DNA from: an uncultured Candidatus Saccharibacteria bacterium
Lineage (GTDB): Bacteria > Patescibacteriota > Minisyncoccia > Minisyncoccales > Minisyncoccaceae
Direction: 5' to 3'
Length of the DNA: 54,283 nucleotides
Assembly (NCBI GenBank): GCA_964586365.1
Contig: CAZPGI010000001.1
Coordinates: 1-54,283, forward strand
Shown here: in pieces, positions 1 through 54,283 of the stretch
How positions within the stretch are numbered: the stretch's first letter is position 1
How the letters are laid out: each line of letters begins with the position of its first letter
The notes under the pieces: generated by a model
The model's input: only the letters and a program-made list of their open reading frames with translations
The model's database searches: none
What the model was told of the DNA's origin: nothing
Translations under genes and position numbers: made by a program

Positions 1-83
1 ATGATTATTCCTGAGAGGATGCCAATGATGACTACCACGACTAGAATCTCAATCAAGGTAAAAGATGCTTTGAGAGATTTCAT
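1..83 (-). CDS. Type IV pilin-like protein, N-terminal fragment (gene runs off the left edge)
   Basis: Reverse-strand ATG at 83-81 gives MKSLKASFTLIEILVVVVIIGILSGII. This is a short basic leader followed by FTLIE and a hydrophobic helix, i.e. the prepilin cleavage/methylation motif. Confidence 0.6.
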   Translation of the reverse strand, partial: MKSLKASFTLIEILVVVVIIGILSGII

Positions 84-130
84 ACTTGTTCTTTATTCAA
101 ATTAATTATTATCTTTAATCTATTCTAATT

Positions 131-1381
131 TTATCTTTTAATGAAAAGTTTGTCAAGCGTTTTTAAACCTTCAATTTCTTCTTTAACTACTTTTCTGTCG
201 TCCCAAGCCATTTTCTTGCCTTGAGCCAAACAAATCCAAGGCTCACAACCCTTGCCCGTTATTACCACCACATCTTTAGATTGAGCCAAAGACAAGGCCT
301 TCCTAATAGCTTCTCTTCTATCAAGAATCTTCATTGCCTTTGAAGAGCCTGAGCTTACTTCTTCAATTATCTTTAAAGGGTCTTCATTGTAAGGGTCTTC
401 GTTAGTGACAATAACAATATCTCCGTATTTATCAGCAATGTTTCCTAAAACAGGCCTCTTCCATTTATCTCTTCCCCCGCCGCAAGCTCCTAAAACGCAA
501 ATCAATCTTCCTTGTTTTGGTTTTAAGAACTGATAAACTTTTTCTAAAGCCACTGGAGTAAAAGCATAATCAACAAAAACTTGAAAAGGAAAAGAAACAA
601 TTTCTTCTAAACGGCCAGGCACTTGCTCTACTTTTTTAATTCCTCTTTGACAGATTTCTAAATCAATTCCTTGAGAAACAGCCAAAGCAATTCCAGCTAA
701 AAGATTGTAAACATTAAAATCTCCTAAAAGCTTTGATTCAAACTCTTTGCCCTTAACTTTAAATCTAGAACCAGAAGGAGAAACAGAAACATCCTCTGCC
801 TTTATCTCTGCCAAAACATTATCAATTCCATAAGTAATAATCCTTTTAGCTTTAAAAGATTGGAAATAGGGAGAATAACGATCATCTAAATTAATGATAT
901 GAATGTCTTTAACTGCTTTAAAAAGCTGGCCTTTTGCTTTTTTGTAGTTTTCAAATCCTCCGTGAGCTTCAATATGCTCTGGATTAAGATTAGTAATTAA
1001 AGCTACTTTGAAATCAATAAAGCGATGGCGATGCTGCTTAATGCCTTCAGAGGTGACTTCAATAATAGCATAATCGCATTTCTCTTTAACTGCTTTGCTT
1101 AAAAAAGATTGTAAAGCAAACCTTCCTGGCATAGTCATCTTCAGTTTGTTTTCCTCAACCTTGTTTCCTATCTTAAAAACAAGTGAAGAAGAAGCTGCTA
1201 CTTTGTATCCTGCTTCTTCTAAAATCTGAGTAGCAATGCTCACCACCGTAGACTTGCCATTAGTGCCAGTAATCCCAATGACTTTTATCTTCTTAGAAGG
1301 AAATTGATAAAAAAAAGCTGAGACAAAGGCAAGAAGAAAATGATAAGCGCTGACAAGAAAACTGGGAAGATATTGTTTCAT
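131..1381 (-). CDS. murE: Mur ligase, MurE-like (UDP-MurNAc-L-Ala-D-Glu:diamino acid ligase)
   Basis: P-loop GITGTNGKST. MurE-type motifs DYAFTPVALEKV (cf. DYAHTPDAL) and GACGGGRDKWKRP (cf. GCGGDRDKGKRP). Confidence 0.8.
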   Translation of the reverse strand: MKQYLPSFLVSAYHFLLAFVSAFFYQFPSKKIKVIGITGTNGKSTVVSIATQILEEAGYKVAASSSLVFKIGNKVEENKLKMTMPGRFALQSFLSKAVKEKCDYAIIEVTSEGIKQHRHRFIDFKVALITNLNPEHIEAHGGFENYKKAKGQLFKAVKDIHIINLDDRYSPYFQSFKAKRIITYGIDNVLAEIKAEDVSVSPSGSRFKVKGKEFESKLLGDFNVYNLLAGIALAVSQGIDLEICQRGIKKVEQVPGRLEEIVSFPFQVFVDYAFTPVALEKVYQFLKPKQGRLICVLGACGGGRDKWKRPVLGNIADKYGDIVIVTNEDPYNEDPLKIIEEVSSGSSKAMKILDRREAIRKALSLAQSKDVVVITGKGCEPWICLAQGKKMAWDDRKVVKEEIEGLKTLDKLFIKR

Positions 1382-1932
1382 TTTCCTAAAAACCTTAAAG
1401 CTTGCTTTATTCTTTCCTCTGTTTCTTTAACTTCTGAAGAGATATGGGAAAGGGCTTCCTCAATTTCTTCCTTAGAAAAACCTAGAGAAGAAAGAGCTTG
1501 GAAAACCTCGTCTCTTTTCTTTGGCTTAATGCTTTTCATCTCTTTAATCTGGCCAGAAATTTCTAAAAGGATTTTCTGGAGCTTTTTCTTGCCCACTCCT
1601 TTCACCTCTAAAGGCATTTCTCCTTTTTCTAAAACCTCTTTCAATTTTTCCAAAGAGCCAAAAACAGCCAAACTCATTGCTGTCTTTGGCCCAATACCAG
1701 GAACATGCTTTAAAGCTTTAAAAAGTTCTGCCTCCTCAAAAGATAAAAAGCCGTAAAGCTCAATATTCTTTTCTCCAATAAAAAGAAATGTGTAGAAATC
1801 TCTTTCTTCGCCTATCTTTAATTTTTTCAAAGCTGGTTCAGAGAGAAAAAGGTCAAAACCCAAACCTTGTCTTTCTACTATTGCTCTTTTTTCATCTTTG
1901 TAAATTACTTTGCCTGATAAAAAACTAATCAT
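1378..1932 (-). CDS. ruvA: Holliday junction branch-migration complex subunit RuvA
   Basis: MISFLSGKV... N-terminus, HhH motif LKHVPGIGPKTA and a C-terminal domain III. The start was moved to the internal ATG at 1932 (the ORF extends to 1968). Confidence 0.85.
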   Translation of the reverse strand: MISFLSGKVIYKDEKRAIVERQGLGFDLFLSEPALKKLKIGEERDFYTFLFIGEKNIELYGFLSFEEAELFKALKHVPGIGPKTAMSLAVFGSLEKLKEVLEKGEMPLEVKGVGKKKLQKILLEISGQIKEMKSIKPKKRDEVFQALSSLGFSKEEIEEALSHISSEVKETEERIKQALRFLGK

Positions 1933-1995
1933 TGTTCTCAGTATAGCTGGAGTCTTGAATAATTTCAAGAATTAGTGTATATATTTCATATATAT

Positions 1996-2268
1996 ATGCC
2001 AATTAAAAAATCAGCGAAAAAGCAGCTGAGACAAAGCTTAAAAAGGAAAAAGAATAATGAGTTGAAAAAGAAGCAGACAAAAGAGCTTTTAAAAAAGCTT
2101 TCTCTTTTAATTGAACAAGGCAAAACCGAAGAAGCTAAGCAAATGATTCCTCAGGTTTACCAAGCCATAGACAAAATGGCCAAAACTGGAATAATTAAAA
2201 AGAACACTGCTGCTAGAAGAAAATCTGTTTTTGCCAAAAGAGTTTTGTCAAAGGTCAAAAATCAATAA
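1996..2268 (+). CDS. rpsT: 30S ribosomal protein S20
   Basis: MPIKKSAKKQLRQSLKRKKNN... is a typical basic S20 N-terminus. ATG at 1996 inside the ORF 1975-2268. Confidence 0.85.
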   Translation: MPIKKSAKKQLRQSLKRKKNNELKKKQTKELLKKLSLLIEQGKTEEAKQMIPQVYQAIDKMAKTGIIKKNTAARRKSVFAKRVLSKVKNQ

Positions 2269-3168
2269 ATCTAGGGCTACTTCTGGATCAATTTTTCCAG
2301 TTTTAATGCCTAAATCTAAATCAAGAATCTTTTGATAAAGGTTTTTCAATTCTTCTAAGGAGAAGTGCTTGGCTTGAGCAAGAGAACGGTTTAAAACAAA
2401 AAAAGATAATTTCAATTGACTCAAGTTTTTTCCTTTTAAGCCCTTAACACTGATAAGGTTTCTCAGCTGGTAAGAAATCATAGAGAGGATATAGGAAGGA
2501 GAATCGCCATTTTCTAAATGACGCCTTATCAAACTAGCGGCCCTCTTTTTTTCTTTTTGAGCAATAGCGTCAATAGTAGAAAAGATATTAAAATCAATGA
2601 CCGGAAAAACCAATTCTTCTACTTGTTTTTCTTTTATTTCTTTACCTTGAGCATAATTAATCAATTTATCAATCTCTTTTTCCATTCTCCATAAATCATT
2701 GCCTACAAACTCAACCAATTTATTTAAAGCCCCCTCTTCTATTCTTGCTCCCCTGGCTTCAATTTCTTTATTTGTCCAATTTTTAACCTGTCCTAAGGTT
2801 AAAGGATTAAAACGTTCAATCTTTTTTGCCTTGCTTTTCAAAAAATTAAAAAACTTGTCATTGTTTGGAACATCTCCTTCTTGGTAAAGAACCAAAGTAT
2901 TGTCTGATTTAATAAACAACTCTCCTTGCTTTAAAAAATCGTCTTTAAAAGCAAAAGCATTGAATAAAACAAAAAGCTTTTTCTCTTTAAACATAGAAAT
3001 GCTTAAAAACTCGCCTTTCAGGTCGTTAAAATTAATTTCCTTTCCTGAAAAAACTTGAAAATTAAAACCACTTCTATTCTTTTCTTTGTAATCAGCAATT
3101 ACTTCTTTAAGCTTTCGTTTCATTCTGTATGTATCTGAACCGTAATAAAAAATAATCATTTTTGGCAC
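2248..3168 (-). CDS. holA: DNA polymerase III delta subunit
   Basis: About 300 aa with an IIFYYGSDTY start and overall delta-subunit architecture. The family is divergent, so the call rests on length and pattern. Confidence 0.65.
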   Translation of the reverse strand: MPKMIIFYYGSDTYRMKRKLKEVIADYKEKNRSGFNFQVFSGKEINFNDLKGEFLSISMFKEKKLFVLFNAFAFKDDFLKQGELFIKSDNTLVLYQEGDVPNNDKFFNFLKSKAKKIERFNPLTLGQVKNWTNKEIEARGARIEEGALNKLVEFVGNDLWRMEKEIDKLINYAQGKEIKEKQVEELVFPVIDFNIFSTIDAIAQKEKKRAASLIRRHLENGDSPSYILSMISYQLRNLISVKGLKGKNLSQLKLSFFVLNRSLAQAKHFSLEELKNLYQKILDLDLGIKTGKIDPEVALDLLIFDL

Positions 3169-4010
3169 AAAGGACAGAAGAAAGAACTTCTTCCTCCCTG
3201 TTTTATTCTTTTAATCTTGCTCTGGCAAGCTGGACATTTTTCTTTTTGATAAACTTTGGCAAAATCTTGATATCCGCCTTTTTCTCCAGAGACTTTTCTG
3301 AAATCAGAAAAACTATCTCCTTGCAGCTTTATCGCTTTGTTTAATACTTTCCTCATCGCCAGCCAAAGATTCTTCAATTCTTCTTCTTTAATGTTCCGTG
3401 CTTCTCTAGTTGGAGCAATTTTTGCTTCCCAAAGAATTTCATTGGCATAAATATTGCCAATGCCAGCCAGAAAAGCTTGGTCCATTAAAACTTGCTTGAT
3501 TTTTCCTTTTTTCTTAGAAAGAATATTTTGGAATTGCTGAAAACCAACAGTTAAAGGGTCTGGTCCCAGCTTCTTCAAGCTTTTTTCCAGCTCTTTTGTT
3601 TTCCATAATTCAATTTTGGCAAACTTTCTTAAATCAGACAAGGCTATATCCAAACCATTGTTTAAAAAAAATAGGGCTCGAATAAATTGATTCATCGGAT
3701 CTTCTCGCAAAGCTCCTTTTCCCCGAGCTACCCATTTTTCTCCTTGCCTTTCCCATTTTCCCAACAAAAGATGACCGCTTATCTTTTGATGAATCAATAA
3801 AGAATAATCATCGCTTAAATTAAAAACTATGTTCTTTCCCCAACGGACAACATTTTCAATTCTCTTGCCTTTTATCTTTTTCTTAAACTCAGGGAAAAAA
3901 GGTTTTTTAAAAAGCCTGGGCGAATCTGTCCAGACATCAAGAAAAACTGCTCCTTTAACTTTTCCTTTCAAGCCATTGACAATTGTTTCTACTTCCGGCA
4001 GTTCAGGCAT
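3156..4010 (-). CDS. mutM: Formamidopyrimidine-DNA glycosylase
   Basis: Catalytic N-terminus MPELPEVETI. C-terminal zinc finger CPACQ...FFCPLCQ. Confidence 0.9.
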   Translation of the reverse strand: MPELPEVETIVNGLKGKVKGAVFLDVWTDSPRLFKKPFFPEFKKKIKGKRIENVVRWGKNIVFNLSDDYSLLIHQKISGHLLLGKWERQGEKWVARGKGALREDPMNQFIRALFFLNNGLDIALSDLRKFAKIELWKTKELEKSLKKLGPDPLTVGFQQFQNILSKKKGKIKQVLMDQAFLAGIGNIYANEILWEAKIAPTREARNIKEEELKNLWLAMRKVLNKAIKLQGDSFSDFRKVSGEKGGYQDFAKVYQKEKCPACQSKIKRIKQGGRSSFFCPLCQK

Positions 4011-4011
4011 T

Positions 4012-4380
4012 TTAACCTAAAACCATTTGCAGTTTATTAACAATTTCCTGAGGAGTAAAATGAGCTTTGACTAGAAAATCCTTAGCTCCCAGCTTCAGGC
4101 CTTTTTCAATGTCTTCCTTTTGACCAAGATTAGAAAGAATAATCACGGGAATATCGCTGATTTCTGGGTCTTTTTGTCGTTTCTCCAAAACTTCAAAGCC
4201 ATTAATACCCGGCAACATTAAATCAAGTAAAACAATATCCGGCTTTTCCTTCTTCGTTTTTTCCAATCCTTCTTCGCCATCAACTGCCAAAACAACTGCA
4301 TAGCCAGCGCTAGTTAACTTCTTTCCTAAAAGCTCTCTTAGAAATTTATCATCTTCAATGATTAAAACTTTCTTGCTCAT
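4012..4380 (-). CDS. Response regulator, receiver domain only (CheY-like)
   Basis: 122 aa with KVLIIEDD, the phospho-acceptor context DIVLLDLMLPG, and a conserved K in LVKAHF. No output domain. Confidence 0.85.
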   Translation of the reverse strand: MSKKVLIIEDDKFLRELLGKKLTSAGYAVVLAVDGEEGLEKTKKEKPDIVLLDLMLPGINGFEVLEKRQKDPEISDIPVIILSNLGQKEDIEKGLKLGAKDFLVKAHFTPQEIVNKLQMVLG

Positions 4381-4413
4381 ATTTTGTATTTTACACCTAA
4401 TTTAAAAAATTGT

Positions 4414-5580
4414 CTATGAGGCGAAAGGAAGAGTAAAGTAAAAAGTTGTACCTTCCCCTTCTTTTGATTCAAACCAAATCTTTCCTTTGTGCGACTCAAT
4501 AATATTCTTGGTAGTATACAAGCCCAAGCCAGAACCTTCGGTTTCCAATCGAACAACATTGCTGCCGCGGAAGAACTTTGAGAAAATTCTATCTTGCTGG
4601 TCTTGAGGAATACCTACTCCGCTGTCAGCAATTTTAAAAAACGCTTGATTGCCATTTTTGCTTAAAGTAATTGTTACTTTTCCGCCCGCTGGAGTGTATT
4701 TAATAGCATTGTCTACCAGGTTTTGAACAGCTATTCCTATTTTTTCTTTATCAACCATTATTGGAGACAAAAGCTCTTTCGGCCTTTCTATCTTTATCTT
4801 TATATTCTTCAAACTAGCTGTTTCTTTTAATCCTTCAACTACTTGGCCGACAATATCTTCTAATTGAGTTGGCTCTAATTGATAAAGAAACCTTCCTTCT
4901 TCAATTCTGGTTACGTTCAGCAAATCATTGATTAAAGCTATCATTCTTTCATTGCTTTGATAAGTTTTCTCCAACAAATCTCTTTGCTCTGGAGTAATTT
5001 CTCCTACATCTCCATCCAAAATCATACGCAAGGTCCATTTAATGGCTGACAAAGGGGTTCTTAGTTGATGAGCAGCAATGGAAACAAACTCTGTCTTCAT
5101 TCTTTCTACAAGTTTATCTCGGGAAATATCGTGAAGAATAATTAAGCTTCCTTTTTTATCTCCGGTTTTAAAATGAGAAACAGTTACCTCTAAAAACAAG
5201 CTTTCTCCTAATTTTATTTCTTGACGGAAAATACTTTTAATTCCTTTCTCTTTGTCTTCTTTTAAAATGTCTTGCAAGAGTTTAAGATTAACTTTGGGAG
5301 AAGTAATTTCAAAAATACTTTTTCCTAAAAGTTCTTCTTCTTTCTGACCCAAAAATGTTTCAACCAAAGGACTGATAATTTCTATCCGATTGTTTTCATC
5401 AAGAACCAAAAGGCCATCAGTAAAGTTTTTAATTATAGCTAAAGATTTATTCCTCTCGTTTATCGCCTGCAACCTTGCCTCTTCTTTATCTTCTAAGATA
5501 TTCAAAAAAGCCAGTCTGATTTTGTGCAGTTCTTCTTCTTTCTTTTGCAATTCTTCTTCTTGTTTTAAACTTTCATCCAT
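4414..5580 (-). CDS. Sensor histidine kinase (coiled coil + PAS + HisKA + HATPase_c), no TM segment
   Basis: H-box AAHQLRTPLSAI, N-box DNAIKYT, G1 DSGVGI, G2 GSGLGL. Confidence 0.85.
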   Translation of the reverse strand: MDESLKQEEELQKKEEELHKIRLAFLNILEDKEEARLQAINERNKSLAIIKNFTDGLLVLDENNRIEIISPLVETFLGQKEEELLGKSIFEITSPKVNLKLLQDILKEDKEKGIKSIFRQEIKLGESLFLEVTVSHFKTGDKKGSLIILHDISRDKLVERMKTEFVSIAAHQLRTPLSAIKWTLRMILDGDVGEITPEQRDLLEKTYQSNERMIALINDLLNVTRIEEGRFLYQLEPTQLEDIVGQVVEGLKETASLKNIKIKIERPKELLSPIMVDKEKIGIAVQNLVDNAIKYTPAGGKVTITLSKNGNQAFFKIADSGVGIPQDQQDRIFSKFFRGSNVVRLETEGSGLGLYTTKNIIESHKGKIWFESKEGEGTTFYFTLPFAS

Positions 5581-5589
5581 AAATATATT

Positions 5590-6492
5590 TTACCATAATT
5601 TTAGATTCGCGCCAGAGCTTTCTTCCAAACCAGGGATTTTTTTGACTAAACTTTTAAAACCAAGCTCTTCTAAGATTTGCTTAGCTTGCTGAGGGTCATA
5701 CTTTCCCCACTCATAGTCTTTCAAAGAAACATTTAAAGGGACATCTCTTTTTATCTCAGCCAGCTTTTTACTTAAAAAAGCCATTTCTTGGCCAGCCAAA
5801 AGCTTGGCTCTGGTTTTTTCCTCTATTCTTGGATCATTAATATTTTGATAAAGATTTTCAATTGTTTTAAAATTCTTAATCAATCCCAAAGCCGTCTTTT
5901 CACCGATTCCTTTAACTCCGGGAATATTGTCTGAAGGGTCTCCCCGCAAAGCCTTAAAGTCAATAAGCTCTTTTTCGCTTAATCCTTCATATTTTTTCTT
6001 AACCAAATCTTGATTATACAAAACAGCTTCTTTTACTCCTCTGTTTAAAAAGTAAACATTGGTATGGTCATTTACTAATTGCAAAGTGTCCAAATCGCCA
6101 GAAACAATAATGTTCTTAACTTTTCCTGAAGACAAAGAAGCTAAAGTGCCAATAATATCGTCTCCTTCAAAACCTGGCTTTTCGCAAAAAGGAATATCAA
6201 AAACCTTTAAAACTTCTTTTAGTTTAGGAATTTGGTCATAAAACTCTTGAGGCGGTTTCTTTCTTTTTGCTTTATACTCCTCATAGGCTTGTTTTCTAAA
6301 AGTCGGCTCAGCCAAATCAAAACAAACAGCTAGACAACAAGGATTAAACTCATTAATAACTTTCATTAAAACTAAAAGAAAACCATAAATAGCGTTAACC
6401 AATTCTCCTTTTTTGTTTTTCAATAAAGGCAAAGCATGAAAGGCTCGATGTAAAACTGAATTGGCGTCAATGATAACAAAATTATCAGCCAT
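5590..6492 (-). CDS. Stand-alone 5'-3' exonuclease (Pol I N-terminal/FEN-like domain)
   Basis: IIDANSVLHRAFHALP, GFEGDDIIG and GDPSDNIPGVKGIGEKTA motifs. No polymerase domain follows. Confidence 0.85.
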   Translation of the reverse strand: MADNFVIIDANSVLHRAFHALPLLKNKKGELVNAIYGFLLVLMKVINEFNPCCLAVCFDLAEPTFRKQAYEEYKAKRKKPPQEFYDQIPKLKEVLKVFDIPFCEKPGFEGDDIIGTLASLSSGKVKNIIVSGDLDTLQLVNDHTNVYFLNRGVKEAVLYNQDLVKKKYEGLSEKELIDFKALRGDPSDNIPGVKGIGEKTALGLIKNFKTIENLYQNINDPRIEEKTRAKLLAGQEMAFLSKKLAEIKRDVPLNVSLKDYEWGKYDPQQAKQILEELGFKSLVKKIPGLEESSGANLKLW

Positions 6493-6919
6493 AAATTATC
6501 TTTCTTTTATCTCCTTCCAAAATCTTAAAAATTATTATTAAAACTTCTCGAGGAAGGATCTTTTTAATCTTTTCTGGCCATTCAATGGCTATAATGTTTT
6601 TAGGATCAGAAACAATTTCCTTAAATCCTAATGCCTCTATTTCTTTAAAATCATTTATCCGATAGCAATCAAAATGATAAAAGTTCTTAAAGCAAGCAGA
6701 CCTTATTCTAAGCTTATTGAAAATGATAAAGGTAGGACTGAGAACTTTTTTCTTAATCTTAAGTCCTTGAGCAAACCCTTGAAGAAAAGTTGTTTTGCCG
6801 GCCCCTAATTCACCCTTAAGGGCAATGATTCTTCTTTTTTCTTTGCCAGACAAAATTTGCTCAGCCAGTCTTTGACCAGCTTGCTTAGTTTCTGAAGCAC
6901 TCAAAGAGATAATTTCCAT
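6485..6919 (-). CDS. tsaE: tRNA t6A biosynthesis ATPase TsaE
   Basis: GELGAGKTTFLQGF P-loop, SPTF and FYHFDCYR signature, about 140 aa. Confidence 0.8.
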   Translation of the reverse strand: MEIISLSASETKQAGQRLAEQILSGKEKRRIIALKGELGAGKTTFLQGFAQGLKIKKKVLSPTFIIFNKLRIRSACFKNFYHFDCYRINDFKEIEALGFKEIVSDPKNIIAIEWPEKIKKILPREVLIIIFKILEGDKRKIIYG

Positions 6920-7089
6920 ATTTCCAGATTATATCCAATTTAAACAATAAAGGCAACTTAAATACTTTTTTTCGTATTTCTAAAAGAATAATTCGGTTAG
7001 CATTTATTCCTACATCACTCAGTTTCAATCCTTGCATTTTCTTAATTTATAAGTTATTCTTAAAATATAATTTTAAATTAAATTATTAT

Positions 7090-7626
7090 ATGCTCAACAA
7101 AACAAAGCTCACCGTTTTATCTGCTTTTTCTTCGCTGGGAATATTTTTTGCTTCTATCGCTCAAGCTGTTTGTCCGGTTTGTACGGTAGGCGTAATTGCT
7201 GGTCTAGGGCTCGCCCGCTGGCTAAAAATAGATGACACCATTACTGGACTATGGCTTGGAGGAGCAACTGTTCTTTTGATTATGTGGACATTTGTTTTCT
7301 TTGATAAAAAGAATATCAAGTTTCCAGGAAGAAATATAATTACCATTATTGTTTATTACGCTCTTGTTTTCTGGCCTCTTCGCTCTTTAGAAATAATTGG
7401 CCACGAACAACACACAATTTGGGGAATGGATAAATTAATATTTTCAATAGTTTTAGGAAGTATTTCTTTGTTTGGATTTGAAAGATGGTATCGTCAGATG
7501 CGGGCCAAAAGAGGGAAATCTCTCTTCCGCTACCAAAAAATTGTTTGGCCAATTTTACCTTTAATTATTTTATCTATTTTCTTTTATTACGTTACTAAAC
7601 ACCAGCTGTTTTGTTGCTATCAATAA
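7090..7626 (+). CDS. Hypothetical polytopic membrane protein with an N-terminal CPVC motif
   Basis: Multiple hydrophobic helices. The ORF is followed by an intrinsic terminator. No family recognised. Confidence 0.5.
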   Translation: MLNKTKLTVLSAFSSLGIFFASIAQAVCPVCTVGVIAGLGLARWLKIDDTITGLWLGGATVLLIMWTFVFFDKKNIKFPGRNIITIIVYYALVFWPLRSLEIIGHEQHTIWGMDKLIFSIVLGSISLFGFERWYRQMRAKRGKSLFRYQKIVWPILPLIILSIFFYYVTKHQLFCCYQ

Positions 7627-7646
7627 CCGTCTCTTGGACGGTTTTT
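7625..7646 (+). terminator. Rho-independent terminator
   Basis: aaccgtc-tcttg-gacggtt (7-bp stem) followed by a T-run, overlapping the stop codon of the 7090-7626 gene. Confidence 0.55.
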
Positions 7647-7702
7647 GCTTATCAATGAATCAATTGACTTTTCCTTTGAAATAAAGTAACTTGAAGGAAA
7701 TT

Positions 7703-8794
7703 ATGGATGATTTTTCTAAGGCAAAAGATATTATAGACAATTCTAAAAACGTTGTCATTGTCAGCAATAAAGAAGATTTTGGACAAGACGCTTTAGGGGC
7801 AGCAACAGGCACCTTTTTTGCTCTTAAAAACAAAAAGAGTGTCTTTGCTCCCAGAGACAAAAACCCTGAAGAACTGGTCGGTTTTTTAAAAGAAACCGCT
7901 GAACGCAAAAAATTCGTAGTCTCTTTTAGCAATGAAGTCTCCGAAGTCTTTTACGAAAAAAGGGGCAATGGCCTTGATCTTTATCTCGTCCCCAAAAACA
8001 TTAATGATGTTGACCTTAAAAACTTTTCTTGCAAAATAGTTTCTGACAAAGAACAAGACCCTCTTTCCTCTCCTCCTGTTTTTGATACTGTTATTGCTTT
8101 TAATATTAATTCCTTTCAAGAATTGGAAAACTACTTTGAAGAAGATATTGGCTCTATTTATCAATGCGCTGTTATTAATATCAGTAATAAACCAGGGAAT
8201 GAAAACTACGGAGAAGTTAATCTCATTGACGAAAAATCTTCTCTTTCTGAAAAAGTGGTTTTACTCTTAGAAACTGCTCAAGCTGAAATCAACGAAAAAG
8301 CAGCCAGTTTTCTTTTGTGGGGAATTGCTTCTTCTCTTAAATCTTTTAAAACTCCTCAAGCCCTGGGAATTATTAAAAAACTGGTGCAAGAAGGAGGCCA
8401 TTTTTATTCCAATCGTCCCGGAGAAGAGTCTAGGAGAAAAATTGCTCTTTTTGAAAAAACCATTAAAAACCTTTGCCTTTGGAAAAAACACAACCTCTAT
8501 TTCTCTGCCCTCTCGGATAATGATATTAAAGACATTGGTTCAACTTCTTCTGATTTAAGCTTTGTGGTGGAAAAAATGAAAAACCTCTTCCTTCTTCCTT
8601 CTTTTGTCTTGTTTTGGGAAAGCAAATCTTCTCCTTTAACAGTTAAAGGCGTTTTTTATTCTGACCAAAAAGAAGTCATTGATAAAATTAAAAATGCTTA
8701 TCAAGGCAATTTTAAAGGCCAAGGCGGAATCTTTATTACTGGAAAACAAGACTTAGGTTCAGCTAAAAAAGAATTAATCAGTTTGTTTAAATAA
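7703..8794 (+). CDS. Hypothetical protein, possibly a degenerate DHH/NrnA-like fold
   Basis: The N-terminus IIDNSKNVVIVSNKEDFGQDALGAATGTFFALK resembles the DHH motif I-II region, but the catalytic H/D residues are replaced. ATG at 7703 with gaagga upstream (the ORF track starts at TTG 7691). Confidence 0.35.
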   Translation: MDDFSKAKDIIDNSKNVVIVSNKEDFGQDALGAATGTFFALKNKKSVFAPRDKNPEELVGFLKETAERKKFVVSFSNEVSEVFYEKRGNGLDLYLVPKNINDVDLKNFSCKIVSDKEQDPLSSPPVFDTVIAFNINSFQELENYFEEDIGSIYQCAVINISNKPGNENYGEVNLIDEKSSLSEKVVLLLETAQAEINEKAASFLLWGIASSLKSFKTPQALGIIKKLVQEGGHFYSNRPGEESRRKIALFEKTIKNLCLWKKHNLYFSALSDNDIKDIGSTSSDLSFVVEKMKNLFLLPSFVLFWESKSSPLTVKGVFYSDQKEVIDKIKNAYQGNFKGQGGIFITGKQDLGSAKKELISLFK

Positions 8795-8797
8795 TTT

Positions 8798-10099
8798 ATG
8801 GAAATAACAGGAAAATTAGAACTAGACTTAGGATTTTTGTTCCAAGCTGACAGAAAGTTTAAAAATATTCCCAGCTATATCCAAGCCATAAACGAAGCTT
8901 CAACCAAAGATACTAGTGAGTTTGTTAAAACCATTATGGCTGGCGCTATTTTCCTTGATGCTTCTGACTTGCATCTAGAAGCAGAAGAGAATGGCGGGGC
9001 ATTAAGGATAAGAATTGATGGCTTGCTTCAAAATGTCTATACTTTCAGCTTTGTTGCTTATCAGTCCTTAATTTCTAGAATAAAGCTTCTTTCTCAAATG
9101 AAATTAAATATTGAAAAAAAACCGCAAGACGGCAGATTTACTGTGATTATAGAAAACAATGAAAAGCCAGAAGAAATAGAAATAAGAGCATCCACTCTTC
9201 CCTCTGAATATGGAGAAACCATTGTAATGAGAATTCTTAATCCTAAGAGTTTAATTGATTTAGAGCAATTGGGGTTAAGAAAAGATCTTTACCAAACTTT
9301 TATTGAACAAGTGCAAAAACCAAATGGAATGATTATTGTTACTGGGCCAACTGGTTCTGGTAAAACTACCACCTTGTATGCTTTTTTAAAAAAGATTAAA
9401 AATCCGGAGATAAAAATAGTAACCATTGAAGACCCTATTGAATATCGACTGGAAGGAATTTCTCAAACTCAAGTTGACCCTAAGCGAGGCTATGATTTTG
9501 CTTCTGGTTTAAGGTCAATCGTCCGTCAAGACCCTGATGTAATCTTAGTGGGAGAAATTAGAGATTTAGAAACAGCCAGCATTGCTCTCCAAGCAGCTCT
9601 AACCGGACATTTAGTTTTCAGTACCCTGCATACTAATGACGCTGCCGGCACAGTTTCCCGTCTTCAGGCTTTAGGAGAAAAACCAGTAAACATTGCTCCT
9701 GCCTTAAACATGATTGTCGCTCAAAGGCTGGTTAGAAAAGTTTGCCCTTATTGCGGCCGACCTCAAACCATTCCTTCGGCCATGTTTAAAGAAATGCAAG
9801 AAGCTTTTAAGAACCTTCCAGCTGGAGCAGATGCCCCAAAACTTGACCCAAAAGCAACAATTCTTTTCTCTAAGGGCTGTAATGCTTGCAATAATACTGG
9901 CTATAAAGGAAGAATAGGCATTTTTGAAGCTTTTGTCGTTGATAATGAAGCTGAAGATTTTATTCTCACCTCTCCGTCTTCTTCAGCTCTCGCCAAGTTT
10001 GCTGTTAGTAAAGGAATGACCACAATGAAACAAGATGGATATATAAAAGTATTAAATAAAATAACGACTATGGAAGAAGTTAAAAAAGCAGTAGGATAA
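8798..10099 (+). CDS. GspE/PilB-family secretion ATPase (type IV pilus / T2SS-type)
   Basis: Walker A GPTGSGKTTT, Asp box DPIEY, Walker B DPDVILVGEIRD, His box TGHLVFSTLHTND, and a tetracysteine cluster CPYC...CNACN. Confidence 0.85.
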   Translation: MEITGKLELDLGFLFQADRKFKNIPSYIQAINEASTKDTSEFVKTIMAGAIFLDASDLHLEAEENGGALRIRIDGLLQNVYTFSFVAYQSLISRIKLLSQMKLNIEKKPQDGRFTVIIENNEKPEEIEIRASTLPSEYGETIVMRILNPKSLIDLEQLGLRKDLYQTFIEQVQKPNGMIIVTGPTGSGKTTTLYAFLKKIKNPEIKIVTIEDPIEYRLEGISQTQVDPKRGYDFASGLRSIVRQDPDVILVGEIRDLETASIALQAALTGHLVFSTLHTNDAAGTVSRLQALGEKPVNIAPALNMIVAQRLVRKVCPYCGRPQTIPSAMFKEMQEAFKNLPAGADAPKLDPKATILFSKGCNACNNTGYKGRIGIFEAFVVDNEAEDFILTSPSSSALAKFAVSKGMTTMKQDGYIKVLNKITTMEEVKKAVG

Positions 10100-10127
10100 A
10101 AAGAAAAGCGCTACCCGCAGATAGCGC
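10097..10127 (-). terminator. Reverse-strand intrinsic terminator of the candidate ncRNA
   Basis: gcgcta/tagcgc hairpin (10108-10113 / 10122-10127). It is followed on the minus strand by ttttcttttt (10107-10097). Confidence 0.45.
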
Positions 10128-10265
10128 AAAAATAATTCCTGAACTGGGGGCATACTTTAGCATTCGGGCTGAAAGTCAAGAATTTTCCTGAGGAATAGCC
10201 CAGTAAAAACCAAACTATCCATTAACTGCAGAAAATTCCCACCCCCAGTTCAAGAATCATTTTCT
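10128..10265 (-). ncRNA. Candidate structured small RNA, family not recognised
   Basis: A 23-position closing helix pairs 10128-10150 with 10242-10264. It has 20 Watson-Crick pairs, and 3 C.A mismatches that become G.U only on the minus strand. Inner helices: 10155-10175; 10180-10187 with 10231-10238; 10192-10198 with 10215-10220. It is bracketed by a minus-strand promoter and terminator. Confidence 0.45.
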
Positions 10266-10271
10266 ATTGCA

Positions 10272-10300
10272 ACAATAACACACTTTTAAAAACTTGTCAA
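10272..10300 (-). promoter_or_regulatory. Sigma70-like promoter for the candidate ncRNA
   Basis: The minus strand reads TTGACA (10300-10295), a 17-nt spacer, then TATTGT (10277-10272). The predicted start is near 10265, where the closing helix begins. Confidence 0.4.
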
Positions 10301-11292
10301 GAGGCATGGACAATGAAGAAATAATTGAATCTACTTTAAGACCCAAAAACTGGGCTGACTATATCGGCCAAGAAAGGATAAAAAAGCATTTAGAGGTAAT
10401 GATTAGAGCGGCCAGAGAAAGAAGAGAAGCGCCTGACCATATCCTTTTTTACGGACCAGCTGGTTTAGGCAAAACAACTCTCGCCTATCTCGTAGCTCAA
10501 GAGGCTGAAGCCAACATTCGCGTCACTTCTGGACCAATAATTGAAAAATCAGGAGACCTTGTCGCTATTTTAACCAATCTTAACGAAGGCGATTTTCTTT
10601 TTATTGACGAATGCCACCGCATTAATCGCTTTGTAGAAGAGTATCTTTATTCTGCCATGGAAGAATTTAAACTCAACCTTATTCTTGGCCGAGGACCAAT
10701 GGCTAAAAGCATTGATTTAAAACTTCCTCATTTTACCTTAATTGGAGCAACAACTAGAGTTGACCTTCTTTCTGCTCCTCTAAGGAGCAGGTTTGGAGCT
10801 GTTCTTCAATTAAACTTTTACAGCCAAGAAGAAATTGAAGAAATAATTAAAGGTTCAGCTAAGACTCTTAATGCGAAAATAGACGATGAAGCAGTTAAAG
10901 AGATTGCCCGTCGCTCTAGATTTACCCCCCGCACAGCCAATAAATTATTAAAAAGAGTAAGAGATTTTGCCCAAGTAGAAGGCAAGAAAATTATTGATAA
11001 AGAACTGACTAATAAAGCTCTAGACTTTCTGGAAATTGACGAGCTAGGATTAGAACCAGGAGATAAAAGAATCCTGGAGACGATTATTAAAAAGTTTGAA
11101 GGCGGACCGGTTGGCTTGCAAGCCCTGGCTGCCTCAATTTCTGAAGAAAAGAATACTATTTTAGAAATTTATGAGCCGTATTTAATCCAACTAGGATTGA
11201 TTAAAAGAACTTCTAAGGGAAGAATTGCTACAGAGTTAGCTTACAAGCATTTAGGAATAAAATGCAAAAACAAGCAAACAAACTTATTCTAA
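10294..11292 (+). CDS. ruvB: Holliday junction DNA helicase RuvB
   Basis: LRPKNWADYIGQE, Walker A GPAGLGKTTLA, Walker B FIDECHR, sensor RFG. The start may be the ATG at 10306 rather than the TTG at 10294. Confidence 0.9.
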   Translation: MSRGMDNEEIIESTLRPKNWADYIGQERIKKHLEVMIRAARERREAPDHILFYGPAGLGKTTLAYLVAQEAEANIRVTSGPIIEKSGDLVAILTNLNEGDFLFIDECHRINRFVEEYLYSAMEEFKLNLILGRGPMAKSIDLKLPHFTLIGATTRVDLLSAPLRSRFGAVLQLNFYSQEEIEEIIKGSAKTLNAKIDDEAVKEIARRSRFTPRTANKLLKRVRDFAQVEGKKIIDKELTNKALDFLEIDELGLEPGDKRILETIIKKFEGGPVGLQALAASISEEKNTILEIYEPYLIQLGLIKRTSKGRIATELAYKHLGIKCKNKQTNLF

Positions 11293-11876
11293 TTGCTTTA
11301 CTGATTTTCCAGCCAGCTCAAGCTGTTTTGATTAATGAAATCTGCTGGACAGGAGACCAAGAATCAAGCAGTAATGAATGGATTGAATTATACAATCCAG
11401 CCAATCAAAATGTTTCTCTTGATGGCTGGAAAATTATTATCTCTGAGAAAAAGATAATCAATCTTAAAGGTTCAATTCCAGCTAATGGTTTTTATCTTTT
11501 AGGGAGGAATAAAAATCAAACAGGGCTAGATTTGCTTCATACTAAAGCTTTAAACAATAAAGGAGAAAATATTAACCTCGCTGACCAAAATAATTATATT
11601 GTTGATTCTGTAGATTGTTCAGAAGGTTGGAGTTATGGTGATAACGACACAAAGAAAACAATGGAAAGGTCTCTTGATTTGAAAACCTGGCAAACTAGTC
11701 TAAACCCAGGAGGAACGCCAAAACAAAGCAACAGTTTAATAGAAAAATCAGTTAAACCAACTGTTGAAGCTAAGCAAATTAATAAGAAGAACAGCTTTAC
11801 TCCTTGGCTTGCTCTTTTCCTTTCTCTTTTTTCTGGCGGGGTTGTTATTTTTACTAAAAAACAGCTTAAATCTTAA
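11262..11876 (+). CDS. Lamin-tail-domain (LTD) protein with signal peptide and C-terminal TM anchor
   Basis: VLINEICWTGD...NEWIELYNPANQNVSLDGWKI is the LTD signature. C-terminal hydrophobic WLALFLSLFSGGVVIF. Confidence 0.7.
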   Translation: MQKQANKLILIALLIFQPAQAVLINEICWTGDQESSSNEWIELYNPANQNVSLDGWKIIISEKKIINLKGSIPANGFYLLGRNKNQTGLDLLHTKALNNKGENINLADQNNYIVDSVDCSEGWSYGDNDTKKTMERSLDLKTWQTSLNPGGTPKQSNSLIEKSVKPTVEAKQINKKNSFTPWLALFLSLFSGGVVIFTKKQLKS

Positions 11877-11918
11877 TTCTGGTTGCAAGTTTTTCTTTTT
11901 TGCAGTATAGTTAGAGCC

Positions 11919-12641
11919 ATGAGCGGACATTCTCATTGGCACTCCATTAAGTTTAAAAAAGGAGTAGCTGATGCTAAAAAAAGTAAAGTATTCTCTAAAT
12001 TAGCTAGAGAAATATCTATCGCGGCTAGAGAAAGCGGCGCTGATTTAACTTTTAATCCTAAATTAAGAACAGTTGTTGACAAGGCCAAAGCAGTTAATAT
12101 GACCTCAGACAGCATTGACCGAGCTATTAAAAAGGGCGCTGGAGAATTGGGGGGAGCCAACTTTGAAGAATTTACTTTTGAAGCTTATGGCCCAGGCAAC
12201 ACTGCTTTAATTGTAGAAGGAATTACTGACAACAAAAACAGGTCTTTGGGGGAATTAAAAATAATCTTAAATCAGAATGGAGGGAAAATGGTAGCTGAGG
12301 GAGCAATCAAATGGATGTTTGAAAAAAAAGGAGTAATTTACATTAATAAAGAGAACCTAAAGGAAAAAGAAGAAACTGAGCTTTTAATCATTGAATCAGG
12401 AGCAGAAAACTTTGAATGGCAAGAAGATGGCTTGATTGTTTATACCAAACCAGAAGATTTAGAAAGAATAAAAAACTTTTTAAGAGACAACAATATAGAG
12501 ATTGATTCAGGCGCCCTGGAATGGGTAGCAAGGGAAACAATAGAACTAAGCGATGAATTAAAAGAAAAGAATCAAAAGCTTTTTGATGCTTTGGACGAAC
12601 ATGATGATGTCCAAAACATCTACACTAATTTCAATTTATGA
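11919..12641 (+). CDS. yebC: YebC/PmpR family DNA-binding regulator
   Basis: MSGHSHWHSIKFKKG is the canonical family N-terminus. ATG at 11919. Confidence 0.9.
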   Translation: MSGHSHWHSIKFKKGVADAKKSKVFSKLAREISIAARESGADLTFNPKLRTVVDKAKAVNMTSDSIDRAIKKGAGELGGANFEEFTFEAYGPGNTALIVEGITDNKNRSLGELKIILNQNGGKMVAEGAIKWMFEKKGVIYINKENLKEKEETELLIIESGAENFEWQEDGLIVYTKPEDLERIKNFLRDNNIEIDSGALEWVARETIELSDELKEKNQKLFDALDEHDDVQNIYTNFNL

Positions 12642-13138
12642 TAATCTTAGGCCTTGACCCTGGAACAGCTACTACTGGATTTGGTATTATCAATTCCAGT
12701 AAAAAACAATTGCTTTGCCTTGAATATGGAGCAATTGAAACTCCAGCTAAAATGGAGATGGGAGAAAGGTTGCAAATGCTGAACAAAGAGCTGAAAAGAA
12801 TTATTAAAAAACATGGGCCAGAGATTGCTGCCATTGAATCCCTTTATTTCTTCAAAAACGCCAAAACCGCTATTCCTGTCAGTCAAGCTAAAGGAGTAGC
12901 GCTTTTTACTTTTTCCTCCCAAAACGTTCCTATTAAAGAGTTTACTCCCCTACAAGCCAAGACAGCAGTCACTGGCTATGGCCGGGCAAGCAAAGAACAG
13001 GTGCAAAAAATGATAAAACAAATTCTTAAGCTTGAAAAAACTCCTAGGCCTGATGATGCTGCTGACGCTTTGGCAATTGCTGTTTGTTGCGCTCAATATC
13101 TAGGCTTTTTTGATTCGGATAAAATTTCTTTTACCTGA
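12638..13138 (+). CDS. ruvC: Crossover junction endodeoxyribonuclease RuvC
   Basis: IILGLDPGTATTGFGII, the catalytic E in AIESLYF, and DAADALAIA. Confidence 0.9.
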   Translation: MIILGLDPGTATTGFGIINSSKKQLLCLEYGAIETPAKMEMGERLQMLNKELKRIIKKHGPEIAAIESLYFFKNAKTAIPVSQAKGVALFTFSSQNVPIKEFTPLQAKTAVTGYGRASKEQVQKMIKQILKLEKTPRPDDAADALAIAVCCAQYLGFFDSDKISFT

Positions 13139-14287
13139 TTGGATAACCATTTCTTCAATAGTTATTATTTTTCTCCAGTCTTTTTCAGTTATCGTTTCTC
13201 CTCTTTTAATGATTTTTATTCCTCCTTGCTCTATTAACCTCTTAGCTTCTGCTTTTGATTTAGCAAAACTAACAGCAACTAATAAATCCAGGATATTTAT
13301 TTCCTTTTCTTTAATTTTCTTTTCCTTAATTGCTGAAGGTAATTTTTTCTTTTCAAATATCCTTTCAAACTCTTCTTCTGCCTTAACTGCTTCTTGCGGA
13401 GAATGAAAAGCAGCTACTATTTCTCGGGCTAACATTTTCTTTAATTCTTTAGGATGAATTTTTTTATTTATCTTTTTCAAAGGAAAACGAGTACAACATT
13501 CAAAGTATTCCCTAACTAATTCATCTTTTAAAGACATTATTTTGCCAAACATTTCTTTTGGCTCATCTAAAATGTTAATGACATTGCCCCAAGAGGTGGA
13601 CATTTTCCTGCCGTCTAAGCCATAAATCATTTTTAAAGCCATAATATCTTGCGGTTCTTGATTAAACATTTTTTGCATCTCCCGACCAACTTTTAAATTA
13701 AAAAGCTGGTCAAAACCACCTATCTCTAAGTCTGCTTTTATAGCTACCGAGTCATAGCCTTGAAAAATTGGATAAAGCAATTCATGTAATCCTATCTCCT
13801 TTCCTTGCTCCCATCTTTCTTTAAAATTTCTTCTTTGAATCATTTGCTGAGCAGTAAAATGCATACAGATTCCTATTAATTCTTCAATTTTCAGCTTTCC
13901 CAGCCATTCGCTGTTATACCTCACTTCAGTTTTCTTTAAGTCAAGAATTCTGCCGATTTGAGGTAAATAATCCTTCATGTTTTGTTTTATCTCTTCAGAA
14001 GTTAAGGCTTTTCTCATCGCTGTTTTATCAGAAGCATCGCCAACCATGGCTGTAAAATCACCAATAATCAAAATAATCTTATGTCCTAGCTCTTGAAAGT
14101 CTCTTAGTTTCAATAATTGGGTTGCCCGGCCTAAATGAATCTTTGGGCCAGTAGGGTCAATGCCTAATTTAATATTAAGCCTTTTGCCTGAAAGCAAAGC
14201 TTTTTCCAAATGCTTCTTATCAATAATATCTTCTGTTCCCCTGCTTAATATTTCTTTTATCTTTTTTGGGTTAGTATCAATTTTCAT
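13100..14287 (-). CDS. tyrS: Tyrosine--tRNA ligase
   Basis: Class I signatures: IHLGRA (HIGH-like) and KMSTS. C-terminal S4-like domain (SKAEAKRLIEQGGIKI). Confidence 0.8.
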   Translation of the reverse strand: MKIDTNPKKIKEILSRGTEDIIDKKHLEKALLSGKRLNIKLGIDPTGPKIHLGRATQLLKLRDFQELGHKIILIIGDFTAMVGDASDKTAMRKALTSEEIKQNMKDYLPQIGRILDLKKTEVRYNSEWLGKLKIEELIGICMHFTAQQMIQRRNFKERWEQGKEIGLHELLYPIFQGYDSVAIKADLEIGGFDQLFNLKVGREMQKMFNQEPQDIMALKMIYGLDGRKMSTSWGNVINILDEPKEMFGKIMSLKDELVREYFECCTRFPLKKINKKIHPKELKKMLAREIVAAFHSPQEAVKAEEEFERIFEKKKLPSAIKEKKIKEKEINILDLLVAVSFAKSKAEAKRLIEQGGIKIIKRGETITEKDWRKIITIEEMVIQSGKRNFIRIKKA

Positions 14288-14371
14288 ATGCTTTTATTGT
14301 ATAATTTAAACCTTGCTTGGTCAAGCAACAATCAATCTTGAAAAAACCTTTAAAAATGATAGCATTGAAGC

Positions 14372-16249
14372 ATGAAAGAAAAGAAATGGAAACCGATAAG
14401 AATCATTTTTGCGGCAATTGGCTTTTGTCTGCTTTTTTGTTTGGCTGTTTTCCTTTATTTCGTCAAAGACCTTCCTCGGCCAGAAGTATTTACTGAAAGC
14501 GAAATAAATCAATCAACTAAGATTTATGACAGAAAAGGAGAAATAGTTTTATCCAATGTTTACGGAGAAGAGAAAAGAACTTATGTGCCATTATCTGATA
14601 TTCCTGATTCTTTGAAAAATGCTGTTATCGCCACTGAAGATAGCAATTTCTATCAACATCACGGAATAGATTTTAAAGGTATTTTAAGGTCAATTAAAAA
14701 TAATTTTGCTTCCAAAAGCTTAAATCAAGGTGGCTCAACTATTACTCAACAGCTTATCCGCTCTACTTTTCTTACTTTAGACAAGTCAATTGAAAGAAAG
14801 GTCAAAGAGATTGTTCTTTCTCTTGAGCTAGACAGACGTTACTCCAAAGACCAGATTTTAGAATGGTATCTTAATCAAGTTCCTTTTGGAGTAAATATTT
14901 ATGGCGCTCAAGAAGCTTCTTTAACTTATTTCCAAAAGCCGATCAAAGACATTGATTTGGCTGAAGCTGCTCTTCTTGCCGCCGTTATTCAATCTCCCAG
15001 CTATTATTCCCCTTATGGAAAGCATCTTGATGAATTATTAGAAAGAAAGAATAATGTTGTTTTGGAAAGAATGGAAAAAGAAGGATATATTAATAAAGAA
15101 GAGAAAGAAGCAGCTCAAAAAGAAGAGCTTACTTTTAATAAACTGCCTAAAACTCAAGCTGTGCACTTTGTTGAGTTTGTAAAACAACAACTAGAAGAAA
15201 CTTATGGTTCTGATTTTTTAGAGATTAAAGGATTAAAAATATATACTACGCTGGACTGGGAGCTCCAACAATTCGCTGAAACAACCTTAAAAGAACAGGT
15301 AGAGAAAAATAGAATAAACTACAATGCCTATAACTCAGCTTTAGTAGCCATTGACCCGCAAACAGGAGAAATACTGGCCATGGTTGGTTCAGCTGATCCT
15401 TGGGGAGAGCCTCTGCCTAAAGGATGCGACCCAGCCACTAGTTGCAAGTTTGTCCCCAGTTTTAATGTTGCCACTCAGGGCAAAAGAATGCCTGGCTCTT
15501 CTTTCAAGCCTTTTGTTTACGCTGAAGCTTTTAGAAAAGGATATAATGATTTAACTATAGTAGTTGACGAACCAACTAATTTCGGCACTCCTTCTAATCC
15601 ATATATTCCTCATAATTATGATTATTTATTCCGTGGCCCAGTAACTTTAAGAAGCGCCTTGGCTCAATCTTTAAACATACCAGCAGTTAAGGTTTTAAGG
15701 GATTTAGCTGGTCTGGAAGATAGCATTGCTCTAGCTAAAAAAATGGGCATTACTACTTTAGATAAAGACATAAGCCACTATGGTCTTTCCTTGGTTTTAG
15801 GAGGAGGAGAAGTAAAATTAATAGACATGGTCTCTGCTTACAGCGTTTTTGCCAACAATGGCTACAGAATAGAACCTTCCCCTATTCTTAGAATTGAAGA
15901 CAGTCAAGGAAATATAGTCTATGAAAACAAAAAAACACCTAGAAAAGTGTTAGAAACTAGCGTCTGTAATTTAATAACAGACATACTTTCAGACAACGCT
16001 GCTCGAGCCCCTATCTTTGGTTGGAACTCAAACTTAAGATTTGATAACCCTAAAGTAGCAGTTAAAACAGGAACTACTAATGACAATGTTGATGGTTGGA
16101 CAATCGGCTACACTCCTTATGTTTGTGTTGGTGTCTGGAGCGGCAATAATGATAACACTCCTATGGTTGGCGCCGTAGGAGAATCTTCAGCTGGCCCTAT
16201 TTGGAGAAAAGTAATGGAAAAAGCTATTGAGCTCTATTCTAGATCTTAA
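14372..16249 (+). CDS. Class A penicillin-binding protein (glycosyltransferase + transpeptidase)
   Basis: GT51 motifs ATEDSNFYQHHGID and GGSTITQQL. Transpeptidase motifs SSFKP (SxxK) and KTGTT. N-terminal TM anchor. Confidence 0.85.
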   Translation: MKEKKWKPIRIIFAAIGFCLLFCLAVFLYFVKDLPRPEVFTESEINQSTKIYDRKGEIVLSNVYGEEKRTYVPLSDIPDSLKNAVIATEDSNFYQHHGIDFKGILRSIKNNFASKSLNQGGSTITQQLIRSTFLTLDKSIERKVKEIVLSLELDRRYSKDQILEWYLNQVPFGVNIYGAQEASLTYFQKPIKDIDLAEAALLAAVIQSPSYYSPYGKHLDELLERKNNVVLERMEKEGYINKEEKEAAQKEELTFNKLPKTQAVHFVEFVKQQLEETYGSDFLEIKGLKIYTTLDWELQQFAETTLKEQVEKNRINYNAYNSALVAIDPQTGEILAMVGSADPWGEPLPKGCDPATSCKFVPSFNVATQGKRMPGSSFKPFVYAEAFRKGYNDLTIVVDEPTNFGTPSNPYIPHNYDYLFRGPVTLRSALAQSLNIPAVKVLRDLAGLEDSIALAKKMGITTLDKDISHYGLSLVLGGGEVKLIDMVSAYSVFANNGYRIEPSPILRIEDSQGNIVYENKKTPRKVLETSVCNLITDILSDNAARAPIFGWNSNLRFDNPKVAVKTGTTNDNVDGWTIGYTPYVCVGVWSGNNDNTPMVGAVGESSAGPIWRKVMEKAIELYSRS

Positions 16250-17375
16250 TTGGCATTACTACATAAAGGTAACTAGAATCTCCTACTGGCCTAATAACTG
16301 CTGGGCCATCATCTCCTTGAAACTCAAAAGATATTTCTGAGCTTTTTATATTCGCCAAACCATCAGCCAAAAACTTCCAATTAAATGATACTTTTAAAGA
16401 ATTACCTTCTATTTTAGCTGGAATGGTTAAATTGGCTTCACCAATATCTGCATCTTGACTGAAAATCTCTATTTCTTTTTCTTGGGCCGCTATCTTCAAA
16501 ATAACTTCATTGGTTCTGCCTCCAAAAATACCAGCTGTTTTAATTTGTTTTAAAAACTCATCTTTATTAAGAATAATTTTTGTTTTTCCTTCTTTAGGAA
16601 TTATTTCTTGGTAAGAAGGATACTCTCCTTCTATTTGCCTAGAAATTAAGTTTATTTCTGGATGGTCTACGGTTGATAAAAAGGTTTCAAATAAAACCTG
16701 GGATTCGGATAAATATATTCTTAAAACTTTTTCTTCTTCGTCGTTAATTATATTAATCAACTCCTTGGCTGCTCTTTGAGGAAGAATAAAATTCACTTCT
16801 CCTTTAAATATATTTTTATACCCTTGCTTCAGAGTAATTGTTTTTTCCGCTAATCTAAAGCTATCGGTAGCAACCAGCTTTATTGTTTCTTTACCAAAAG
16901 AAAAGTAAATTCCTGTTATTTCTGGTTTTATTTGAGAAGAACTTACCATATCCACCACGCTTATTATCCCTTCTTTCATTTTCTTTAACTCTACTTCAAT
17001 AAAAACATCTTTAGAAAAAGTAGGAATAATAGGAAACTCGTCAGAATTAAACCCTTTAATTTGGGTTTTATAGTTTTTTGCTTCAATTATTAAAGTATTA
17101 CTCTTTTCTTTGATGTTGATTTTTTCTTCAGTTAAAGAACTGGCTATTTGACTTAAAAGCTTGGCAGGAACAACAATTTTTCCTTCTTTCTCTGTTTTAC
17201 ACATTCCCCACCACTGAATACCTAACTCTAAATCAGTAGCTGATATTTTTAAAAAATTAGGTAAAGCTTCAATTAAAACATTTTCCAATACTGGCAGGGT
17301 CAGATTTTTGCCAGTTACTCTTTCGGCAATACTTATTCCTTTTTTTAATTCTTTAGTTAAAATTGTGAAGTTCAT
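16239..17375 (-). CDS. dnaN: DNA polymerase III beta sliding clamp
   Basis: 378 aa with a three-domain clamp pattern, a YLYVVMPI C-terminus, and a position directly downstream of dnaA. Confidence 0.9.
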   Translation of the reverse strand: MNFTILTKELKKGISIAERVTGKNLTLPVLENVLIEALPNFLKISATDLELGIQWWGMCKTEKEGKIVVPAKLLSQIASSLTEEKINIKEKSNTLIIEAKNYKTQIKGFNSDEFPIIPTFSKDVFIEVELKKMKEGIISVVDMVSSSQIKPEITGIYFSFGKETIKLVATDSFRLAEKTITLKQGYKNIFKGEVNFILPQRAAKELINIINDEEEKVLRIYLSESQVLFETFLSTVDHPEINLISRQIEGEYPSYQEIIPKEGKTKIILNKDEFLKQIKTAGIFGGRTNEVILKIAAQEKEIEIFSQDADIGEANLTIPAKIEGNSLKVSFNWKFLADGLANIKSSEISFEFQGDDGPAVIRPVGDSSYLYVVMPIKI

Positions 17376-17430
17376 ATTATTATTAATTAAATTATTTTTA
17401 TCTCTTTATTATTATATATTATTGCTTTTT

Positions 17431-17439
17431 GGTGGATAA
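17431..17439. promoter_or_regulatory. DnaA-box-like 9-mer in the AT-rich dnaA-dnaN spacer
   Basis: ggtggataa is the reverse complement of TTATCCACC, one mismatch from TTATCCACA. The surrounding 17376-17563 is very AT-rich. Confidence 0.4.
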
Positions 17440-17563
17440 ATCAAATATTTTTAATGTTTTCAATAAATTTCATTGTTATTTCATCTGGAATATCTGGGGA
17501 AAAACAGAGATTATTTTTCAAATGATATTTTTCAATTTTTTCTTTCCCCTATTTATTAACACT

Positions 17564-18928
17564 TTAACTGCTATAAACTCTTTGTAAAATTAACTCTATT
17601 TCTTGGTGTATTTTTTCATCTTCTTCAGCTGTTTTTTCAATCAATTGGCAAGCATGAATTACAGTGGTGTGGTCTTTTCCTCCAAATTTCCTCCCTATTT
17701 CAGAATAAGAAAGCTTTAACTCTTTTTTTAAAAGAAACATTGCCACTTGTCTTGGTTTGGAAAACTCTTTTTTTCTTGAAGTAAAAAACATTGTTCCGTT
17801 AGGAATGTCATAAAACTCAGTTACTGCTTGGATTATTTTCTTGGGATTAGTAATTTTTGACGGAGAAACAATAATGGTTTTTAAAAGCTTTTTCGTGTCT
17901 TCCAGGGTCGGATTTTTATTATTTGCTTTTTTGAAAATTATTAAGCGATTAAGAGCGCTTTCTAATTCTCTAATATTTCTTTGGATATTATTGGCAATGA
18001 ATTCTATAATTTCTTTCGGTAAATCAACCCCTTTTTCTTCTCCTTTCTGCTTTAAAATAGCTACTCTAGTTTCAAAATCAGGTGAAGAGATATCAGCGAT
18101 CATTCCTCCCTTGAATCTAGACTTTAATCTTTCAGTAATGGCAGGAATCGCATTGGGGTGCCTATCTGAAGACAAAATTATCTGTTTGTTTTTTTGATAC
18201 AAAGAATTGAAGGTGTGAAAGAATTCTTCCTGCGTTTTGTCTTTACCGGCAATAAATTGGATATCGTCAACAATTAAAACATCAAGCTCTCTTAATGTTT
18301 TTTTTAATTCTTCAACGCTATTTTTTTTAATGGAATTAACAATAATGGAAATAAGTTTTTCTGCGGGAAGATATTTTACCTTTTTTTCTGGAGAGTCTTC
18401 TTTTATTTTATTGCCGATAGCTTGGACAAGGTGGGTTTTCCCCAAGCCAACTCCTCCGTAAACAAACAAAGGATTGTAATTTTTACCCGGCTCTTCTACT
18501 ACTGCCATAGCGGCGGCAAAGGCTAATTCATTAAAAGGCCCAACAATAAAATTATCAAATATATAACGAGGATTAAGATTGGTTTCTTTATTGATCTCTA
18601 GCTCCTTGAAGCCCAACTGTTCGGTTGAAGTTTCTTCTTTGCTGTTTTTGAAACCTTTTTTTCCAAGCGGGCTTTTTGTTTTTTTGGGGTCAACAACAAA
18701 AGAAACATTTTTGATGTTTTCATCAAGAGATTGTAATATTTTTAAAATATCTTTTCCGTATTTTTGTTCTAGCCATTCTTTAGAAAAGGAATTAGGGGTA
18801 GAGACAGAAATAACGTCGTTTTCAAAAGATAAAATTTTAGTATTAGCAAACCAAGTAGCAAAATTGGCTGGAGAGATGTCCAGTTGTATTTGAGCTAACA
18901 CAGATTGCCAAAGTTTTTCTAAATCCAT
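17564..18928 (-). CDS. dnaA: Chromosomal replication initiator DnaA
   Basis: Walker A GGVGLGKTHL, Walker B VDDIQF, DNA-binding C-terminus GGKDHTTVIHA. Start set at the ATG at 18928 (MDLEKLW); the ORF extends to 19003. Confidence 0.9.
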   Translation of the reverse strand: MDLEKLWQSVLAQIQLDISPANFATWFANTKILSFENDVISVSTPNSFSKEWLEQKYGKDILKILQSLDENIKNVSFVVDPKKTKSPLGKKGFKNSKEETSTEQLGFKELEINKETNLNPRYIFDNFIVGPFNELAFAAAMAVVEEPGKNYNPLFVYGGVGLGKTHLVQAIGNKIKEDSPEKKVKYLPAEKLISIIVNSIKKNSVEELKKTLRELDVLIVDDIQFIAGKDKTQEEFFHTFNSLYQKNKQIILSSDRHPNAIPAITERLKSRFKGGMIADISSPDFETRVAILKQKGEEKGVDLPKEIIEFIANNIQRNIRELESALNRLIIFKKANNKNPTLEDTKKLLKTIIVSPSKITNPKKIIQAVTEFYDIPNGTMFFTSRKKEFSKPRQVAMFLLKKELKLSYSEIGRKFGGKDHTTVIHACQLIEKTAEEDEKIHQEIELILQRVYSS

Positions 18929-19015
18929 AATTCTTGCCTCTATTATATTAAATAAAGTCAAGAAAGGCAAAAAGCCTTGAAAAATCAAGGGCTTTAAAGG
19001 CAAGGTGAAAAAGGG

Positions 19016-19024
19016 GTGGATAAA
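19016..19024. promoter_or_regulatory. DnaA-box-like 9-mer in the dnaA-rpmH spacer
   Basis: The identical 9-mer ggtggataa as at 17431, with a degenerate copy (aaggtggaa) about 15 nt downstream. Confidence 0.4.
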
Positions 19025-19110
19025 ATGTTAATAAGGTGGAAGAATTTTTTTCATTGACCGACTAGCGTTTTTCTGTTATATTTAAAACATTAAATTAAAA
19101 GCCAAAAATT

Positions 19111-19248
19111 ATGAGAATTACAACTTATAGGCCAAAAAAGAAAAAAAGGAAAACAACCCATGGTTTTATTAAACGCTCTAAAACTGCAAGCGGAAGAAAG
19201 ATTTTGAAGAGAAGAAGAGCTAAAAAAAGAGCAAAGCTTACGGTTTAG
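19111..19248 (+). CDS. rpmH: 50S ribosomal protein L34 (missed by the ORF track, 45 aa)
   Basis: Hand translation gives [45 protein letters not shown]. This matches the L34 pattern (..HGF..R......GRK.L.RRR.KGR..L) and sits upstream of rnpA. Confidence 0.9.
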
Positions 19249-19252
19249 CATA

Positions 19253-19591
19253 ATGCTGCCCTTAAAGAATAGATTAAAGAAAAAGAAAGATTTTGAAAAA
19301 GTTTTAAAGCAAGGAGAAAATATCAGGGGGTCGGTTATGTATTTCAAAGTCTTAAAAACCAAAGAGCCGGAGCCCAGAATAGGTTTTATTGTAAGCAAAA
19401 AAGTTTCTCCTAAAGCAGTGGAAAGAAACAAGGCAAGAAGGCGTATGAAAGAAGCGGTAAGAAGTTCTTTGGACTCGCTTAAAAAAGGAACAGATATAGT
19501 TATTATTGCTTTGCCAAAAATAAAAGAAAAAAGCTTTGAAGAGATAAAAGAAGAGATACAGAAAACTTTTAAAAAGATAAACAATGTTTGA
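19253..19591 (+). CDS. rnpA: RNase P protein component
   Basis: Basic 112-aa protein (LKNRLKKKKDF..., NKARRRMKEA) in the conserved rpmH-rnpA-yidC order. Confidence 0.85.
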   Translation: MLPLKNRLKKKKDFEKVLKQGENIRGSVMYFKVLKTKEPEPRIGFIVSKKVSPKAVERNKARRRMKEAVRSSLDSLKKGTDIVIIALPKIKEKSFEEIKEEIQKTFKKINNV

Positions 19592-20294
19592 ATTTTTTTC
19601 TTCCATTTTTAACACTGTCCTTTATCAACCTATATTAAACCTTTTGATTTGGTTTTATGGTCTGGTTGGTAATTTTGGCTTAGCCATTATCATCCTTACT
19701 TTATTAATTAAAGCCCTTCTTAATCCACTTAATAAAAAAGCATTAGAATCTCAAAAAATGATGGCTGAAATGCAGCCAAAAATAAAAGAGATTCAGAATA
19801 AGTTTAAAGATGCCGAAAAACAAGGGCGAGAATTGTTAAAGCTTTATCAGGAAACCAAGTTTAATCCTTTTTCCGGAATTTTTCTTCTCCTTATCCAGTT
19901 GCCTGTTCTTTGGGCTCTTTTCAAGGTTTTTCAAAACGGCTTAAGCTTGGAAATGATAAGCGGTTTAATTTATTCTTTTGTCCCTCTGCCAACAACAATT
20001 AATCCATATTTTTTAGGTATTAATTTGGCCAACCCCAACATTCCTTTGGCTTTAATTACTGCCATTGCTCAATATATTCAGGCCAAAGGAACTACGCCTC
20101 AAGTAAAACGAGAACAAAGCCAAGACCAAATGGAGCAAGTTTCCCAAATGATCCAAAAACAAACCACTTTTTTCATTCCTGCTTTTACTTTTTTTGTTCT
20201 TTTTTCCCTGCCCTCAGCTATTGCTCTTTATTGGGTATTGACTACAATTCTAAGTATTATTCAGCAAAAACAAGTGTTTAATAAAAAAATATGA
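19584..20294 (+). CDS. yidC: Membrane protein insertase YidC (short form)
   Basis: YidC/Oxa1 core pattern (LLIKALLNPL, MQPKIKEIQNKFKD, NPFSG, LYWVLTTILSIIQQ) and synteny. Confidence 0.85.
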   Translation: MFEFFSSIFNTVLYQPILNLLIWFYGLVGNFGLAIIILTLLIKALLNPLNKKALESQKMMAEMQPKIKEIQNKFKDAEKQGRELLKLYQETKFNPFSGIFLLLIQLPVLWALFKVFQNGLSLEMISGLIYSFVPLPTTINPYFLGINLANPNIPLALITAIAQYIQAKGTTPQVKREQSQDQMEQVSQMIQKQTTFFIPAFTFFVLFSLPSAIALYWVLTTILSIIQQKQVFNKKI

Positions 20295-20764
20295 ACGAAA
20301 AAGAACTATTAGAAAAAATAGAGGAAATAATTAAGGAATTTTTTGAACGAGTTGGTTCAGAAGTAGAGATTAAAAAAATATCTTTAAGCCAAATTGACGA
20401 CCGAGAAGTTTTAACAGTTAATTTAAAAACTAAAGAAGCCAATATCTTTATTGGCAAGCAAGGGTTGGTTTTGTCTGACATTCAGTTGCTTTTGAGAAAG
20501 ATTCTTAAAAGAAAAACGAACGAAGAGCTTTTTTTAAATTTAGACATTGACGATTACAAAAAATACAAAGAAGACTATATCCGAGAGCTAGCTCAAAGTA
20601 CTGCTGATGAGGCAGTAAGCCAAAAAGAAAAAAAAGAATTGCCTTTGGCCGCAGCTTTTGATAGAAGAATAGTTTATTTAGAGCTGTCAAAAAGAACTGA
20701 TGTCAAAGTGGAAAGCCAAGGAGAAGGGGAAAACAGAAAAATTATTATTACGCCCTTAAATTAA
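20291..20764 (+). CDS. jag: Jag-like KH/R3H RNA-binding protein
   Basis: Position after yidC. KH-like IGKQGLVLSDIQ and a C-terminal R3H-like region. Confidence 0.6.
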   Translation: MNEKELLEKIEEIIKEFFERVGSEVEIKKISLSQIDDREVLTVNLKTKEANIFIGKQGLVLSDIQLLLRKILKRKTNEELFLNLDIDDYKKYKEDYIRELAQSTADEAVSQKEKKELPLAAAFDRRIVYLELSKRTDVKVESQGEGENRKIIITPLN

Positions 20765-22554
20765 ACATTCTCTTGGCTGTATTTTTTCGCCTCTCTTATC
20801 TTAATTATTTCTTCAGGAGAAGTGGTGATTATTTGGTCTTCGGTGTAAGAAGCAACAATACTAATGGCTACGTGTTTTTGGCCAGCAAAAAAGATACCTT
20901 CTCCTACCGGGCTTTCCAAGAGCAGGTATTTTTCTTGGTCAGTTAGATTAAATGTTTTTTGGACAAGATCAATAGCTGCCGGGCTTTGTTTGAGCAAAAG
21001 TTGAAGAGAAGAGTTGGTAATAATTGGCTTGCCGTATTCTGAACTAATAAAATCAGAAACATCTTGAGTAATAGTAGTTACCCCTAGCCAGTATTTTCTC
21101 GCCCGCTTGCAAATGCCGTAGAGAAAAGAGGCGCCGTCTGCTTCTTTCATCATCCACCAAGCTTCATCAACCACTAGAATTCTTTTTTTCAAGCTTACTC
21201 TAATACTGTTCCAGATATATCTCATAACAATAAACATAGCGATTGGTCTTAAGTCATCTTCCATGTCTCTGATGCCAAAAATAACCAATGATTTATCCAT
21301 GGAGATATTGGAGGGGCTATTAAAGAAAGAAGAAAAAGTGCCTTTAGTATATTTTCTCAGTCTTTCTACTAAAGATTCTGCTCCTTGCATTGTTTCCAAA
21401 ACAGATTCCAAATCAGAAAGAATAGGAATGTTTTCTTTCCATTTTTTAGGGTCAGAATATGGCGTGATGTCTTTAGCAGCATAGGTCTCCATAATTGCTC
21501 TGTCCATAATCGCATCTTCTTCAGGAGTCATTCCGCCAAGCATTATTCTCATTAAACCAACTAAGTTAACAATACTGCTTCTTAGCACATCTTCTGGTGT
21601 TTCGTCTTCTCTAGGTTCAGGTAAATCAAAAGGATTGATATGGCTTTCAGAGCTTAAAGATATTTTAAAAAAAGAACCGCCGACAGCGTCAACCAGCGGT
21701 TTGTATTCATTCTCTGGGTCAATGACAATACAATCTATCCCTAGCATCAGAGACCTAAGCAATTCTAGTTTTATAGCATAAGATTTACCAGACCCTGATT
21801 TAGCAAAAATAACCATATTGGCGTTTTCCAAACTAAAGCGGTCAAAAAGAATTAAAGAGCTATTGTGTTTATTGATACCAAACAGAATTCCTTCATTAGA
21901 ACTTAAATCAAAAGAGATAAAAGGAAATAAGCTGGAAAGCGGGCCAGTGTTTAAAGTATTATGGATTTGAAGTAAATCCATGCCGTAAGGAAAACAGGAT
22001 AATAGCCCTTCTTTTTGTTGGAGCAAGGCAGGTTTTATGTAAACTAATCTTGACTCTAAAACTGACCTTAAGTTTGTTTCAATTATTTCCAAGTCTTTTT
22101 TATTATCAGCATAAATAGTGATGTATAAGCCGAACTTAAACATTTTTTCTTGGGCTGTTTGAAGCTTATCTCTTAAATCTTCCAAATCTTGATAAGCGGT
22201 CTCTAGAGCCGGGTCTCTAATTAATCCTTTTTCTTGCCTTTCAATTATTTCTGACTGTACTTCAGTTACGCTTTTTCTTAATTGTCTTAAGATGGTTCCA
22301 GTTTCAATGGGGTGAAAGAAAAAAGATAAATCAAAAGGAGCGTCCATGTTGATAATCGGAGCTAACCAGCCCATGGTTAAATAGCGGGGATAGGAAAAGA
22401 CAAAGTATGTTTTGGAAAATTTTTCTTCAATCCTGACATAGTTTTGGTTAATTTCAATAGCCGGTGGGGCAACAATGTCCTTAGCACCAGTAACTTCTTT
22501 CTCAAACAATTTTTCTTGTTCTATTTTTTTGTTTTCTTTTTTAAATAAAGCCAT
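20761..22554 (-). CDS. VirB4-family T4SS ATPase, main (C-terminal) part
   Basis: Walker A AKSGSGKSY, Walker B ILVVDEAWWMM, followed by the TQDVSDF motif. The N-terminal region APPAIEINQNYVRIEE...YPRYLTMGWL resembles Gram-positive VirB4 homologues (Tn916 Orf16/TcpF/PrgJ type). Confidence 0.8.
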   Translation of the reverse strand: MALFKKENKKIEQEKLFEKEVTGAKDIVAPPAIEINQNYVRIEEKFSKTYFVFSYPRYLTMGWLAPIINMDAPFDLSFFFHPIETGTILRQLRKSVTEVQSEIIERQEKGLIRDPALETAYQDLEDLRDKLQTAQEKMFKFGLYITIYADNKKDLEIIETNLRSVLESRLVYIKPALLQQKEGLLSCFPYGMDLLQIHNTLNTGPLSSLFPFISFDLSSNEGILFGINKHNSSLILFDRFSLENANMVIFAKSGSGKSYAIKLELLRSLMLGIDCIVIDPENEYKPLVDAVGGSFFKISLSSESHINPFDLPEPREDETPEDVLRSSIVNLVGLMRIMLGGMTPEEDAIMDRAIMETYAAKDITPYSDPKKWKENIPILSDLESVLETMQGAESLVERLRKYTKGTFSSFFNSPSNISMDKSLVIFGIRDMEDDLRPIAMFIVMRYIWNSIRVSLKKRILVVDEAWWMMKEADGASFLYGICKRARKYWLGVTTITQDVSDFISSEYGKPIITNSSLQLLLKQSPAAIDLVQKTFNLTDQEKYLLLESPVGEGIFFAGQKHVAISIVASYTEDQIITTSPEEIIKIREAKKYSQENV

Positions 22555-22556
22555 AT

Positions 22557-23192
22557 TTAAGTAATTATTTCTGGGGGCAATTCAGGATAATATCCTAATT
22601 CAGCTTGTTTAGGGTGGTGAAGGCTCCATAAAAGCTCAATTAGTTCTTCTGTCCCCAAAGCTACTGATTTTAAACCACACCTTCTTAATCCAACAGAAAC
22701 ATATTCCATTCTTTGCCAGAGCTGGTATTTGCCTGTTTGGAAGCCTTGCTCGGTTAAAGAGCCGGCTGTTTTTTCCTTTCCTCCCCCGCCAGGCAAACTA
22801 GCCAATTCCACTAAAGGATAATAAGGGACAGCAATGTAGAAGTTTTTATTCATAATTGAGCCCCCAGCCACTAATTCTTCAATAAACCTTCTATAATCAG
22901 CGGTTTGGATTTTAAGCAATTCATTTTTTTGTTCGTCTTCCAGTTTTTTAATTTTTTCTATGTAGCCAGTGATATTGACTTTTCTAGAGTTGACGATTAT
23001 TTGACAGGAAAAATCCAAAGAATTAAGAAAATTTTGGAAGTTGAAGATAATAGCTTCTTGTTCTTCTCCTGACTTTAAAGCAAAGTTAATGGAAGATACC
23101 AAAAGAACGCCTTTTAAGGACTTATCTTTCATTATCATTACTCCTTCCCGGATTTGGTCAATTGGTATGAATTGTTGAGATGGTGTTGGCAT
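22557..23192 (-). CDS. VirB4 N-terminal-domain-like protein (separate ORF)
   Basis: IPIDQIREGVMIMKDKSLKGVLLVSSINFALKSGEEQEAIIFNFQNFLNSLDFSCQIIV matches the extreme N-terminal pattern of Gram-positive VirB4 proteins. It ends 2 nt before the next ORF, in a different frame. Confidence 0.55.
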   Translation of the reverse strand: MPTPSQQFIPIDQIREGVMIMKDKSLKGVLLVSSINFALKSGEEQEAIIFNFQNFLNSLDFSCQIIVNSRKVNITGYIEKIKKLEDEQKNELLKIQTADYRRFIEELVAGGSIMNKNFYIAVPYYPLVELASLPGGGGKEKTAGSLTEQGFQTGKYQLWQRMEYVSVGLRRCGLKSVALGTEELIELLWSLHHPKQAELGYYPELPPEIIT

Positions 23193-23611
23193 TATTTTTC
23201 AAAAAACATTTTTTTATTCAAAGCTTCAATTTTTCCGCTCGGTTTAAGTTTTAAGTTTGTTTTCTCTTCTTTTTCTTTCTCCGGCGCTTTCTTAGATGTT
23301 TTAACAGGAAGAAAAACCGGCGATTCTTTTCTGTCCCATTTGTAAACTTTGCTATTAGCAGTGTAATTGAGAAAGTTTTTGGAGACATCAACGATGCTTA
23401 ATCCTTCTACTTTCCAAAAGGCTAGAGCTAAAGCTAGCCCGAAAATAGTGCCGCAGACAATAATGTATAAAAAGAAATTACTTTTTCCTAAGCTGAAATA
23501 CAAGAAAAAACAAACTCCTAAAGCTAGACCAACATAAATACTTTGTTTGGTAGTAAAAGGACCAAGGATTTTAGGGTCATGTTCTATGAATTGAGGAATT
23601 TGAAATTGCAT
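23192..23611 (-). CDS. PrgI-family (VirB3-like) small membrane protein
   Basis: MQFQIPQFIEHDPKILGPFTTKQSIYVGLALG followed by two TM helices, which is the PrgI family pattern. Its stop overlaps the start of the next ORF by 1 nt. Confidence 0.6.
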   Translation of the reverse strand: MQFQIPQFIEHDPKILGPFTTKQSIYVGLALGVCFFLYFSLGKSNFFLYIIVCGTIFGLALALAFWKVEGLSIVDVSKNFLNYTANSKVYKWDRKESPVFLPVKTSKKAPEKEKEEKTNLKLKPSGKIEALNKKMFFEK

Positions 23612-23613
23612 AA

Positions 23614-24042
23614 TTATAAAGATTCTCGGTAGGGGTCTTGAGGATAACTTTCCCCTCCCTTTATTATATCATTTTTTTTAATATTTGCATCTTTTTCGTT
23701 AGAAATGTGTCCTTCTTTTTCTCCGTGAAGTTTATCTAAAGAAACTCTGGCGTCTTTAAAAATAGCAAGATTAATTTCTCTGGCTAATTTGTTGGCGGTT
23801 TGTTCATCAACGTTCAGTTCTAATTCCAGGGTAATGGGAAATTCTTTTAAAGGAAGTAAGCCCATTAGAACGCGGCCAGTATATTTGGCAACAAGAGAAG
23901 TTTTTTCTTCGTCTAGCCCCATTTCCGCACAAATCTTTTCCAATGTCTGATTGTTTTTTTCTGAAAACACGGCCTCTTTCAAGTCCTCGGGTAGTTTTTC
24001 ATAAGTTTTCCAAAAGAATTCTTTATCGTATTCTTGTTCCAT
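23614..24042 (-). CDS. Hypothetical acidic protein, first gene of the prgI-virB4 unit
   Basis: Intact ORF spaced 2 nt from the downstream gene. No family recognised. Confidence 0.4.
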   Translation of the reverse strand: MEQEYDKEFFWKTYEKLPEDLKEAVFSEKNNQTLEKICAEMGLDEEKTSLVAKYTGRVLMGLLPLKEFPITLELELNVDEQTANKLAREINLAIFKDARVSLDKLHGEKEGHISNEKDANIKKNDIIKGGESYPQDPYRESL

Positions 24043-24099
24043 AAACTAAAAGTTAATATATTTTATCATAAAAGGCAGGAAAGGTTCAAGTGCTTGCTA

Positions 24100-24128
24100 T
24101 TGACAAATTACTCAAATTAGTTTATTAT
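24100..24128 (+). promoter_or_regulatory. Sigma70-like promoter of the SPFH gene
   Basis: TTGACA (24100-24105), 17-nt spacer, TATTAT (24123-24128). A strong RBS aaaggagag lies just before the ATG at 24183. Confidence 0.45.
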
Positions 24129-24182
24129 TAAATTGCCTTTAATAAAAGGCATGCAACTTAAAAATTAAAAAAGGAGAGAAAA

Positions 24183-25550
24183 ATGACAGAAAAGACAAAA
24201 AAGAATGTTGAGCAGAGCAAGAATGATGAAACAGGAGTCTTCATTAATGGACTGCTTCTTATTATCGGCCCTCTTGTGGCTGTAAGCATAGCGTACAGAC
24301 TATGGCCATGGATTCCGTGGATATCTTATATCCCAGCGTGGCCCTTCTATTTATGGACAGTTCTGTTCATTCCCCTTGTCCTCTACTTCTATTGGGCGAA
24401 AAATAATGTAATTGGTTATTTTATTGAAGAAGGATATGCAATTGTTTTCGCTTGGAGTGGCAAAGCATTCGCTGGCGCTGACCTACAATATGGCGATGCT
24501 TACTTTGATTCTAATTGGAACATAGTATTTCCTGGAGAAAAGCAAGAAGAAAAAGGTTGGGACATAATAAGGTGGATAAAAAAGCCGAAAAAGTTCTTTG
24601 GTATGGGACTATATGCTTGGCCATTTAAAAGAGTGTATAAGTACAAGATGACCTGGTCAAAGAGAGATGAAGGCGGAAATCGCGTCTCTAAAACAGAAGA
24701 GCTCTCCAGGGTTTTACTCAAGCCCTATGTCTACGATATTGCTTATCAGGGCATGGAAGATAAAGACCGTATGCCTTTGAACATTGAACTGGCGACAGAG
24801 ATTCAAGTTAGAAATCCGTATAAAGCCCTTTTTGGCATAGAGAGGTGGTATAGGGCTTTGTTAAACCTAGCCGAAGGAGAGATAAGAAGATATATTGGCC
24901 AGAATCTTTATTTAGACCTAGTTAGCCGTAAAGAGGCTGGAGAAAAAGGAATTGTTAAAACGGTTGACCAAGAAATTGTTGAAAGAATACGCACAGACCT
25001 TAATGTCTTTGAAGAAAAGTTTGGGGTGAAGGTAAATAGAATAAAATTAATGCAGATTTTTCCTTCCCGAAAAGAGGACATAGAGGCAACGCTTTTAGAG
25101 ATGAGAGCTAAGCGAGAAAGAGAGGCGATAGAGACCAAGGCTAAGGCAGAGGCCTATAGGGCTGGCCAGGAACTTGCCGGAATTGTTTTAGAGGCCCTCA
25201 AGGTCTCTACAGGAAAAAGCATTGAAGTTTTGCAAGAAGAATACAGAAAAGATCCAAAGCTTTTTGAGCAGACCTACGAAACTTCTCTAAAAGAAGCTTA
25301 TGATTTTGCCAAGAGGAGGCTTGGTTTTACTCAAAAAGGAAGATTTGAGTTCATAACTTCTTGCAAAGAAGGAGAAGGCAGTAGTGATACCACCAGCAGG
25401 CTAGCAGAAATTGTCGCTGGAGTTGAGATGGCTAGAAACCAACTTCAGCTTCAAGGAAAGTCAGGAGAAGAGAACAAGAAGAAAGATAAAAGAGAGGGAG
25501 CAAGAGAAACATTAGAGAAAATTAAAAAAGAGCTCGGACACAAAGAATAG
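24183..25550 (+). CDS. SPFH/band-7 (prohibitin-like) domain membrane protein
   Basis: N-terminal TM helices, then an SPFH-like core (LNIELATEIQVRNPYKALF..., EGEIRRYIG, FGVKVNRIKLMQI), then an A/E/K-rich coiled coil. Confidence 0.55.
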   Translation: MTEKTKKNVEQSKNDETGVFINGLLLIIGPLVAVSIAYRLWPWIPWISYIPAWPFYLWTVLFIPLVLYFYWAKNNVIGYFIEEGYAIVFAWSGKAFAGADLQYGDAYFDSNWNIVFPGEKQEEKGWDIIRWIKKPKKFFGMGLYAWPFKRVYKYKMTWSKRDEGGNRVSKTEELSRVLLKPYVYDIAYQGMEDKDRMPLNIELATEIQVRNPYKALFGIERWYRALLNLAEGEIRRYIGQNLYLDLVSRKEAGEKGIVKTVDQEIVERIRTDLNVFEEKFGVKVNRIKLMQIFPSRKEDIEATLLEMRAKREREAIETKAKAEAYRAGQELAGIVLEALKVSTGKSIEVLQEEYRKDPKLFEQTYETSLKEAYDFAKRRLGFTQKGRFEFITSCKEGEGSSDTTSRLAEIVAGVEMARNQLQLQGKSGEENKKKDKREGARETLEKIKKELGHKE

Positions 25551-25565
25551 TCCGAGTATTTTTTT
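25533..25565. terminator. Bidirectional intrinsic terminator between convergent genes
   Basis: ctcggac...gtccgag 7-bp stem (25533-25556). It is flanked by an A-run upstream and a T-run downstream. Confidence 0.5.
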
Positions 25566-26037
25566 ACATTAATTCTTGAGCTATTCCTTTTTGTTTTTCT
25601 TTTTGTTCCTCGGGAAAGTATTCTTCTTCCTCTTCAATGTTCTCTTCTGTCATATCTTTTATCACATTTTCATTGTCTGCAATCCTTTTAGCAATTTCTT
25701 CAATTATCTTTTGATTTATATTTAGCTTCCCCAAAGATAATTTTAATTCTTTTTCCAGTTCATCAAAAGTTATTTCTTTGTTTATAAGTTTTTCTACTAC
25801 CTTGGCAATTGCTATGGAAGCTGATATTTCTTCTAAAGGTTTTTTCAGGGCAAGATATTCTTTTATCTTTTTGCTTTTTAAAAATTTTACTACTCTTTTT
25901 TTTTCCGGCGTTGTGGCTGACTCTAACCACTCCTTCAAAAGAGGATCGTTCTCCACGAGATTCTTTTCTAGGTCATATTGGACCACTAATTCTTCTATGA
26001 AATTTAATGTTTCTGTTGATGGTTTAATCTTCTTCAT
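25564..26037 (-). CDS. Hypothetical acidic/coiled-coil protein
   Basis: Intact ORF that overlaps the upstream VirB6-like gene by 14 nt, suggesting co-translation. No family recognised. Confidence 0.4.
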   Translation of the reverse strand: MKKIKPSTETLNFIEELVVQYDLEKNLVENDPLLKEWLESATTPEKKRVVKFLKSKKIKEYLALKKPLEEISASIAIAKVVEKLINKEITFDELEKELKLSLGKLNINQKIIEEIAKRIADNENVIKDMTEENIEEEEEYFPEEQKEKQKGIAQELM

Positions 26038-28093
26038 GTATGGTTCTGTAAATAATATCTAATTTTTTGGCTAATTGTTCATTATTTTTTCGTGCCTCTA
26101 TTTTTTCTTGATCACTGCCTTCTTTCATTAATTTTTCCAGCCTGGTTAGTTCAGCGTCAGCCTGAGCTATCCATTTATTGTTATCTTTGAAGGATTGTTT
26201 TTGTTCGTTATTCATGTTTTTGAATAAGTTCTCAATTTGTTTTTGGTCAAGAGGTTTAACGTGTTTTTCAAAATCAAAATCTTTGAAAGCTGAAGCGTCT
26301 TGAAGGGTGTTTCTTTGTTCTTGGGTTCCTCTTTCATCAATGTATTTTAAATCTTTGTCAGATAAGTTTGCCCTTACAACAAGATTAGTTAGAGATATCG
26401 GCCTTATCTTCTCCTGTTTTTCTTTGGGACTCATGCCAGCCATAATGTCTGCTGTTGTTTTTTTACCGCCAGTTAATTCTGCAGCTTTGTCAGGCACGAA
26501 TTTAGCCAAGTCTTTAACGTTGAAACCATATTGTTCAGCTTCTTTAGTGTTTTTTGTTAAAGCTTCTATTTCTTTATCATTAAGTTCTTTTTTCTCCATC
26601 AATACCTGCGTGGCCTGGTATTTCTTTATCTTTCCTTCCGGGGTGTAGGCAACAGAATTGGCTATTTCTCTAACTTGGTCGGTCTTTAATTTTTCCATCG
26701 GTGCTTTGAATTCTTCAAATTGTTTTTTTCTCATAGTTTCTGCTGTGCCAGGTTTTTCAATGGTTAGAACTTCTTTGGCTCTAGTTGCCCATTGCTTGAC
26801 CTCTTCTTGTTCTAAAGGAGCCTTTACTACATTCATTAATCCGCCTACTGTTGTTATTTTTTCTTTTTCATTAACCTTGGCGTTTAAGGCTTCAGTAGCC
26901 CCAGTTTTTACCCCTCCATACAATCCTCCGGCTAAAGAATAAGCAGCCCTTGTCGCCCGCCCTTCGTCTTTCTTTAAATCAGCTTGAGTTTTAGCTCCTG
27001 TGTAAGCTCCTGTAACAAATCCTGTTCCAGCAGCAGCTAGTCTACCAGCAGCTTGTCTTCCGTAACCAGTTGCCATTTCTCCTATTTGGCCGCCAGAAGA
27101 AATAGTAATAAAAAAGCCGATGATAAGAAAAGCAAGGGGAATTATCAAAGTAAAAAGACTGCCTACTGCCCCTAAGCTTCCTGTTGGTGTGGAGACAAAT
27201 GAACCGCTGAACATTATTTTCTCTGATAAATAGATAAAAAAAGCAGCTGGAATGCCAATAACTACCCATTGTAAGAAAGTTTTCCACCAATCATCCCAAT
27301 AGGTGATACTTGGAAAAACAGCTTTAATATATTTACTTTGAGGAAGAACCTTGCTGGCAAAAGCAATCGGAGAAACTATAACTAAGAACCATAAAACAAT
27401 ATGTCTAGCTATGAATAAAAAAGCATAAAGAAAGTATATTACAGCAGAAAGAATAGCGAACAAAAGATAAGCTATTGGAACCACAGGATTACTCAAGGAA
27501 AAAGAATTAGAAATTAGCCCTTCAGTAATTGTTTCTGTTAAATTATTGCTAATATCTCCAGTTAAGAACAAGCCCATAATTTTATCAGCAAAATCAATAA
27601 TTATGCCGCAAAATACTGGAGTGAAATTAATTAAAATAGCTATAAGGACAAAGTTAATTAAAGCTTTTTTTGCTTTGGTTTCTTGATAGCCGACAATAAT
27701 ACTGATAGCAATGGCTACTAAGCCAAAAATTAAAACAACATTAGCCAAATCTCTAGTCGTTCCCCATCCGCTCTGAACAATTGGATTGTTTTGGATAACT
27801 GTGCCCATAAAGTCAGGACTAATCACCCAATTTAGAAGTGATTGGCCAATGCTTAATATGCCCTGAGCTATAGAAGAAGCAAGGAGGGTGAGGGCAGCTA
27901 TAATTACAGAACCAAGACTAAGAGATGATTCGTTGTTTGCTCCTTCTCCCCCTGCTCCCATGTCGCGCAGCATATCAGACAGTTTGCTAACTAGGTTAAT
28001 GTAGGTTATAACTTGGGCTTTTGCCAAAATAGGGATAAGAACAATTATTAAGCAAAAGGAAATAATAAGTATTTTTTTAGTTGAAGATTTCAT
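26024..28093 (-). CDS. Polytopic membrane protein, VirB6/TrbL-like by architecture and context
   Basis: Signal peptide, then an approximately 8-helix hydrophobic core, then a roughly 330-aa K/E-rich hydrophilic tail. This is the usual layout of T4SS channel subunits. The call is contextual. Confidence 0.45.
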   Translation of the reverse strand: MKSSTKKILIISFCLIIVLIPILAKAQVITYINLVSKLSDMLRDMGAGGEGANNESSLSLGSVIIAALTLLASSIAQGILSIGQSLLNWVISPDFMGTVIQNNPIVQSGWGTTRDLANVVLIFGLVAIAISIIVGYQETKAKKALINFVLIAILINFTPVFCGIIIDFADKIMGLFLTGDISNNLTETITEGLISNSFSLSNPVVPIAYLLFAILSAVIYFLYAFLFIARHIVLWFLVIVSPIAFASKVLPQSKYIKAVFPSITYWDDWWKTFLQWVVIGIPAAFFIYLSEKIMFSGSFVSTPTGSLGAVGSLFTLIIPLAFLIIGFFITISSGGQIGEMATGYGRQAAGRLAAAGTGFVTGAYTGAKTQADLKKDEGRATRAAYSLAGGLYGGVKTGATEALNAKVNEKEKITTVGGLMNVVKAPLEQEEVKQWATRAKEVLTIEKPGTAETMRKKQFEEFKAPMEKLKTDQVREIANSVAYTPEGKIKKYQATQVLMEKKELNDKEIEALTKNTKEAEQYGFNVKDLAKFVPDKAAELTGGKKTTADIMAGMSPKEKQEKIRPISLTNLVVRANLSDKDLKYIDERGTQEQRNTLQDASAFKDFDFEKHVKPLDQKQIENLFKNMNNEQKQSFKDNNKWIAQADAELTRLEKLMKEGSDQEKIEARKNNEQLAKKLDIIYRTIHEED

Positions 28094-28115
28094 AGTTTGC
28101 CCTTATTATTTTTTG

Positions 28116-28134
28116 TGGTATAATTATTATACCA
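28116..28134. promoter_or_regulatory. Palindromic pair of divergent extended -10 promoters
   Basis: tggtataat-t-attatacca is a perfect 9-bp inverted repeat. Each arm reads TGnTATAAT toward one of the two divergent operons (starts at 28093 and 28162). Confidence 0.5.
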
Positions 28135-28161
28135 TTATTTTATTTTACATGCAATATATTT

Positions 28162-28464
28162 ATGTCAAAGAGTCTTGACCTTAGTCCAGAAACAGTGCTT
28201 ATGCTTTCTTGGGCTGGATTGATAGATTTAATAGAAATAATTCTTCTTTGTTTTGCTTTAGATGATGTTGGTATTCTTGACCTTATCAGCACAATTACAA
28301 TCGGAGGCTGGATGTTTTTAAGAGAAGGGAAAACAGTTAATTTTAAAGCGCAAAGAAAAAGGCTGGTACGTTTTTTAGCAGGAATGGGGATAGAGATTGT
28401 CCCTTATCTTGGCGCTTTGCCCATGGTCACTGTTATTACTTATTTAACCTTAAAAGAAGATTAA
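28162..28464 (+). CDS. Small membrane protein (100 aa)
   Basis: Three hydrophobic segments. It ends 1 nt before the next gene. No family recognised. Confidence 0.45.
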   Translation: MSKSLDLSPETVLMLSWAGLIDLIEIILLCFALDDVGILDLISTITIGGWMFLREGKTVNFKAQRKRLVRFLAGMGIEIVPYLGALPMVTVITYLTLKED

Positions 28465-28465
28465 A

Positions 28466-31400
28466 ATGAATAAAAACAAAATTCTTTTTATTTTTCTCCT
28501 TTTCCTTATTCCTTTTTTGGCTTTAGCCCTAGAAACAGAGTATCCAGTCATAGGCGGAACCCAGCCCACTCAAAGTACTTCTCCAGCAGAGTTTATAAAA
28601 TACATCTTCAATGTAGTAATTATTGTCGGTATCATTGCCGCTGTTTTTGTGATGACCTTTCAAGGAGTTAATATTCTTTTAGCCAGAGGAGATGTAGCTT
28701 TAGTTTCTACTGCTAAAGAAAAGATTAAAAGCGTTTTTATCGGCTTGATTATCCTTTTAGGCTCTTATCTTATTCTTACTGCTATTAGCCCTGATTTAGC
28801 GGTAATAGACATTAAGCCATTGGAGACTATTCATAAAATAGTAAAAGGACCAGAGCCAGAAGAAGAGACCATTCCCCTTTCTGAATTTGAAGAAATTCCT
28901 TTAGGCACTATCTTAGAAAGCATCTTAGCCGCTAACTCGTCTGAAAGAATCTATAACGATGTTACTGAAGAACTTTGTTATGCTTACGACGAAAACGGAG
29001 ATACTATTGACCGTAATGGTGATAAAAAAATAGACGAGCAAGACCTGTTGAAAGGAGTGGATATGTATTATTGTTTGTCAGAGTTAAATAAAGCTTTAAT
29101 AAAAAAGATAAAAGATATTAATGGAGGCAATTATTTATGTAATACTCCATCAAAAACCGGACCAATTGAAGAAATGAAGGAAGCGATTTCCAGTGGTTGT
29201 AGCTGTCAGTCTTGCGATGTTTGGAAACCGAGATTCTATTGTCCTGGAGAGGAATGCTATCAATGTAAAACCTATAGTTGTGGCGAGTGCAGTACTTGTT
29301 GTAAGGACCATTGTTCTTGCTGCGGCAGGGCCTATTATTCTCCTGATGCAGGCTGCCAAGACCTTAATGATAAAAGCAGAGACCCTTGTGGAGCAACAAG
29401 AGATAAAATAGACTGTGCCAGAAATGAAATTAAGCTTAGGGTTAATGGTACGGGCTATAATGTCCCTGGAGCGACTGAAGATAACTGCGATTTTACGAAA
29501 TACTTTAAAGAAAATGAGTATAAGTTTTTAACTCTTACTATAGCTAAGCAAAGACTCGATTCTTTTAAAACATACTTCCAAAACCATTTAACTGATTTAG
29601 AAAAAGCAGAAACAATGATGAAGTCTCCTTATGGAGAAAGATTGTCTTTAGCTGAGTTTCAAGCTATTCAAGCTGGTGATGCTTATAAAAAAACCGTAGC
29701 CAATTCTTTTAAGAACACTAATAGTAGTTATTCTTACAATCCAGTCAAATACTGCCGAGAGTTTAATTGCACTGGTTACAAAAACGGAGACTCAAAGAAT
29801 CTTTGCGTGTCTGGGGAAAGAGTCAGTTTGACAGAGGCTTTAATGGAAAAGGAAAAATTGATAGATCCTTTATACGATAAATTACCGAAACTCATTGATA
29901 AAAGAATATGCAAGGTAGACAAGGAAAAGGACGTAGAAAGCTATTATTACGATGGGGACGGAGCTACTTTTTATTTTCAATCAGGATACAGCACTAGTCA
30001 ATCTGGCATTCAAGAAAAATGCGCCATTAATTCAAAGATTGAAAAAGAAATGATGAAGGGGCTGATTCCTGTTGGAGAAACAGTTGATGCCACAGAGAAG
30101 TTTGCTCAAGATGTTATTAACATATTAAGCCAGATATCAGCAGAAACCCAGAAAACAATTGAAAAAGCCATTGAATTAAGCGCTTTGCCAGAAAAATGCG
30201 ATTGTTCCTGGGGATGTTCTAATCATTCTGATTGCCGTTGTGTTCCTAGTTCAGAAAGCTGCACTTCTTGCTCTTGCAGTTCTTGTTTGGCTTGCCGTGC
30301 TAACTCTCAATCATTGTGTATCTGTTGTCAAGATTGTGAAGAAGTGGAAGTGATTGATGAAAATATTCCTAGCCCAGAAGATGACATGATTAAGAATTTT
30401 GGTTCTTGTCCATCTTGTCCAAGCATTGTTTCCACAGGCAATGCCAATGAATACTGGACCTATTGTCCTTGCAGCGGAACCTTGCTCATCCCTAATATTG
30501 CTTTAATTACTAATCCTAATTCTAGGTTTTGTTATTTAGGCGAAGACCTGGGTTCTTATTGTGCTATTCATTTTCAAGAAGCGAATTGCCAAGCAGAGTT
30601 TAAAAAACTACCTCGAGTTTGTATTGTTTCCACAATTAATGCTCCTAAATTTGTAAATTATACTATTGAAAGTTGCGAAACAGTTGTTCAAGAGCCGATT
30701 TCAGACGCTATTCTTTGCGGTGGCGGACAAAAAGCTTATTACACCCAAAAAAGCATTCTTAAGCTTAAACCCAAGGGAGAAATAGTTACTATTTGTGAAG
30801 GAGAGCTGCCTGTGGACCAAGAGTTGGTTAATGAAATTAATAAATATTGTAATACAACTTGTGCCCATGAACCAAACTGCCAGCCAGGAAGCTTTCATTG
30901 GGTAAGCGCTAACGAATTTGTCATGAGAGAAGTTTTTTGCAAAGGTCCTGGTTCTCCTAAGGATCCTCAAGGCCTTATTAAAAGAGACTCTGCCCCTTAT
31001 TACAGTTCTCTAAAGGTTGCTTTGCCCGTAGGATATGTGGTGGAAAGCGTTACGGCTATTCCTTTGAGCGATTCAAGGGTCCCTTCTTCTTATCGAAGCT
31101 CAATGGTTCCTGTTCAATATTATCATATTGGAACGTGTTCTACAGAATATACTGATGAAGGACCAATAAAACATTGCGTAGAGGCTGGGTATAATACCTA
31201 TCATTTTATTGATGATGGTTATGCTTTATTGTATAAAATCAGAAATACAAACAGAATAAAGAGAGGAGAAAGCGATAGTCAGGCTGAATATGTTTGTCCG
31301 GTTAATGATATAAAAGACAGGCAGTGTAGGATATTTAAATATAGCGATAGCGATGCTATTGATCCTAAATATCCAGAAAATATTAATACTGACTATAACT

Positions 31401-31858
31401 GCCGAGACGAAAACTCTTCTGGCGCTGGCTATCTTCAGAAAATAGAGCTTTTGAATAACAGGTTGGAAGGCTTGGTTCAAGGCAAGAATCTGAGGAGCGA
31501 TGATGTTAACCGCTGGACTCTTTTAGAAAAGTTATCTTTAATTAGAACTAAACTAGAGTCCTGTATCCAGGGCTATAGTTTTCCCAACAAAGGTGATTTA
31601 ACTAAACAGAGAATATTTTCCTGCCAAGAAGGAATTGAAGATATGATTTTACGCTCCTTAGTTATTCTGCCAGACTTTCCTTATCCCCCTTCTAAAACCT
31701 ATTGGAATTGCTATCCTTTTAATAGCAGTTCTTTAACTGACGAGCAGAAGATATCTTGCTATGCCAATAAAGACGCTGAGGGAACTGCAGCTAGTCCTAA
31801 ATGTCAAAGATTTATTAGCGGCTTATTAGACAATTATTATTGTTGTCAAGGAGAATAA
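28466..31858 (+). CDS. T4SS-pilin-domain (VirB2/TrbC-like) N-terminus fused to a ~950-aa cysteine-rich ectodomain
   Basis: Signal peptide, ALETEYP, TM1 (IIVGIIAAVFVMTF), an ARGD loop, AKEKIKS, then TM2 (FIGLIILLGSYLIL) give the pilin layout. After that come about 66 Cys (hand count), including dense CxxC/CC clusters. Confidence 0.7.
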   Translation: MNKNKILFIFLLFLIPFLALALETEYPVIGGTQPTQSTSPAEFIKYIFNVVIIVGIIAAVFVMTFQGVNILLARGDVALVSTAKEKIKSVFIGLIILLGSYLILTAISPDLAVIDIKPLETIHKIVKGPEPEEETIPLSEFEEIPLGTILESILAANSSERIYNDVTEELCYAYDENGDTIDRNGDKKIDEQDLLKGVDMYYCLSELNKALIKKIKDINGGNYLCNTPSKTGPIEEMKEAISSGCSCQSCDVWKPRFYCPGEECYQCKTYSCGECSTCCKDHCSCCGRAYYSPDAGCQDLNDKSRDPCGATRDKIDCARNEIKLRVNGTGYNVPGATEDNCDFTKYFKENEYKFLTLTIAKQRLDSFKTYFQNHLTDLEKAETMMKSPYGERLSLAEFQAIQAGDAYKKTVANSFKNTNSSYSYNPVKYCREFNCTGYKNGDSKNLCVSGERVSLTEALMEKEKLIDPLYDKLPKLIDKRICKVDKEKDVESYYYDGDGATFYFQSGYSTSQSGIQEKCAINSKIEKEMMKGLIPVGETVDATEKFAQDVINILSQISAETQKTIEKAIELSALPEKCDCSWGCSNHSDCRCVPSSESCTSCSCSSCLACRANSQSLCICCQDCEEVEVIDENIPSPEDDMIKNFGSCPSCPSIVSTGNANEYWTYCPCSGTLLIPNIALITNPNSRFCYLGEDLGSYCAIHFQEANCQAEFKKLPRVCIVSTINAPKFVNYTIESCETVVQEPISDAILCGGGQKAYYTQKSILKLKPKGEIVTICEGELPVDQELVNEINKYCNTTCAHEPNCQPGSFHWVSANEFVMREVFCKGPGSPKDPQGLIKRDSAPYYSSLKVALPVGYVVESVTAIPLSDSRVPSSYRSSMVPVQYYHIGTCSTEYTDEGPIKHCVEAGYNTYHFIDDGYALLYKIRNTNRIKRGESDSQAEYVCPVNDIKDRQCRIFKYSDSDAIDPKYPENINTDYNCRDENSSGAGYLQKIELLNNRLEGLVQGKNLRSDDVNRWTLLEKLSLIRTKLESCIQGYSFPNKGDLTKQRIFSCQEGIEDMILRSLVILPDFPYPPSKTYWNCYPFNSSSLTDEQKISCYANKDAEGTAASPKCQRFISGLLDNYYCCQGE

Positions 31859-31878
31859 ATAATTTTAATAAATTGAAT

Positions 31879-33210
31879 ATGAATAAGAAAAAACTATTAC
31901 TTTCCCTTCTCGCTATTTCTCTTGTTTTGGTTTCTAATGCTTATGCCCTAGAAACTCAATATCCTGAGATCATGGGTAAGAGCATTACTGAAGAAACTAC
32001 ACCTGCCGGCTATGTTGTTTACTTTTTCTACTTAGCTATAGCCCTAGGAAGCGTTTTGGTTTTTATTGTTTTGGTTTTGGCTGGTGTTGACTTTATGACT
32101 GCTGGCGGAGAGCCGGCGAAGATAAGCGAAGCCAAGAAAAAAGTGACAAGCGCGGTTATTGGCTTAGTGGTTCTTTTAAGCTCTTTTCTCATTTTAAATA
32201 GCATTAACCCAGATTTATTAAATATAGAGCTGGAGCAATTAGAATGTCCTTCAGGTATAGGAATTGTAAAAAGAACTACTCTTGGAAAGATAGCCAATGA
32301 TTGTATAAGCTCAGATACGAAAGATATAGAGGGAGAGGTTCTTGAAACCAAAGGATGGAACTTTTCTGGCTGTTCTATTAAGGAAGTATATTTATGCAAT
32401 CAGCCAGATTTTAAAGGAACATGCATTAAGGTTTCTGATGAAAAGAGTCAAGATTATACTTGTCATCCTGATTATCAGTTTACTAGTGGTGTTAGTTTAA
32501 AAGGAGTTAAATCAATAAAATTCGTTTGGCGTTCTCCGGGATTGTATTTATATGATAGTATTGGAATGCAGGCGCAGGATATAACTAAAAACCCAGAATA
32601 TCTGGTTAGTAGTGTCAAAAATATGAACAGCTTAGGGTTTGACAATGCTGCTCAGTCCTCTCAATTTATTTGGCCGGCAACAGAAACAGCAAACGAAGAC
32701 GATACTTATTATGGCGCTGTTTTCTTTGATAGTATTAATTATTCAGGCAGATGCAGCCTAGAAATAATGAATAGAGAAGACCTTGGGGAAGCTAATTCTA
32801 TTGGCAGAAACACTTTGTCTTCAGTTATTCTTTTTACTCAAAATCAAGTATCTGAATCTAAGGACCTGGGAGACATTATTTTTTACAACAATATCGATTG
32901 CGGGCAGAGTACAGCCGAAGAAGTTAAAACCTGTAAATTGGACATAAATAATTTTGTAACTGCGGGAAAAATTAAAAATGCCTGTCCTAATTTTAAAGAC
33001 GGAGATTATGTTCTTTCTTTTAGCATTAGTGGGCCGGGAGGATTGGTTTTAAAAGGCAACCAGAATAATCTTTGCGAGTATTTTGATGTTGGCAGCTTGA
33101 CTTCAGGAAACTGTTATTCAAGCTTAAAAACAAAATCAACAATTTATGTTCAGGGACCGAGCGGGGTTAAGCCAGAATCATACATAATTTTTCCAGTAGG
33201 CAATAAATAA
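31879..33210 (+). CDS. T4SS-pilin-domain N-terminus fused to a beta-gamma-crystallin-like ectodomain (paralogue 1)
   Basis: ALETQYP and two TM helices (AGGEPAKISEAKKKV between them). The C-terminal part carries Greek-key-like FFDSINYSGRC...NTLSSVILF and IIFYNNIDCG. ATG at 31879. Confidence 0.7.
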   Translation: MNKKKLLLSLLAISLVLVSNAYALETQYPEIMGKSITEETTPAGYVVYFFYLAIALGSVLVFIVLVLAGVDFMTAGGEPAKISEAKKKVTSAVIGLVVLLSSFLILNSINPDLLNIELEQLECPSGIGIVKRTTLGKIANDCISSDTKDIEGEVLETKGWNFSGCSIKEVYLCNQPDFKGTCIKVSDEKSQDYTCHPDYQFTSGVSLKGVKSIKFVWRSPGLYLYDSIGMQAQDITKNPEYLVSSVKNMNSLGFDNAAQSSQFIWPATETANEDDTYYGAVFFDSINYSGRCSLEIMNREDLGEANSIGRNTLSSVILFTQNQVSESKDLGDIIFYNNIDCGQSTAEEVKTCKLDINNFVTAGKIKNACPNFKDGDYVLSFSISGPGGLVLKGNQNNLCEYFDVGSLTSGNCYSSLKTKSTIYVQGPSGVKPESYIIFPVGNK

Positions 33211-33212
33211 AT

Positions 33213-34439
33213 ATGAAACAAGCAAACATTCTTGCCATAATCCTATTTTTATCAGTACCCCTTTTTGCCTTAGCCGATTACCCAACTATTAATGGAAGAA
33301 CCATAACCAGTGATTCTACTTTTTCTGATTATGTTGTTTATTATTTTTCTTTGGCTTTAATGATTGGAATTATAGCAGCAGTAGTTATTTTGATAGCTGC
33401 GGGTATTAAGTTTCTGTTTTCTCAAGGAGATACTTCCAAAAGAAGTGACGCAAAAAGAATGATTACTGGAGCTTTTATTGGTTTGATAGTCCTTTTTGGT
33501 TCATATGCTCTTTTAAACTCTTTGAACCCTTCAGCTACCGAGCCAATTGTTGAGCCAGAGCCAGTTGCTTTTGACGGCATTTATTTAATTAAAGAGAATG
33601 GAAGCAAGGTTTTGGTTTCTCAGGATATTCCAGAGACTAGTCAAAACTTTACTGGCATTGAATGGATTTCCAGCGCAGAAGACTTGCCTGCAATTTATAT
33701 TTATGCTGAAAAATACTTTAAAGGCGTGCCAAAAGAAATAACAAACGGAACTTCGGTTTCTATTCCTAAGGGTTCATCAATTTCTTTTTTATGGAAAACA
33801 GCCGGTATTTATCTTTATGACAAGACCAATTATCAACTGGGAAACAAAAGCGCTCCCCTACCCATTAAGTTTAGTCAAGCTTTTTTGGGAGGAAGTTCTT
33901 TTGACAATACAACGCAATCAATTAAAATTAATCAGCCTAGCGATGGTTCAACCTTAGGCGCTATTCTTTTTTCTGAAGATGATTATCGCGGCACTTGTTC
34001 TTGGATTTTAGGAGAAATTTCTGATTTAAGTCAGTCAAGAGGTGAAGAAAATAATCCACCTATAGGTAATAATAATTTATCTTCAATTATTGTTTTAAAT
34101 TTGGCTTCTGGCTCGCCTACAGTTACTTTTTACAATCGAGCTGATTGTCAATATATCCAAAAAGATCCAAGAAACAAAAAATGTGATGTTTCTACAATTA
34201 ATAAAACAAGCACCTTCAAAGAATCCTGTCCTGATTTTACAGGAGACGTTTTATCTTTTTCTTTAAATGAAAATACAGGCGTTCTTTTGAAAACAGAAAA
34301 TGGCCAGTGTCAATTTTTCAAAAGACAAAATAGTCCTCAAGAATGTCAAAGTTTAATTAAATATGGCTATGTTTACAATCCAGACATTAAGAAAGCCATT
34401 AAACCCTATTCTTTTACTATATTTTCTTTGACAAAATAG
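33213..34439 (+). CDS. T4SS-pilin-domain N-terminus fused to a beta-gamma-crystallin-like ectodomain (paralogue 2)
   Basis: LADYP and two TM helices (SQGDTSKRSDAKRMI between them). Greek-key-like YAEKYFKG...SSISF, LFSEDDYRGTC...NNNLSSIIVL and VTFYNRADC. Confidence 0.7.
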   Translation: MKQANILAIILFLSVPLFALADYPTINGRTITSDSTFSDYVVYYFSLALMIGIIAAVVILIAAGIKFLFSQGDTSKRSDAKRMITGAFIGLIVLFGSYALLNSLNPSATEPIVEPEPVAFDGIYLIKENGSKVLVSQDIPETSQNFTGIEWISSAEDLPAIYIYAEKYFKGVPKEITNGTSVSIPKGSSISFLWKTAGIYLYDKTNYQLGNKSAPLPIKFSQAFLGGSSFDNTTQSIKINQPSDGSTLGAILFSEDDYRGTCSWILGEISDLSQSRGEENNPPIGNNNLSSIIVLNLASGSPTVTFYNRADCQYIQKDPRNKKCDVSTINKTSTFKESCPDFTGDVLSFSLNENTGVLLKTENGQCQFFKRQNSPQECQSLIKYGYVYNPDIKKAIKPYSFTIFSLTK

Positions 34440-35167
34440 GAAGAAAGCTTTAACCAATCATTAATGTTTAATTCTTGAGCCCTACTTTTAGGATTGATGC
34501 CAGATTTATTAAGAACATATTCCGTCCTTTCTTTTTTTATCTTTAAACCAGAAGAAAGATTGTTTATTAATTGCTTTCTTGGCTGGGAAAAACTGGTTTT
34601 AACTATTTTAAAGAAAAAATCATCCTTTTTTCTTTTTAAAGGAATCATTTTAAGAATAGCGCTATCAACCTTAGGTTTAGGCCAAAAGCAATTTTTAGAA
34701 ACAAAGCCTTTAATAGTTGGTTTGGCATAATAATTAACGCTTACGGCCAAAAGATTCATTTTTCCTGGCTGAGCGCAGATTCTTTGAGCCACTTCTTTTT
34801 GCACCAAAAGAACAATTTCTTGAGGCTTGTTCTCCATTTCCAGCAGTTTTCTGATTAAAAAAGAAGTAAGGTAATAAGGGATATTGGCAACAACCTTGTA
34901 TTCCCCCTTTATCTCCGGCAAATCTTTCAAAGCATCGCCAGTAATAATTTCTACATTCTCTATTTTTAAAAGAGAGGCTAGGCGTTCATCTTTCTCAATG
35001 GCAATAATTTTTTTCGCTAATTTAGCCAATTCTTTGGTTAAAGCTCCTTTCCCTGGTCCAATTTCCAAAACAATATCATTTTTATTGATATCAGCTGTTT
35101 TGATTATCTTTTGGACAATGTTTTTATCAATTAAAAAGTTCTGACCTAGAGATTTTTTAGGTTTCAT
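34406..35167 (-). CDS. rsmA: 16S rRNA (adenine1518/1519-N6)-dimethyltransferase
   Basis: LGQNFL, the SAM motif EIGPGKGALT, and NIPYY. Confidence 0.9.
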   Translation of the reverse strand: MKPKKSLGQNFLIDKNIVQKIIKTADINKNDIVLEIGPGKGALTKELAKLAKKIIAIEKDERLASLLKIENVEIITGDALKDLPEIKGEYKVVANIPYYLTSFLIRKLLEMENKPQEIVLLVQKEVAQRICAQPGKMNLLAVSVNYYAKPTIKGFVSKNCFWPKPKVDSAILKMIPLKRKKDDFFFKIVKTSFSQPRKQLINNLSSGLKIKKERTEYVLNKSGINPKSRAQELNINDWLKLSSYFVKENIVKE

Positions 35168-35198
35168 TTCTCCTGTGGCTTACTTGTGGATAATGAGC

Positions 35199-35226
35199 TT
35201 GACATAGGCAATAGAAGGGGTAAAAT
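35199..35226 (+). promoter_or_regulatory. Sigma70-like promoter upstream of the LysM-M23 gene
   Basis: TTGACA (35199-35204), 16-nt spacer, TAAAAT (35221-35226). Confidence 0.4.
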
Positions 35227-35317
35227 ATAGGAAAACCGTTAAAGGTTATTTTTAAATAAAACAAGGCCTATTCTCAACAAAACTACAATTGTTAATTATT
35301 GGAAAAGCCATCAAAAA

Positions 35318-36295
35318 TTGGCCTTTTGCTTGATTTTGGCTGGATTATGCCTATTTGTCAACAAAGAAACCAGTCAAACAAAAGCAGTAAGCCAAATTAA
35401 CTTTATCAATACTGAATCAAGCTTGCAAGAGCCGATTACCAGCATTATGACAGGGGAGAACAAGGTTTTAACAGCCGTTTCCTCCCCTCTTTTTATTTCC
35501 TCTCAGTCCATGGGTTCAATCTTTGAGGAAGAAGAAGACAATTCTATTATTAAATACACGGTTAAAAAAGGAGAAACTATTAATCAGATAGCCGATAAGT
35601 TTAACATTTCAACAGAAACTATCCTTTTGGTCAATGAATTAAGCTCAAGCTCAATTAAAGAAGGAGATGAGTTGATGATTTTGCCAGTAGATGGATTGCT
35701 TCATATGGTAGAAAGCGGAGAAACGGTGGAAAAGATAGCAAAAAAGTATAGCGCTGATTCAGAGAAAATAATTGACTTTAATAAATTATCGGGCCAGGGT
35801 CAAGTTTTTGTGGGAGATATTTTAATTATTCCTGGCGGAAAGATGCCTAAATCATCACCAACTGCTACTGGGTCAGTAGCTCAAGTTACTTTGCCTGATT
35901 CCTATTTCATTTCTCCTGCTACTGGCATTATTACTCAAAGAGCTCATTTTTCTCATATTGTTAATGGAGCGAGGCAGTATAATGCAGCAGATATTGCTAA
36001 TTCCTTAGGAACTCCTATTAGAGCTGCGGCTGGTGGAGAGGTCCAGATTGTTAAAACAGTTTGGCCTTACGGCAATTATATCACTATTCTTCATCCTAAT
36101 GGTGTGGTTACTTTATACGGCCATTTGAATGCTTTTGCCAAAGATATTTATTCTGGAAAGCAGGTTTCTCAAGGAGAAATTATTGGCTATATGGGAAGCA
36201 CTGGCTATTCCACTGGCTCTCATCTGCATTTTGAAGTAAGAGGAGCAGCCAACCCTCTTTTAAAATATCCAGTAGGAACAAGAATTAGTTATTAA
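35318..36295 (+). CDS. Membrane-anchored LysM (x2) + M23 metallopeptidase
   Basis: Two LysM repeats (YTVKKGETINQIADKF, HMVESGETVEKIAKKY). M23 motifs HPNGVVTLYGHL and GSTGYSTGSHLHFEV. Probable TTG start. Confidence 0.85.
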   Translation: MAFCLILAGLCLFVNKETSQTKAVSQINFINTESSLQEPITSIMTGENKVLTAVSSPLFISSQSMGSIFEEEEDNSIIKYTVKKGETINQIADKFNISTETILLVNELSSSSIKEGDELMILPVDGLLHMVESGETVEKIAKKYSADSEKIIDFNKLSGQGQVFVGDILIIPGGKMPKSSPTATGSVAQVTLPDSYFISPATGIITQRAHFSHIVNGARQYNAADIANSLGTPIRAAAGGEVQIVKTVWPYGNYITILHPNGVVTLYGHLNAFAKDIYSGKQVSQGEIIGYMGSTGYSTGSHLHFEVRGAANPLLKYPVGTRISY

Positions 36296-36304
36296 AAAAC
36301 CGCC

Positions 36305-36670
36305 CTAAGGAGCGGATTTTTTATTGCATTCATTACAAACCCTTGCTTCAGGAAAAGCTCTCAATCTTTCTAAGGATATTTCTTTATTGCAAATTTCGCA
36401 TTTTCCATACTCTCCTTTTTCTATTTTTTCCAGAGCTAAATTAACGTCTCTTAGTTTGATTTCTAAAGCATGTTCTACTGGCAAAAGGTTTTCGTATTCT
36501 TCTACCTCATCGGCTTCTTCCTCCCAGCCCTCTCCGGCTACATTGGGATAGCGAGTTTGCCAATTATCATTGTTCTCTTGTTTGGCAAAACTAGTTAGTT
36601 CTTTTTTCAGGTCTTCTCTTTTGTTTTGCAAGGAAATTTTTAATTGTTCAACTTCTTTTTCAGTAATCAT
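36305..36670 (-). CDS. DksA/TraR-family C4 zinc-finger protein
   Basis: Coiled-coil N-terminus and CEICNKEI...RVCNECN. Confidence 0.75.
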   Translation of the reverse strand: MITEKEVEQLKISLQNKREDLKKELTSFAKQENNDNWQTRYPNVAGEGWEEEADEVEEYENLLPVEHALEIKLRDVNLALEKIEKGEYGKCEICNKEISLERLRAFPEARVCNECNKKSAP

Positions 36671-36736
36671 AGATGGTTAAAAATAAAGTAGCCGATGATT
36701 GCCACCACGGCTAGTATTATAATTCTTCTTATTATT

Positions 36737-38149
36737 TTAAATTCCCGACTCTGTTTCTTCGTCATTGCTTTTTACTTCCAGGTCGTCCAAATTGAAATTA
36801 GCTGCCTCTTCTTCAAGCTTGTCTATTTTCGCATCAGCTTCAGCAATAGCATTTTTGATTTCTTTGGCCCGATTGGATATCGCTTGATAATTTTCTCTTA
36901 ATTCTGCTCTTTGTTTTTCGGCTTTTGCTAAAATGTCTTCAGCTTTCCATCTTTCTTCTTCAACGGCCCTTCTTTTGTTTTCTAATTCTCTTCTTTCTTC
37001 TTCTATCCTTCTAATCTCTTCGGGATTATCTATGGCCATTCCTCCTTTTTTCTCTAACAACTTTATTTCTTCTTCAACGTTTTTTTCTTTTAATAAAATA
37101 TCAGTAAGGGTTTCTTCTAATTGATCTTTTTCTCTAGTGTTGTCTATCATTTTTTCTTTGATTTCAAAAGCTTCTTGGCCTACTTTTTCTAATTCAAGAA
37201 ATAGCTTCTGACGAGATTCTTTCAGGTTTATTCTTTCTCTGTCTCTTCTCAGCATCTCTAGCTCCAAATTAAGCTGTTTTTCTCTAGCAAGAACTTTTTC
37301 AAAAGCCAAGGTACACTCTTTAAGTTGTAATCTTAAAGATTTGATATCGTCTTCTTTTTTATTCTGTTCTATTTCAATCATGTTTCTTTCGTCCTCAATC
37401 TTCCACCTTTCTTTTTCTAGTCGTCTTTTTTCTTCTGGGTCTCTAGCAATAGCCTCTTTGTCTTCAATATGTTTTTTTATTTCTTCTACTCTTTTTTTTC
37501 TTTCAACGATAAGTTCTAGTTTCTTTTTGGCTCTTTCAATTTCTCTTTCAATCTCTTGCTTTCTTTCTTCAAAAGGCATTTTTTCTTCCAAAACTTTTCT
37601 CAGATTTTCTTCTATCTCAAAAGTAAGGTCAGTAATTTTTCTCAATTTTTCTTCGGCATTTTCTTCTGTTTCCCTTTCTTTTATCTCTTCTGTTGTTATT
37701 TCTTCTACTTCTGGTTCTGAGGGCGTGAACGGTTGTGTTTCTTCAAGAGCAGGTTGTTCTGGAGGAGTTTGTTCCTCAAGCTTTTCTTCCAGCTTTATTT
37801 CTTCCGGCAAAACTTCTTCCTTGATTTCAGGCTGCTCTGCAATCTGAGTTTCTATTTTTGTCTCTTCCAGAGGTTTGTTTTCTTCAGTAATATGGGTTTC
37901 TATTCCAGCCGCAGGAGCATTTTCTTCAACTGGCAATGGTTCTTCTTTAATTTCCGTGTCTTTTAATTCTGTTTCTTTAGGAGAAAGTTCTTCTACTGGC
38001 GGCGGCGGAGGGATAAGTTCTTCTGTTTCTTCCTCAGCCCAGATTTCTTCTGGCTCTTCAAAATTTCCTTGCGCAGCAGCAGCTAAGTCTTTTTTCAAAG
38101 TTCGGATTTTTTCGCGATTTAATTTAAAAACTTTGTTTTCTTCACTCAT
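36737..38149 (-). CDS. Glu/Lys-rich coiled-coil protein with a Pro/Glu-rich N-terminal region
   Basis: 470-aa ORF of low complexity. It overlaps the pnp end by 8 nt. No family recognised. Confidence 0.5.
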   Translation of the reverse strand: MSEENKVFKLNREKIRTLKKDLAAAAQGNFEEPEEIWAEEETEELIPPPPPVEELSPKETELKDTEIKEEPLPVEENAPAAGIETHITEENKPLEETKIETQIAEQPEIKEEVLPEEIKLEEKLEEQTPPEQPALEETQPFTPSEPEVEEITTEEIKERETEENAEEKLRKITDLTFEIEENLRKVLEEKMPFEERKQEIEREIERAKKKLELIVERKKRVEEIKKHIEDKEAIARDPEEKRRLEKERWKIEDERNMIEIEQNKKEDDIKSLRLQLKECTLAFEKVLAREKQLNLELEMLRRDRERINLKESRQKLFLELEKVGQEAFEIKEKMIDNTREKDQLEETLTDILLKEKNVEEEIKLLEKKGGMAIDNPEEIRRIEEERRELENKRRAVEEERWKAEDILAKAEKQRAELRENYQAISNRAKEIKNAIAEADAKIDKLEEEAANFNLDDLEVKSNDEETESGI

Positions 38150-40241
38150 ATTGCTTTGCTCCTTTTAATGATAGATTAATTCTGCCCTGTTCGTCAATAG
38201 ATATTACTTTTACTGGAATAATATCTCCCACCTTTACTATATCGCTTACTTTGCTTACTCGTCTTTCTGAAAGTTGAGAAATGTGGACTAGTCCTTCTTG
38301 GCCGGGTAGTATTTCTACAAAAGCTCCGAAGTCAAGAATTCTTTTTACCTTGCCGCGGAAAACTTCTCCTACTGTCACTTCTCTGGCAATGTTCTTTATC
38401 CATTCCAAGGCTTTTTGAGCAGATTCTTCTTTTTCTGCCGTGACGCATATTTCTCCATTTTCTTCAATATCAATAGAAACATTACAGGCATCAATTATTT
38501 CGTTGATAACCTTTCCTCCTGGGCCAATTACTTCTCCAATTTTTTCTGGATTAATTTTGATTAGATATATTCTTGGCGCATAAGGAGAAAGTTGTTTTTT
38601 GGGTTCAGGCAAAACTTCGGTCATTTTGCTTAATATCTCTGCTTTGGCTTTTTTTGCTTGTTCTAATGCTTCTGCCAATATCTTAGCAGTGATTCCTCTA
38701 ATTTTCAAATCCATTTGTAAAGCATTAATGCCATTTTTTGGTCCAGCTACTTTTAAATCCATGTCTCCGTAGTGGTCTTCTTGGCCCTGAACATCAGTAA
38801 GGATTTTGTACTTTTTTTCTTCAATGTTTTTTAATTGATTCATTTCCATCATTAAGCCCATTGCCACTCCAGCCACTGGCTCTTTGATAGGTACTCCGCC
38901 GTCCATCATTGCCAAGCAAGCGGCGCAAGTTGAAGCCATTGAGCTTGAGCCGTTAGAGCAAAGCACTTCGGAAACCAACCTGATGGTATAGGGAAAGGAT
39001 TCAGGATTAGGAAGAACTGCTTTTAAGGTTTTTTCTGCCAGCATGCCATGGCCGATTTCTCTTCTGTTTGGTCCTTTCATTGCTCCTGTCTCTCCTACGC
39101 TATAGGGAGGAAAGTTGTAGTGGTGCATAAACTTTTTCTTTTCCTCTACTTCCATTTCTTCAATTATTTTTTGGTCTCCTGGAGAACCTAAGGTGAGAAA
39201 AGAAAGAACTTTTGTTTGACCTCGGCAAAACAAAGCCGAGCCGTGGATTCTTTCAAAAAGGCCGGTTTTGCATTCAATCTTTCTTATTTCATCAAACCTT
39301 CGGCCGTCAATTCTTAGCCCTTTCTCAATGACTAAATTATGAATAGCTTTCTCTCCCTCCTTGTCTAAAAGACAAAGTCCGGGACTTACTTTTCTTTCTT
39401 CTTCTTCGTATTTATTTTTTAAATAGTCTTTAAACTCTTCTTTGAAATTATCAAAATCAAGAAGAGACTTTTCTATTCTTCCCTCAATAAAGTTTTGAAC
39501 ATCTTTTTCTAATTTTTCGTCTTCTTCTTTTTCTTCTAAGATTATTTTTTTCTTTCCTACTTTTACTGCTATCCGCTCTTGAAAAGTAAGCAATTTTTCT
39601 TGTAATTCTTTTGTTTTTTCAATGGCCTGAGTAATGTCTTTTTCTTGAGTTTGGTCAAACTCTCCTTCTAACATATTAACCAAGAGAATGTTTTTAGATT
39701 CATCTTTTAAAGAAGAAAAGAACAAATCAAACTTTTCTCTTTCTTCTTTTTTAGGAAAAATTGTCGTTTTTTCTCCTATTCTTATAGGGGCTACTGGTCC
39801 ATTCCAGGGAATATCAGAAATCAAAAGGGCTAAAGAAGTAGCAAAAAGACCCAAAACAGCTGGGTCGTTTTCATTATCCCAAGAGATACAAGTAGCAATA
39901 ACTTGAACCTCTCTTTTGAAGTTGTCTGGAAAAAGAGGCCTAATCGCTCGGTCAATCAGTCGAGAATTAAGAATAGCTTTTTCGCTTGGTCGAGACTCTC
40001 TTTTTAAAAATCTTGAACCTAGTATTTTGCCAGCAGCATAATATTTTTCTTCATAACTTACGGTTAAAGGGAAAAAATCAGTTCCTTCAATTTCCCTTTT
40101 TGCCATTACAGCTGTGGCTATTATTATTGTGTTGCCCATTTTGGCCCAAACCGAGCCATTAGCCCTTTCGGCCAGATCGTTTATTTCTACCTCTAATGTT
40201 TTTTTATCATCAAGCTCTAGTTTAAAGAGTTCTGATTTCAT
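38142..40241 (-). CDS. pnp: Polynucleotide phosphorylase
   Basis: Two RNase PH domains, a KH domain ([11 protein letters not shown]) and an S1 domain ([20 protein letters not shown]). Downstream of rpsO. Confidence 0.9.
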
Positions 40242-40504
40242 GATTTGAGACCGAGTTTTTTAACCAAGTCCTTGTATTTTTTTTCGTCTGTTTTTTCTAG
40301 ATATTTAAGTAGTTTTCTTCTTTTAGCCACCATTTTAAGCAAGCCTTTTTTAGAGTGCAAGTCCTTTTTATGGGTTTGCAAGTGGGCAAGAAGTTTATCT
40401 ATCTCTTTTGATAAAAGAGCAATCTGGACTTCAGCTGAGCCAGTGTCTTTTTCGTGCGTTTTAAACTTGTCTATTATTTTTTCTTTTTCTGTTGTTGAAA
40501 TCAT
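40238..40504 (-). CDS. rpsO: 30S ribosomal protein S15
   Basis: [14 protein letters not shown]...[29 protein letters not shown]. Confidence 0.9.
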
Positions 40505-40532
40505 ATTTTTATTAATAATTATTTTTCTCTTG

Positions 40533-40605
40533 TGCCCCGTGAAGGACTCGAACCCTCAGCCTTGAAGTTAAGAGCTTCCTGCTCTGCCAGTTGAGCTAAC
40601 GGGGC
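40533..40605 (-). tRNA. tRNA-Lys (anticodon CTT)
   Basis: Hand-folded cloverleaf. Acceptor GCCCCGT/ACGGGGC, T-loop TTCGAGT, anticodon loop CTCTTAA. No encoded CCA. Confidence 0.85.
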
Positions 40606-40998
40606 TTAAGGAACTTGCTGGAAAAAGTAAAGAGGCCATTCCATTTGTCCTTTAGTAATAAAGGCTACGAATTCGTAAACAATAAGCCAAGCAGCATAAA
40701 TTAATATCACGCCAATAATACCATAAGTTAATATCTTTTTTCCTTTTTCTACTTTGCCAGGGTCGCCGCCAGCGCTCATTATGGTTATCCCGCCAAAAGC
40801 AAAGATAAGAGCAGCAATAGGAGGAATTAAAGTAAAAAGCAGGAATTTAATAACATTGTTTATTAAGACAAATAAATCGCTGAAAGTGCATGGTTCTTGG
40901 TCTTTTCCTCCGCAAGGAACTAATCCTTGGCCTAAAACTGGAAGAGCAAAAAGCAAAAAAAAGAAGAAAAAGGCAAGATATTGTTTGGTTTTTGGCAT
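40606..40998 (-). CDS. Stand-alone T4SS pilin-like protein (VirB2/TrbC-type, CPR style)
   Basis: Signal peptide, LVPCGG..PCTFSDLFVLINNVIKFLL, TM1, the loop SAGGDPGKVEKGKKIL, then TM2. This is the same layout as the N-termini of the three fusion proteins. Confidence 0.65.
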   Translation of the reverse strand: MPKTKQYLAFFFFFLLFALPVLGQGLVPCGGKDQEPCTFSDLFVLINNVIKFLLFTLIPPIAALIFAFGGITIMSAGGDPGKVEKGKKILTYGIIGVILIYAAWLIVYEFVAFITKGQMEWPLYFFQQVP

Positions 40999-41040
40999 AA
41001 GCTTTTTTGAGTATAGCGGTTTTAGATAAAAAAATCAAGG

Positions 41041-41112
41041 CGCCCCCGGCAAGATTCGAACTCGCACCACTGGTTCCGAAGACCAGTACTCTATCCGTTG
41101 AGCTACGGGGGC
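41041..41112 (-). tRNA. tRNA-Arg (anticodon TCG)
   Basis: Hand-folded. Acceptor GCCCCCG/CGGGGGC, T-loop TTCGAAT, anticodon stem CTGGT/ACCAG with loop CTTCGGA. No encoded CCA. Confidence 0.85.
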
Positions 41113-41781
41113 TTATTGTTTTTTAAACAGTTTTATTCTGAAAGGAGGAACTGTATCTTGGTCAAAGATAAGGCGGTTTTCAATCAATTCTTTTTTATTG
41201 TTTGATTTTATTATTTCTTCAATCGGGCTTAATCTTTTAATAAAAATAGGGACCAGAGAAAGAATAATAAGCCAGCCAATTGGCTCAAAGTAATTTAATC
41301 CTCCTTTAAAAGTAAAGAAAATGCCGAAGATTAGAGAAAGGATAGTGCCAACAGAAGCTGTCCAAATGAGAGTAAAAACAATGGTAGGGATAAGCAAAAT
41401 GAATAAAGTAGTAGGAGAAAAAGCAAAGATTGCGCCAATTAAAGTTCCCAATCCTCTCCCGCCATTAAACTTAAGGAAAATTGACCAATTGTGGCCAATT
41501 ATAGCCATAAAGCCAGCAAGAACTTGAATTGCTATTGGCAAGTTGTATTTTTGAGCCAAAAAAACTACTAAAAAGCCTTTACCAACATCAAGAAAAAATG
41601 TCAAGATGCCTGGCCACGCTCCTACATTTTTAACTACGTTTGAACTAGAACTTTTTCTCCAGCCAATTTCTAAAATGTTTTTGCCAGAAGCGAGACGGGA
41701 AATGATATAGGCAAAAGGAATGGAACCAAGGAGATAAGAAAAGATTAAGTAAAGAAAATAAAAAAAGTATTGATTAATCAT
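41113..41781 (-). CDS. PlsY-like acyl-phosphate:G3P acyltransferase paralogue (divergent)
   Basis: LLGSIPFAYIISR and GHNWSIFLKFNGGRGLGT are conserved. The GSxNxGxTN motif is degenerate (SSSSNVVKNVG). Confidence 0.55.
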   Translation of the reverse strand: MINQYFFYFLYLIFSYLLGSIPFAYIISRLASGKNILEIGWRKSSSSNVVKNVGAWPGILTFFLDVGKGFLVVFLAQKYNLPIAIQVLAGFMAIIGHNWSIFLKFNGGRGLGTLIGAIFAFSPTTLFILLIPTIVFTLIWTASVGTILSLIFGIFFTFKGGLNYFEPIGWLIILSLVPIFIKRLSPIEEIIKSNNKKELIENRLIFDQDTVPPFRIKLFKKQ

Positions 41782-42433
41782 TTAAATAAGTTTTGTTTTT
41801 AATGTTTTTAATCTGTTCAGCTAGCCTATCGCGGTGAGCCAAAAGAATTAATGGCGTGGCTGCAAGGGCGGGATAAAAGATTAATATATTATAGGTATAA
41901 AGCCAAAAAAGAGCAAATACTTCGCCAGCCAATCTTCCTGCCACTTGGTCAGAAACAGCATGTTTTAAAAACTTTTTGTTTAACTTTCTTCCCATTAAGA
42001 TTTCAAACAAAACCATAAAGCAGAAAATTAAAGCTATCCAGCCGAAGAATGCTTTCCAGTCAAAATAAAGAAGAATACCCATTAAGCTGGCTGCTCCCCT
42101 ACCTCCTTTAAACTTAAGGAAAAGAGAGTGGTTGTGGCCTAAAACAACAAAGAAAGCAGTTAAAGCCACGGATAAAGAATTGTTGATTAAAGATTGGGCT
42201 AGATAAACAGACAAAACTGCTTTGCCTCCATCTAAGAGGAAGACAAGAAGAAAAGCAATAAGGCCTATTGATTTTCCTTTTTCCTTGCCAGCTACTCTTA
42301 AAGTATTTAAAGCGCCGATATTTTTTGAGCCAGCTTGACGCAAATCTTCTTTAAAAAAAAGCTTGTTAATGATGAGTCCAAAAGGAATGGAACCAAGGAG
42401 ATAAGAAGCTAGAATGATAATAAAGTATTTCAT
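41774..42433 (-). CDS. PlsY-like acyltransferase paralogue
   Basis: LLGSIPFGLII, GSKNIGALN and GHNHSLFLKFKGGRGAAS. Confidence 0.65.
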   Translation of the reverse strand: MKYFIIILASYLLGSIPFGLIINKLFFKEDLRQAGSKNIGALNTLRVAGKEKGKSIGLIAFLLVFLLDGGKAVLSVYLAQSLINNSLSVALTAFFVVLGHNHSLFLKFKGGRGAASLMGILLYFDWKAFFGWIALIFCFMVLFEILMGRKLNKKFLKHAVSDQVAGRLAGEVFALFWLYTYNILIFYPALAATPLILLAHRDRLAEQIKNIKNKTYLND

Positions 42434-43311
42434 ATTATTTGTTCTTGTAATAAAGCAATAAGAATTGTGCCTGGGCCGACGTGAGCACCGATAACAAAAC
42501 CAGACACATTGATAAATTCTATTTTTACCTCTGGAAGGTTTTCCTGAACCATTTTTTCCAAACGTTTAGCTTCTTCTAGGTTGTCAGCATGGCTGATAGC
42601 AGCGCGATATTGGCCAGGATTCTTTTTAACCAAGTTTTTAACTTCTTTAAACAGGGCAGTGGCCGTATCTTTGGCTTGCATTTTAAAATTAGCTGGTTTA
42701 GCTTCGCCATCTTTAACTTTTAAAATTGGCCTCATGCCTAGTTCTTGCATTTTTTCCATAATTCTAGCCACGGCACTACTTATTCTTCCACCAGCCTCTA
42801 GCCATTTCGGGCTTTCCAACATGCCAAAAAGATGAACCTTAGAAGGCAAGCTTTCTAAAGAATGAAAAATGTTTTCAGTGCTCTCCCCTTTTTCTATTAA
42901 TTCTGCCGTCCTAATAACTAAAAGAGCTTCGCCAACATCAACATTAAGAGTGTCTAAAATAAATATTCTTTTTTGAGTTTCTTCATCAAATAGTTTTTTG
43001 GCTTGAATGGCAGAATTAAAAGCCCCAGATAATTTTGAGCTTAAGGTAAGACAAAGAACATCTTTGTCTTGAGCTAAAAGGTTGTCGTAAGCTTTTTTGA
43101 AAGTACCTACTGCTGGCTGAGAGGTTTTGGGAGTGGTTTTAATGCCTTGTTCTTTGGCATCTTTCATCTTTTTATAAATATTATCTTTGGAAATATCTTT
43201 TTGCTCGGGCCAGTCAACTATAAAAGGAACGATTTCAGTAATTCCATATTTTTGAATCAACTCTGGAGGCAAGGCTGAGCTGTCTCCAATAATTAAACCT
43301 GGTTTTTTCAT
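42430..43311 (-). CDS. DegV/FakB-family fatty-acid-binding protein
   Basis: IGDSSALPPE, PKTSQP and LSSKLSGAFNSA motifs, about 290 aa. Confidence 0.85.
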   Translation of the reverse strand: MKKPGLIIGDSSALPPELIQKYGITEIVPFIVDWPEQKDISKDNIYKKMKDAKEQGIKTTPKTSQPAVGTFKKAYDNLLAQDKDVLCLTLSSKLSGAFNSAIQAKKLFDEETQKRIFILDTLNVDVGEALLVIRTAELIEKGESTENIFHSLESLPSKVHLFGMLESPKWLEAGGRISSAVARIMEKMQELGMRPILKVKDGEAKPANFKMQAKDTATALFKEVKNLVKKNPGQYRAAISHADNLEEAKRLEKMVQENLPEVKIEFINVSGFVIGAHVGPGTILIALLQEQII

Positions 43312-43329
43312 ATATGTTTATTTATTATT

Positions 43330-44193
43330 TTAATTATGGATATAATAACCAAGGACCAATGTTCCGGGGCCAAGATGGCCCCCCAAAGGAACAGAAAACA
43401 TGTTCAAAAAAATTGTTTCTACGTTGATTTTTGCCAGCAGTTCTTTTAATTTATCTGCCTGAAGCTTATCGTTGGCATGAGTAATGCTAGCAGTTATTTT
43501 CTTTCCCGACTCTCTTATCTTTCTAGTATTTTTTTCAAACTCTTGAAAAATGGTTTCTGACAATTCTTTAACATTCTTTTTGATGCTGATAATAGCAATT
43601 TTGCCTTCTTTTAATCCAAACAAAGGCTGGAGTTTCATTTTTTCTACTCCTCTTTGAATAAAATGAGGTATCCGGCCGCTAGCTTCTAACCATTTGCCTT
43701 CGCGGTAAGCCCCCATTAATTTAAAGTTTTTTATTTCCTCGTTCAGTTTATTGACTATTTCTTGCGTCCTAAAGCCTTGTTTTATCTGTTTTATTGCTTC
43801 TAGGGCCATTAATCCTTGGCTGGCGCTGCCATTTAAAGTATCAAAAACATGAACCCTGTTTTTCATTTCAGCGCTTAATAACTTTTGCGCTTGCAAAGCA
43901 GCATTATATGTTCCTGAAAGCTTGGAAGATATGGTAAAACAAATTATTTCTTGATAATGTTTTAGTTTTTCTTGAAAAGTTTTCAGAAAATCATTTATTG
44001 AAGGTTGGGAAGTTTTTACAAAAGCAATAACTCCTTGTTTTTCCGAGGCCTCCATTTTTTTATAAATATTGCCAGGAAATTGCTCTAATTTTTGCAAATC
44101 TAATTTAAAAGGAATAATAGAAATATCATTTTCCTTTATTATTTCTTCAGGCAAATCAATTGCTTCATCAGCAACAATACCTATATTATTCAT
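43330..44193 (-). CDS. DegV/FakB-family fatty-acid-binding protein
   Basis: VADEAIDLPEE, VKTSQPS and ISSKLSGTYNAA. Confidence 0.85.
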   Translation of the reverse strand: MNNIGIVADEAIDLPEEIIKENDISIIPFKLDLQKLEQFPGNIYKKMEASEKQGVIAFVKTSQPSINDFLKTFQEKLKHYQEIICFTISSKLSGTYNAALQAQKLLSAEMKNRVHVFDTLNGSASQGLMALEAIKQIKQGFRTQEIVNKLNEEIKNFKLMGAYREGKWLEASGRIPHFIQRGVEKMKLQPLFGLKEGKIAIISIKKNVKELSETIFQEFEKNTRKIRESGKKITASITHANDKLQADKLKELLAKINVETIFLNMFSVPLGGHLGPGTLVLGYYIHN

Positions 44194-44194
44194 A

Positions 44195-45970
44195 TTATTT
44201 CATTATCCAGCCAACAATCAAACTTTCTGGACAAGCGTTGATGCTGGTTACTGGATCAGTAATAGTTACAAAAGAGATGTCTGCTCTTTTGAATTTTTTA
44301 AGACTACTCTTAAGCTGTTCGGCCTGCTCTGGATTGTCTCCATGAGCAGTTACAGCCCTAATTCTCTTTCCTTTTTTAATGTCTTTGGCCGTGTTGCGGT
44401 CTATTCTTTGGAAAAGAGCATCAGCAAAGTTTTTGGTTTTAACTTTTCCGATAGGAACCATTCTTCCGTCTTTCATTTGGGCTAAGGAAAACTCTTGCTT
44501 TTCTTTTGGTCTAAGCCATTGGTCTGTTTTTTTCCACCAATTAACATTTTCCAAAATAGCATAAACATTTATCTGAGAAGTAATTTTTTCTAGCTTATTT
44601 ACTATTTCTTTGGCTTGAAAATGTTCTTTTATCAATTCAATCGCTTCTAAAATCAGTAAAGATTGACCAGCGCTGATATTTTTGGAATCAATAATAAAGA
44701 CTTTTTCCTTTTGCTTTTCAGGCAATAATTCTTTGGCTTTTAAAGCAGAGCGGTAGTTGTCAGAAAGTTTAGAGCTAGAGATAATACATAAAACATTTTC
44801 AAACTCTCCCAATTGTTTTTTGTAAGCTTCTAAAAAGAAATCAGGAGCAATGGATTCAATCTTTGGCTTCTTGGTTAATCCCTGCTTTTTAGCTTCTTTA
44901 ATTTTTTCGCAGACCGTGTCTCCTGGAAGGATCTCCCCTTCTGGCCAAGTTATTTTAAAAGGAACAACCTCAATATTATAATGATTGATTATCTTTTGAG
45001 TTAAGCCGGCTCTTTCGTCAATAACCAAGCCAATGGAAACGTTTTCAATTGATTTTTCTCCAATTACTTCTCTGGCCATATCTTGAATCTTCATGCTTTC
45101 TGTATCTCCTAAGGGTTTAAGTACATCCCTTACTTCATACGGACTGTCAGTATGAATATGTATTTTTGTTTTGTTTCCTATTTGAATAATATCCAAGCAG
45201 TCACCTAAGCCTTTTAGCTTTTCTTTAATGCTTTTTTCGTTTTCAGCTACGTTGTTGATTAAAGCCACCACTTCATAACGATTAGAGATTATTTGAATAA
45301 ATCTTCTGGGCTTAATTTCTTCTTCAGCTGAAGAAGGCTTGAGAGAGGAAATATCTCCTTGTTCTTGTAAAATATCTAGATAGGTTTCTAAAATCATTAA
45401 AAAACCGAGGCCTCCTGCATCTACTACCCCGGCTTTTTTTAATAACTCCATTTTATTAGGAGTTTCCTCTAAAGCTTTATCAGCTTCTTCTAAGGCCTGA
45501 TAAAATATCTTAACAATGTCTTTTTCTTTCTTGGCTCCTTCTTCAAAGGTTGAAGCAAAGGCCTCAACTACATCTAGAATGGTTCCAGGTTTTGGATTTT
45601 GAATTGATTCTCTGGCTCTTTCTGCGCCTTTTTTAAAAGCAAGGGCCAATTTTTCCGCGTCAACAGAAGAATTGCTGTTCAGGGCTGGAAAGAATCCAGC
45701 TAAAAAGCCAGTATAGATAATGCCAGCATTGCCTTGGGCGCCAGTAAGAGCTCCTTCTAAAACGCTGTTTGATAACTCTTCAATTGAAGAAAAGTCTTTA
45801 TCCTCTATTTGTTCCTTAATACCCTTAAGAGTGGCGCTTAAGTTATTGCCAGTGTCTTGGTCAGGAACAGGAAAGACGTTTATCTTGTTTATTTGATCTT
45901 TGTCTCTTTCTATTCTTTCGCAAGAAAAGAGGATCATTTTTTTCAATTCGTTTTGGGTTATTTCCAACAT
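44195..45970 (-). CDS. Dak2 (FakA-like kinase) domain fused to a DegV-like domain
   Basis: The N-terminus NVFPVPDQDTGNNL matches the Dak2/FakA motif (cf. VFPVPDGDTGTNM). The C-terminal half (GLVIDERAGL..., ISSSKLSDNYRSA) is similar to the two neighbouring DegV genes. Confidence 0.75.
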   Translation of the reverse strand: MLEITQNELKKMILFSCERIERDKDQINKINVFPVPDQDTGNNLSATLKGIKEQIEDKDFSSIEELSNSVLEGALTGAQGNAGIIYTGFLAGFFPALNSNSSVDAEKLALAFKKGAERARESIQNPKPGTILDVVEAFASTFEEGAKKEKDIVKIFYQALEEADKALEETPNKMELLKKAGVVDAGGLGFLMILETYLDILQEQGDISSLKPSSAEEEIKPRRFIQIISNRYEVVALINNVAENEKSIKEKLKGLGDCLDIIQIGNKTKIHIHTDSPYEVRDVLKPLGDTESMKIQDMAREVIGEKSIENVSIGLVIDERAGLTQKIINHYNIEVVPFKITWPEGEILPGDTVCEKIKEAKKQGLTKKPKIESIAPDFFLEAYKKQLGEFENVLCIISSSKLSDNYRSALKAKELLPEKQKEKVFIIDSKNISAGQSLLILEAIELIKEHFQAKEIVNKLEKITSQINVYAILENVNWWKKTDQWLRPKEKQEFSLAQMKDGRMVPIGKVKTKNFADALFQRIDRNTAKDIKKGKRIRAVTAHGDNPEQAEQLKSSLKKFKRADISFVTITDPVTSINACPESLIVGWIMK

Positions 45971-46009
45971 AAGAAAAAAGAAATAAAGGATATTTCTTCA
46001 ATGCATAAA

Positions 46010-46684
46010 TTATTTTATCTTTTTTTCTAAATCGTCAAGTATTTTTTTGGCAAAATCTCTCCCTCCTAAGCCAAAAGCCAAGCCAAAAGCAAGAACAATA
46101 AAAGCTACAAAGCCAATGAAAATGGTTAAAACCAGGTTAGGCACTATCTTTAATTGATAAAGAATAGCCAGGGTGGCTAAAACCCAGGCAACCGAGGAAA
46201 TGATGTTGCTTAAGACGCTAGAATAAACTATTTTTTCTTTTTCCAAGCTAACCACCAATACTTTTTTGGAAAAATCAGCTAAAAAGACAGCACAAATGAA
46301 AATAGCCATGGCTACAAAGATATTGGGGAAATAATTAATAACTTTTTGGATAAAAATATTAAGCTGCTCTAAGCCAAGAATGTCTAAAGAAATAGTCAGG
46401 AAAAGAAGGATGAAAAAGATATTAACAACTTCAGCTAAAAGCTTGGAAACATTAATTTGAGCGTTATAGCGATTAAAGAAATCTTCCCAGCCCAATGACC
46501 TTAACATTTGATTAAGACGAAACTTTTGCAAAATCTTAATTGTCCAATTTTTTAATTTATTGGCAATAAAGACACCAATAAAAAGAATTAAAATAGCGCC
46601 AATTAAATTTGGCAAACCATTAATTACGTCTTGAGTTAAAATATTTAAAACATTTTGCATATTTTTGTTTTTTATTATTACCAA
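46010..46684 (-). CDS. Polytopic membrane protein (possible conserved-TM-helix / mechanosensitive-like family)
   Basis: Repeated TM helices (LPNLIGAILILFIG...). Family assignment is tentative. Confidence 0.4.
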   Translation of the reverse strand: MVIIKNKNMQNVLNILTQDVINGLPNLIGAILILFIGVFIANKLKNWTIKILQKFRLNQMLRSLGWEDFFNRYNAQINVSKLLAEVVNIFFILLFLTISLDILGLEQLNIFIQKVINYFPNIFVAMAIFICAVFLADFSKKVLVVSLEKEKIVYSSVLSNIISSVAWVLATLAILYQLKIVPNLVLTIFIGFVAFIVLAFGLAFGLGGRDFAKKILDDLEKKIK

Positions 46685-46695
46685 TTTATTCTATC

Positions 46696-47256
46696 CTACC
46701 ATTTGGCATTATGCAAGCCCAAGTTATACCCAATTCGGTTAAAAACAACATGAAGGAAAAATGTCAAGATAAAAAGACAAAGCCAGAAATTAAGCTCTAA
46801 ACAAAGTATTGGTTGAAGGACAAGAAAGCTGCCGATAACATAATTAGTTTGGTCAAAAGGCAAGAATTTTGCTCCAGGTTTTAAATTTAAACGTCTTTTA
46901 ATAAAAGCAAAGGCTAAATCACCGAAAATCACACCAATTGATAATAAAAATCCTAAGAAAAAGCCATTTATTTGGTTATATGCATAAAATCCAATGGTTT
47001 CATAGTGGCTTAAGCCTAAAAAGTTATGCACCCAGATAAAGAAAGGCATGGCCATGGTGCAAACAATTGCTTCTGTTACCACCCCTCTCCAGGTTTTATG
47101 ATTACCAAGCAAGGGCTTGTTTTTAAACATTAATCCCCCATCAATTGGTTTATTTAACTTCTTTAAGAGATTTAATTTATTGGCCAAAGGAGGAGAAGCA
47201 TTAGCTAGATAAGCTGGTCCAAAGAAATAAAGGCAAGAAAGAATATAATAAAGCAT
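46696..47256 (-). CDS. CDP-archaeol synthase (CarS/DUF46) family cytidylyltransferase homologue
   Basis: GPAYLANASPPL, KPIDGG...LLGNHKTWRG, FGDLAFAFIKRRL...FLPFDQ and a C-terminal ...KW. These match the CarS family pattern as I recall it for archaeal CarS. Confidence 0.7.
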   Translation of the reverse strand: MLYYILSCLYFFGPAYLANASPPLANKLNLLKKLNKPIDGGLMFKNKPLLGNHKTWRGVVTEAIVCTMAMPFFIWVHNFLGLSHYETIGFYAYNQINGFFLGFLLSIGVIFGDLAFAFIKRRLNLKPGAKFLPFDQTNYVIGSFLVLQPILCLELNFWLCLFILTFFLHVVFNRIGYNLGLHNAKW

Positions 47257-47261
47257 AATTT

Positions 47262-47861
47262 TTATTTTATTATTTTTGATTCAGTGCCTTGACGCAACCT
47301 TTTAATGTTTTCTCGGTGAGTCCACCAGATTAATATAATATAGGTAAAGCCAAGAAAAACATAGGCAATTGAATTTGTCCTAAGCCAGAATAATAAAGGT
47401 AGGGTTAGGATAATAAGAAGATTAGTCAAGCTCATTATCTTTGAAGTTAAAAGAAGTAATATCCAAAAAGCTAAAAAGATTAATGAATATTTCCAACCAA
47501 GGACCATAAAAATAGTAGCAAAAGTCGTGGCTACTCCTTTCCCGCCCTTAAAATTGAGCCAAACTGGAAAAATATGGCCAATTGCTGGAGAAATTGATAC
47601 TAAAGCCATTTGCCAATCAACAATTAAGTATTGACTGGCTATATATATTGGAATAATAGCTTTAAGAACATCAAGGATTCCAACTAAAAGGCCATATTTA
47701 AAACCTAATGCCCTGCCAACATTTGTTCCTCCTATATTTCCGCTCCCTTGTTTTCTAATATCAATATTTTTAAACTTGCTAATTATGTAACCAAAAGGAA
47801 TTGAACCTGATAAATATCCTATAATAATGAAGAAGATTAATAAAAATAATTGATTTTCCAT
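47262..47861 (-). CDS. plsY: Glycerol-3-phosphate acyltransferase PlsY (canonical copy)
   Basis: GSIPFGYIISK, GSGNIGGTNVGRALG and GHIFPVWLNFKGGKGVAT. Confidence 0.85.
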   Translation of the reverse strand: MENQLFLLIFFIIIGYLSGSIPFGYIISKFKNIDIRKQGSGNIGGTNVGRALGFKYGLLVGILDVLKAIIPIYIASQYLIVDWQMALVSISPAIGHIFPVWLNFKGGKGVATTFATIFMVLGWKYSLIFLAFWILLLLTSKIMSLTNLLIILTLPLLFWLRTNSIAYVFLGFTYIILIWWTHRENIKRLRQGTESKIIK

Positions 47862-47888
47862 GTTTTTATATTTAATTAATTATTTAAG

Positions 47889-47959
47889 TGGGCTTGATGA
47901 GAGTCGAACTCATATTGCTACTGTGTGAAAGTAGTATTCTGCCGTTGAATTACAAGCCC
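47889..47959 (-). tRNA. tRNA-Val (anticodon CAC)
   Basis: Hand-folded. Acceptor GGGCTTG/CAAGCCC, anticodon stem CTACT/AGTAG with loop TTCACAC, T-loop TTCGACT. No encoded CCA. Confidence 0.8.
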
Positions 47960-47985
47960 TAGTCGTTTCATATGGAACTGGAATG

Positions 47986-48056
47986 TCGGGATGCTGGGAA
48001 TTGAACCCAGATGACAGACTCCCGAAGCCTGCATAATACCATTATATGACATCCCG
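47986..48056 (-). tRNA. tRNA-Pro (anticodon CGG)
   Basis: Hand-folded. Acceptor CGGGATG/CATCCCG, anticodon loop TTCGGGA, T-arm CTGGG-TTCAATT-CCCAG. The D-arm is short and imperfect. Confidence 0.7.
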
Positions 48057-48065
48057 AAATTGATT

Positions 48066-48184
48066 TTGGCCACATTCGTGTCCGCATTGGCCACATTCGT
48101 GTCCGCATTGGCCACGTTCGTGTCCGCATTGGCCACATTCGTGCCCGCATTGGCCACGTTCGTGTCCGCATTGGCCACGTTCGT
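48066..48184. repeat. 21-nt tandem repeat, 5 full + 1 partial (14-nt) copies
   Basis: The unit is TTGGCCACRTTCGTGYCCGCA at 48066, 48087, 48108, 48129, 48150 and 48171 (partial). Only two variable positions. About 57-62% GC in a ~35% GC genome. Each unit contains the palindrome TGGCCA. Confidence 0.95.
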
Positions 48185-48189
48185 AAATG

Positions 48190-48260
48190 TGGACCTGATG
48201 AGAATCGAACTCATATTTCTACTATGCGAAAGTAGTGTTCTGCCATTGAACTACAGGCCC
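48190..48260 (-). tRNA. tRNA-Ala (anticodon CGC)
   Basis: Hand-folded. Acceptor GGGCCTG/CAGGTCC gives the G3:U70 alanine identity pair. Anticodon loop TTCGCAT, T-loop TTCGATT. No encoded CCA. Confidence 0.8.
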
Positions 48261-48278
48261 AACGTTCTACAGGAAACC

Positions 48279-49769
48279 TTAGGTCACCCAATACCTTTCT
48301 TTTGTCATTTGATCTTGCTTTATTTCAATATTATCAATTTCTTTTCTAGCTTTTTGAGCTAATTTGCTTAAATCTTGGTCATTTAATTTGTTTAATTCTA
48401 ATAATCTCATGGTTAAATATTCTTTTGTGTTCTTTTTTGGGTCTTTTAATACTTCTTCTAGTAAAATATCAAGTAATTGTCCTATTTTTGGCCCTGGCTC
48501 TATGTTTAATGTTTGAATAATATCATTACCATTGATTTTAAGCATTTTTACTGAAATAGGATCTTGAGAAACTTTTTCAATCATGTATTTTAAATGTCTA
48601 AGTTTATATGGTTCTGCCTTAGGGCAGCCAGAACCAATTCTATCAGCCATTCTTAATTGTAAAAGGTCTTCCATGTTCTCAATTCCTACTTTTCTTATTA
48701 ATCTTCTGATAGAAGCTTCTCCTACTTCATCTACGTTATAGTAAAAAAGGTGATAATGGACTAGGTTTACTGTCTTTTCTACATCTTTTTTAGGAAATTT
48801 CAAGCGATTAAGTATTTTTTTAGCCATTTTTGCTCCAATTGTCTCATGATTGTAAAAAGTAGCATTTTCTCCCTGCCCCTTTTTAGTAATTGGTTTGCCA
48901 ATATCATGAAGCAAAGCAGCCATTCTCACGTGAAAATTAAAGCCTTTTTTGGCTGCATAATTCAAACATTCTAGATTATGTTTATAGCAATCATAGACAT
49001 GGTGTTTGTTTTGGTTTACTCCTACTCCTTGCTCTAATTCAGGCATAATATATGTTAAAAGCCCTGTTTTTCTTAATGTTTCAATGCCTTGGCTAGCATT
49101 TTCACTCATTATTATCTTTATTAATTCATCTCTAATCCTTTCTTTGGCTGATTTTTTCAATAAATAGCTGTATTTAATAATAGCTTTTTCAGTATTTTCT
49201 TCAATTTTCCAGCCCTTGCCTAAAGTTGTTTGAAACCTAACTGCTCTCATCATTCTCAAAAAATCTTCTGAAAACCTTTGTTCTGGCTTTCCTACTGTTC
49301 TAATAATCTTATTTTTAATGTCTTCTAAACCATTAAATAGGTCAATTATTTCAAACTTTCCATTTTTTAGCAGGGTAATAGCAATAGCGTTAATAGTAAA
49401 ATCCCTTCTTTCTAGGTCTTGTTCAATGCGTTGGGACCAAACAACTTTGTCTGGGTGGCGAAAATCAGAATAAGTTGATTCTGAACGAAAAGTAGTAATT
49501 TCTACGATATTGTTTTCTGAAAAAACTACCCCTACTGTGCCAAAATCATTTTCATAAAAGGTTTTGATTCCTTGCTCTTGAAAAATCGCTTGAATTTCTT
49601 CTGGTTTAGCATTAGTAGTAATATCCCAGTCAGAAGGTTCTTTATTCATAAACAAATCCCTAGTGCAGCCACCAACAATATATGCTTCAAATCCTTTTTC
49701 TTTTAATTTTTCCAAAGCAAAAATTACATTTTCTGGAATATTAAAATCTAGTTTTTTAACTTGTTTCAT
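48279..49769 (-). CDS. cca: CCA-adding tRNA nucleotidyltransferase with HD domain
   Basis: GGCTRD and DWDI polymerase-beta motifs, RDFTINA, and the HD motif LLHDIGKP. Confidence 0.85.
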   Translation of the reverse strand: MKQVKKLDFNIPENVIFALEKLKEKGFEAYIVGGCTRDLFMNKEPSDWDITTNAKPEEIQAIFQEQGIKTFYENDFGTVGVVFSENNIVEITTFRSESTYSDFRHPDKVVWSQRIEQDLERRDFTINAIAITLLKNGKFEIIDLFNGLEDIKNKIIRTVGKPEQRFSEDFLRMMRAVRFQTTLGKGWKIEENTEKAIIKYSYLLKKSAKERIRDELIKIIMSENASQGIETLRKTGLLTYIMPELEQGVGVNQNKHHVYDCYKHNLECLNYAAKKGFNFHVRMAALLHDIGKPITKKGQGENATFYNHETIGAKMAKKILNRLKFPKKDVEKTVNLVHYHLFYYNVDEVGEASIRRLIRKVGIENMEDLLQLRMADRIGSGCPKAEPYKLRHLKYMIEKVSQDPISVKMLKINGNDIIQTLNIEPGPKIGQLLDILLEEVLKDPKKNTKEYLTMRLLELNKLNDQDLSKLAQKARKEIDNIEIKQDQMTKERYWVT

Positions 49770-49800
49770 TTCTTCTGTATTCTATCTTAAATTTCTTCTC

Positions 49801-49829
49801 TTGACAACTATTATCTTTGGGGATAAAAT
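49801..49829 (+). promoter_or_regulatory. Sigma70-like promoter upstream of nusA
   Basis: TTGACA (49801-49806), 17-nt spacer, TAAAAT (49824-49829). Confidence 0.45.
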
Positions 49830-49909
49830 AGACTAATACAAAGGCATGATTTTTTAGATTGTCGGATTGTTTCCGACTTTTTATATAACCAATCTTAAAA
49901 TAAAAATTT

Positions 49910-51127
49910 ATGGACATGCAAGGATTTTTATCAGCTATTAATCAGCTGGCAGAAGAAAAAGGACTTTCTCAAGAAAAAGTTTTGGAAACAGTTGAACATG
50001 CTTTAGCTTCAGCTTACAAGAAAGAGTATGGCAAAAAAGGTCAAATAATCAAGGCCAAGATTAATCCCAAAACAGGGGAGACAGAGTTTTGGCGAGAAAA
50101 AATAGTGGTTGACGATACCTTGGTTTATATTCCTGAAGATGAAGAACTTGAAGGAGTAAAGAAAATTAAATCAAGCTATCGTCCAACAAAAGAAGAGTTG
50201 AGTATAGAAGAAAGCAATGAAGAAGAGCAGGAAACAAGAAGAGTTAAGTATAATTCAGAAAGACATGTTTTGGTAGAAGAGATTAAAGAAACTAATCCAG
50301 AATTAAAGCCAGGCCAAGAATTAAAAATTCCTTTGGAACAAAAAGAAGGTTTTGGCCGAATTGCTGCTCAAACCGCTAAACAAGTGGTTTTGCAGAAAAT
50401 TAGAGAGGCTGAAAAAGAAAACATCCTTGAAGAATACAAATCAAAAGAAGGGGAGATTGTCTCTGGAATTGTTCAAAGAGTGGAAGGCTCTAATGTATAT
50501 TTTGATATTGGTAAAAGTTTAGGAATCTTGCCCAAAGAAGAGCAAATCAGAGGCGAGTTTTACAAAGAAGGTCAAAGATTGAAGCTTTATGTCTTAAAAG
50601 TTGATACTACTCCCAAGGGACCAATTATTATCTTGTCTAGAGCCTATCCTAAATTAGTATCCAAGCTTTTTGAGTTAGAGGTGCCAGAAATTAGCTCAGG
50701 TCAAATAGAGATTAAAGCAATTGCTAGAGAGCCGGGTTCAAGAACAAAAATAGCGGTTGTTTCTTTAGCAGAAGGAGTTGACCCGATTGGGGCAATGGTT
50801 GGTCAAAGAGGAGTAAGGGTGGCAGCAGTAATCTCTGAATTAGGAGGAGAAAAGATTGATGTCATTGAATACTCTGATGACCCAGTAAAATACATTATTA
50901 ACTCTTTATCTCCAGCCAAAGTTATTGATGTAAATATTTTGCCGAAAAATACTGCTTTGGTTATTGTTCCAGCTGACCAGCTTTCTTTAGCTATTGGCAA
51001 AGAGGGTCAGAATGTAAGATTATCGGCCAAACTTACTGGCTGGAAAATAGACGTTAAGAGCGAAGAACAAATTAAGGAAAATGAAGAAGAATTAGATATT
51101 GACGAAGAAGAAGAAAATAAAGAATAA
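49910..51127 (+). CDS. nusA: Transcription termination/antitermination factor NusA
   Basis: The N-terminal domain (LSAINQLAEEKGLSQEKVLETVEHAL), an S1 domain, and two KH domains (VGQRGVRV, IGKEGQNVRL). It has an acidic insertion and tail. Confidence 0.9.
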   Translation: MDMQGFLSAINQLAEEKGLSQEKVLETVEHALASAYKKEYGKKGQIIKAKINPKTGETEFWREKIVVDDTLVYIPEDEELEGVKKIKSSYRPTKEELSIEESNEEEQETRRVKYNSERHVLVEEIKETNPELKPGQELKIPLEQKEGFGRIAAQTAKQVVLQKIREAEKENILEEYKSKEGEIVSGIVQRVEGSNVYFDIGKSLGILPKEEQIRGEFYKEGQRLKLYVLKVDTTPKGPIIILSRAYPKLVSKLFELEVPEISSGQIEIKAIAREPGSRTKIAVVSLAEGVDPIGAMVGQRGVRVAAVISELGGEKIDVIEYSDDPVKYIINSLSPAKVIDVNILPKNTALVIVPADQLSLAIGKEGQNVRLSAKLTGWKIDVKSEEQIKENEEELDIDEEEENKE

Positions 51128-51131
51128 AAAC

Positions 51132-52331
51132 ATGAAAAGTGAGATTAAAGATATTTCCCCAACTAAGAAAAACATTGAAATAGAGGTATTGGCAGAAGAG
51201 TTTGACTCTTTTTGCCAAGAGGCTTTGAAAGAACTGGCTAAAGAATTAGAATTGCCAGGATTTAGAAAAGGCATGGTTCCTGAATCATTGGCCAAGGAAA
51301 AAATAGGGGAAAATAGTATTTTATCTTTGGCAGCAGAGAATGCTATTAAAAAGAACTGGATTGATTTTTTCCGACAAACTGATTTGGAAATAGTTTCTCA
51401 GCCAATAATCAATATTATTAAATTGGCTAGGGGCAACCCTTTTGTTTTTTCTGCTGAAGTTGATGTTTTAACAGATATTAAATTGCCGGACATAGAGGCT
51501 CTTGCCAAAAGTATTAAGAAAGATGAAGAAATAAAAGTAGAACAAGCAGAAATAGATGAAGCAATCCTTTGGCTTCAGCAATCTCGAGCCAAGTTTGAAG
51601 ACAAACAAGGCAAAGCAGAAAAAGGAGATTGGGCAGAGATAACTTTGAATAACAAAGACAAAGATAGCTTTATTCTAGGCAAAGGTCATTATCTAGATGA
51701 TAAGATTTTAGGAATGGAGCCAGGAGAAGAAAAGGAAGTTGAGGTAAACAATACGAAAGTAAAAATAAAGTTAGATTCTTTAAAGAAAGTTAAAATGCCA
51801 GAGATAAACGATGAGTGGGCAAAAACCTTGGGAGGTTTTCCAAGCTTAGAAGCTTTAAAGGAAAGCATTGAACAAGGAATAAAACAAGAGAAAGATATTG
51901 CTTTAAAACAAAAGAAAAGGATTGAATTTTTGGAAAAGATTGCTGCTAAAACCAAAGTAGAAACTCCAGAATCTTTAGTAAAAAGAGAAGCTCAAGGTTT
52001 AATGGAGAACCTTGAGAGCAGAGTTAATGCAGAGTTGGGGATTAGTTTGGAAGAATATTTGGCTCAAGTTAAAAAAACCAAAGAGCAAGTTGAAAAAGAG
52101 TTTGAGAAAATTGGAGAAGACAGGGTGCGTAATTTTCTAATTGTCAGACAGATTATTAAGAATGAAAAAATAGAAGCTAAAGAAGAAGAAATAAATGAAA
52201 AAGTTCAAGAAATGATTAATAACTATTCTAGTCCGGAGCAGGCTCAAAAAGAGATTGACCTAAATAAGGTTAAAATGTATATTGAAGATGAGATTAAAAC
52301 AGAAAAAGCCTTTAATCTTTTTGGCTTTTAA
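51132..52331 (+). CDS. tig: Trigger factor
   Basis: The ribosome-binding signature [10 protein letters not shown] and typical length. ATG at 51132 (the ORF track start at 51099 overlaps nusA). Confidence 0.85.
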
Positions 52332-52336
52332 AAAAT

Positions 52337-52927
52337 ATGAACTTAATACCAACAGTAATTGAAAAATCACAATATGGAGAAAGAGCCTATGATATTTACT
52401 CTCGCCTTTTAAAAGAAAGAATTATTCTTATGGCTGGGGTTGTTGATGATAACATAGCTAATTCTATTGTGGCTCAGCTTTTGTTTTTGGCCTCAAAAGA
52501 TCCTAAGAAAGATATTCAACTATATATTAATAGCCCAGGAGGCTCAGTCACAGCTGGTCTAGCTATTTATGATACCATGCAATATATTAAGCCAGATGTT
52601 TCTACTGTTTCCATCGGCATGTCAGCTTCAATGGGGGCTTTGATTTTGGCAGCTGGAGCCAAAGGCAAACGTTATTCTTTGCCTAATTCTGAGATATTGC
52701 TTCACCAGGTAGCTGGAGGAGCTAAAGGTCAAGCCACGGAAATAGAAATCACGGCTAAACAAATATTGAAAATAAAAGAGACGCTTAATAAAATACTAGC
52801 CAAACATACTGGTCAGCCTTTGGCTAAAATTGCTAAAGATACGGACAGAGATTTTTATCTCACTGCTCAAGAGGCAAAAGAGTATGGAATTATTGACGAG
52901 GTGATTGGAGGGAAAAGCAAGGGATAA
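52337..52927 (+). CDS. clpP: ATP-dependent Clp protease proteolytic subunit
   Basis: [16 protein letters not shown], the catalytic Ser context GMSASMGA, and the His context LLHQVAGG. Confidence 0.9.
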
Positions 52928-52930
52928 CTA

Positions 52931-52958
52931 TTGACAAGAAAATAGGGGGGGATATAAT
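52931..52958 (+). promoter_or_regulatory. Consensus sigma70-like promoter
   Basis: TTGACA (52931-52936), 16-nt spacer, TATAAT (52953-52958). Confidence 0.5.
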
Positions 52959-53121
52959 GAAACAATAAATCACAGCAAGTGAAGTATTTATGGAAAAGTT
53001 TTATTGTCGTGTGTGTTTGCATTTAATCCTTGAAGAAACAAATTGGAAAAGATTTTTAATAAATAAAGGTTGCTTTAGCTTCGGCTAAGGTTTTTTAATT
53101 ATAAAGATAAAAAATATATTT

Positions 53122-54283
53122 ATGAGTAATAATAAAAACATTTTCAAAACTTTAATTTTCCTTTCAATTATTTCTTTAATGATATTTGCAGGAGGAGAGG
53201 CTTGGGCGGCAAGCTGTGGTTCAGCCAATGGTCAGGGTTTTTATACTGCTCCAACCGATAATCTTTGTTCCCCTGGCTATGCTTATGAGGTTTCTGGTTC
53301 CGGTCCCTGGACATGGACGTGTTATGGTTGGGCGCCAAAGGGCTCTACTAAGAATTGGGTTGATGTAGCAGTGTCTTCAGATGGGAAATATATTACAGCG
53401 CTTGCTGCCAACGATCAAGTTTATATTTCTTCTGACTATGGAAAAACCTGGACAGCTCGAGGGGCAGTAGAATCAGAGTGGAAATCAGTAGCAATGTCTT
53501 CAAATGGGAAATATCAAACTGCTTATGCTATAGGAAAGGTTTATAGGTCTATTGATTATGGAGTAACATGGACTTTAAATAATCCGCCATGGTCTTTTCC
53601 AGGAGATGGAGCAGTAAGCGTTTCTTCCACGGGGCAATATCAATTAGTTGGACAGCTTACTTCAGCGTGGAAGTCTACTGATTACGGAGCATCATGGACA
53701 CAACTTTCTGGCGTGAGTGGATGGAAAGGGGCGATATCATCTAATGGACAATATTTAACACTTACTAGTTCTGGTTCTAGTTATATTTATACATCTAATG
53801 ATTACGGAGCATCATGGACCTCGAGAAGTTCTTCTATTTCTGACAGATGGAGCGTAGATATGTCTGATTCAGGACAATATCAAGCAACCACTACTTTTTA
53901 TGGGAGTACGCCAGTTGGGTATATTTATACATCTAACGATTATGGGGTAAATTGGACACAAAGGTTAGCAAATTTACCAGGACTAGTTGATATAGAAGTA
54001 TCATCTACGGGACAATATATGATAGCAGCAGCATCTGGCTCTCAAATTTATGTTTCTAATGATTATGGGGTGAATTGGATAACAAAAGAAAGTAGTAGGG
54101 GGTGGGAAGGTGTAGCTATATCTGCTGATGGTTATCATAAGGCGGTAGTTGTTTATGGTGGCCAGATTTATATTTCTCATAATGACGATGGCTCTAATGC
54201 CAGCTGTTCCGCAACATTAAAAACCGACGGCTCTTGCGGTACAGCTCAGGGGCAACTCTATTCCACTCCACCCTCGGGAGATT
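53122..54283 (+). CDS. Secreted BNR/Asp-box repeat (beta-propeller-like) protein, 3'-truncated by the window edge
   Basis: Hand translation shows no stop to the end of the window. There is a signal peptide. S-x-D-Y-G-x-(T/S/N)-W occurs at least seven times (SSDYGKTW, SIDYGVTW, STDYGASW, SNDYGASW, SNDYGVNW twice). These alternate with VSSxGxY strands. Confidence 0.7.
   Translation, partial: MSNNKNIFKTLIFLSIISLMIFAGGEAWAASCGSANGQGFYTAPTDNLCSPGYAYEVSGSGPWTWTCYGWAPKGSTKNWVDVAVSSDGKYITALAANDQVYISSDYGKTWTARGAVESEWKSVAMSSNGKYQTAYAIGKVYRSIDYGVTWTLNNPPWSFPGDGAVSVSSTGQYQLVGQLTSAWKSTDYGASWTQLSGVSGWKGAISSNGQYLTLTSSGSSYIYTSNDYGASWTSRSSSISDRWSVDMSDSGQYQATTTFYGSTPVGYIYTSNDYGVNWTQRLANLPGLVDIEVSSTGQYMIAAASGSQIYVSNDYGVNWITKESSRGWEGVAISADGYHKAVVVYGGQIYISHNDDGSNASCSATLKTDGSCGTAQGQLYSTPPSGD

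Follow-up and report, generated by a model that had tools for sequence, protein, structure and literature searches.

The CPR accounts for a large share of bacterial diversity and its RNA biology is almost unexplored, and a short intergenic spacer in the genome of an uncultured Candidatus Saccharibacteria bacterium raises the question of what kind of gene its minus strand encodes. The spacer lies in a stretch of 54,283 nt (contig CAZPGI010000001.1), which is referred to here as the window. On one side of it, the gene for a pilus-type T2SSE (PilB/GspE-type) ATPase of 433 aa (positions 8798-10099, plus strand; PF00437, E 9e-118) converges on the RNA gene; on the other, the repair gene ruvB (10294-11292, plus strand; probable start ATG 10306) diverges from the RNA promoter and is followed on its 3' side by the LTD, yebC and ruvC genes, which extend on the plus strand up to 13138. 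A 178-aa open reading frame upstream corresponds to an uncharacterised membrane protein. Within this block of seven plus-strand genes (7090-13138) the RNA is the sole antisense unit, and its folded part is about 140 nt long. An earlier note on the same DNA had proposed that the minus strand of the spacer carries an independently transcribed, structured RNA. This proposal is supported at the sequence level by covariation, by the conserved and oriented promoter and terminator, and by the strand-specific score of the covariance model.

The boundaries of the putative transcript are given by signals that the earlier note had described and that our scans recovered. The promoter scan finds TTGACA-17-TATTGT with a TG extension at 10300-10272 on the minus strand. 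Its -35 hexamer TTGACA (10295-10300) sits at the likely ribosome-binding site of ruvB, just 5' of the ATG at 10306, and a 17-nt spacer separates it from the extended -10 element (10272-10280; TG at 10280-10279, hexamer TATTGT at 10277-10272). Judged by the spacing, transcription would start at 10264-10265, 7-8 nt 3' of the -10 element. Directly 3' of the element, a canonical intrinsic terminator (10098-10127, minus strand) consists of an 8-bp GC hairpin (10127-10108) and a U-run (10107-10098) that extends to the stop codon of the ATPase gene; we refer to it as the second terminator, the putative first being the closing stem P1 of the RNA with its own U-run. The numbers of promoter-like and terminator-like sites in the region are about the same as in shuffled sequences (2 vs 2.4 and 2 vs 1.4, respectively), so the weight of these signals comes from their conservation. 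An exact TTGACA lies at most 75 nt upstream in 96 of 100 homologues, whose consensus is cTTGACA-17-TAtAaT with TGn; most rows have the 17-nt spacer and a TAnnnT hexamer, and the TG extension is usual. Only 33 sites of this type occur in the genome, one of them directly 5' of the RNase P RNA gene. Among genera of family f1 the second terminator varies in its hairpin sequence but retains a hairpin and T-run, except in genus g9, where the hairpin is missing; in most other families P1 and the U-run directly 3' of it would form the sole terminator. Promoter and terminator are conserved in the direction of the RNA, as in a free-standing gene for a structured non-coding RNA, and we infer strong independent expression from a conserved, near-consensus sigma-70-type promoter. 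An operator in the promoter spacer was considered and rejected, as the imperfect palindrome of family f1 is absent from other families, which have a CATAAT-like spacer motif. Three sequencing runs that share 6-7% of the sampled words cover ruvB at 10408-10640 and a few short, unlike pieces, with 10098-10305 uncovered, and are uninformative on transcription or habitat.

The minus-strand fold of 10128-10264 is a three-way junction with a closing stem of 23 bp. The closing stem proposed in the earlier note, 10128-10150 with 10242-10264, was reproduced by the pairing script over 23 positions, with 20 Watson-Crick pairs and three A.C or C.A oppositions of the plus strand that become G.U pairs on the minus strand; the inner helices proposed at 10155-10175 (P4), 10180-10187 with 10231-10238 (P2) and 10192-10198 with 10215-10220 (the base of P3) are present both in the minus-strand minimum free energy fold and in the comparative structure. 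From the 5' end, all on the minus strand, the RNA begins with the 5' strand of P1 (10242-10264), whose top six pairs, UGGGGG/CCCCCA, are conserved in sequence while the remainder covaries freely. The 5' strand of P2 (10229-10239) belongs to an A/U-rich helix with an invariant GG at its start and leads into the 5' side of the P2-P3 internal loop (10221-10228), which contains a frequent UAG. In the P3 hairpin (10192-10220), 10220-10209 pairs with 10204-10192 around a 4-nt loop (10208-10205) that is UUCG-like in most relatives, and neither the basal GG/CC nor a G-C pair near the tip varies. Next come the 3' side of the internal loop and the 3' strand of P2 (together 10179-10191), the UC of a near-invariant CCUC occupying 10191-10190 and the P2 strand 10189-10179. 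The P4 hairpin (10155-10175) carries the C-rich loop CCCGAAU, which reads UUCCUAA or UUCCCAA in other families and orders, and the 3' strand of P1 (10128-10150) leads into the U-run. Overall, P2 and P3 make up a long arm interrupted by an asymmetric internal loop, P1 measures 21-23 bp and the P4 hairpin is short. The junction is four-way in other orders of the class, where an additional, stable hairpin stands between P1 and P2; the comparative structure here has a P1-P2 linker of only 2-6 nt on the junction 5' side. One part of the earlier description was not upheld, namely that the element has mutually exclusive folds: the sequence can form a UUCC/GGAA hairpin, but relatives do not conserve it, and GGAA is replaced by GAAA or AAAA in genus g2.

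The minus-strand fold reaches -75.4 kcal/mol (z -8.1), as good as in none of 200 shuffles, and 12 of its 57 pairs are G.U; the plus-strand fold reaches -45.9 kcal/mol (z -4.0). The model scores about 150 bits at the locus on the forward strand vs about 40 bits on the reverse, and it is these scores together with the G.U pairs that assign the RNA to the minus strand. Covariation, which the earlier note had named as one check to be made in homologues, turned out to be abundant. In 100 aligned sequences, with shuffled and slid structures serving as controls for the pair counts, 94.4% of the cells are paired and 41 of 46 pairs show compensatory changes, distributed over P1 (20/21), P2 (10/11), P3 (8/11, the other 3 pairs never varying) and P4 (3/3 of the modelled pairs). 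None of 500 shuffles matches the observed values, and slid structures pair at 44-56%. The A-run at the 5' end pairs with the U-run at the 3' end in 65-82 of the 100 sequences (pairs 4-6). The invariant bases cluster at the junction and the internal loop, also outside the stems, and form three sets: P1 contributes UGGGG/CCCCA at its top, P2 contributes GG/CU and P3 GG/CCUC, both at the base of the helix. When 134 well-occupied columns of the 100 sequences were scanned for mutual information, no tertiary or pseudoknot covariation was found, and the scan returned only the known helices and a possible 2-bp extension of P1.

The genome of 477 kb holds a single full-length copy, all remaining matches being at most 24 nt long. 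With covariance models, 126 of 151 order genomes gave a match, as did 71 of 151 genomes of a class-level sample (other orders of the class, 65/145), and a single, spurious match occurred in 144 genomes outside the class. A search restricted to the locus showed that 8 of 26 apparent non-match genomes carry the RNA beside the orthologous ATPase gene, so the presence tallies are too low. Matches are nearly always single and full-length, with three exceptions to one per genome among the relatives. One relative (G057) has a second copy at a distance of 2.6 kb, with unrelated hydrolase and camelysin-like genes around it, and another (G142) has tandem copies. The position of the gene is similarly constant. 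It lies nearly always tail-to-tail with one T2SSE ATPase gene within a DHH-like/ATPase/ruvB/LTD/yebC/ruvC block, and the tail-to-tail arrangement with this ATPase paralogue was found at all 31 loci of the family, at 25 of 26 other loci of the order and at 26 of 28 of the class. At ten loci lacking ruvB its position is filled by the gene that follows in the block, LTD at nine and yebC at one, which likewise lies nearby in divergent orientation. In a further relative (G250) a TPR gene separates the RNA from the ATPase gene, and the context genes are unrelated.

These observations bear on a competing view, in which no RNA gene exists and the element is a DNA palindrome, a MITE or a large bidirectional terminator. 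Such a view draws on the long inverted repeat with its A-run and U-run, and P1, a long stem with an A-run on one side and a U-run on the other, does resemble bidirectional intrinsic terminators, also in its location precisely between two operons. Unlike them, P1 encloses about 90 nt of conserved, covarying structure, and the unit has its own conserved strong promoter. The dispersed copies by which the earlier note would have recognised a MITE are lacking, as each genome has one copy; the covariation retains G.U on one strand only, and conservation extends to the inner domain and to the promoter with its orientation. We therefore regard this view as refuted by copy number and strand-specific covariation.

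The next question is whether the RNA belongs to a known family. Against Rfam 15 (4227 families), the gathering-threshold scan of the window, the E-value scan of 10000-10400 and the E-value scan of 20 loci from other orders gave no relevant match, in agreement with the earlier note, which had matched the element to neither SRP RNA, 5S, 6S, tmRNA nor any familiar riboswitch motif. The weak matches on 10000-10400 (MIR4416 at E 0.26, ncS54 and RT-2) are chance matches to the long hairpin and the terminator. Searches of a literature library, covering the main text of articles on RNA in CPR, Parcubacteria, Patescibacteria and Paceibacteria, found no paper on this RNA. Genes for 5S rRNA, RNase P RNA and tmRNA are all present elsewhere in the genome. 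A Y RNA of the YrlA type was rejected, as Ro60/Rsr (TROVE, PF05731) was not found in the genome and no Rfam match was obtained, and a riboswitch or another cis-regulatory leader was rejected, as a terminator follows on the RNA strand and the ATPase gene beyond it is convergent, with its 3' end towards the RNA, whereas such a leader lies 5' of a co-oriented gene. On the basis of sequence comparison, we conclude that the spacer encodes a structured non-coding RNA of a family that is absent from Rfam 15 and from the papers searched. Lineage-specific orphan classes of structured non-coding RNA have been discovered by comparative genomics, such as the raiA motif RNA and motifs of the Bacteroidales-1 and Flavo-1 type. 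Like them, this gene stands alone with a promoter and a terminator of its own, is limited to a single lineage, and has a strongly covarying fold and a single copy; in contrast to them, the lineage is the class Paceibacteria of the CPR, the position of the gene is unusually fixed and none of the 4227 Rfam families matches.

A divergent SRP (4.5S) RNA would be comparable in size, single-copy, class-wide and closed as a hairpin at its 5' and 3' ends, and the Rfam SRP RNA models (RF00169, RF01854), which have no match in the region or the genome, also find none in any of 61 relatives. However, its protein partners are missing as well. Profiles for Ffh and FtsY (PF02978, PF00448, TIGR00959) found nothing in the genome, and no DTAGR motif occurs in its six frames; PF02978 has no match above the cut-off in any of the 61 relatives and none whatever in 151 phylum genomes. 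The apical loops of our RNA are UUCG-like and lack the helix-8 pattern of SRP RNA. In agreement with the protein and RNA searches, passages of Nelson & Stegen 2015 (PMC4508563) report ffh and ffs as undetected in all Parcubacteria genomes. With Ffh, FtsY and 4.5S RNA all absent, this identity is refuted for practical purposes.

The resemblance to 6S RNA (SsrS) is closer: single copy, abundant-looking, with a strong, consensus sigma-70 promoter, a long closing stem and a hairpin on the junction 3' side. The 6S family (RF00013) has no match at E up to 10 on 10000-10400, nor genome-wide at E up to 1, but it does recognise other loci in 5 of 151 class genomes, in one case above the cut-off. From these five matches we seeded a Paceibacteria 6S-like model (R3). 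It identifies a rod-shaped 6S-like RNA, encoded away from the locus of our RNA gene, in 121 of 151 order genomes; given the 126 genomes with our RNA, at least 96 of 151 carry both. The identity with 6S was consequently rejected. The fold also differs, being a three- or four-way junction and not a rod with an open bubble. The RNA could still be a second 6S-like molecule that binds RNA polymerase, and the genome itself leaves room for one, R3 having no match there and none in the 3 genomes of its genus. Besides the coexistence of both RNAs and the lack of any Rfam 6S match, the short linker on the junction 5' side, which in other orders is a stable hairpin and not an open bubble, speaks against such a function, and we consider it very improbable. 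A weak 6S profile match on contig C7 (5362-5411; nhmmer with the five Rfam 6S matches, E 0.33) lies inside a coding region, has no corresponding fold and was dropped.

What the RNA does can be proposed with less certainty. Our best guess, with a probability of about one half, is that the RNA is abundant, binds protein, acts in trans and uses its closing stem as a terminator as well. It would be transcribed abundantly from the minus strand by its near-consensus sigma-70-type promoter and would act in trans as a stable folded scaffold or decoy for a protein, with the invariant junction and internal-loop bases as the surface that is recognised. The outer pairs of P1, which covary freely, would hold both ends of the RNA together and form a duplex of RNase III size. 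The transcript would end at P1 and its U-run, with the second GC terminator next in the family of the host, and P1 with its 5' A-run and 3' U-run could terminate transcription in both directions, insulating the ATPase operon from the ruvB-LTD-yebC-ruvC operon. Action in trans is suggested by the invariant bases in the junction and loops, by the second copy in an unrelated context in G057 and by the tandem copies in G142. The terminator role of P1 is suggested by the lack of any other terminator in most families, by the U-run directly after P1 and by the pairing between A-run and U-run. It is unusual for a stem with about 90 nt inside it to terminate transcription, and this role is an assumption here. 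Two observations weigh against this best guess: the conserved position on the ATPase side exceeds what a free-standing housekeeping RNA gene needs and fits a role in cis at least equally, and there is no tertiary covariation of the kind that would suggest a complex protein- or ligand-binding fold.

A purely cis-acting element is accordingly the alternative to be weighed first, and we consider it rather unlikely. The antisense unit with its bidirectional stem would then act as an insulator or modulator of read-through that runs from the ATPase operon into ruvB-LTD-yebC-ruvC, and the RNA would have no target in trans. The means could be termination, polymerase collision or pairing with the read-through mRNA. 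The nearly invariant place across the class, the antisense orientation within an otherwise plus-strand block, the -35 box at the ribosome-binding site of ruvB and the A-run and U-run flanking P1 would all be explained, and so would the substitution of LTD or yebC where ruvB is missing; the promoter scan also found no plus-strand promoter-like site for ruvB in the spacer. An insulator, however, needs neither class-wide invariant junction and loop bases nor a conserved P2-P3-P4 core. The G.U pattern reflects selection on the minus-strand fold only, and neither the second copy of G057 nor the intervening TPR gene of G250 fits a role tied to the ATPase-ruvB boundary.

The fixed place of the gene makes DNA uptake and recombination the first process in which to seek a partner or targets of the trans-acting RNA that we favour. 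A bolder form of protein binding, which we regard as unlikely, would assign the RNA to the machinery for DNA uptake and recombination in Paceibacteria, as a dedicated RNA component or as a regulator, in a class-specific ribonucleoprotein. The machinery would comprise the T2SSE ATPase and its DHH-like partner, the ComEA-like LTD/HHH protein, RuvB and RuvC; their genes have lain on either side of the RNA gene since a time before the class split into its orders. If true, a ribonucleoprotein would control the uptake and processing of foreign DNA by nucleotide-scavenging cells.

The same block could instead supply mRNA targets. C-rich-loop sRNAs are known from Firmicutes and the competence sRNA RocR from Legionella, and the C-rich motifs of our RNA (CCC or UCC in the P4 loop, CCUC in the internal loop), if single-stranded, could similarly pair with Shine-Dalgarno regions, perhaps those of the surrounding DNA-uptake and recombination genes. 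The P4 loop is indeed C-rich across orders, CCUC is near-invariant and the genes around the RNA form a DNA-uptake and recombination block; a passage of PMC4508563 places Type IV pilus and competence genes in the conserved core of Parcubacteria. We nevertheless find a base-pairing sRNA doubtful and improbable on balance: the CC of CCUC is paired in the comparative structure, a C-rich loop matches any Shine-Dalgarno sequence, which makes such a match no test, and sRNAs of this type rarely keep both sequence and fold throughout a class.

Whatever its role, the RNA very probably does something important: it is strongly promoted, tightly folded and kept once per genome throughout a class of ultra-small bacteria whose genomes are only about 0.5-1 Mb and have shed the signal recognition particle. 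The family is readily recognised by its covariance model and has a well-defined core of invariant bases, and the conserved DNA-uptake and recombination block provides a concrete starting place for the partner search. It would form a new Rfam family and improve the annotation of thousands of metagenome-assembled genomes. A by-product of the work is the model of the divergent 6S-like RNA of the order, which the Rfam 6S model misses almost wholly.

The comparative analysis shows that the minus-strand unit of about 140 nt (10128-10264), predicted between the T2SSE ATPase gene and ruvB, is a single-copy, strand-specific RNA gene that is conserved and covaries strongly, and whose promoter and terminator signals are conserved too. 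The earlier note's description of 10097-10300 matches the sequence. A script recovered the pairing of 10128-10150 with 10242-10264 over 23 positions, 20 of them Watson-Crick and three A.C or C.A on the plus strand that become G.U on the minus strand, and all three inner helices proposed there are present in the minus-strand minimum-free-energy fold. From a start predicted at about 10265, the RNA runs into the closing stem P1 (10264-10242 with 10150-10128), which encloses a three-way junction with a long arm and a short hairpin, P4 (10175-10168 with 10161-10155, loop 10167-10162). The long arm consists of P2 (10239-10229 with 10189-10179) and P3 (10220-10209 with 10204-10192, loop 10208-10205), split by an internal loop (10228-10221 and 10191-10190). 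The minus-strand fold of 10100-10275 reaches -75.4 kcal/mol (z -8.1), as stable as which none of 200 shuffles was, and the plus-strand fold of the locus -45.9 kcal/mol (z -4.0); G.U accounts for 12 of the 57 pairs in the minus-strand minimum-free-energy fold. The covariance model scores the locus at about 150 bits on the forward and about 40 bits on the reverse strand, and several positions are mostly G.U, e.g., the first P2 pair in 88 of 100 sequences, so the RNA strand is the minus strand.

The helices are supported by covariation at increasing phylogenetic depth. In the family alignment of 31 sequences, RNAalifold predicted 42 pairs, 15 of them compensatory. In alignments fitted to the model, a procedure that favours the structure, 96.7% of cells were paired among 47 sequences from many families, with both-sided changes at 32 of 42 pairs, and 94.4% of 4591 cells among 100 sequences drawn from about 100 order genomes, with compensatory changes at 41 of 46 pairs spread over 825 cells; the same helices were already present in the MAFFT-only family alignment (31 sequences). 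RNAalifold found 46 pairs in the 47-sequence alignment, 36 of them compensatory. As controls for the 100-sequence set, 0 of 500 shuffles attained any of five measures, and shifting the 3' partners by 1-3 columns lowered pairing to 44-56%. A mutual-information scan detected no pairs outside the helices, except a possible 2-bp extension of P1.

Positions with the same base in at least 45 of 47 sequences are grouped at the junction and the internal loop. P1 keeps UGGGGG/CCCCCA in its top pairs, P2 a GG at its base, and P3 a basal GG/CC that runs on into UC to form the CCUC motif, besides GG and one G-C pair close to its tip. The outer 15 pairs of P1 change freely, and the changes are compensated. 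The conserved top of P1 is different in other orders (CUGUAGGCAA/UUGCCUACAG); there, an additional hairpin of 5-17 bp between P1 and P2 creates a four-way junction, and the P4 loop reads UUCCCAA or similar. Our main reading, to which we assign a probability of about 0.5, is that the RNA is abundant, acts in trans and would be bound by a protein at its conserved junction and internal loop. The outer part of P1 would clamp the RNA ends, supply an RNase III-sized duplex and act as a terminator. A base-pairing sRNA working through the C-rich P4 loop and the CCUC motif appears improbable.

The source assembly (477 kb, 41 contigs, 95% complete) contains one full-length copy, all remaining matches being 24 nt or shorter, and this single copy rules out a MITE. 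BLASTN found one full-length or core match in 31 of 36 other genomes of the family (E 3e-15 or better) and no match in 24 sampled genomes of other families; the five family genomes that it missed are all of one genus (g8), and a covariance model detects the RNA in two of them. With tallies that are lower bounds, the model built from the 31 family sequences (R1) matched 126 of 151 genomes of the order, nearly always with a single full-length match each, and a model from 47 sequences (R2) matched 71 of 151 genomes of the class, i.e., 65 of 145 outside the order. When the orthologous ATPase locus alone was searched in 26 genomes without a hit, the RNA was found in eight (E 0.001 or better), three of them at 79-87 bits. 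In other classes of the phylum R2 matched 1 of 144 genomes through a 50-nt hairpin, which we regard as spurious. Two copies occur in three genomes. G142 has a tandem pair in one spacer (C33:8259-8398 and 8415-8554); in G057 (C5:3201-3338 and 5807-5940) the second copy lies 2.6 kb off in an unrelated context near hydrolase and camelysin-like genes; G059 carries copies on contigs C73 and C8, each with an ATPase gene, which may reflect strain heterogeneity.

The RNA is the sole antisense unit in a block of seven plus-strand genes (7090-13138), which encode an uncharacterised 178-aa membrane protein, a 367-aa protein (7691-8794) ending 3 nt before the next gene, a 433-aa T2SSE (PilB/GspE-type) ATPase (8798-10099) and, beyond the RNA, RuvB, a Lamin-Tail-Domain (LTD) protein (11262-11876), YebC and RuvC. 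The nearest Atlas clusters of the 367-aa protein partly carry a DHH domain (30-77% of members) and also DHHA1; Pfam gave no DHH match on the source-genome copy. C-terminal tblastn matches indicate that the pair of this protein and the ATPase is kept across the order. T2SSE paralogues number two to five per genome; the RNA adjoins one particular orthologue, which is adjacent and convergent at 31 of 31 family loci, 25 of 26 further loci of the order (the exception is a contig end) and 26 of 28 loci of the class. In one genome (G250) a TPR gene separates the two. The ruvB gene is adjacent at 30 of 31 family loci (again excepting a contig end), at 14 of the 26 further loci of the order and at 21 of the 28 of the class. 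At ten loci without ruvB that were checked, the promoter-side gene is divergent and close, and encodes an LTD protein in nine and YebC in one; the promoter-side neighbour is thus in every case the gene that follows in one conserved block. A ComEA-type HHH_3 motif is present on two of these nine LTD proteins, and orthologues with such a motif in relatives lie at L061:714-1475 (minus) and L066:1602-2423 (plus). The block of T2SSE ATPase, LTD/HHH, ruvB, yebC and ruvC looks like a DNA-uptake and Holliday-junction-resolution cluster. We place the RNA in a DNA-uptake and recombination neighbourhood because type IV pilus and competence genes are, according to the relevant passage of PMC4508563, part of the conserved Parcubacteria core.

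A consensus scan returned both transcription signals of the earlier note on the minus strand, the promoter TTGACA-17-TATTGT with TG extension at 10300..10272 (-35 box 10300-10295, extended -10 element 10280-10272) and, as a second terminator, an 8-bp GC hairpin at 10127-10108 with a U-run (10107-10098) extending to the ATPase stop codon. Promoter- and terminator-like sites in this 1.4-kb region are not more numerous than in shuffles, so these signals are only suggestive in a single sequence and take their weight from the relatives. Across the family the -35 and -10 boxes are kept, and the terminator hairpin varies in sequence between genera, yet a GC hairpin and T-run stay. In one genus (g9) the separate hairpin is missing and the U-run directly follows P1, an arrangement that other families generally share. 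Of 100 order-level homologues, 96 have an exact TTGACA no more than 75 nt upstream, followed in most by a 17-nt spacer and a TAnnnT hexamer, usually with TG extension (consensus cTTGACA-aAttttt.atAaT.Tgt-TAtAaT, n=100). Base composition predicts about 11 TTGACA-N17-TAnnnT sites in the source genome, which has 33; one (C26:310-338) immediately precedes the RNase P RNA gene (C26:348-674). We infer from sequence that this promoter type is strong and the RNA abundant. Sequencing runs matching the region covered a piece of ruvB (10408-10640) and gave zero coverage over the RNA. Three of the 33 sites (window 10300, C15:6045 and C25:3455) share their first 14 bases. The promoter spacer (10278-10294) is itself conserved among homologues, A/T-rich with a CATAAT-like motif in most families and an imperfect palindrome, ACAyTTTAAArTGT, in family f1, and may serve as an operator or as a second promoter element that overlaps the first.

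The 5' A-run and 3' U-run flanking P1 pair in 65-82 of 100 sequences, which suggests that P1 halts transcription from both sides and so parts two operons. The main rival, that the unit acts in cis only, on read-through between the operons, is unlikely but better placed than a base-pairing sRNA. It is favoured by the near-invariant position, a -35 box that abuts the ruvB ribosome-binding site, and a spacer in which no plus-strand promoter-like site was found; against a purely cis role stand the invariance of loop and junction bases, the G.U pattern on one strand and the existence of a second copy elsewhere. The two modes are compatible, and a trans-acting RNA could also have been co-opted as an insulator.

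No Rfam 15 family matched the window, the RNA region (E up to 10) or, at E up to 0.1, 20 loci of other orders, and no report of this RNA was found in the literature searched, which comprised articles without their supplements. It is a new RNA class, absent from Rfam 15, in a very large and poorly known bacterial group, and thus of interest to RNA biologists and CPR researchers. The position rules out a riboswitch, since no co-oriented gene lies downstream; 5S rRNA, RNase P RNA and tmRNA were each found at other loci, and a Y RNA is excluded, no TROVE protein being present in the genome. For SRP RNA, the small and large bacterial Rfam models match nothing in the source genome or 61 genomes of the order, and we gave more weight to the absence of its partners. 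The Ffh M domain (PF02978), the SRP54-type GTPase domain (PF00448) and the ffh NCBIfam model (TIGR00959) were not found in the source genome, where nothing is masked, as it contains only 710 N. The SRP-GTPase motif, DTAGR, does not occur in any of its six frames. The Ffh M domain scored above cut-off in none of 61 relatives and had no match whatever in a sample across the phylum (0 of 151 genomes), all 14 control genomes being positive. Loss of Ffh is already published for Parcubacteria: Nelson and Stegen 2015 (PMC4508563) report that ffh and ffs both went undetected in every Parcubacteria genome. The loss of Ffh apparently extends over the whole phylum sample.

The Rfam 6S model (RF00013) has no match in the source genome. 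It matched 5 of 151 class genomes, in one case above the gathering score, at loci other than that of the RNA (L147:1501-1671; L148:1101-1252, minus; L149:1501-1649; L150:1501-1642; L151:1501-1649). These five RNAs are rod-shaped, clearly homologous and equipped with promoters of their own, and a model built from them (R3) gave single matches in 121 of 151 genomes of the order, at loci distinct from the RNA, and none in the source genome or its genus. According to the R1 and R3 lists at least 96 of 151 genomes carry both RNAs (G053, G118, G049 and G128 among them); the 6S-like RNA is separate in these cells, and the RNA is therefore not their 6S RNA. What R3 detects is a rod-shaped 6S-like RNA of Paceibacteria, divergent and mostly missed by RF00013.

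Follow-up and report, generated by a model that had tools for sequence, protein, structure and literature searches.

The 54-kb stretch of DNA analysed here (the window) comes from an ultra-small Paceibacteria (CPR) genome and contains a real T4SS/pilus gene cluster that has no relaxase and is fixed next to dnaA. The cluster is probably a Patescibacteria-clade T4SS, a chromosomal and vertically inherited MPF-FATA derivative without DNA-processing functions, which would serve as a VirB4-driven pilus or surface-display system for host contact.

Setting and core genes of the locus

The T4SS locus lies between jag (20291-20764) and ksgA (34406-35167). On the origin side the window encodes dnaN (16239-17375, minus strand), dnaA (17564-19003, minus strand) and rpmH (19112-19249, plus strand), followed by rnpA, yidC and then the boundary gene jag/KhpB (plus strand; Pfam R3H and KH). 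As stated in a preliminary description of this DNA, the locus abuts the rpmH-rnpA-yidC-jag block with a 4-nt overlap. The jag and VirB4 genes are convergent and their stop codons share the TTAA at 20761-20764. The locus had also been placed beside the replication origin. The gene context (dnaA, dnaN, rpmH, rnpA) agrees with this placement, but DnaA boxes are not enriched; we infer a nearby origin from the gene context only.

The far-side boundary gene, ksgA/rsmA (minus strand; Pfam RrnaAD 8.7e-58), converges on the last pilin gene with a 34-nt overlap, and this boundary is conserved among relatives. Just downstream is the expected LysM-M23 hydrolase (35318-36295, plus strand), a LysM-LysM-M23 peptidoglycan hydrolase identified by Pfam Peptidase_M23 (2.3e-26) and LysM (9.3e-23). 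In divergent relatives, too, this gene adjoins ksgA alongside the T4SS, and M23/LysM proteins close to virB4 have been reported (PMC12102498). It is a candidate VirB1-type wall-opening enzyme, or else a housekeeping neighbour. The zinc-finger gene previously called TraR/DksA-type is DksA/YteA-like and not specifically TraR.

The VirB4 ATPase is encoded by two ORFs, as first proposed. The middle and C-terminal part is a 597-aa protein (20761-22554, minus strand) that matches NCBIfam conju_CD1110 over profile positions 173-733 (1.5e-109; 367 bits against a cutoff of 325), Pfam P-loop_TraG (2.6e-27) and the VirB4 C-domain in PDB 4ag5 (2.1e-41), with a weak match to TrwK in the PDB comparison. Walker A (AKSGSGKS) and Walker B (ILVVDE) are intact in the translation. 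The nearest plasmid VirB4 proteins are from monoderm hosts (Actinobacteria, Firmicutes) and share 29-35% identity. Based on the CD1110 score, the 4ag5 match and the best plasmid homologues, the protein is a VirB4 of the monoderm MPF-FATA type. The VirB4 N-terminal domain is a gene of its own (VirB4N; 22557-23192, minus strand), whose TrsD-like 211-aa product matches conju_CD1110 positions 2-106, VirB4_plasma positions 105-215 (5.4e-10) and TrsD (1.7e-4), and carries a precomputed Pfam annotation as TraC-like. The gene is present in 82/82 related loci and is a separate ORF in all 76 loci where this could be determined.

The next gene (23192-23611, minus strand) encodes a PrgI/VirB3-like small membrane protein of 139 aa with two predicted TM helices. 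The earlier PrgI call is upheld by a Pfam PrgI match of 4.2e-06 (27.7 bits; gathering score 27), and the gene is directly upstream of VirB4N in 79 of the 82 related loci. The first gene of the PrgI-VirB4 unit encodes a conserved cytoplasmic 142-aa protein (23614-24042, minus strand), which has no Pfam, NCBIfam or PDB match. It is found at the same position in 27 related loci, and none of its 23 homologue clusters, which include one from Ca. Microsyncoccus archaeolyticus, is named.

The locus also encodes an extended VirB6/TrbL-like polytopic membrane protein of 689 aa (26024-28093, minus strand), with a counterpart in 62 of the 82 related loci. It has an N-terminal helical membrane domain, a Gly/Ala-rich linker (335-430) and a confident helical C-terminal domain (430-689). 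The VirB6/TrbL-like assignment is supported, with a caveat. Precomputed Pfam places TrbL_3 on this protein and on many homologues, and TrbL on a few, but hmmscan of the protein in this analysis did not reproduce a TrbL/VirB6 match. When its AlphaFold model (pLDDT 77) was compared with the PDB using Foldseek, R388 TrwI/VirB6 took the top four places with a probability of 0.98-1.0 and a target TM of 0.39-0.50, at a non-significant E of 0.1-0.3. The model suggests that the protein has the VirB6 (TrwI) fold, which is an addition of the present analysis.

Two further genes are interleaved with the core. A 455-aa SPFH/stomatin-like membrane protein is encoded on the opposite strand (24183-25550, plus strand); residues 177-335 match the PDB stomatin domains 2rpb (7e-06), 3bk6 (4.6e-04) and QmcA (5e-03), and there is a weak HflK match. 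This gene is accessory and occurs only in close relatives (8 related loci). The other encodes a Lys/Glu-rich 157-aa protein (25564-26037, minus strand), shares 14 nt with the 3' end of the VirB6-like gene and is limited to the 4 closest loci. The protein has no family match in profile searches.

Pilin modules and their fusions

Four VirB2/TrbC-like pilin domains had been proposed and all four are confirmed, three in tandem at 28466-34439 and one stand-alone. The modules weakly match a mycoplasma ICE pilin-like protein family. The first gene of the tandem pilin unit encodes a 100-aa small membrane protein with hydrophobic segments (28162-28464, plus strand). It has no family match in profile searches, and in 9 related loci it immediately precedes the large pilin fusion. 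That fusion (28466-31858, plus strand; 1130 aa) joins a pilin module (residues ~1-125) to an extension of 1000 aa that contains 66 cysteines. The other three proteins exceed the Pfam T4SS_pilin threshold. This one falls below it (9e-04) and is assigned by its homology to the 456-aa pilin (BLASTP 2.6e-22) and by an in-house pilin HMM (1.5e-28). The fusion matches 3424 representative clusters, chiefly via the pilin module.

The second pilin (31840-33210, plus strand; 456 aa; T4SS_pilin 2.4e-07) has a beta-rich C-terminal domain. Its true start is probably the ATG at 31879, which would give the 443-aa product annotated in the source contig. The third (33213-34439, plus strand; 408 aa; T4SS_pilin 1.7e-06) consists of a pilin module with a signal peptide and two TM helices, a short linker and predicted beta/gamma-crystallin-fold domains. 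The two proteins are paralogous, with 31% identity over the full length. The AlphaFold model of the 408-aa pilin (pLDDT 82.7) matches gamma/beta-crystallins in Foldseek (E 5.7e-09, target TM 0.74) as well as Protein S and bacterial crystallin domains. The C-terminal domains have no Pfam sequence match, and modelling indicates a double Greek-key beta/gamma-crystallin fold in both proteins, a second addition of the present analysis. In the fusions, a signal peptide and two TM helices are followed by a flexible linker and a folded beta domain.

The stand-alone VirB2-type pilin, a 130-aa precursor (40606-40998, minus strand), has the best T4SS_pilin match of the four (8.3e-13) and is a candidate major pilin. 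Its gene sits between tRNA-Lys and tRNA-Arg (tRNAs at 40532-40605 and 41039-41112).

The preliminary description considered the pilin fusions unusual. This is not the case, since they are common near virB4 in this class. Long C-terminal extensions on pilin modules are the norm near virB4 in Paceibacteria, and this observation is also added here.

Proposed function and alternatives

The most likely mechanism is that of a VirB4-driven pilus and surface-display machine. In the R388 structure, VirB2, VirB3, VirB4 and VirB6 make up the pilus-assembly platform, and cryo-EM work on R388 reportedly indicates that VirB3/4/6 act in pilus biogenesis. VirB4, together with PrgI and VirB6, would pull Sec-inserted pilins out of the membrane for polymerisation into a filament or stub at the cell surface. 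Most of this structure would consist of the 130-aa pilin, and the three fusion pilins would be incorporated as minor or tip subunits. Because VirB2 topology places the C terminus outside the cell, the beta/gamma-crystallin and Cys-rich domains of the fusions would be exposed externally, where they may act as host-cell adhesins. The LysM-M23 hydrolase nearby may open the cell wall. Southlakia cannot grow epibiotically without the T4SS and its pilin array (PMC10633639), and in cultured Paceibacterales parasitising methanogens T4SS pilins rank among the unknown genes with the highest expression (PMC10936435).

Several points count against this explanation. No pilus or filament has been observed for any Patescibacteria T4SS (PMC11665869), and the window yielded no counterpart of VirB5 or VirB8. 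The VirB6 assignment depends on the TrwI fold match and on the Pfam annotation that hmmscan did not reproduce. A T4CP, which is common in Patescibacteria, may be encoded elsewhere in this genome (PMC12102498). Appendages of 300-1000 aa on the subunits may sterically prevent filament formation, in which case the fusions might remain membrane-anchored surface proteins. In addition, five genes of the locus are without an assigned role.

A broader version of the pilus and display reading is possible but doubtful: the Paceibacteria T4SS may be a modular display machine, in which a conserved VirB2-type membrane or pilus module is the universal handle for hundreds of different extracellular domains, at this locus beta/gamma-crystallin repeats and a 1000-aa Cys-rich domain. 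If so, lineages would exchange these domains to suit their particular hosts, archaea included, the repertoire of pilin fusions would determine the host range of the epibionts, and the VirB4/VirB3/VirB6 core would build a host-contact filament and maybe also a conduit for host-derived molecules.

A system that acts mainly as a translocation channel, delivering effectors or toxins to the host or importing host nucleotides, lipids or peptides with the pilus as conduit, is rather unlikely. Bordetella Ptl and Brucella VirB recruit substrates without a coupling protein, and a channel here could do likewise or use a distal VirD4-like protein. VirD4-like genes do occur in most Patescibacteria genomes, far from virB4, but the t4cp homologue of Southlakia is non-essential, unlike its other T4SS genes (PMC12102498). 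Southlakia, in which the T4SS is essential, is unable to synthesise nucleotides, lipids or amino acids (PMC10633639), and uptake or signal exchange has been proposed (PMC12857230, PMC11665869). The large, confidently folded C-terminal domain of the extended VirB6 model could dock substrates, and the lipid-scavenging genes FakA, DegV and PlsY are also encoded in the window. However, searches of the window turned up no candidate for an effector, a chaperone or a coupling protein, and to our knowledge no import T4SS exists for substrates other than DNA. A channel is also compatible with the pilus model and does not exclude it.

It is improbable that the locus encodes a DNA-uptake machine like Helicobacter ComB or the archaeal Ced system. 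Those systems likewise use VirB2/3/4/6-type parts and lack both a relaxase and a coupling protein, and the component set here parallels ComB2/3/4/6. VirB4 weakly matches NCBIfam CedB and CedD, but the CedB match (1.1e-10) reaches 41 bits against a cutoff of 700, compared with the 367 bits for CD1110. DNA uptake has been raised as a possibility (PMC11665869), and T4SS loci of class ABY1 adjoin comF, recG and radA (PMC12102498), but no competence genes were found next to the present locus. Moreover, Southlakia competence needs type IV pili and ComEC, and a comEC deletion ends transformation but not viability, while the T4SS is essential (PMC10633639, PMC12857230).

Profile searches of the ~50 ORFs in the 54 kb detected no relaxase, T4CP (VirD4/TcpA), VirB11 or integrase family, which bears out the absences first described. 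A T2SSE-family ATPase (8798-10099), the only such ATPase in the window, was considered as VirB11 and rejected as PilB/GspE-like. The related statement that there are no tRNA or repeat boundaries needs qualification: no flanking direct repeats were found around the locus and no tRNA gene bounds it, the nearest being 6 kb away, but five tRNA genes are present in the window, and the fourth pilin gene lies between two of them. GC is 0.35-0.37 throughout the window with no anomaly at the locus. Among relatives, the order LysM-M23, ksgA, VirB6, PrgI, VirB4N, VirB4C, jag, yidC, rnpA, dnaA, dnaN is found in ~80 Paceibacteria species, so that synteny between ksgA and jag/dnaA extends across related CPR genomes. 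The synteny set comprised 80 retained genome matches of 551 relatives, with species loci named Paceibacterota/Parcubacteria. All 80 are Patescibacteria MAGs with VirB4 60-91% identical, whereas plasmid homologues reach at most 35%.

An integrated conjugative element or decaying remnant, with its relaxase, T4CP and integrase outside the window or recently lost, is very improbable: the closest curated families of VirB4, PrgI and the pilin-like proteins are from Firmicutes conjugative elements and mycoplasma ICEs, and relaxases do occur in a minority of Patescibacteria (109 in 103 genomes; PMC12102498), but the insertion point is the same down to 60% VirB4 identity, there are no flanking repeats, adjacent tRNA, integrase or GC shift in the window, the ATPase motifs are intact, the split-gene structure is conserved, and VirB4 trees indicate class-specific vertical descent (PMC12102498). 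The locus is a vertically inherited chromosomal system and not an ICE. The gene set, uniform composition, conserved order and published relatives support the original view of a chromosomal, core-embedded surface or host-contact apparatus as opposed to a conjugation module.

Comparison with known systems

The closest known systems are the Patescibacteria-clade T4SSs (Quinonero-Coronel 2025, PMC12102498; Wang 2023, PMC10633639; McLean 2020, PMC7427843), which include SEML1_0006-0019 of Southlakia epibionticum (PMC10633639) and the TM7x region (PMC7427843). The present locus shares with them an MPF-FATA-type VirB4, a separate TrsD-like gene, PrgI/VirB3, VirB6, an array of divergent VirB2-like (PF18895) pilins, a close M23/LysM hydrolase, a Paceibacteria host, the lack of a nearby relaxase or T4CP, and a position near dnaA, dnaN, rnpA, rpmH and ksgA. 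No VirB8-like protein was detected here, in agreement with PMC12102498 for classes other than ABY1. The locus differs from the published descriptions in that three of its four pilins have large C-terminal domains, which are not discussed in PMC12102498, PMC10633639 or PMC7427843, and in that an SPFH-family gene and three small genes are interleaved.

The monoderm MPF-FATA comparators are pCF10 Prg/Pcf, the CTn2 CD1110 family and mycoplasma ICE Mbov_0395-0397. The locus resembles them in having a VirB4 above the CD1110 cutoff, PrgI and a VirB6-type protein. Unlike them, the window has no relaxase, T4CP, VirB8/PrgL, PrgK-type VirB1, PrgB adhesin or evident oriT, and the locus resides on the chromosome and is inherited vertically, with VirB2-type pilins, which Gram-positive T4SSs generally lack. 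The subunit types VirB2, 3, 4 and 6 are those of the R388/VirB pilus-biogenesis core (VirB2-VirB6; PDB 7o3v, 8rtd). In contrast to R388/VirB, there is no VirB5 tip, VirB7/9/10 outer-membrane core, VirB8, VirB11 or VirD4, VirB4 is split in two and VirB6 has an extra 260-aa C-terminal domain. Helicobacter pylori ComB is likewise a chromosomal T4SS with VirB2/3/4/6 homologues and without a relaxase, coupling protein or VirB11; however, it has VirB7-10 and works with ComEC, whereas in the only patescibacterium studied genetically, type IV pili and ComEC mediate competence, which can be separated from the need for the T4SS.

The system type, its odd composition and its origin-proximal position are already described in papers from 2020-2025; therefore, the present locus is a further example and not a discovery. 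The surface or host-contact reading is not new either; Patescibacteria T4SSs are already viewed in this way in the literature (PMC12102498, PMC10633639, PMC12857230).

Gene layout and the VirB4, PrgI and VirB6 components

The T4SS-like locus follows an origin-type gene block made up of dnaN (16239-17375, -), dnaA (17564-19003, -), rpmH (19112-19249, +), rnpA (19253-19591, +), yidC (19584-20294, +) and jag/KhpB (20291-20764, +). It has four transcription units after this block and is convergent with jag. Unit (a) runs from 24042 to 20761 (-) and encodes proteins of 142, 139, 211 and 597 aa with gaps of -1 to 2 nt. Unit (b) (24183-25550, +) encodes a 455-aa protein, and unit (c), from 28093 to 25564 (-), encodes a 689-aa protein and an overlapping 157-aa protein (25564-26037). 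Unit (d), from 28162 to 34439 (+), encodes proteins of 100, 1130, 456 and 408 aa. The overlap of the VirB4 gene with jag is as previously reported, since both stop codons fall within TTAA at 20761-20764; at the far end, the locus and ksgA (34406-35167) overlap convergently by 34 nt. The GC content is low (0.31-0.38) and composition is even across the window.

The preliminary description placed the locus beside the replication origin. This holds by gene context only, as the count of DnaA boxes across the 54 kb is at chance level with no enrichment. The only perfect box in the 54 kb (TTATCCACA, 35185-35193) is in the spacer between ksgA and the LysM-M23 gene, away from dnaA, and one-mismatch boxes occur at 17431 (dnaN-dnaA spacer) and 19015 (dnaA-rpmH spacer). 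Promoter and terminator scans also gave counts at chance level; a few good -35/-10 matches lie where they would be expected, in divergent spacers (24100-24128, 28097-24, 24089-24060), but are not counted as evidence.

The 597-aa protein (VirB4C, 20761-22554, -) scores 367 bits against the NCBIfam CD1110 family of VirB4-like conjugal ATPases (curated cutoff 325), aligning with profile positions 173-733 of 752, and matches P-loop_TraG, AAA_10 and DUF87 in Pfam. It resembles the C-terminal domain of Thermoanaerobacter VirB4 (PDB 4ag5, 2.1e-41) and, weakly, R388 TrwK, and its Walker A (AKSGSGKS) and Walker B (ILVVDE) motifs are intact. The 211-aa protein (VirB4N, 22557-23192, -) aligns with the start of the same VirB4 profiles (first ~110 positions) and with TrsD, which confirms that VirB4 is encoded as two ORFs. 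The ORFs are separate in all 76 decidable related loci, with a gap usually of 1-5 nt, so the split is an ancestral two-gene design. A frameshifted VirB4 pseudogene is ruled out on the same grounds. The PrgI-like assignment of the 139-aa protein (23192-23611, -) also stands; it meets the gathering score of Pfam PrgI, and two TM helices are predicted.

Precomputed records list Pfam TrbL_3 for the exact 689-aa protein (26024-28093, -) and TraC-like for the 211-aa protein, whereas direct Pfam hmmscan of the whole proteins and their halves, at E up to 10, found neither. The identities were taken from NCBIfam, homologue annotations and structure instead. Among 120 listed homologues of the 689-aa protein, TrbL_3 is annotated in about half and TrbL/VirB6 additionally in three, and one bears the name "type IV secretion system protein". 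A profile of this family gave only chance matches to PDB sequences. Of 350,542 PDB chains, the four that best match an AlphaFold model built from 40 homologues (pLDDT 77) are those of R388 TrwI/VirB6, with probability 0.98-1.0 and target TM 0.39-0.50, but E of only 0.1-0.3. The earlier VirB6-like call is accepted with that caveat, and the model suggests an "extended" VirB6 in which a Gly/Ala-rich linker leads to a C-terminal domain of 260 aa that is helical, rich in Lys and Glu, and predicted with confidence.

The locus also has several further genes. The 142-aa protein (23614-24042, -), first in the PrgI-VirB4 unit, is kept in 27 loci without a recognisable family, and a PDB sequence search with it found nothing. 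One homologue comes from Ca. Microsyncoccus archaeolyticus, which ties the lineage to cultured parasites of methanogenic archaea. The 455-aa protein is an SPFH/stomatin-family membrane protein and is probably accessory; its gene lies on the opposite strand between the PrgI-VirB4 and VirB6 units and is found in the closest relatives only (8 loci). The gene of the 100-aa membrane protein (28162-28464, +) is always directly before the large pilin fusion in close relatives.

Inheritance and missing conjugation functions

Metagenome contigs that encode an identical VirB4 protein share this gene order. When one genome was scanned for each GTDB species, at least 551 relatives came up; the 80 retained are Patescibacteria MAGs without exception, with VirB4 identity of 60-91%. 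They carry the names Paceibacterota, Parcubacteria, Minisyncoccales, Nealson-, Nomura- or Campbellbacteria, and some were binned under "Saccharibacteria" by automated pipelines. When the window proteins were searched by tblastn against 82 loci (the kept relatives and two source contigs), VirB4N was found in 82, PrgI in 79 and the VirB6-like protein in 62, together with yidC (66), dnaA (57) and ksgA (33). The core-embedded position claimed earlier recurs in these relatives, where the dominant order is ksgA, VirB6, PrgI, VirB4N, VirB4C, jag, yidC, (rnpA), dnaA. Compact loci have LysM-M23 and dksA just past ksgA. The pilin genes are mobile in position, being upstream of VirB6 here and in close relatives and between VirB4 and jag in more distant ones. 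The nearest plasmid-borne VirB4s, from Actinobacteria and Firmicutes, are 29-35% identical. Given this gene order, the conserved split and the distance to the plasmid proteins, the locus is a vertically inherited chromosomal system of monoderm-conjugation ancestry.

A Pfam scan of essentially every ORF of at least 95 aa in the 54 kb found no relaxase, coupling protein, integrase/recombinase or VirB11 family, in agreement with the preliminary description. The sole T2SSE-family ATPase in the window (8798-10099, 433 aa) was rejected as VirB11, as it scores 428-431 bits against PilB/GspE and 55 against VirB11. It belongs to the machinery of type IV pili or of type II secretion, and does not have PilB's long N-terminal region. 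Neither of the two ORFs upstream of it (7090-7626, a membrane protein, and 7691-8794) matches a family or shows a type IV pilin signature.

An Rfam scan of the window found nothing beyond five tRNA genes. The statement that tRNA or repeat boundaries are missing is correct in that no direct repeats bracket the locus and no tRNA lies at its boundary; it does not extend to the whole window, where two of the five tRNA genes flank the fourth pilin gene. The zinc-finger gene (36305-36670), previously called TraR/DksA-type, is best described as DksA/YteA-like and so gives no evidence of conjugative origin. After it, 36737-38149 encodes a 470-aa protein (26% Glu, 12% Lys) of coiled-coil-like composition with no family match, overlapping the pnp start by 8 nt. 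Further on, 41113-47861 looks like an expanded set for exogenous fatty acid use, with three PlsY (G3P acyltransferase) paralogues (41113-41781, 41774-42433, 47262-47861), a FakA-like kinase-DegV fusion, two more DegV genes and a gene for a CarS-like CDP-alcohol synthase.

Pilin modules and their extensions

Scores against Pfam T4SS_pilin are above the cutoff for the 456-aa (31840-33210, +), 408-aa (33213-34439, +) and 130-aa (40606-40998, -) proteins and below it for the 1130-aa protein (28466-31858, +), which shares its module with the 456-aa protein (2.6e-22). A profile made from these modules matches exactly four in the window, so the earlier count of four pilin domains is correct. The 456- and 408-aa pilins are full-length paralogues with 31% identity. 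The mechanical ORF of the former opens at TTG 31840, overlapping the preceding gene; the 443-aa call on the source contig and a signal peptide indicate that the true start is ATG 31879.

The AlphaFold model of the 408-aa pilin (pLDDT 82.7) begins with a signal peptide and two long TM helices, which a short disordered Pro/Glu linker joins to an all-beta region. For this region the structural matches are beta/gamma-crystallins and Myxococcus Protein S, with E as low as 5.7e-09 and target TM 0.74; this crystallin-fold pilin family is small (35 clusters). The 1130-aa pilin contains 66 cysteines, which lie in two CxxC-rich clusters, and a PDB sequence search gave weak matches only (best E 0.09). 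An exhaustive phmmer search with it returned 3,424 representative clusters. About 117 of the best 150 matches align from the N-terminal module, nearly all of these being 200-1,475 aa long. Its ~130-aa C-terminal module (998-1130) recurs C-terminally in many otherwise different proteins of 125-920 aa and is the sole matching part in 26 of the best 150 clusters.

The fusions were first thought to be unusual. Near virB4 in Paceibacteria, however, a module with a long variable C-terminal extension is common: pilin-module ORFs in the related loci continue more than 100 residues past the module in 57 of 75 cases, and more than 300 in 15. A search of the accessible literature, T4SS papers included, found no discussion of pilin-crystallin or other pilin-domain fusions.

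The 130-aa pilin is the sole canonical-size VirB2-type pilin. Its gene adjoins rpsO-pnp, 6 kb from the T4SS locus, and sits exactly between tRNA-Lys (40532-40605) and tRNA-Arg (41039-41112). For a pilin gene this is an unusual setting, possibly one of high expression. In cultured Paceibacterales, T4SS pilin-domain proteins are among the most highly expressed unknown genes and were called adhesion-related (Kuroda et al., PMC10936435).

Below threshold, the pilin modules also resemble the Mbov_0395 pilin-like conjugal transfer protein of mycoplasma ICEs (NCBIfam NF045849), and the best VirB4N match is a mycoplasma ICE VirB4. These similarities hint that VirB2-like pilins are perhaps not foreign to the MPF-FATA lineage, contrary to an assumption discussed in PMC12102498.

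Proposed function and relation to described systems

A substantial fraction of bacterial diversity belongs to Patescibacteria, which seem to live on other cells. In the structure of the R388 T4SS, VirB2, VirB3, VirB4 and VirB6 reportedly form a pilus-biogenesis platform, while the T4CP, relaxase and VirB11 are the parts needed for substrate recruitment. Since the former are present here and the latter missing from the window, we infer that the primary product would be a VirB4-assembled surface structure of VirB2-type subunits. Both termini of VirB2 face outward; therefore, C-terminal pilin extensions would be exposed outside the cell. The 130-aa pilin is a natural candidate for the bulk subunit because of its best family score, canonical size and neighbourhood of tRNA and ribosomal-protein genes, and the three fusion pilins may be minor or tip subunits with host-binding domains.

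The main rival is that the structure additionally conducts molecules to or from the host, which is not exclusive of the pilus model. A 2025 T4SS nomenclature review treats the Patescibacteria systems as a recognised newcomer and speculates on a pilus as a conduit (PMC12857230). A DNA uptake machine is less likely in view of Southlakia genetics, and an ICE very unlikely. In Southlakia, the T4SS genes and the pilin array were shown to be essential for epibiotic growth by Wang et al. 2023 (PMC10633639), who also noted that coupling and relaxase proteins are lacking.

The surface structure with host-binding domains (adhesin display) is a testable idea suggested by the pilin-domain fusions. The Patescibacteria T4SS is nearly universal and is essential in the sole species tested, while a PNAS perspective calls its role "completely unknown" (PMC11665869). 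As an example from Paceibacteria the locus is clean and compact, and cultured parasites of methanogens are among its close relatives. Its lasting value lies in the adhesin-display idea.

A VirB4/B6/B2 region with an array of small Sec-targeted proteins was reported earlier by McLean et al. 2020 (PMC7427843), and Quinonero-Coronel et al. 2025 (PMC12102498) described the system to which the locus belongs. In that study VirB4 was found in 2,417 of 3,035 Patescibacteria genomes as a monophyletic clade nested in MPF-FATA, and the most abundant associated component was TrsD, a VirB4 N-terminal homologue. Close to virB4 it records PrgI/VirB3, VirB6 and VirB2-like pilins (PF04956, PF18895), the pilin genes being in arrays of 2-11 divergent members. 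Only 103 Patescibacteria genomes have relaxases, T4CP homologues are mostly distant from virB4, and M23/LysM hydrolases were proposed as possible VirB1 substitutes. The commonest neighbours in Paceibacteria are dnaA, dnaN, rnpA, rpmH and ksgA (PMC12102498). In light of this match, the interpretation in the preliminary description was correct and independently reached but is not new: the locus is a further member of the described system and adds nothing new on the existence or make-up of that system.

Follow-up and report, generated by a model that had tools for sequence, protein, structure and literature searches.

The window (the whole stretch of 54,283 nucleotides analysed here) carries a gene for a cysteine-rich pilin fusion of 1130 residues. 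The gene belongs to a chromosomal, dnaA-proximal T4SS locus of the monoderm type, which also encodes VirB4, PrgI/VirB3, TraC-like and VirB6/TrbL proteins (Table 1). The company of VirB4, VirB3 and VirB6 genes, a feature of the VirB2 family, is present. The TraC-like 211-aa protein is 75-78% identical to proteins carrying PF26593 in the comparison loci L001 and L003, and the short T4SS_pilin lies in the same position after PNPase-S15 in both. The VirB6/TrbL-like protein of the window has no Pfam match itself. A 68-nt divergent intergenic region separates it from tm100, and the promoter-like site located there is a candidate promoter for an operon of tm100, the cysteine-rich gene and the pilin-like genes. 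The tm100 product, without a match in Pfam or NCBIfam, has homologues of 108-118 aa at the same place in L001 and L003. Downstream, array gene 2 (started at a TTG at 31840 in the ORF list) encodes an ectodomain of unknown type with 12 cysteines, and array gene 3 is its full-length paralogue (31% identity over 440 aa).

Table 1. Features of the T4SS locus and of the cysteine-rich protein (positions in the window; residues are those of the 1130-aa protein).
Feature	Position	Strand	Description
VirB4-type ATPase, CD1110 (monoderm conjugation) family	20761..22554	-	NCBIfam NF045971 E 1.5e-109, above cut-off; Pfam P-loop_TraG
TraC-like 211-aa and PrgI/VirB3-like 139-aa proteins	22557..23611	-	PrgI PF12666 E 4e-6
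VirB6/TrbL-like protein	26024..28093	-	Polytopic, 689 aa, divergently transcribed; 38-39% identity to L001/L003 PF19590 TrbL_3 proteins
Promoter-like site	28097..28124	+	TTGCCC-16-TATAAT with upstream TG; 10/12 matches, extended -10; consensus match only
Small membrane protein tm100	28162..28464	+	100 aa, 1 Cys; stop codon 1 nt before the Cys-rich ATG
Cys-rich pilin-fusion ORF	28466..31858	+	ATG start, 1130 aa, stop codon included; 27 homologue clusters
Sec-type signal peptide	28466..28531 (residues 1-22)	+	MNKNK, hydrophobic core, then ALA/LE with predicted cleavage site; hydropathy
VirB2/T4SS_pilin-like hairpin	28580..28807	+	Two hydrophobic helices, ~residues 39-74 and 86-114; short K/R-rich loop between
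Conserved ectodomain module A	28877..30046 (residues 138-527)	+	EIPLG motif, Ca2+-loop, helices, Cys cluster 1, GDGATFY motif
EF-hand-like Ca2+-binding loop	29009..29044	+	D182-R-N184-G-D186-K-K-I189-D-E-Q-D193; putative Ca2+ binding
Cys cluster 1	29198..29416 (residues 245-317)	+	Invariant C245, C250, C267, C279, C283, C285, C286, C297, C308, C317
Conserved module B	30047..30403 (residues 528-646)	+	IPxGExVD motif, 42-residue helix (536-577), Cys cluster 2
Cys cluster 2	30197..30337 (residues 578-624)	+	Invariant C578, C580, C599, C604, C607, C610, C618, C621, C624
Lineage-variable region	30404..31270 (residues 647-935)	+	Indel-rich, beta-rich; candidate host-contact insert
Conserved C-terminal module	31271..31855 (residues 936-1130)	+	Ends DNYYCCQGE; AF2 pLDDT mostly 84-96
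Pilin-like array gene 2	31879..33210	+	443 aa from ATG; T4SS_pilin N-terminus; PF18895 31.2 bits, above cut-off
Pilin-like array gene 3	33213..34439	+	408 aa, 6 Cys; PF18895 28.5 bits
Short T4SS_pilin, candidate major pilin	40606..40998	-	130 aa; PF18895 E 8e-13

T4SSs of CPR bacteria are of the monoderm type, often adjoin dnaA and have VirB2 arrays (PMC12102498), and one Saccharibacterium cannot grow epibiotically without its T4SS and pilin array (PMC10633639). In Ca. Microsyncoccus, the highly expressed proteins of unknown function include some with a T4SS-pilin domain (PMC10936435). An orthologue of the cysteine-rich gene was found in that genome. The fusion described here heads the pilin array of a T4SS thought to be used by ultrasmall parasitic bacteria of the CPR on their hosts. 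Its setting is stable: the order VirB6 (minus strand), tm100, cysteine-rich gene, pilin-like genes is kept in 19 of 19 recovered GTDB Patescibacteria loci, with tm100 detected by tblastn in 18 of them. In the deeply diverged P0134 and P0138, virB4 is followed on the same strand by one small gene and then by the giant gene, and in these two and in P0116 the giant gene heads a pilin-like array adjoining dnaA.

A first-pass annotation of the DNA, made from the sequence alone, had placed an 1130-aa protein here, and the plus-strand ORF running from its ATG agrees with it. Against an 85%-identical orthologue (L007) the whole gene has a dN/dS of 0.09, with no region outside 0.05-0.18, and about 40 of the 66 cysteines are invariant or nearly so across 23 homologues at identities down to ~30%. 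Judged by these two results, the ORF is a real gene under strong constraint. The same annotation had named poor conservation of the cysteine positions as grounds against its reading; the positions proved to be conserved. Nothing was found in favour of the view that the long ORF arose by chance, lacks a function, is a pseudogene or stems from faulty assembly, for which one could cite only a sub-threshold Pfam score and the lack of any annotation beyond “hypothetical protein”. Intact orthologues of 1087-1331 aa in many independent assemblies speak against it, as do the low dN/dS, the invariant cysteine columns, the kept synteny, and the promoter-like site with a translationally coupled upstream gene. 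The conservation data rule it out.

The N-terminus has the VirB2/T4SS_pilin combination of a signal peptide, two hydrophobic helices and a short basic loop. Hydropathy places hydrophobic segments at residues 1-29, 39-74 and 86-114, and AF2 helices fall at 40-72 and 77-107. The signal peptide lacks a twin-arginine motif, and export is predicted to be of the Sec type. The mature N-terminus, LE(T/N)xYP, is common to the family and to both downstream paralogues, with E23, Y26 and G31 nearly invariant. Because the inter-helix loop carries R74, K84, K86 and K88, it should face the cytoplasm, leaving the C-terminal domain outside the cell. PF18895 scores 19.7 bits in this protein (E 9e-4), under the Pfam gathering cut-off of 26.6; it is matched at E<0.01 by 11 of 24 aligned family sequences, and TrbC (PF04956) by 2. 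The hairpin also matches the NCBIfam Mbov_0395 pilin-like model (E 1e-4), and both downstream genes, which exceed the PF18895 threshold, have N-termini 38-43% identical to residues 1-120 (E 1e-21 to 1e-23). These similarities support a VirB2/T4SS_pilin-type anchor paralogous to the two downstream pilin-like genes, and the family Pfam matches and the paralogy to neighbours uphold the VirB2/TrbC-like two-helix layout proposed at first pass. Mature VirB2 proteins are small (~70-130 aa). Since this protein has 1130 aa, ~1000 of them beyond the hairpin, it is a fusion carrying a pilin domain rather than a major pilin.

Exactly 66 cysteines (5.8%) are present in the protein. The first is residue 171, so the pilin part and the linker are cysteine-free. 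The first-pass figures, about 66 with none in the first ~120 residues, were accurate. The two dense clusters it described, the SCPSCPS and YCPCSG motifs after the second and the terminal YYCCQGE all lie where it had put them: GCSCQSC...CSCCGRAY at residues 244-290 (nt 29195-29335), CDCSWGC...CQDCEE at residues 578-626 (nt 30197-30343), SCPSCPS at 647-653 and YCPCSG at 666-671. Cluster 2 is spaced CxC...C-x4-C-x2-C-x2-C-x7-C-x2-C-x2-C. Cysteine makes up 6.6% of the ectodomain versus 0.82% of the other 19 locus proteins. The densest 50-aa segment holds 14 cysteines (shuffle mean 8.0; 14 reached in 1 of 5000 shuffles), and there are 11 CxxC motifs (shuffle mean 4.25, a 2.6-fold excess; 11 reached in 12 of 5000). 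Adjacent CC pairs, at 4 versus a shuffle mean of 4.2, are not enriched, so that of the “dense CxxC/CC clusters” noted initially the clustering and the CxxC part stand and the CC part does not. Cysteine is the most conserved residue of the alignment (mean 0.76).

Of 85 family members, 60 have an even number of ectodomain cysteines (p=9e-5); among the 68 representatives left after clustering at 50% identity, 44 do (p=0.01). Remainders of 0 and 2 modulo 4 are equally common. Counts in the other exported pilin-like proteins of the locus and in the L001/L003 orthologues of genes 2 and 3 are all even (12, 6, 2, 8, 6, 10, 6). This bias to even numbers favours pairing of the cysteines as disulfides rather than metal clusters. 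Ectodomain sub-blocks taken singly do not have even counts; thus disulfides, if present, would cross modules, or some cysteines would be unpaired. Pfam searches of essentially all ORFs >=90 aa found no thioredoxin, DsbA, DsbB or VKOR family in the window, and the only hits of a [WFY]CxxC active-site pattern were the zinc finger of Fpg and a single spurious frame, in line with the earlier remark that no Dsb-like oxidoreductase is visible. Many source samples of relatives are anoxic (sludge digesters, a methanogenic reactor). Both observations count against a fold held by ~30 disulfides.

A metal-binding display module, whose clusters would hold Zn2+ (as zinc knuckles or zf-CXXC-like two-zinc clusters), Fe-S or Cu, seems improbable to us. 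Eukaryotic zf-CXXC domains have the two-zinc signature CxxCxxC...CxxCxxC, and the invariant spacing C604-x2-C607-x2-C610-x7-C618-x2-C621-x2-C624 resembles it. The CxxC enrichment, the sub-blocks without even parity and the missing Dsb-like gene point the same way, and metal would suit the anoxic habitats of relatives from digesters and a methanogenic reactor (PMC10936435). However, the isolated clusters matched no zinc-finger, metallothionein or ferredoxin family in Pfam at E<=5, conserved His is absent alongside the cysteines (mean conservation 0.19), and the even-number bias of the whole protein shows no preference for multiples of four. In addition, the signal peptide is of the Sec and not the Tat type, so that a fold already loaded with cofactor could not be exported. 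The protein also has an invariant vicinal CC (C285-C286) and invariant CxC motifs, as cystine knots typically do.

The AlphaFold model of the protein is usable (pLDDT 77, pTM 0.70). It is reasonable to think of the ectodomain as a rigid scaffold built from the conserved modules A, B and C, with one lineage-variable insert at ~647-935. The scaffold may be braced mainly by disulfides (~30 if all cysteines pair) and by one EF-hand-like Ca2+ site. Module A is modelled at pLDDT mostly 82-96 and can be aligned with the distant group A2 at an hhalign probability of 100%. The module B helix reaches 93-98, and no part of the superfamily is shared more widely than module B and the N and C modules. In the predicted Ca2+ loop, no variation is seen at D182, D186, I189 or D193, and N184 is conserved in at least 90%. 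The loop follows the 12-residue EF-hand pattern D-x-[DN]-x-[DN]-G-x-I-x-x-x-[DE], with K at position 6 in the window protein, where most homologues have G. Pfam EF-hand matches are weak (E 0.075; EF-hand_5 at E 0.003 in 2 homologues). The variable region, modelled as beta strands of mixed confidence, has a mean column identity of 0.17-0.29 and 19-56% gaps, versus 0.4-0.7 identity elsewhere, and in the comparison with L005 its dN reaches 0.48, while modules A and B together have 0.18. At short distance its dN/dS is 0.09, as low as elsewhere, and there is thus no sign of the diversifying selection typical of receptor-binding tips.

The ectodomain had not been recognised at first pass, and it has no match in Pfam or NCBIfam. 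Among PDB sequences, the best phmmer hit was spurious (E 0.09) and hmmsearch with A3 gave none at E<=1. The structure search that had been proposed on an AlphaFold model was run with Foldseek and returned no confident match (best E 1.7 against PDB and 1.3 against BFVD). One source names the homologue P0015 a Kazal-type protease inhibitor; this is unsupported, as P0015 matched only T4SS_pilin and EF-hand_5 at E<=5. What the protein does belong to is a wider modular superfamily of 600-1500 aa with up to 109 cysteines and a C-terminal DNYYCC/DNWFCC motif. Set A1 aligns with the distant set A2 at 100% hhalign probability (E 2e-73, 526 columns), proteins of 600-1500 aa share the N, B and C modules, and in many of these the C-terminal module again stands at the C-terminus. 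Pfam detects Peptidase_M23 in 3 of 36 distant members and NosD/beta-helix in 1 of 36. The M23-bearing ones probably cut peptidoglycan at the T4SS.

Between genomes in which VirB4 is 86-88% and PNPase 71% identical, the cysteine-rich protein retains 40-43% identity. In the same comparisons VirB6 (38-39%) and the other pilin-fusions (31-42%) give similar values. This rate matches that of a surface-type part, evolving as fast as VirB6 and the other pilin-fusions.

Taken together, we consider a disulfide- and Ca2+-braced T4SS subunit of minor-pilin or tip type, presenting a variable host-contact module, somewhat better than an even bet (probability roughly 0.55). The product would be an exported, membrane-anchored subunit of the chromosomal, origin-proximal T4SS of a Paceibacteria/Minisyncoccales-type CPR bacterium, inserted through its Sec signal peptide and VirB2-like two-helix hairpin with the C-terminal ~1000 residues outside. 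A minor-pilin-like role is proposed because a 110-kDa domain cannot sit on every subunit of a VirB2 filament. Together with the two smaller downstream pilin-fusions, the protein may act as minor pilins do, priming or capping a pilus of the short 130-aa pilin or sitting at the channel mouth, and may present the variable insert to the host envelope. The M23 peptidase or beta-helix that replaces this insert in distant relatives suggests a general platform to bind or breach the host surface. Function is what we infer here, and so are the disulfide state, the binding of Ca2+, incorporation into a pilus, a location at its tip and contact with the host; “adhesin tip” would follow from gene position, topology and the domain swaps in relatives.

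The protein could instead be a static, envelope-spanning structural subunit, not a pilus component, its hairpin a mere membrane anchor and its rigid ectodomain a channel stalk or wall-crossing part standing in for the VirB8/9/10-type parts that monoderm CPR systems lack. We rate this as less probable than the minor-pilin reading, with which it is compatible. It would account for a single-copy gene fixed beside VirB6 in all 19 loci and one small gene from virB4 in distant lineages, for strong purifying selection in all regions, and for N, B and C modules kept across very deep divergence. VirB8 homologues are reported to be scarce in CPR (PMC12102498). On the other hand, the protein evolves as fast as other surface parts, its variable region is rich in indels, and the M23 and beta-helix swaps fit an outward-facing tool better than a channel wall.

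Precedents for the minor-pilin or tip reading exist in other filaments. Minor pilins of type IV pili and T2SS may carry large C-terminal domains, as in the CofB/TcpB-type initiator-tip pilins and GspK, and the T4SS itself has the VirB5 tip protein. In such cases a pilin-like anchor loads a bulky domain on the filament, and steric hindrance keeps that domain at the tip or in the initiation complex. Tip proteins of the PilY1 type likewise employ a Ca2+ site resembling an EF-hand. The anchor differs here, being a VirB2-type two-helix hairpin rather than the N-terminal helix of type IV pilins, and Pfam, PDB and Foldseek searches gave no sequence or fold similarity to type IV minor pilins or VirB5. 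F-plasmid TraN, the mating-pair stabilisation adhesin of MPF-F systems, is likewise T4SS-encoded, surface-exposed and cysteine-rich and contacts the partner cell. Its folding in F-like systems needs thiol-disulfide enzymes, and the F locus encodes TrbB. In function, TraN sets a precedent for a contact protein rich in disulfides, but it is a diderm outer-membrane protein without a pilin anchor, half the size and with about one third as many cysteines. Homology was rejected (hhalign of A1 against F TraN, probability 0.1%, E 0.5; no Pfam TraN match).

The closest known systems are the VirB2-like pilin arrays of Patescibacteria T4SSs (PF18895; PMC10633639, PMC12102498). They share the signal peptide and two-helix pilin module, the kind of locus (monoderm MPF-FATA-like VirB4, PrgI and VirB6, adjoining dnaA) and the tandem arrangement of sequence-divergent pilin-like genes. 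Published arrays consist of short pilins, such as the 381-417 nt of SEML1_0014 and SEML1_0017-0019 in S. epibionticum, whereas the array genes here encode 1130, 443 and 408 aa, the first with a ~1000-aa, 66-Cys ectodomain. Such a cysteine-rich domain is unmentioned in PMC10633639 and PMC12102498, and a full-text search joining “cysteine-rich” with CPR did not find the term in the top-ranked literature. The VirB1-type wall hydrolases of monoderm T4SSs (PrgK/TcpG/CwlT-like), of which M23/LysM variants have been noted in CPR (PMC12102498), offer a further parallel. Distant superfamily members likewise carry Peptidase_M23, inside a cysteine-rich scaffold; in the window protein, by contrast, Pfam detects no hydrolase domain, and a LysM-M23 protein is encoded separately, at 35318-36295.

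The Cys-rich pilin-fusion ORF is a real gene. ORF and residue counts reproduced exactly the coordinates, the length and the tally of about 66 Cys put forward in the first-pass annotation, and the two Cys clusters quoted there, like the YYCCQGE terminus, were found in their places. The 66 Cys make up 5.8% of the protein; they reach 6.6% of the ectodomain (the part that follows the pilin hairpin), compared with 0.82% in the other 19 proteins of the locus. Up to 14 Cys fall within a stretch of 50 aa, a value matched by one in 5000 composition-preserving shuffles, and 11 CxxC motifs occur against a shuffle mean of 4.25 (11 being attained in 12/5000 shuffles). The earlier description of dense CxxC/CC clusters therefore stands for CxxC and for clustering, but not for CC pairs, which show no enrichment (4 observed, 4.2 in shuffles).

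A database search with the ectodomain returned 27 homologue clusters, all from CPR/Patescibacteria metagenomes and most 1087-1315 aa long; when the 90%-clustered database was searched again with a profile, only one further protein was gained. In a 24-sequence alignment, conservation is highest for Cys (mean column identity 0.76), with Trp next (0.62). At overall identities as low as about 30%, about 40 of the 66 Cys still show little or no variation. The Cys positions are thus kept among homologues, poor conservation having been named beforehand as a reason to doubt the proposal. Compared with the 85%-identical orthologue of locus L007, dN/dS is 0.09 overall and 0.05-0.18 by region. Between genomes that share 86-88% identity in VirB4, the Cys-rich protein retains only 40-43%, a fast divergence that is consistent with surface exposure.

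The VirB2-like pilin anchor suggested earlier was borne out by paralogy and by family matches. Although the Cys-rich protein itself scores below the Pfam T4SS_pilin threshold (19.7 vs 26.6 bits), its N-terminal segment also matches NCBIfam 'Mbov_0395 pilin-like' and shares 38-43% identity (E 1e-21 to 1e-23) with the N-termini of genes 2 and 3, the two downstream pilin-fusions, which exceed that threshold. Within the family, T4SS_pilin is matched by 11/24 members and TrbC by 2/24. AF2 places the hairpin helices at residues 40-72 and 77-107. The K/R-rich loop between them would be cytoplasmic by the positive-inside rule, so the protein beyond residue ~115 is predicted to be extracellular. As had been claimed, the pilin region contains no Cys, the first being residue 171.

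Features of the T4SS locus (nucleotide positions) and of the Cys-rich protein (residues)
Feature	Position	Strand	Remarks
VirB4	20761-22554	-	CD1110 (monoderm) family, E 1.5e-109
TraC-like protein and PrgI/VirB3	after VirB4 in gene order	-	
Small genes without assigned family and Band7-like protein	between PrgI/VirB3 and VirB6/TrbL-like		
VirB6/TrbL-like protein	next to divergent gap	-	polytopic
tm100	28162-28464	+	100-aa membrane protein; divergent from VirB6/TrbL-like
Cys-rich pilin-fusion gene	28466-31858	+	ATG start, 1130 aa
Gene 2	31879-33210	+	443-aa pilin-fusion, 12 Cys
Gene 3	33213-34439	+	408-aa pilin-fusion, 6 Cys
ksgA, LysM-M23 protein, DksA-like protein, gene without assigned family, PNPase	beyond pilin-fusions		
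Short T4SS_pilin	after PNPase		130 aa
Sec-type signal peptide	residues 1-22	+	MNKNK, hydrophobic core, ALA|LE
Hairpin, two hydrophobic helices	residues ~39-74, ~86-114	+	short K/R-rich connecting loop
Acidic linker	between hairpin and module A	+	
Module A	residues 138-527	+	conserved; Cys cluster 1 and EF-hand-like loop
EF-hand-like loop	D182-x-N184-x-D186-x-x-I189-x-x-x-D193	+	in module A; putative Ca2+ site
Module B	residues 528-646	+	conserved; 42-residue helix, then Cys cluster 2
Variable region	residues 647-935	+	indel-rich, beta-rich
Module C	residues 936-1130	+	conserved

The ectodomain resembles those of genes 2 and 3 in no part that we could detect, similarity being limited to the pilin module, and self-BLAST revealed no internal duplication between modules A and B. 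The EF-hand-like loop shows no variation at D182, D186, I189 or D193, and N184 is kept in at least 90% of sequences; its Pfam matches are weak. Cys cluster 2 has the invariant spacing C-x4-C-x2-C-x2-C-x7-C-x2-C-x2-C.

That the ectodomain belongs to no recognised family, as first noted by eye, was upheld by all searches. Pfam and NCBIfam scans of the protein, 24 family sequences, the isolated Cys clusters and 36 distant members found no ectodomain family; they returned the pilin domain, a weak EF-hand and, in a few distant members only, M23 or beta-helix. A PDB sequence search gave zero matches with the single sequence and with a 52-sequence profile. The first AF2 model (24 sequences) was too poor, at pLDDT 58.7, for its Foldseek run to be informative. 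The second, built on the 52-sequence alignment, was usable (pLDDT 77, pTM 0.70; pLDDT mostly above 80 in modules A, B and C), and Foldseek with this model found no match in PDB, where the best E was 1.7, or in BFVD, where it was 1.3. Given such a model and no detectable Pfam or PDB relative, the ectodomain may belong to new fold space. Homology to F-plasmid TraN, the best-known Cys-rich contact protein of a T4SS, was rejected (hhalign probability 0.1%). The source label 'Kazal-type inhibitor' on the homologue P0015 was not supported by the Pfam scan.

What the Cys do is a separate question. Of 85 full-length superfamily members, 60 have an even number of ectodomain Cys (p=9e-5); after clustering at 50% identity the same holds for 44 of 68 representatives (p=0.01). 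Counts of 0 and 2 modulo 4 are equally frequent. The other exported pilin-like proteins of the locus, and the orthologues of genes 2 and 3 in loci L001 and L003, all have even counts. Strong Cys enrichment with even parity in exported proteins reportedly points to oxidative folding, by the logic of Dutton et al. in 2008, and by that logic disulfides are favoured here. Metal sites on the conserved Cys are the less favoured reading; they would agree with the invariant CxxCxxC-x7-CxxCxxC spacing, which is reminiscent of two-zinc CXXC domains. Three further observations count against disulfides. Many source samples are anoxic. Family scans and a motif search of the window found no Dsb-like gene, so that the first-pass annotation was right on this point. 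Finally, even parity per module, looked for as a sign of self-contained disulfide domains, was absent: sub-blocks of the ectodomain are not even by themselves and the bias exists at the whole-protein level only, so any cystines must cross modules. On the sequence evidence as a whole, we lean towards ectodomain Cys that pair in disulfides.

The Cys-rich protein belongs to a wider modular superfamily. When 1.84 billion representatives were searched exhaustively with a profile, 22,157 matched at E<=1e-3 and 83 at E<=1e-30; most of the former presumably share the pilin module alone, pilin-only proteins being present among the 150 matches listed. Domain mapping showed that modules N, B and C and often module A recur in 600-1500-aa proteins with 4-7.7% Cys, one of which has 109 Cys. 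Their C-termini are nearly always DNYYCC, DNWFCC or NFFCC. Profile-profile comparison of the close-family alignment with that of the 36 distant members gave a probability of 100% (E 2e-73, 526 columns). Peptidase_M23 occurs in 3/36 of these distant members and NosD/beta-helix in 1/36, so that the architecture is one of conserved scaffold plus exchangeable cargo. Seven other proteins from the representatives search (P0068, P0069, P0073, P0082, P0086, P0093, P0099) carry 3-4 tandem VirB2-like pilin modules per polypeptide and few Cys; here the CPR pilin module has been elaborated in a different way, which is likewise undescribed.

The window is chromosomal and origin-proximal, carrying dnaN, dnaA, yidC and jag. 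The divergent gap measures 68 nt and holds a promoter-like site with an extended -10. Only 1 nt separates the tm100 stop codon from the ATG of the Cys-rich gene, to which tm100 is apparently translationally coupled. Homologues of tm100 (~100-118 aa) are conserved and always lie directly 5' of the Cys-rich gene; tm100 has no family match and may be a dedicated assembly factor. Genes 2 and 3 are full-length paralogues (31% identity across 440 aa) whose ~300-aa ectodomains lack a Pfam match. In the ORF list, gene 2 begins at TTG 31840 and so overlaps the Cys-rich gene; the ATG at 31879 (MNKKKLL...) is the likelier start.

This T4SS order is retained in Ca. Microsyncoccus archaeolyticus, where MCSN_5410 is the orthologue of the Cys-rich gene, in another MAG, and in 19/19 loci recovered from the species genomes of GTDB, every one of which is a Patescibacteria genome or a mislabelled CPR. 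The records L023 (OZ246399.1), L015 and L018, which carry same-synteny orthologues, are labelled 'Candidatus Saccharibacteria' or 'Pacearchaeota archaeon'; these labels look like misassignments of Paceibacteria-type CPR genomes. For the ~20-30% identical homologues P0134 and P0138, a single small gene separates virB4 from the giant gene, which follows downstream in the same orientation; in the deeply diverged P0116 it is again first in a pilin-like array adjoining dnaA. Across the loci compared (L001, L003, L005-L023), VirB4 is 86-97% identical in most genomes and 62-82% in more distant ones, PNPase 71-81% and VirB6 38-76%. Judged by these identities against housekeeping PNPase, VirB4 conservation is unusually strong for a T4SS ATPase.

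The CPR origin-proximal T4SS with its pilin array is a known system. Such T4SSs are MPF-FATA-like, often adjoin dnaA, lack relaxases and have VirB2 arrays, and no adhesin has yet been found for them (PMC12102498). In Southlakia epibionticum, the one genetically tractable CPR member, the T4SS and pilin array are essential (PMC10633639). Its array genes SEML1_0014 and SEML1_0017-0019 span only 381-417 nt, whereas the array genes here encode products of 1130, 443 and 408 aa. A conduit of 8.6 nm between CPR cell and host was seen by cryo-ET (PMC11880426), and PMC10936435 reports PMX.50_00571, PMX.50_00607 and PMX.50_00608 as highly expressed 'T4SS pilin' genes. Large Cys-rich extensions are not mentioned in PMC12102498 or PMC10633639, and 'cysteine-rich' was absent from the 25 best-ranked matches of a full-text search combining it with CPR terms; neither the giant Cys-rich pilin-fusion nor its modular superfamily is mentioned in the literature searched.

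Beyond topology, we infer the following mechanism. Sec would export the Cys-rich protein and the hairpin would insert in the membrane, from which, as in VirB2, it could be extracted and assembled by the VirB4-driven machine. Because an ectodomain of 110 kDa could not be accommodated at each position along a filament, we propose that the three pilin-fusions are minor pilins. They would either start or cap a filament made of the 130-aa pilin, or form a ring around the mouth of the channel. A rigid Cys- and Ca2+-braced scaffold would then show the variable insert to the host envelope, the insert being in some relatives a peptidoglycan peptidase or beta-helix. The main rival reading, in which the protein is a static structural subunit that spans the wall, agrees with most of the data. 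We give a probability of about 30% to the reading that giant cystine-rich VirB2 fusions form an unrecognised CPR-wide class of T4SS component, the missing host-contact and wall-breaching tip, built as a modular, cargo-swapping display scaffold.

CPR/Patescibacteria account for a large part of bacterial diversity, and their way of life is attachment to host cells; a very large, conserved, surface-directed protein on a pilin module, heading the array, is a concrete host-contact candidate. If the tip reading is correct, it would serve a secretion system essential to the epibiotic lifestyle, and its swappable cargo (M23, beta-helix, beta-rich inserts of no known family) could be binding or lytic. 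The 50-109 extracytoplasmic Cys, in quinone-less and often anaerobic bacteria with no visible Dsb, would then imply an undescribed oxidative folding route or a new extracellular use of Cys. How ~30 disulfides, or equivalent Cys chemistry, arise outside the cell without known Dsb machinery is a testable question; a literature search for Dsb or VKOR in CPR returned nothing relevant.

Two other regions deserve mention. On the reverse strand, 41113-47861 looks like a lipid-salvage cluster, with three PlsY (G3P_acyltransf) paralogues, two DegV proteins, a FakA-like Dak2-DegV fusion, a mechanosensitive-channel protein and a CarS-like CDP-archaeol synthase family protein (PF01864, E 1e-27). Since a relative of the source organism is described as a parasite of methanogenic archaea (PMC10936435), the CarS-like enzyme is of possible interest. 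On the forward strand, 7691-10099 and 11262-11876 include a PilB-like T2SSE ATPase (E 9e-118), preceded by a 367-aa protein without assigned family and with a lamin-tail-domain protein nearby; they belong to a type IV pilus or surface apparatus that is separate from the T4SS.

Follow-up and report, generated by a model that had tools for sequence, protein, structure and literature searches.

The window, that is, the whole stretch of 54,283 nt analysed here, carries a T4SS locus in which the genes that we call A and B are the final two of a tightly packed four-gene operon, preceded by a gene for a small membrane protein and by gene C (Table 1). Only 2 nt separate the stop codon of A from the start codon of B, and the 3' end of B overlaps the convergent rsmA by 34 nt. 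A promoter-like site, a weak candidate for driving the operon, lies in the 68 nt that separate the trbL-like gene from the divergently transcribed gene of the small membrane protein. The TrbL/VirB6-like protein has no Pfam match itself and was assigned through its orthologues in two relatives (L005 and L012), which match PF19590 (TrbL_3). The T4SS core block includes a split VirB4, and dnaA and yidC are also among the neighbours of the locus. Patescibacteria T4SS loci close to oriC with arrays of VirB2 genes have already been published (PMC12102498), and the A/B locus agrees with them.

Table 1. Coordinates of the genes, domains and sites of the T4SS locus within the window.
Feature	Position	Strand	Description
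T4SS core gene block	20761..23611	-	VirB4 parts (split VirB4) and PrgI/VirB3-like gene
VirB4-like ATPase	20761-22554	-	
VirB4 N-terminal / TrsD / TraC-like ORF	22557-23192	-	211 aa
PrgI/VirB3-like gene	23192-23611	-	
TrbL/VirB6-like polytopic membrane protein	26024..28093	-	689 aa; divergent from the operon
Promoter-like site (weak candidate)	28097..28124	+	TTGCCC-16 nt-TATAAT, TG extension; 10/12 matches; such sites as numerous in the region as in shuffles
Small membrane protein	28162..28464	+	First operon gene; 100 aa; no family match
Gene C	28466..31858	+	1130 aa; pilin-type N-terminus, then ~1016-aa ectodomain with 66 Cys
Gene A	31879..33210	+	443 aa from ATG; pilin / beta-gamma-crystallin fusion; 12 Cys
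A N-terminal module	31879..32217	+	aa 1-113; signal peptide about aa 1-23 (...NAYA, then LETQYP), VirB2-like two-helix hairpin, basic loop
A D1	32251..32532	+	aa 125-218; crystallin-type, 6 extra Cys; local D1 HMM E 1.8e-18
A D2	32533..32853	+	aa 219-325; beta-gamma-crystallin, contains FDSINYSG; local D2 HMM E 7.6e-27
A D3	32854..33207	+	aa 326-443; Cys-rich divergent crystallin-type; local D3 HMM E 2e-29
Gene B	33213..34439	+	408 aa; pilin / beta-gamma-crystallin fusion; 6 Cys
B N-terminal module	33213..33536	+	aa 1-108; signal peptide about aa 1-21 (...FALA, then DYP), VirB2-like two-helix hairpin
B D1	33573..33797	+	aa 121-195; short crystallin-type (YAEKYFKG...SSISF); pLDDT about 90
B D2	33798..34109	+	aa 196-299; best-conserved beta-gamma-crystallin domain
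NNNLSS	34068..34085	+	B aa 286-291; sole canonical N/D-N/D-x-x-S/T-S motif in A and B
B D3	34110..34436	+	aa 300-408; divergent crystallin-type; 5 conserved Cys (C312, C324, C339, C366, C378)
Short canonical T4SS pilin	40606..40998	-	130 aa; PF18895 48.7 bits

The original prediction described A and B as tandem paralogues, and both its coordinates and its reading frames proved correct: the two proteins align end to end with 31% identity (E 3e-49), and the orthologues of A in relatives are likewise called at 441-444 aa. The peptides that it quoted could all be located, namely ALETEYP, ALETQYP and LADYP after the signal peptides, the ectodomain pairs SIKFVWRSPGLYLYD and SISFLWKTAGIYLYD and IIFYNNIDC and VTFYNRADC, as well as YAEKYFKG...SSISF and FSEDDYRG...NNNLSS in B and FDSINYSG...NTLSS in A, and its cysteine counts were exact. 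The sole part common to A, B and gene C is an N-terminal stretch of about 105 aa (38-43% identity, E 2e-21 and 5e-23), which bears out the shared pilin layout. In the long ectodomain of gene C, the Pfam/NCBIfam and local domain HMMs found neither a known domain nor a crystallin domain.

As had been proposed, A and B contain a T4SS pilin domain. Both exceed the gathering score of Pfam T4SS_pilin (PF18895, 26.6 bits), with 31.2 bits at aa 49-107 of A and 28.5 bits at aa 45-95 of B. The N-terminus of gene C reaches 83.8 bits with a local pilin HMM and just 19.7 bits with PF18895, while with the classical TrbC/VirB2 HMM (PF04956, cut-off 27.9 bits) both B (17.0 bits, E 0.0069) and A (10.4 bits, E 0.78) remain below the threshold. 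The pilin module of B is 30% identical to the short 130-aa pilin of the window. The hairpin appears in the hydropathy segments and as paired helices in the AlphaFold2 models (H42-74 and H79-109 in A, H37-68 and H74-104 in B); the loop contains 4-5 K/R, the mature N-terminus is acidic, and the signal-peptide cleavage sites were placed by AxA-like motifs. Two TM helices, a basic loop and an acidic mature N-terminus put the C-terminus outside the cell, so that the predicted topology of both proteins is N-out / C-out. A proline/acidic linker joins the hairpin to the ectodomain. VirB2-like pilins are small, hairpin-only proteins (about 70-130 aa when mature), from which A and B depart by their lengths and by their folded C-terminal ectodomains of about 300 aa. 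This combination is widespread: the pilin module is present in 152 of the 181 collected ectodomain-family proteins. Of the best 150 clusters formed at 50% identity, at least 120 carry it (469 profile matches in all).

The crystallin Greek keys of the ectodomain had been proposed from short motifs. Of the two Pfam families invoked, only T4SS_pilin was recovered; Crystall (PF00030) and its clan gave no match to the ectodomain of A or B even at E <= 10, and matched one of 16 members of the ectodomain family (E 0.053). The AlphaFold2 models of A and B have a pLDDT of 81 as a whole, with about 90 for the ectodomain; they derive from shallow alignments (23-25 sequences), and where the domains begin and end, how the disulfides pair and what geometry the Ca2+ site has are predictions. 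When these models were compared to the PDB with Foldseek, the best 50 matches were all beta-gamma-crystallins (E 2.7e-8 and a target-normalised TM-score of 0.72 over about 212 aligned columns for B, E 2.6e-6 and TM up to 0.70 for A), and the single-domain microbial crystallins 3hzb, 1hdf and 1nps gave TM 0.74-0.81. Crystallins also made up 12 of the 13 weak matches in a PDB profile search (E 0.05-0.5), with Protein S as the top sequence match. The ectodomain profile (A2) reaches P0091, P0102, P0109, P0155 and other proteins (whole-library E 6.6e-30 to 1e-14) that themselves match Pfam Crystall strongly (E 1e-33 to 1e-106). Each of the D1, D2 and D3 HMMs retrieves Crystall repeat proteins, and hhalign relates D1 to D2 (95.8%, E 6.5e-9) and D2 to D3 (96.5%). 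The crystallin assignment holds because the profiles and predicted folds are decisive, not the short motifs; by both, the ectodomain consists of three homologous beta-gamma-crystallin domains. The original prediction under-counted the Greek keys, which appear as six keys in three domains and not as scattered motifs. Of the two outcomes that it named as refuting it, absence of a Greek-key fold and failure of the N-terminal domains against T4SS-pilin HMMs, neither was seen.

The hairpin signature [YFW]xxxx[YFW]xG occurs twice in the ectodomain of B (shuffle P = 0.02) and once in that of A (P = 0.25). The motifs were quoted correctly, but the short signature by itself does not rise above chance, and its count in A is not significant. 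They fall within Greek key 2 of D1 (YAEKYFKG) and D2 (FSEDDYRG) in B and of D2 in A (FDSINYSG). In D2, Greek key 1 is longer by one residue (YDKTNYQLG), and D3 has D/N-C in place of the aromatic residue and Gly. Among 132 family sequences, 125-132 keep Ser236, Ser291 and Ser348. D1 of B is missing from the B-type relatives of 340-370 aa. In D2 of B, Greek key 1 reads GIYLYDKTNY...FDNTTQSIKI and Greek key 2 ILFSEDDYRG...IGNNNLSSIIV.

Microbial beta-gamma-crystallins that bind Ca2+ have two N/D-N/D-x-x-S/T-S motifs per domain (PMC3551895). NNNLSS in D2 of B fits this motif, as claimed; its partner in Greek key 1 is DNTTQS, with Q at position 5, a liganding position. D2 of A contains the degenerate DNAAQS and RNTLSS, and inspection of D1 and D3 of both proteins found no such motif. 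Across the family (n=132), position 5 of motif 1 is K in 43 sequences, Q in 38 and S in 13, while motif 2 keeps the second N/D in 91/132 and S-S in 108/132. Ca2+ binding is suggested only at the level of motifs, by the one canonical motif of B and by none in A.

The synteny of the array is kept in eight distinct relatives (L001, L003-L006 and L010-L012), a count that leaves out L002 and L007-L009 as repeats of four of the eight arrays. Among relatives, identity in the B-type ectodomain drops to about 38%. A, B and gene C form three fixed orthologous groups with dN/dS of 0.07-0.11, equal to that of neighbouring housekeeping genes (e.g., about 0.1 for rsmA); the small membrane protein gene keeps its position as well (99-116 aa, dN/dS 0.02-0.14). 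The fastest-evolving part is D1 of A, with an omega of 0.24-0.30 that includes the highest per-domain value (0.30), and the pilin hairpin has 0.03-0.12. The description of the array as diversifying is not supported, because its dN/dS of about 0.1 is at the housekeeping level, indicating purifying selection, and its synteny is fixed. The C-A-B trio is a fixed, purifying-selected part of the T4SS locus across a clade.

Our best reading, which we hold with a little more than even confidence, is that A and B are Sec-exported, pilin-anchored surface proteins of the chromosomal Patescibacteria (Paceibacterota) T4SS that act as minor or tip adhesive subunits; the adhesin or tip family of the original prediction is plausible and is kept in this form. 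Once the signal peptide is cleaved, the hairpin would sit in the membrane like a VirB2 pilin, from where the VirB6/VirB4 platform could recruit A and B into a pilus or stalk made mainly of the short 130-aa pilin. There A and B (and C) would be low-copy minor or tip subunits. Their crystallin modules, rigid and held stable by disulfides (in D2 of B probably by Ca2+ as well), would point away from the cell and touch the envelope of the host. In this way these subunits would do the work of an adhesin, as VirB5 or PrgB does in other T4SSs. The Gram-negative VirB5 is soluble and helical, and the Gram-positive PrgB is an LPXTG-type wall-anchored adhesin; the likeness of A and B to them is one of proposed role alone, as T4SS-encoded, surface-exposed proteins in contact with the target cell. 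A and B are integral pilin-like proteins with no sequence or fold relationship to either, and in Pfam and NCBIfam the two match pilin families only, with no VirB5 or PrgB family match. The usual pilus-tip protein, VirB5, nucleates on VirB6 and rides the tip (PMC12857230). A survey of Patescibacteria T4SSs detected no adhesins such as PrgB (PMC12102498), which makes an adhesin role for A and B plausible. Against a minor or tip position, a 300-aa globular C-terminal load has no known precedent among VirB2-type pilins and may be incompatible with helical packing; against an adhesin, the purifying selection and strict orthology of A and B differ from the variable Trw adhesin arrays of Bartonella. 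More tentatively, the distal end of the pilus or stalk could be a fixed hetero-oligomeric complex of the gene C protein, A and B that replaces VirB5 or PrgB, its Ca2+- and disulfide-stabilised crystallin modules serving as host-recognition determinants and setting the host range of the epibiont. If true, this would be a T4SS tip adhesin built directly from VirB2-type pilins, not described before.

The size of the 300-aa load, large for a pilus subunit, also favours a different possibility, one that we consider rather doubtful: that A and B stay in the membrane, with the hairpin as a two-helix anchor and the crystallins as parts of the envelope or of an inter-cell junction (such as spacers around the T4SS channel or elements that bind the wall there). 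The same anchor bears other cargo, such as the Cys-rich ectodomain of gene C or, in P0117, a papain-family protease, as a general display anchor would. Protein S, the top PDB sequence match, is a Ca2+-dependent spore-coat assembly protein. No Patescibacteria T4SS is known to form a pilus (PMC12857230). However, the genes are strictly linked to virB4, prgI and trbL, a separate short pilin is present, and the hairpin is conserved at the level of the pilin family (PF18895 above cut-off, low omega) and not merely as a hydrophobic segment.

That A and/or B are instead the major pilins of a thick filament, with crystallin domains on every subunit, seems improbable. In the conjugative pili solved by Costa and co-workers in 2016, both pilin termini reportedly lie at the outer surface, and if so here, the C-terminal module could point outward; in Myxococcus, a large type IVa pilin is reported (PMC11046646). 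Steric crowding would be likely, though; the maintenance of three large and distinct orthologous groups next to each other points to specialised low-copy subunits; and the short pilin, with its far stronger PF18895 score, is kept in every related genome and is a candidate for the major pilus subunit. We give still less credence to the crystallin modules being effectors, protease-inhibitor-like or killer-toxin-like, that are displayed to the host envelope or shed onto it. The crystallin fold is common to Inhibitor_I36/SMPI and to yeast and Streptomyces killer toxins, some family relatives match Pfam Inhibitor_I36 (same clan as Crystall), D3 is disulfide-rich like SMPI and WmKT, and P0117 joins the module to a protease, but the Pfam scan found no Inhibitor_I36 match in A or B, and neither has a cleavage or release signal after the anchor. 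Finally, a chance match of short motifs in an unrelated beta-rich fold, which the motif count in A and the silence of Pfam Crystall might suggest, is effectively refuted, as the Foldseek, profile-search and hhalign results concur at three independent levels, namely the fold, the profile and transitive homology.

A and B can be compared with several known systems. Bartonella Trw and Anaplasma VirB2/VirB5 arrays also consist of tandem divergent pilin paralogues, in T4SSs without coupling protein or relaxase and with proposed host binding, but their pilins are small, with a variability attributed to host range or immune evasion. The models of A and B have the double Greek-key fold of the microbial beta-gamma-crystallins (Protein S, Spherulin 3a, Flavollin 3hzb, vibrillin, Clostrillin, M-crystallin), together with, in some of their Greek keys, the Y/FxxxxY/FxG hairpin and the conserved Ser and, in B, one canonical Ca2+ motif; those proteins also occur as tandem domains in an extracellular or envelope context (PMC3551895). 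A and B differ from them in lying below the Pfam Crystall threshold, in having K or Q at the liganding position of the Greek key 1 motif and in their Cys-rich D3 without signatures, and the covalent link to a T4SS pilin anchor was found in no described member. Our literature search found no published pilin / beta-gamma-crystallin fusion and, on Patescibacteria T4SS pilins, no mention of crystallin or any other ectodomain, in line with the novelty claimed for a folded ectodomain on VirB2-type pilins.

Patescibacteria are ultra-small bacteria that live attached to host cells, and they account for a large part of the bacterial diversity that has not been cultivated. The beta-gamma-crystallin domain has long been studied as a Ca2+-dependent stability module, with few microbial functions known; it is now placed in a defined envelope machine where its role is open to testing. 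A and B extend the VirB2 pilin architecture to a hairpin bearing large extracellular cargo, and a widespread pilin-anchored family with folded ectodomains offers concrete, expressible candidates for the host-contact surface of the T4SS. Growth as an epibiont requires both the T4SS and its pilin array in the only member that can be manipulated genetically (PMC10633639).

The VirB2-like arrays of Southlakia epibionticum (SEML1_0014-0019) have an N-terminal module of the same Pfam family, PF18895 (PMC12102498, PMC10633639), and their locus, like that of A and B, has virB4, prgI and virB6-like genes near dnaA. Tandem divergent pilin genes are found in both, and the 31% identity between A and B fits the reported within-array mean of 25% (PMC12102498). 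The four Southlakia array pilins with coordinates in the supplement are short helical hairpins (about 125-185 aa) for which no extra domains are listed there, whereas A and B are longer by a folded ectodomain of about 300 aa and gene C by about 1000 aa. Both genomes also have an extra short pilin, SEML1_0024 beside rpsO in Southlakia and the one near pnp in the window. The position of the latter is conserved in relatives, where a 267-nt rpsO lies between the short pilin and pnp. In the window, a matching gap of ~360 nt is seen between the same two genes.

The adjacent genes A and B of the window, where G+C is ~35%, encode two proteins that can be aligned over their full length (31% identity, E 3e-49), and both have in common with the product of the neighboring gene C only the first ~105 residues (38-43% identity). 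The original prediction of two paralogues that share the pilin layout of C was confirmed, because the coordinates, the quoted peptides (each one found in the translations of A and B), the Cys counts (exactly 12 in A and 6 in B) and the alignments all hold. A mechanical ORF list gives an upstream TTG start for A; its orthologues are called at 441-444 aa. The short Greek-key signature recognized in both proteins would not convince by itself (shuffle P of 0.02 for B and 0.25 for A).

The Pfam scan of both ectodomains matched zero families even at E <= 10, so that the crystallin assignment had to rest on other evidence. A single-sequence phmmer search of the B ectodomain against PDB retrieved a chance hydrolase match alone (E 2.3) and a profile version was therefore needed. 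We have used a profile of 16 ectodomains (A2), searched against the PDB sequences and 1.84 billion representative proteins. The former gave 13 weak matches, 12 of them beta-gamma-crystallins (Protein S, betaB2, gammaB and AIM1; E 0.05-0.5). The latter gave 469 matches at E <= 1e-3, including multi-repeat proteins that lack the pilin (P0091, with E 6.6e-30, P0102, P0109, P0155 and others) and are strong members of Pfam Crystall (E 1e-33 to 1e-106). The AlphaFold2 models of A and B had a mean pLDDT of 81, rising to about 90 over the ectodomain, and their top 50 Foldseek matches in PDB were, for each protein, exclusively beta-gamma-crystallins. For B, E was 2.7e-8, with a target-normalised TM of 0.72 over ~212 columns against two-domain gamma-crystallins and of 0.74-0.81 against the single-domain 3hzb Flavollin, 1hdf Spherulin 3a and 1nps Protein S N-domain; for A, E was 2.6e-6. 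The predicted models therefore agree with the Greek-key fold originally proposed. Internal repeats were searched with hhalign on the 132-sequence family alignment, giving a probability of 95.8% (E 6.5e-9) for D1 against D2 and of 96.5% (E 7e-10, 93 of 104 columns) for D2 against D3. The HMMs of D1, D2 and D3 each recognize Crystall repeat proteins among targets pre-selected by the whole-ectodomain profile. Thus, since PDB profile matches, predicted fold, transitive homology and internal repeats converge, the ectodomain consists of three beta-gamma-crystallin domains, D1-D2-D3, having the fold and the profile homology of this family and falling below the Pfam Crystall threshold. A link to phages was discarded, Foldseek of the B model against viral structures giving one marginal unnamed match (E 2e-4).

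The canonical domain is D2, which in B reads GIYLYDKTNY...FDNTTQSIKI / ILFSEDDYRG...IGNNNLSSIIV. D1 is short and is absent in B-type relatives of 340-370 aa; D3 has lost the aromatic/Gly signature and carries five conserved Cys. With the Ca2+-binding motif defined as N/D-N/D-x-x-S/T-S (PMC3551895), the ectodomain is only partly canonical: D2 of B holds a single canonical copy, NNNLSS (aa 286-291), with DNTTQS as its partner, and the motifs of A are RNTLSS and DNAAQS. In the family alignment (132 members), S-S of the second motif is retained in 108-132 and its position 2 is N/D in 91; as to the first motif, 81 members have K or Q instead of S/T as the liganding residue. Judged by this conservation pattern, Ca2+ binding appears plausible at one site of the B-type D2 and doubtful at the other sites of A and B. 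The modal Cys pattern of the family is one in D2 and five in D3. Joint loss of C324 and C339 in 23 sequences implies that they form a putative disulfide pair. The odd counts give, by parity, a hint of a possible D2-D3 bridge, which the covariation check did not confirm, no joint loss of C262 and C312 being seen. The six extra Cys of A all lie between residues 123 and 195 (linker and D1).

At the N terminus, both proteins score above the gathering score (26.6 bits) of the Pfam T4SS_pilin family PF18895 (A 31.2 bits, B 28.5 bits), as expected from the predicted pilin domain. The classical TrbC/VirB2 model stayed below threshold for A and B, and the NCBIfam scan gave a sub-threshold match alone, to a Mycoplasma ICE pilin-like family. 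In both AlphaFold2 models the helix of the signal peptide comes first, then a hairpin of two helices. In the hydropathy profiles there are three hydrophobic regions, with 4-5 K/R in the loop joining the last two and an acidic mature N terminus. Applied to this basic loop and acidic N terminus, the positive-inside rule points to an N-out / loop-in / C-out topology, in which the residues beyond ~110 would be extracellular. By family HMM, topology and locus this module is a PF18895 pilin, within proteins that are not small and hairpin-only as pilins of that family are. The pilin module of B had no meaningful match in PDB, leaving the anchor without a solved relative.

The locus is an oriC-proximal Patescibacteria T4SS with VirB2 arrays, of the type described by Quinonero-Coronel et al. 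(PMC12102498). From the names of its homologues, the window belongs to Candidatus Paceibacterota (Patescibacteria/CPR). VirB4 is seemingly split in two ORFs (20761-23192, minus strand), the ATPase and a 211-aa ORF matching just the N-terminal region of VirB4/TrsD/TraC-like models; the split is also found in the relatives L003 and L010. The 455-aa protein has no Pfam match in the window copy and its orthologues carry Band_7 (SPFH); it diverges far faster than rsmA (orthologue identity of 32-54% vs 70-75%). The region's most promoter-like sequence lies in the 68-nt gap between the trbL-like gene and the operon. The operon is tight: tm100 (a 100-aa small membrane protein), C, A and B are 1, 20 and 2 nt apart, and a terminator-like site was not detected at any of these junctions. 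A short canonical T4SS pilin is located ~6 kb from the array, just past pnp, and in the relatives L001, L004, L010 and L012 rpsO lies between the two. A pilin of Southlakia epibionticum likewise adjoins rpsO (SEML1_0024/0025); this pilin was scored non-essential, and the Southlakia T4SS is essential (PMC10633639).

Features of the T4SS locus and domain limits of the pilin-crystallin proteins
Feature	Position	Strand	Remarks
yidC, jag			upstream of array, past dnaN/dnaA
dnaN, dnaA	17564-19003		upstream of array
VirB4-like P-loop ATPase	20761-22554	-	597 aa
PrgI/VirB3	23192-23611		
Band_7 protein	24183-25550	+	455 aa; inside T4SS locus; identity from orthologues
Polytopic protein (trbL-like)			689 aa; upstream, divergent from operon; TrbL_3 on orthologues
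Gene C	28466-31858	+	1130 aa; pilin-type N-terminus
Gene A	31879-33210	+	443 aa counted from ATG
Gene B	33213-34439	+	408 aa; starts 2 nt past A stop codon
rsmA			downstream, convergent; 34-nt overlap with B
LysM-M23 peptidase, dksA, pnp			downstream of rsmA
Short pilin	40606-40998	-	130 aa; PF18895 48.7 bits
D1	A aa 125-218; B aa 121-195		
D2	A aa 219-325; B aa 196-299		
D3	A aa 326-443; B aa 300-408		
P0117, crystallin-like region	~aa 145-392		
P0117, Peptidase_C1	aa 449-672		papain-family

Gene C is conserved in all relatives (822-1179 aa), where it comes first among the large genes of the array. Its ectodomain of ~1016 aa contains 66 Cys, with CxxC-rich runs such as CSCQSCDVW...CGECSTCCKDHCSCCG, has no match in Pfam, NCBIfam or PDB, and no crystallin domain was found in it.

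The gene order (trbL-like, small TM gene, large pilin fusion, A-type, B-type, rsmA) is kept in five close relatives (L001 and L003-L006, 67-94% identity) and also in L010 and L012, where the B-type ectodomains are ~38% identical. Local HMMs run on each gene give pilin plus D1-D2-D3 for the A-type and pilin plus [D1] D2-D3 for the B-type. The search of GTDB genomes with a narrower alignment (A4) gave three close relatives; the GTDB loci L007-L009 are the arrays of L006, L004 and L001 repeated, with identical HMM scores. In a more distant relative, L011 (1-3209), which begins inside the array and keeps its end, there are three tandem crystallin-type pilin genes, of which the contig end truncates the first, and rsmA comes after them, so that the number of crystallin paralogues is not always two. 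We have calculated dN/dS (Nei-Gojobori) per gene and per domain; since dS was saturated for the orthologues of ~70% identity, just two pairs were informative, the window against L003 and L006. Both A (0.11) and B (0.09-0.10) are under purifying selection, next to values of 0.07-0.09 for C, 0.08-0.10 for rsmA and 0.12-0.14 for the trbL-like gene, and the per-domain peak was 0.24-0.30, in D1 of A. The suggestion of a diversifying family was therefore rejected, a rapidly diversifying cassette being ruled out at gene and domain level in these two close pairs; at this resolution the array is a trio of separate subunits, old and fixed.

The analysis collected 181 proteins of the family, mostly of 400-470 aa; in 152 of them the pilin module is present at the N terminus, and the named members, from Paceibacterota or Parcubacteria, are annotated merely as "pilin" or "hypothetical protein". 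The architecture of A and B is a real, widespread and unannotated domain fusion, in a category of system that is not new. We found no paper on such a fusion in the literature searched on crystallins with Patescibacteria, CPR, VirB2 or T4SS. In the Southlakia annotation tables the sole "crystallin" entry is Hsp20/alpha-crystallin, and a recent T4SS review treats the pilins of Patescibacteria just as six VirB2-like pilins of conserved structure (PMC12857230).

The functional implication of the fusion is open to test. A and B would be exported by Sec and, after signal-peptide cleavage, would leave the hairpin in the membrane and the crystallin module outside. A VirB6/VirB4 platform could then recruit them into a filament or stalk as low-copy minor or tip subunits, the bulk being formed by the short pilin, and their rigid crystallin domains, stabilized by disulfides and probably by Ca2+, might touch the host envelope. 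We propose for them the adhesin role that in Gram-negative T4SSs belongs to VirB5, at the tip of the pilus (PMC12857230); a PrgB-type adhesin candidate was not found in Patescibacteria T4SS (PMC12102498), and such host-contact subunits, if true, would fill this vacant role. The main rival explanation is that the hairpin is a membrane anchor only and A and B are never part of a filament. Along these lines, some variants in the family bear further cargo: a 972-aa protein of Candidatus Paceibacterota encoded outside the window (P0117) joins the pilin anchor to a crystallin-like region and a protease, which suggests a general use of the hairpin as an anchor that displays cargo outside the cell. 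Two readings are less likely than minor or tip subunits: that A and B form the major pilin, in decorated form, or that they act as effectors resembling inhibitors or toxins.

A 470-aa protein without Pfam match (36737-38149, minus strand) is extremely Glu/Lys-rich, likely a coiled-coil, and keeps its place between dksA and pnp in the relatives (456-546 aa). The window also has a tandem plsY pair (G3P_acyltransf; 41113-42433, minus strand), after which the relatives have two DegV genes and a Dak2/FakA-like gene; the ORFs at 42430-45970 of the window resemble these by size and strand only. These paired lipid-handling genes could be linked to the scavenging of host fatty acids.
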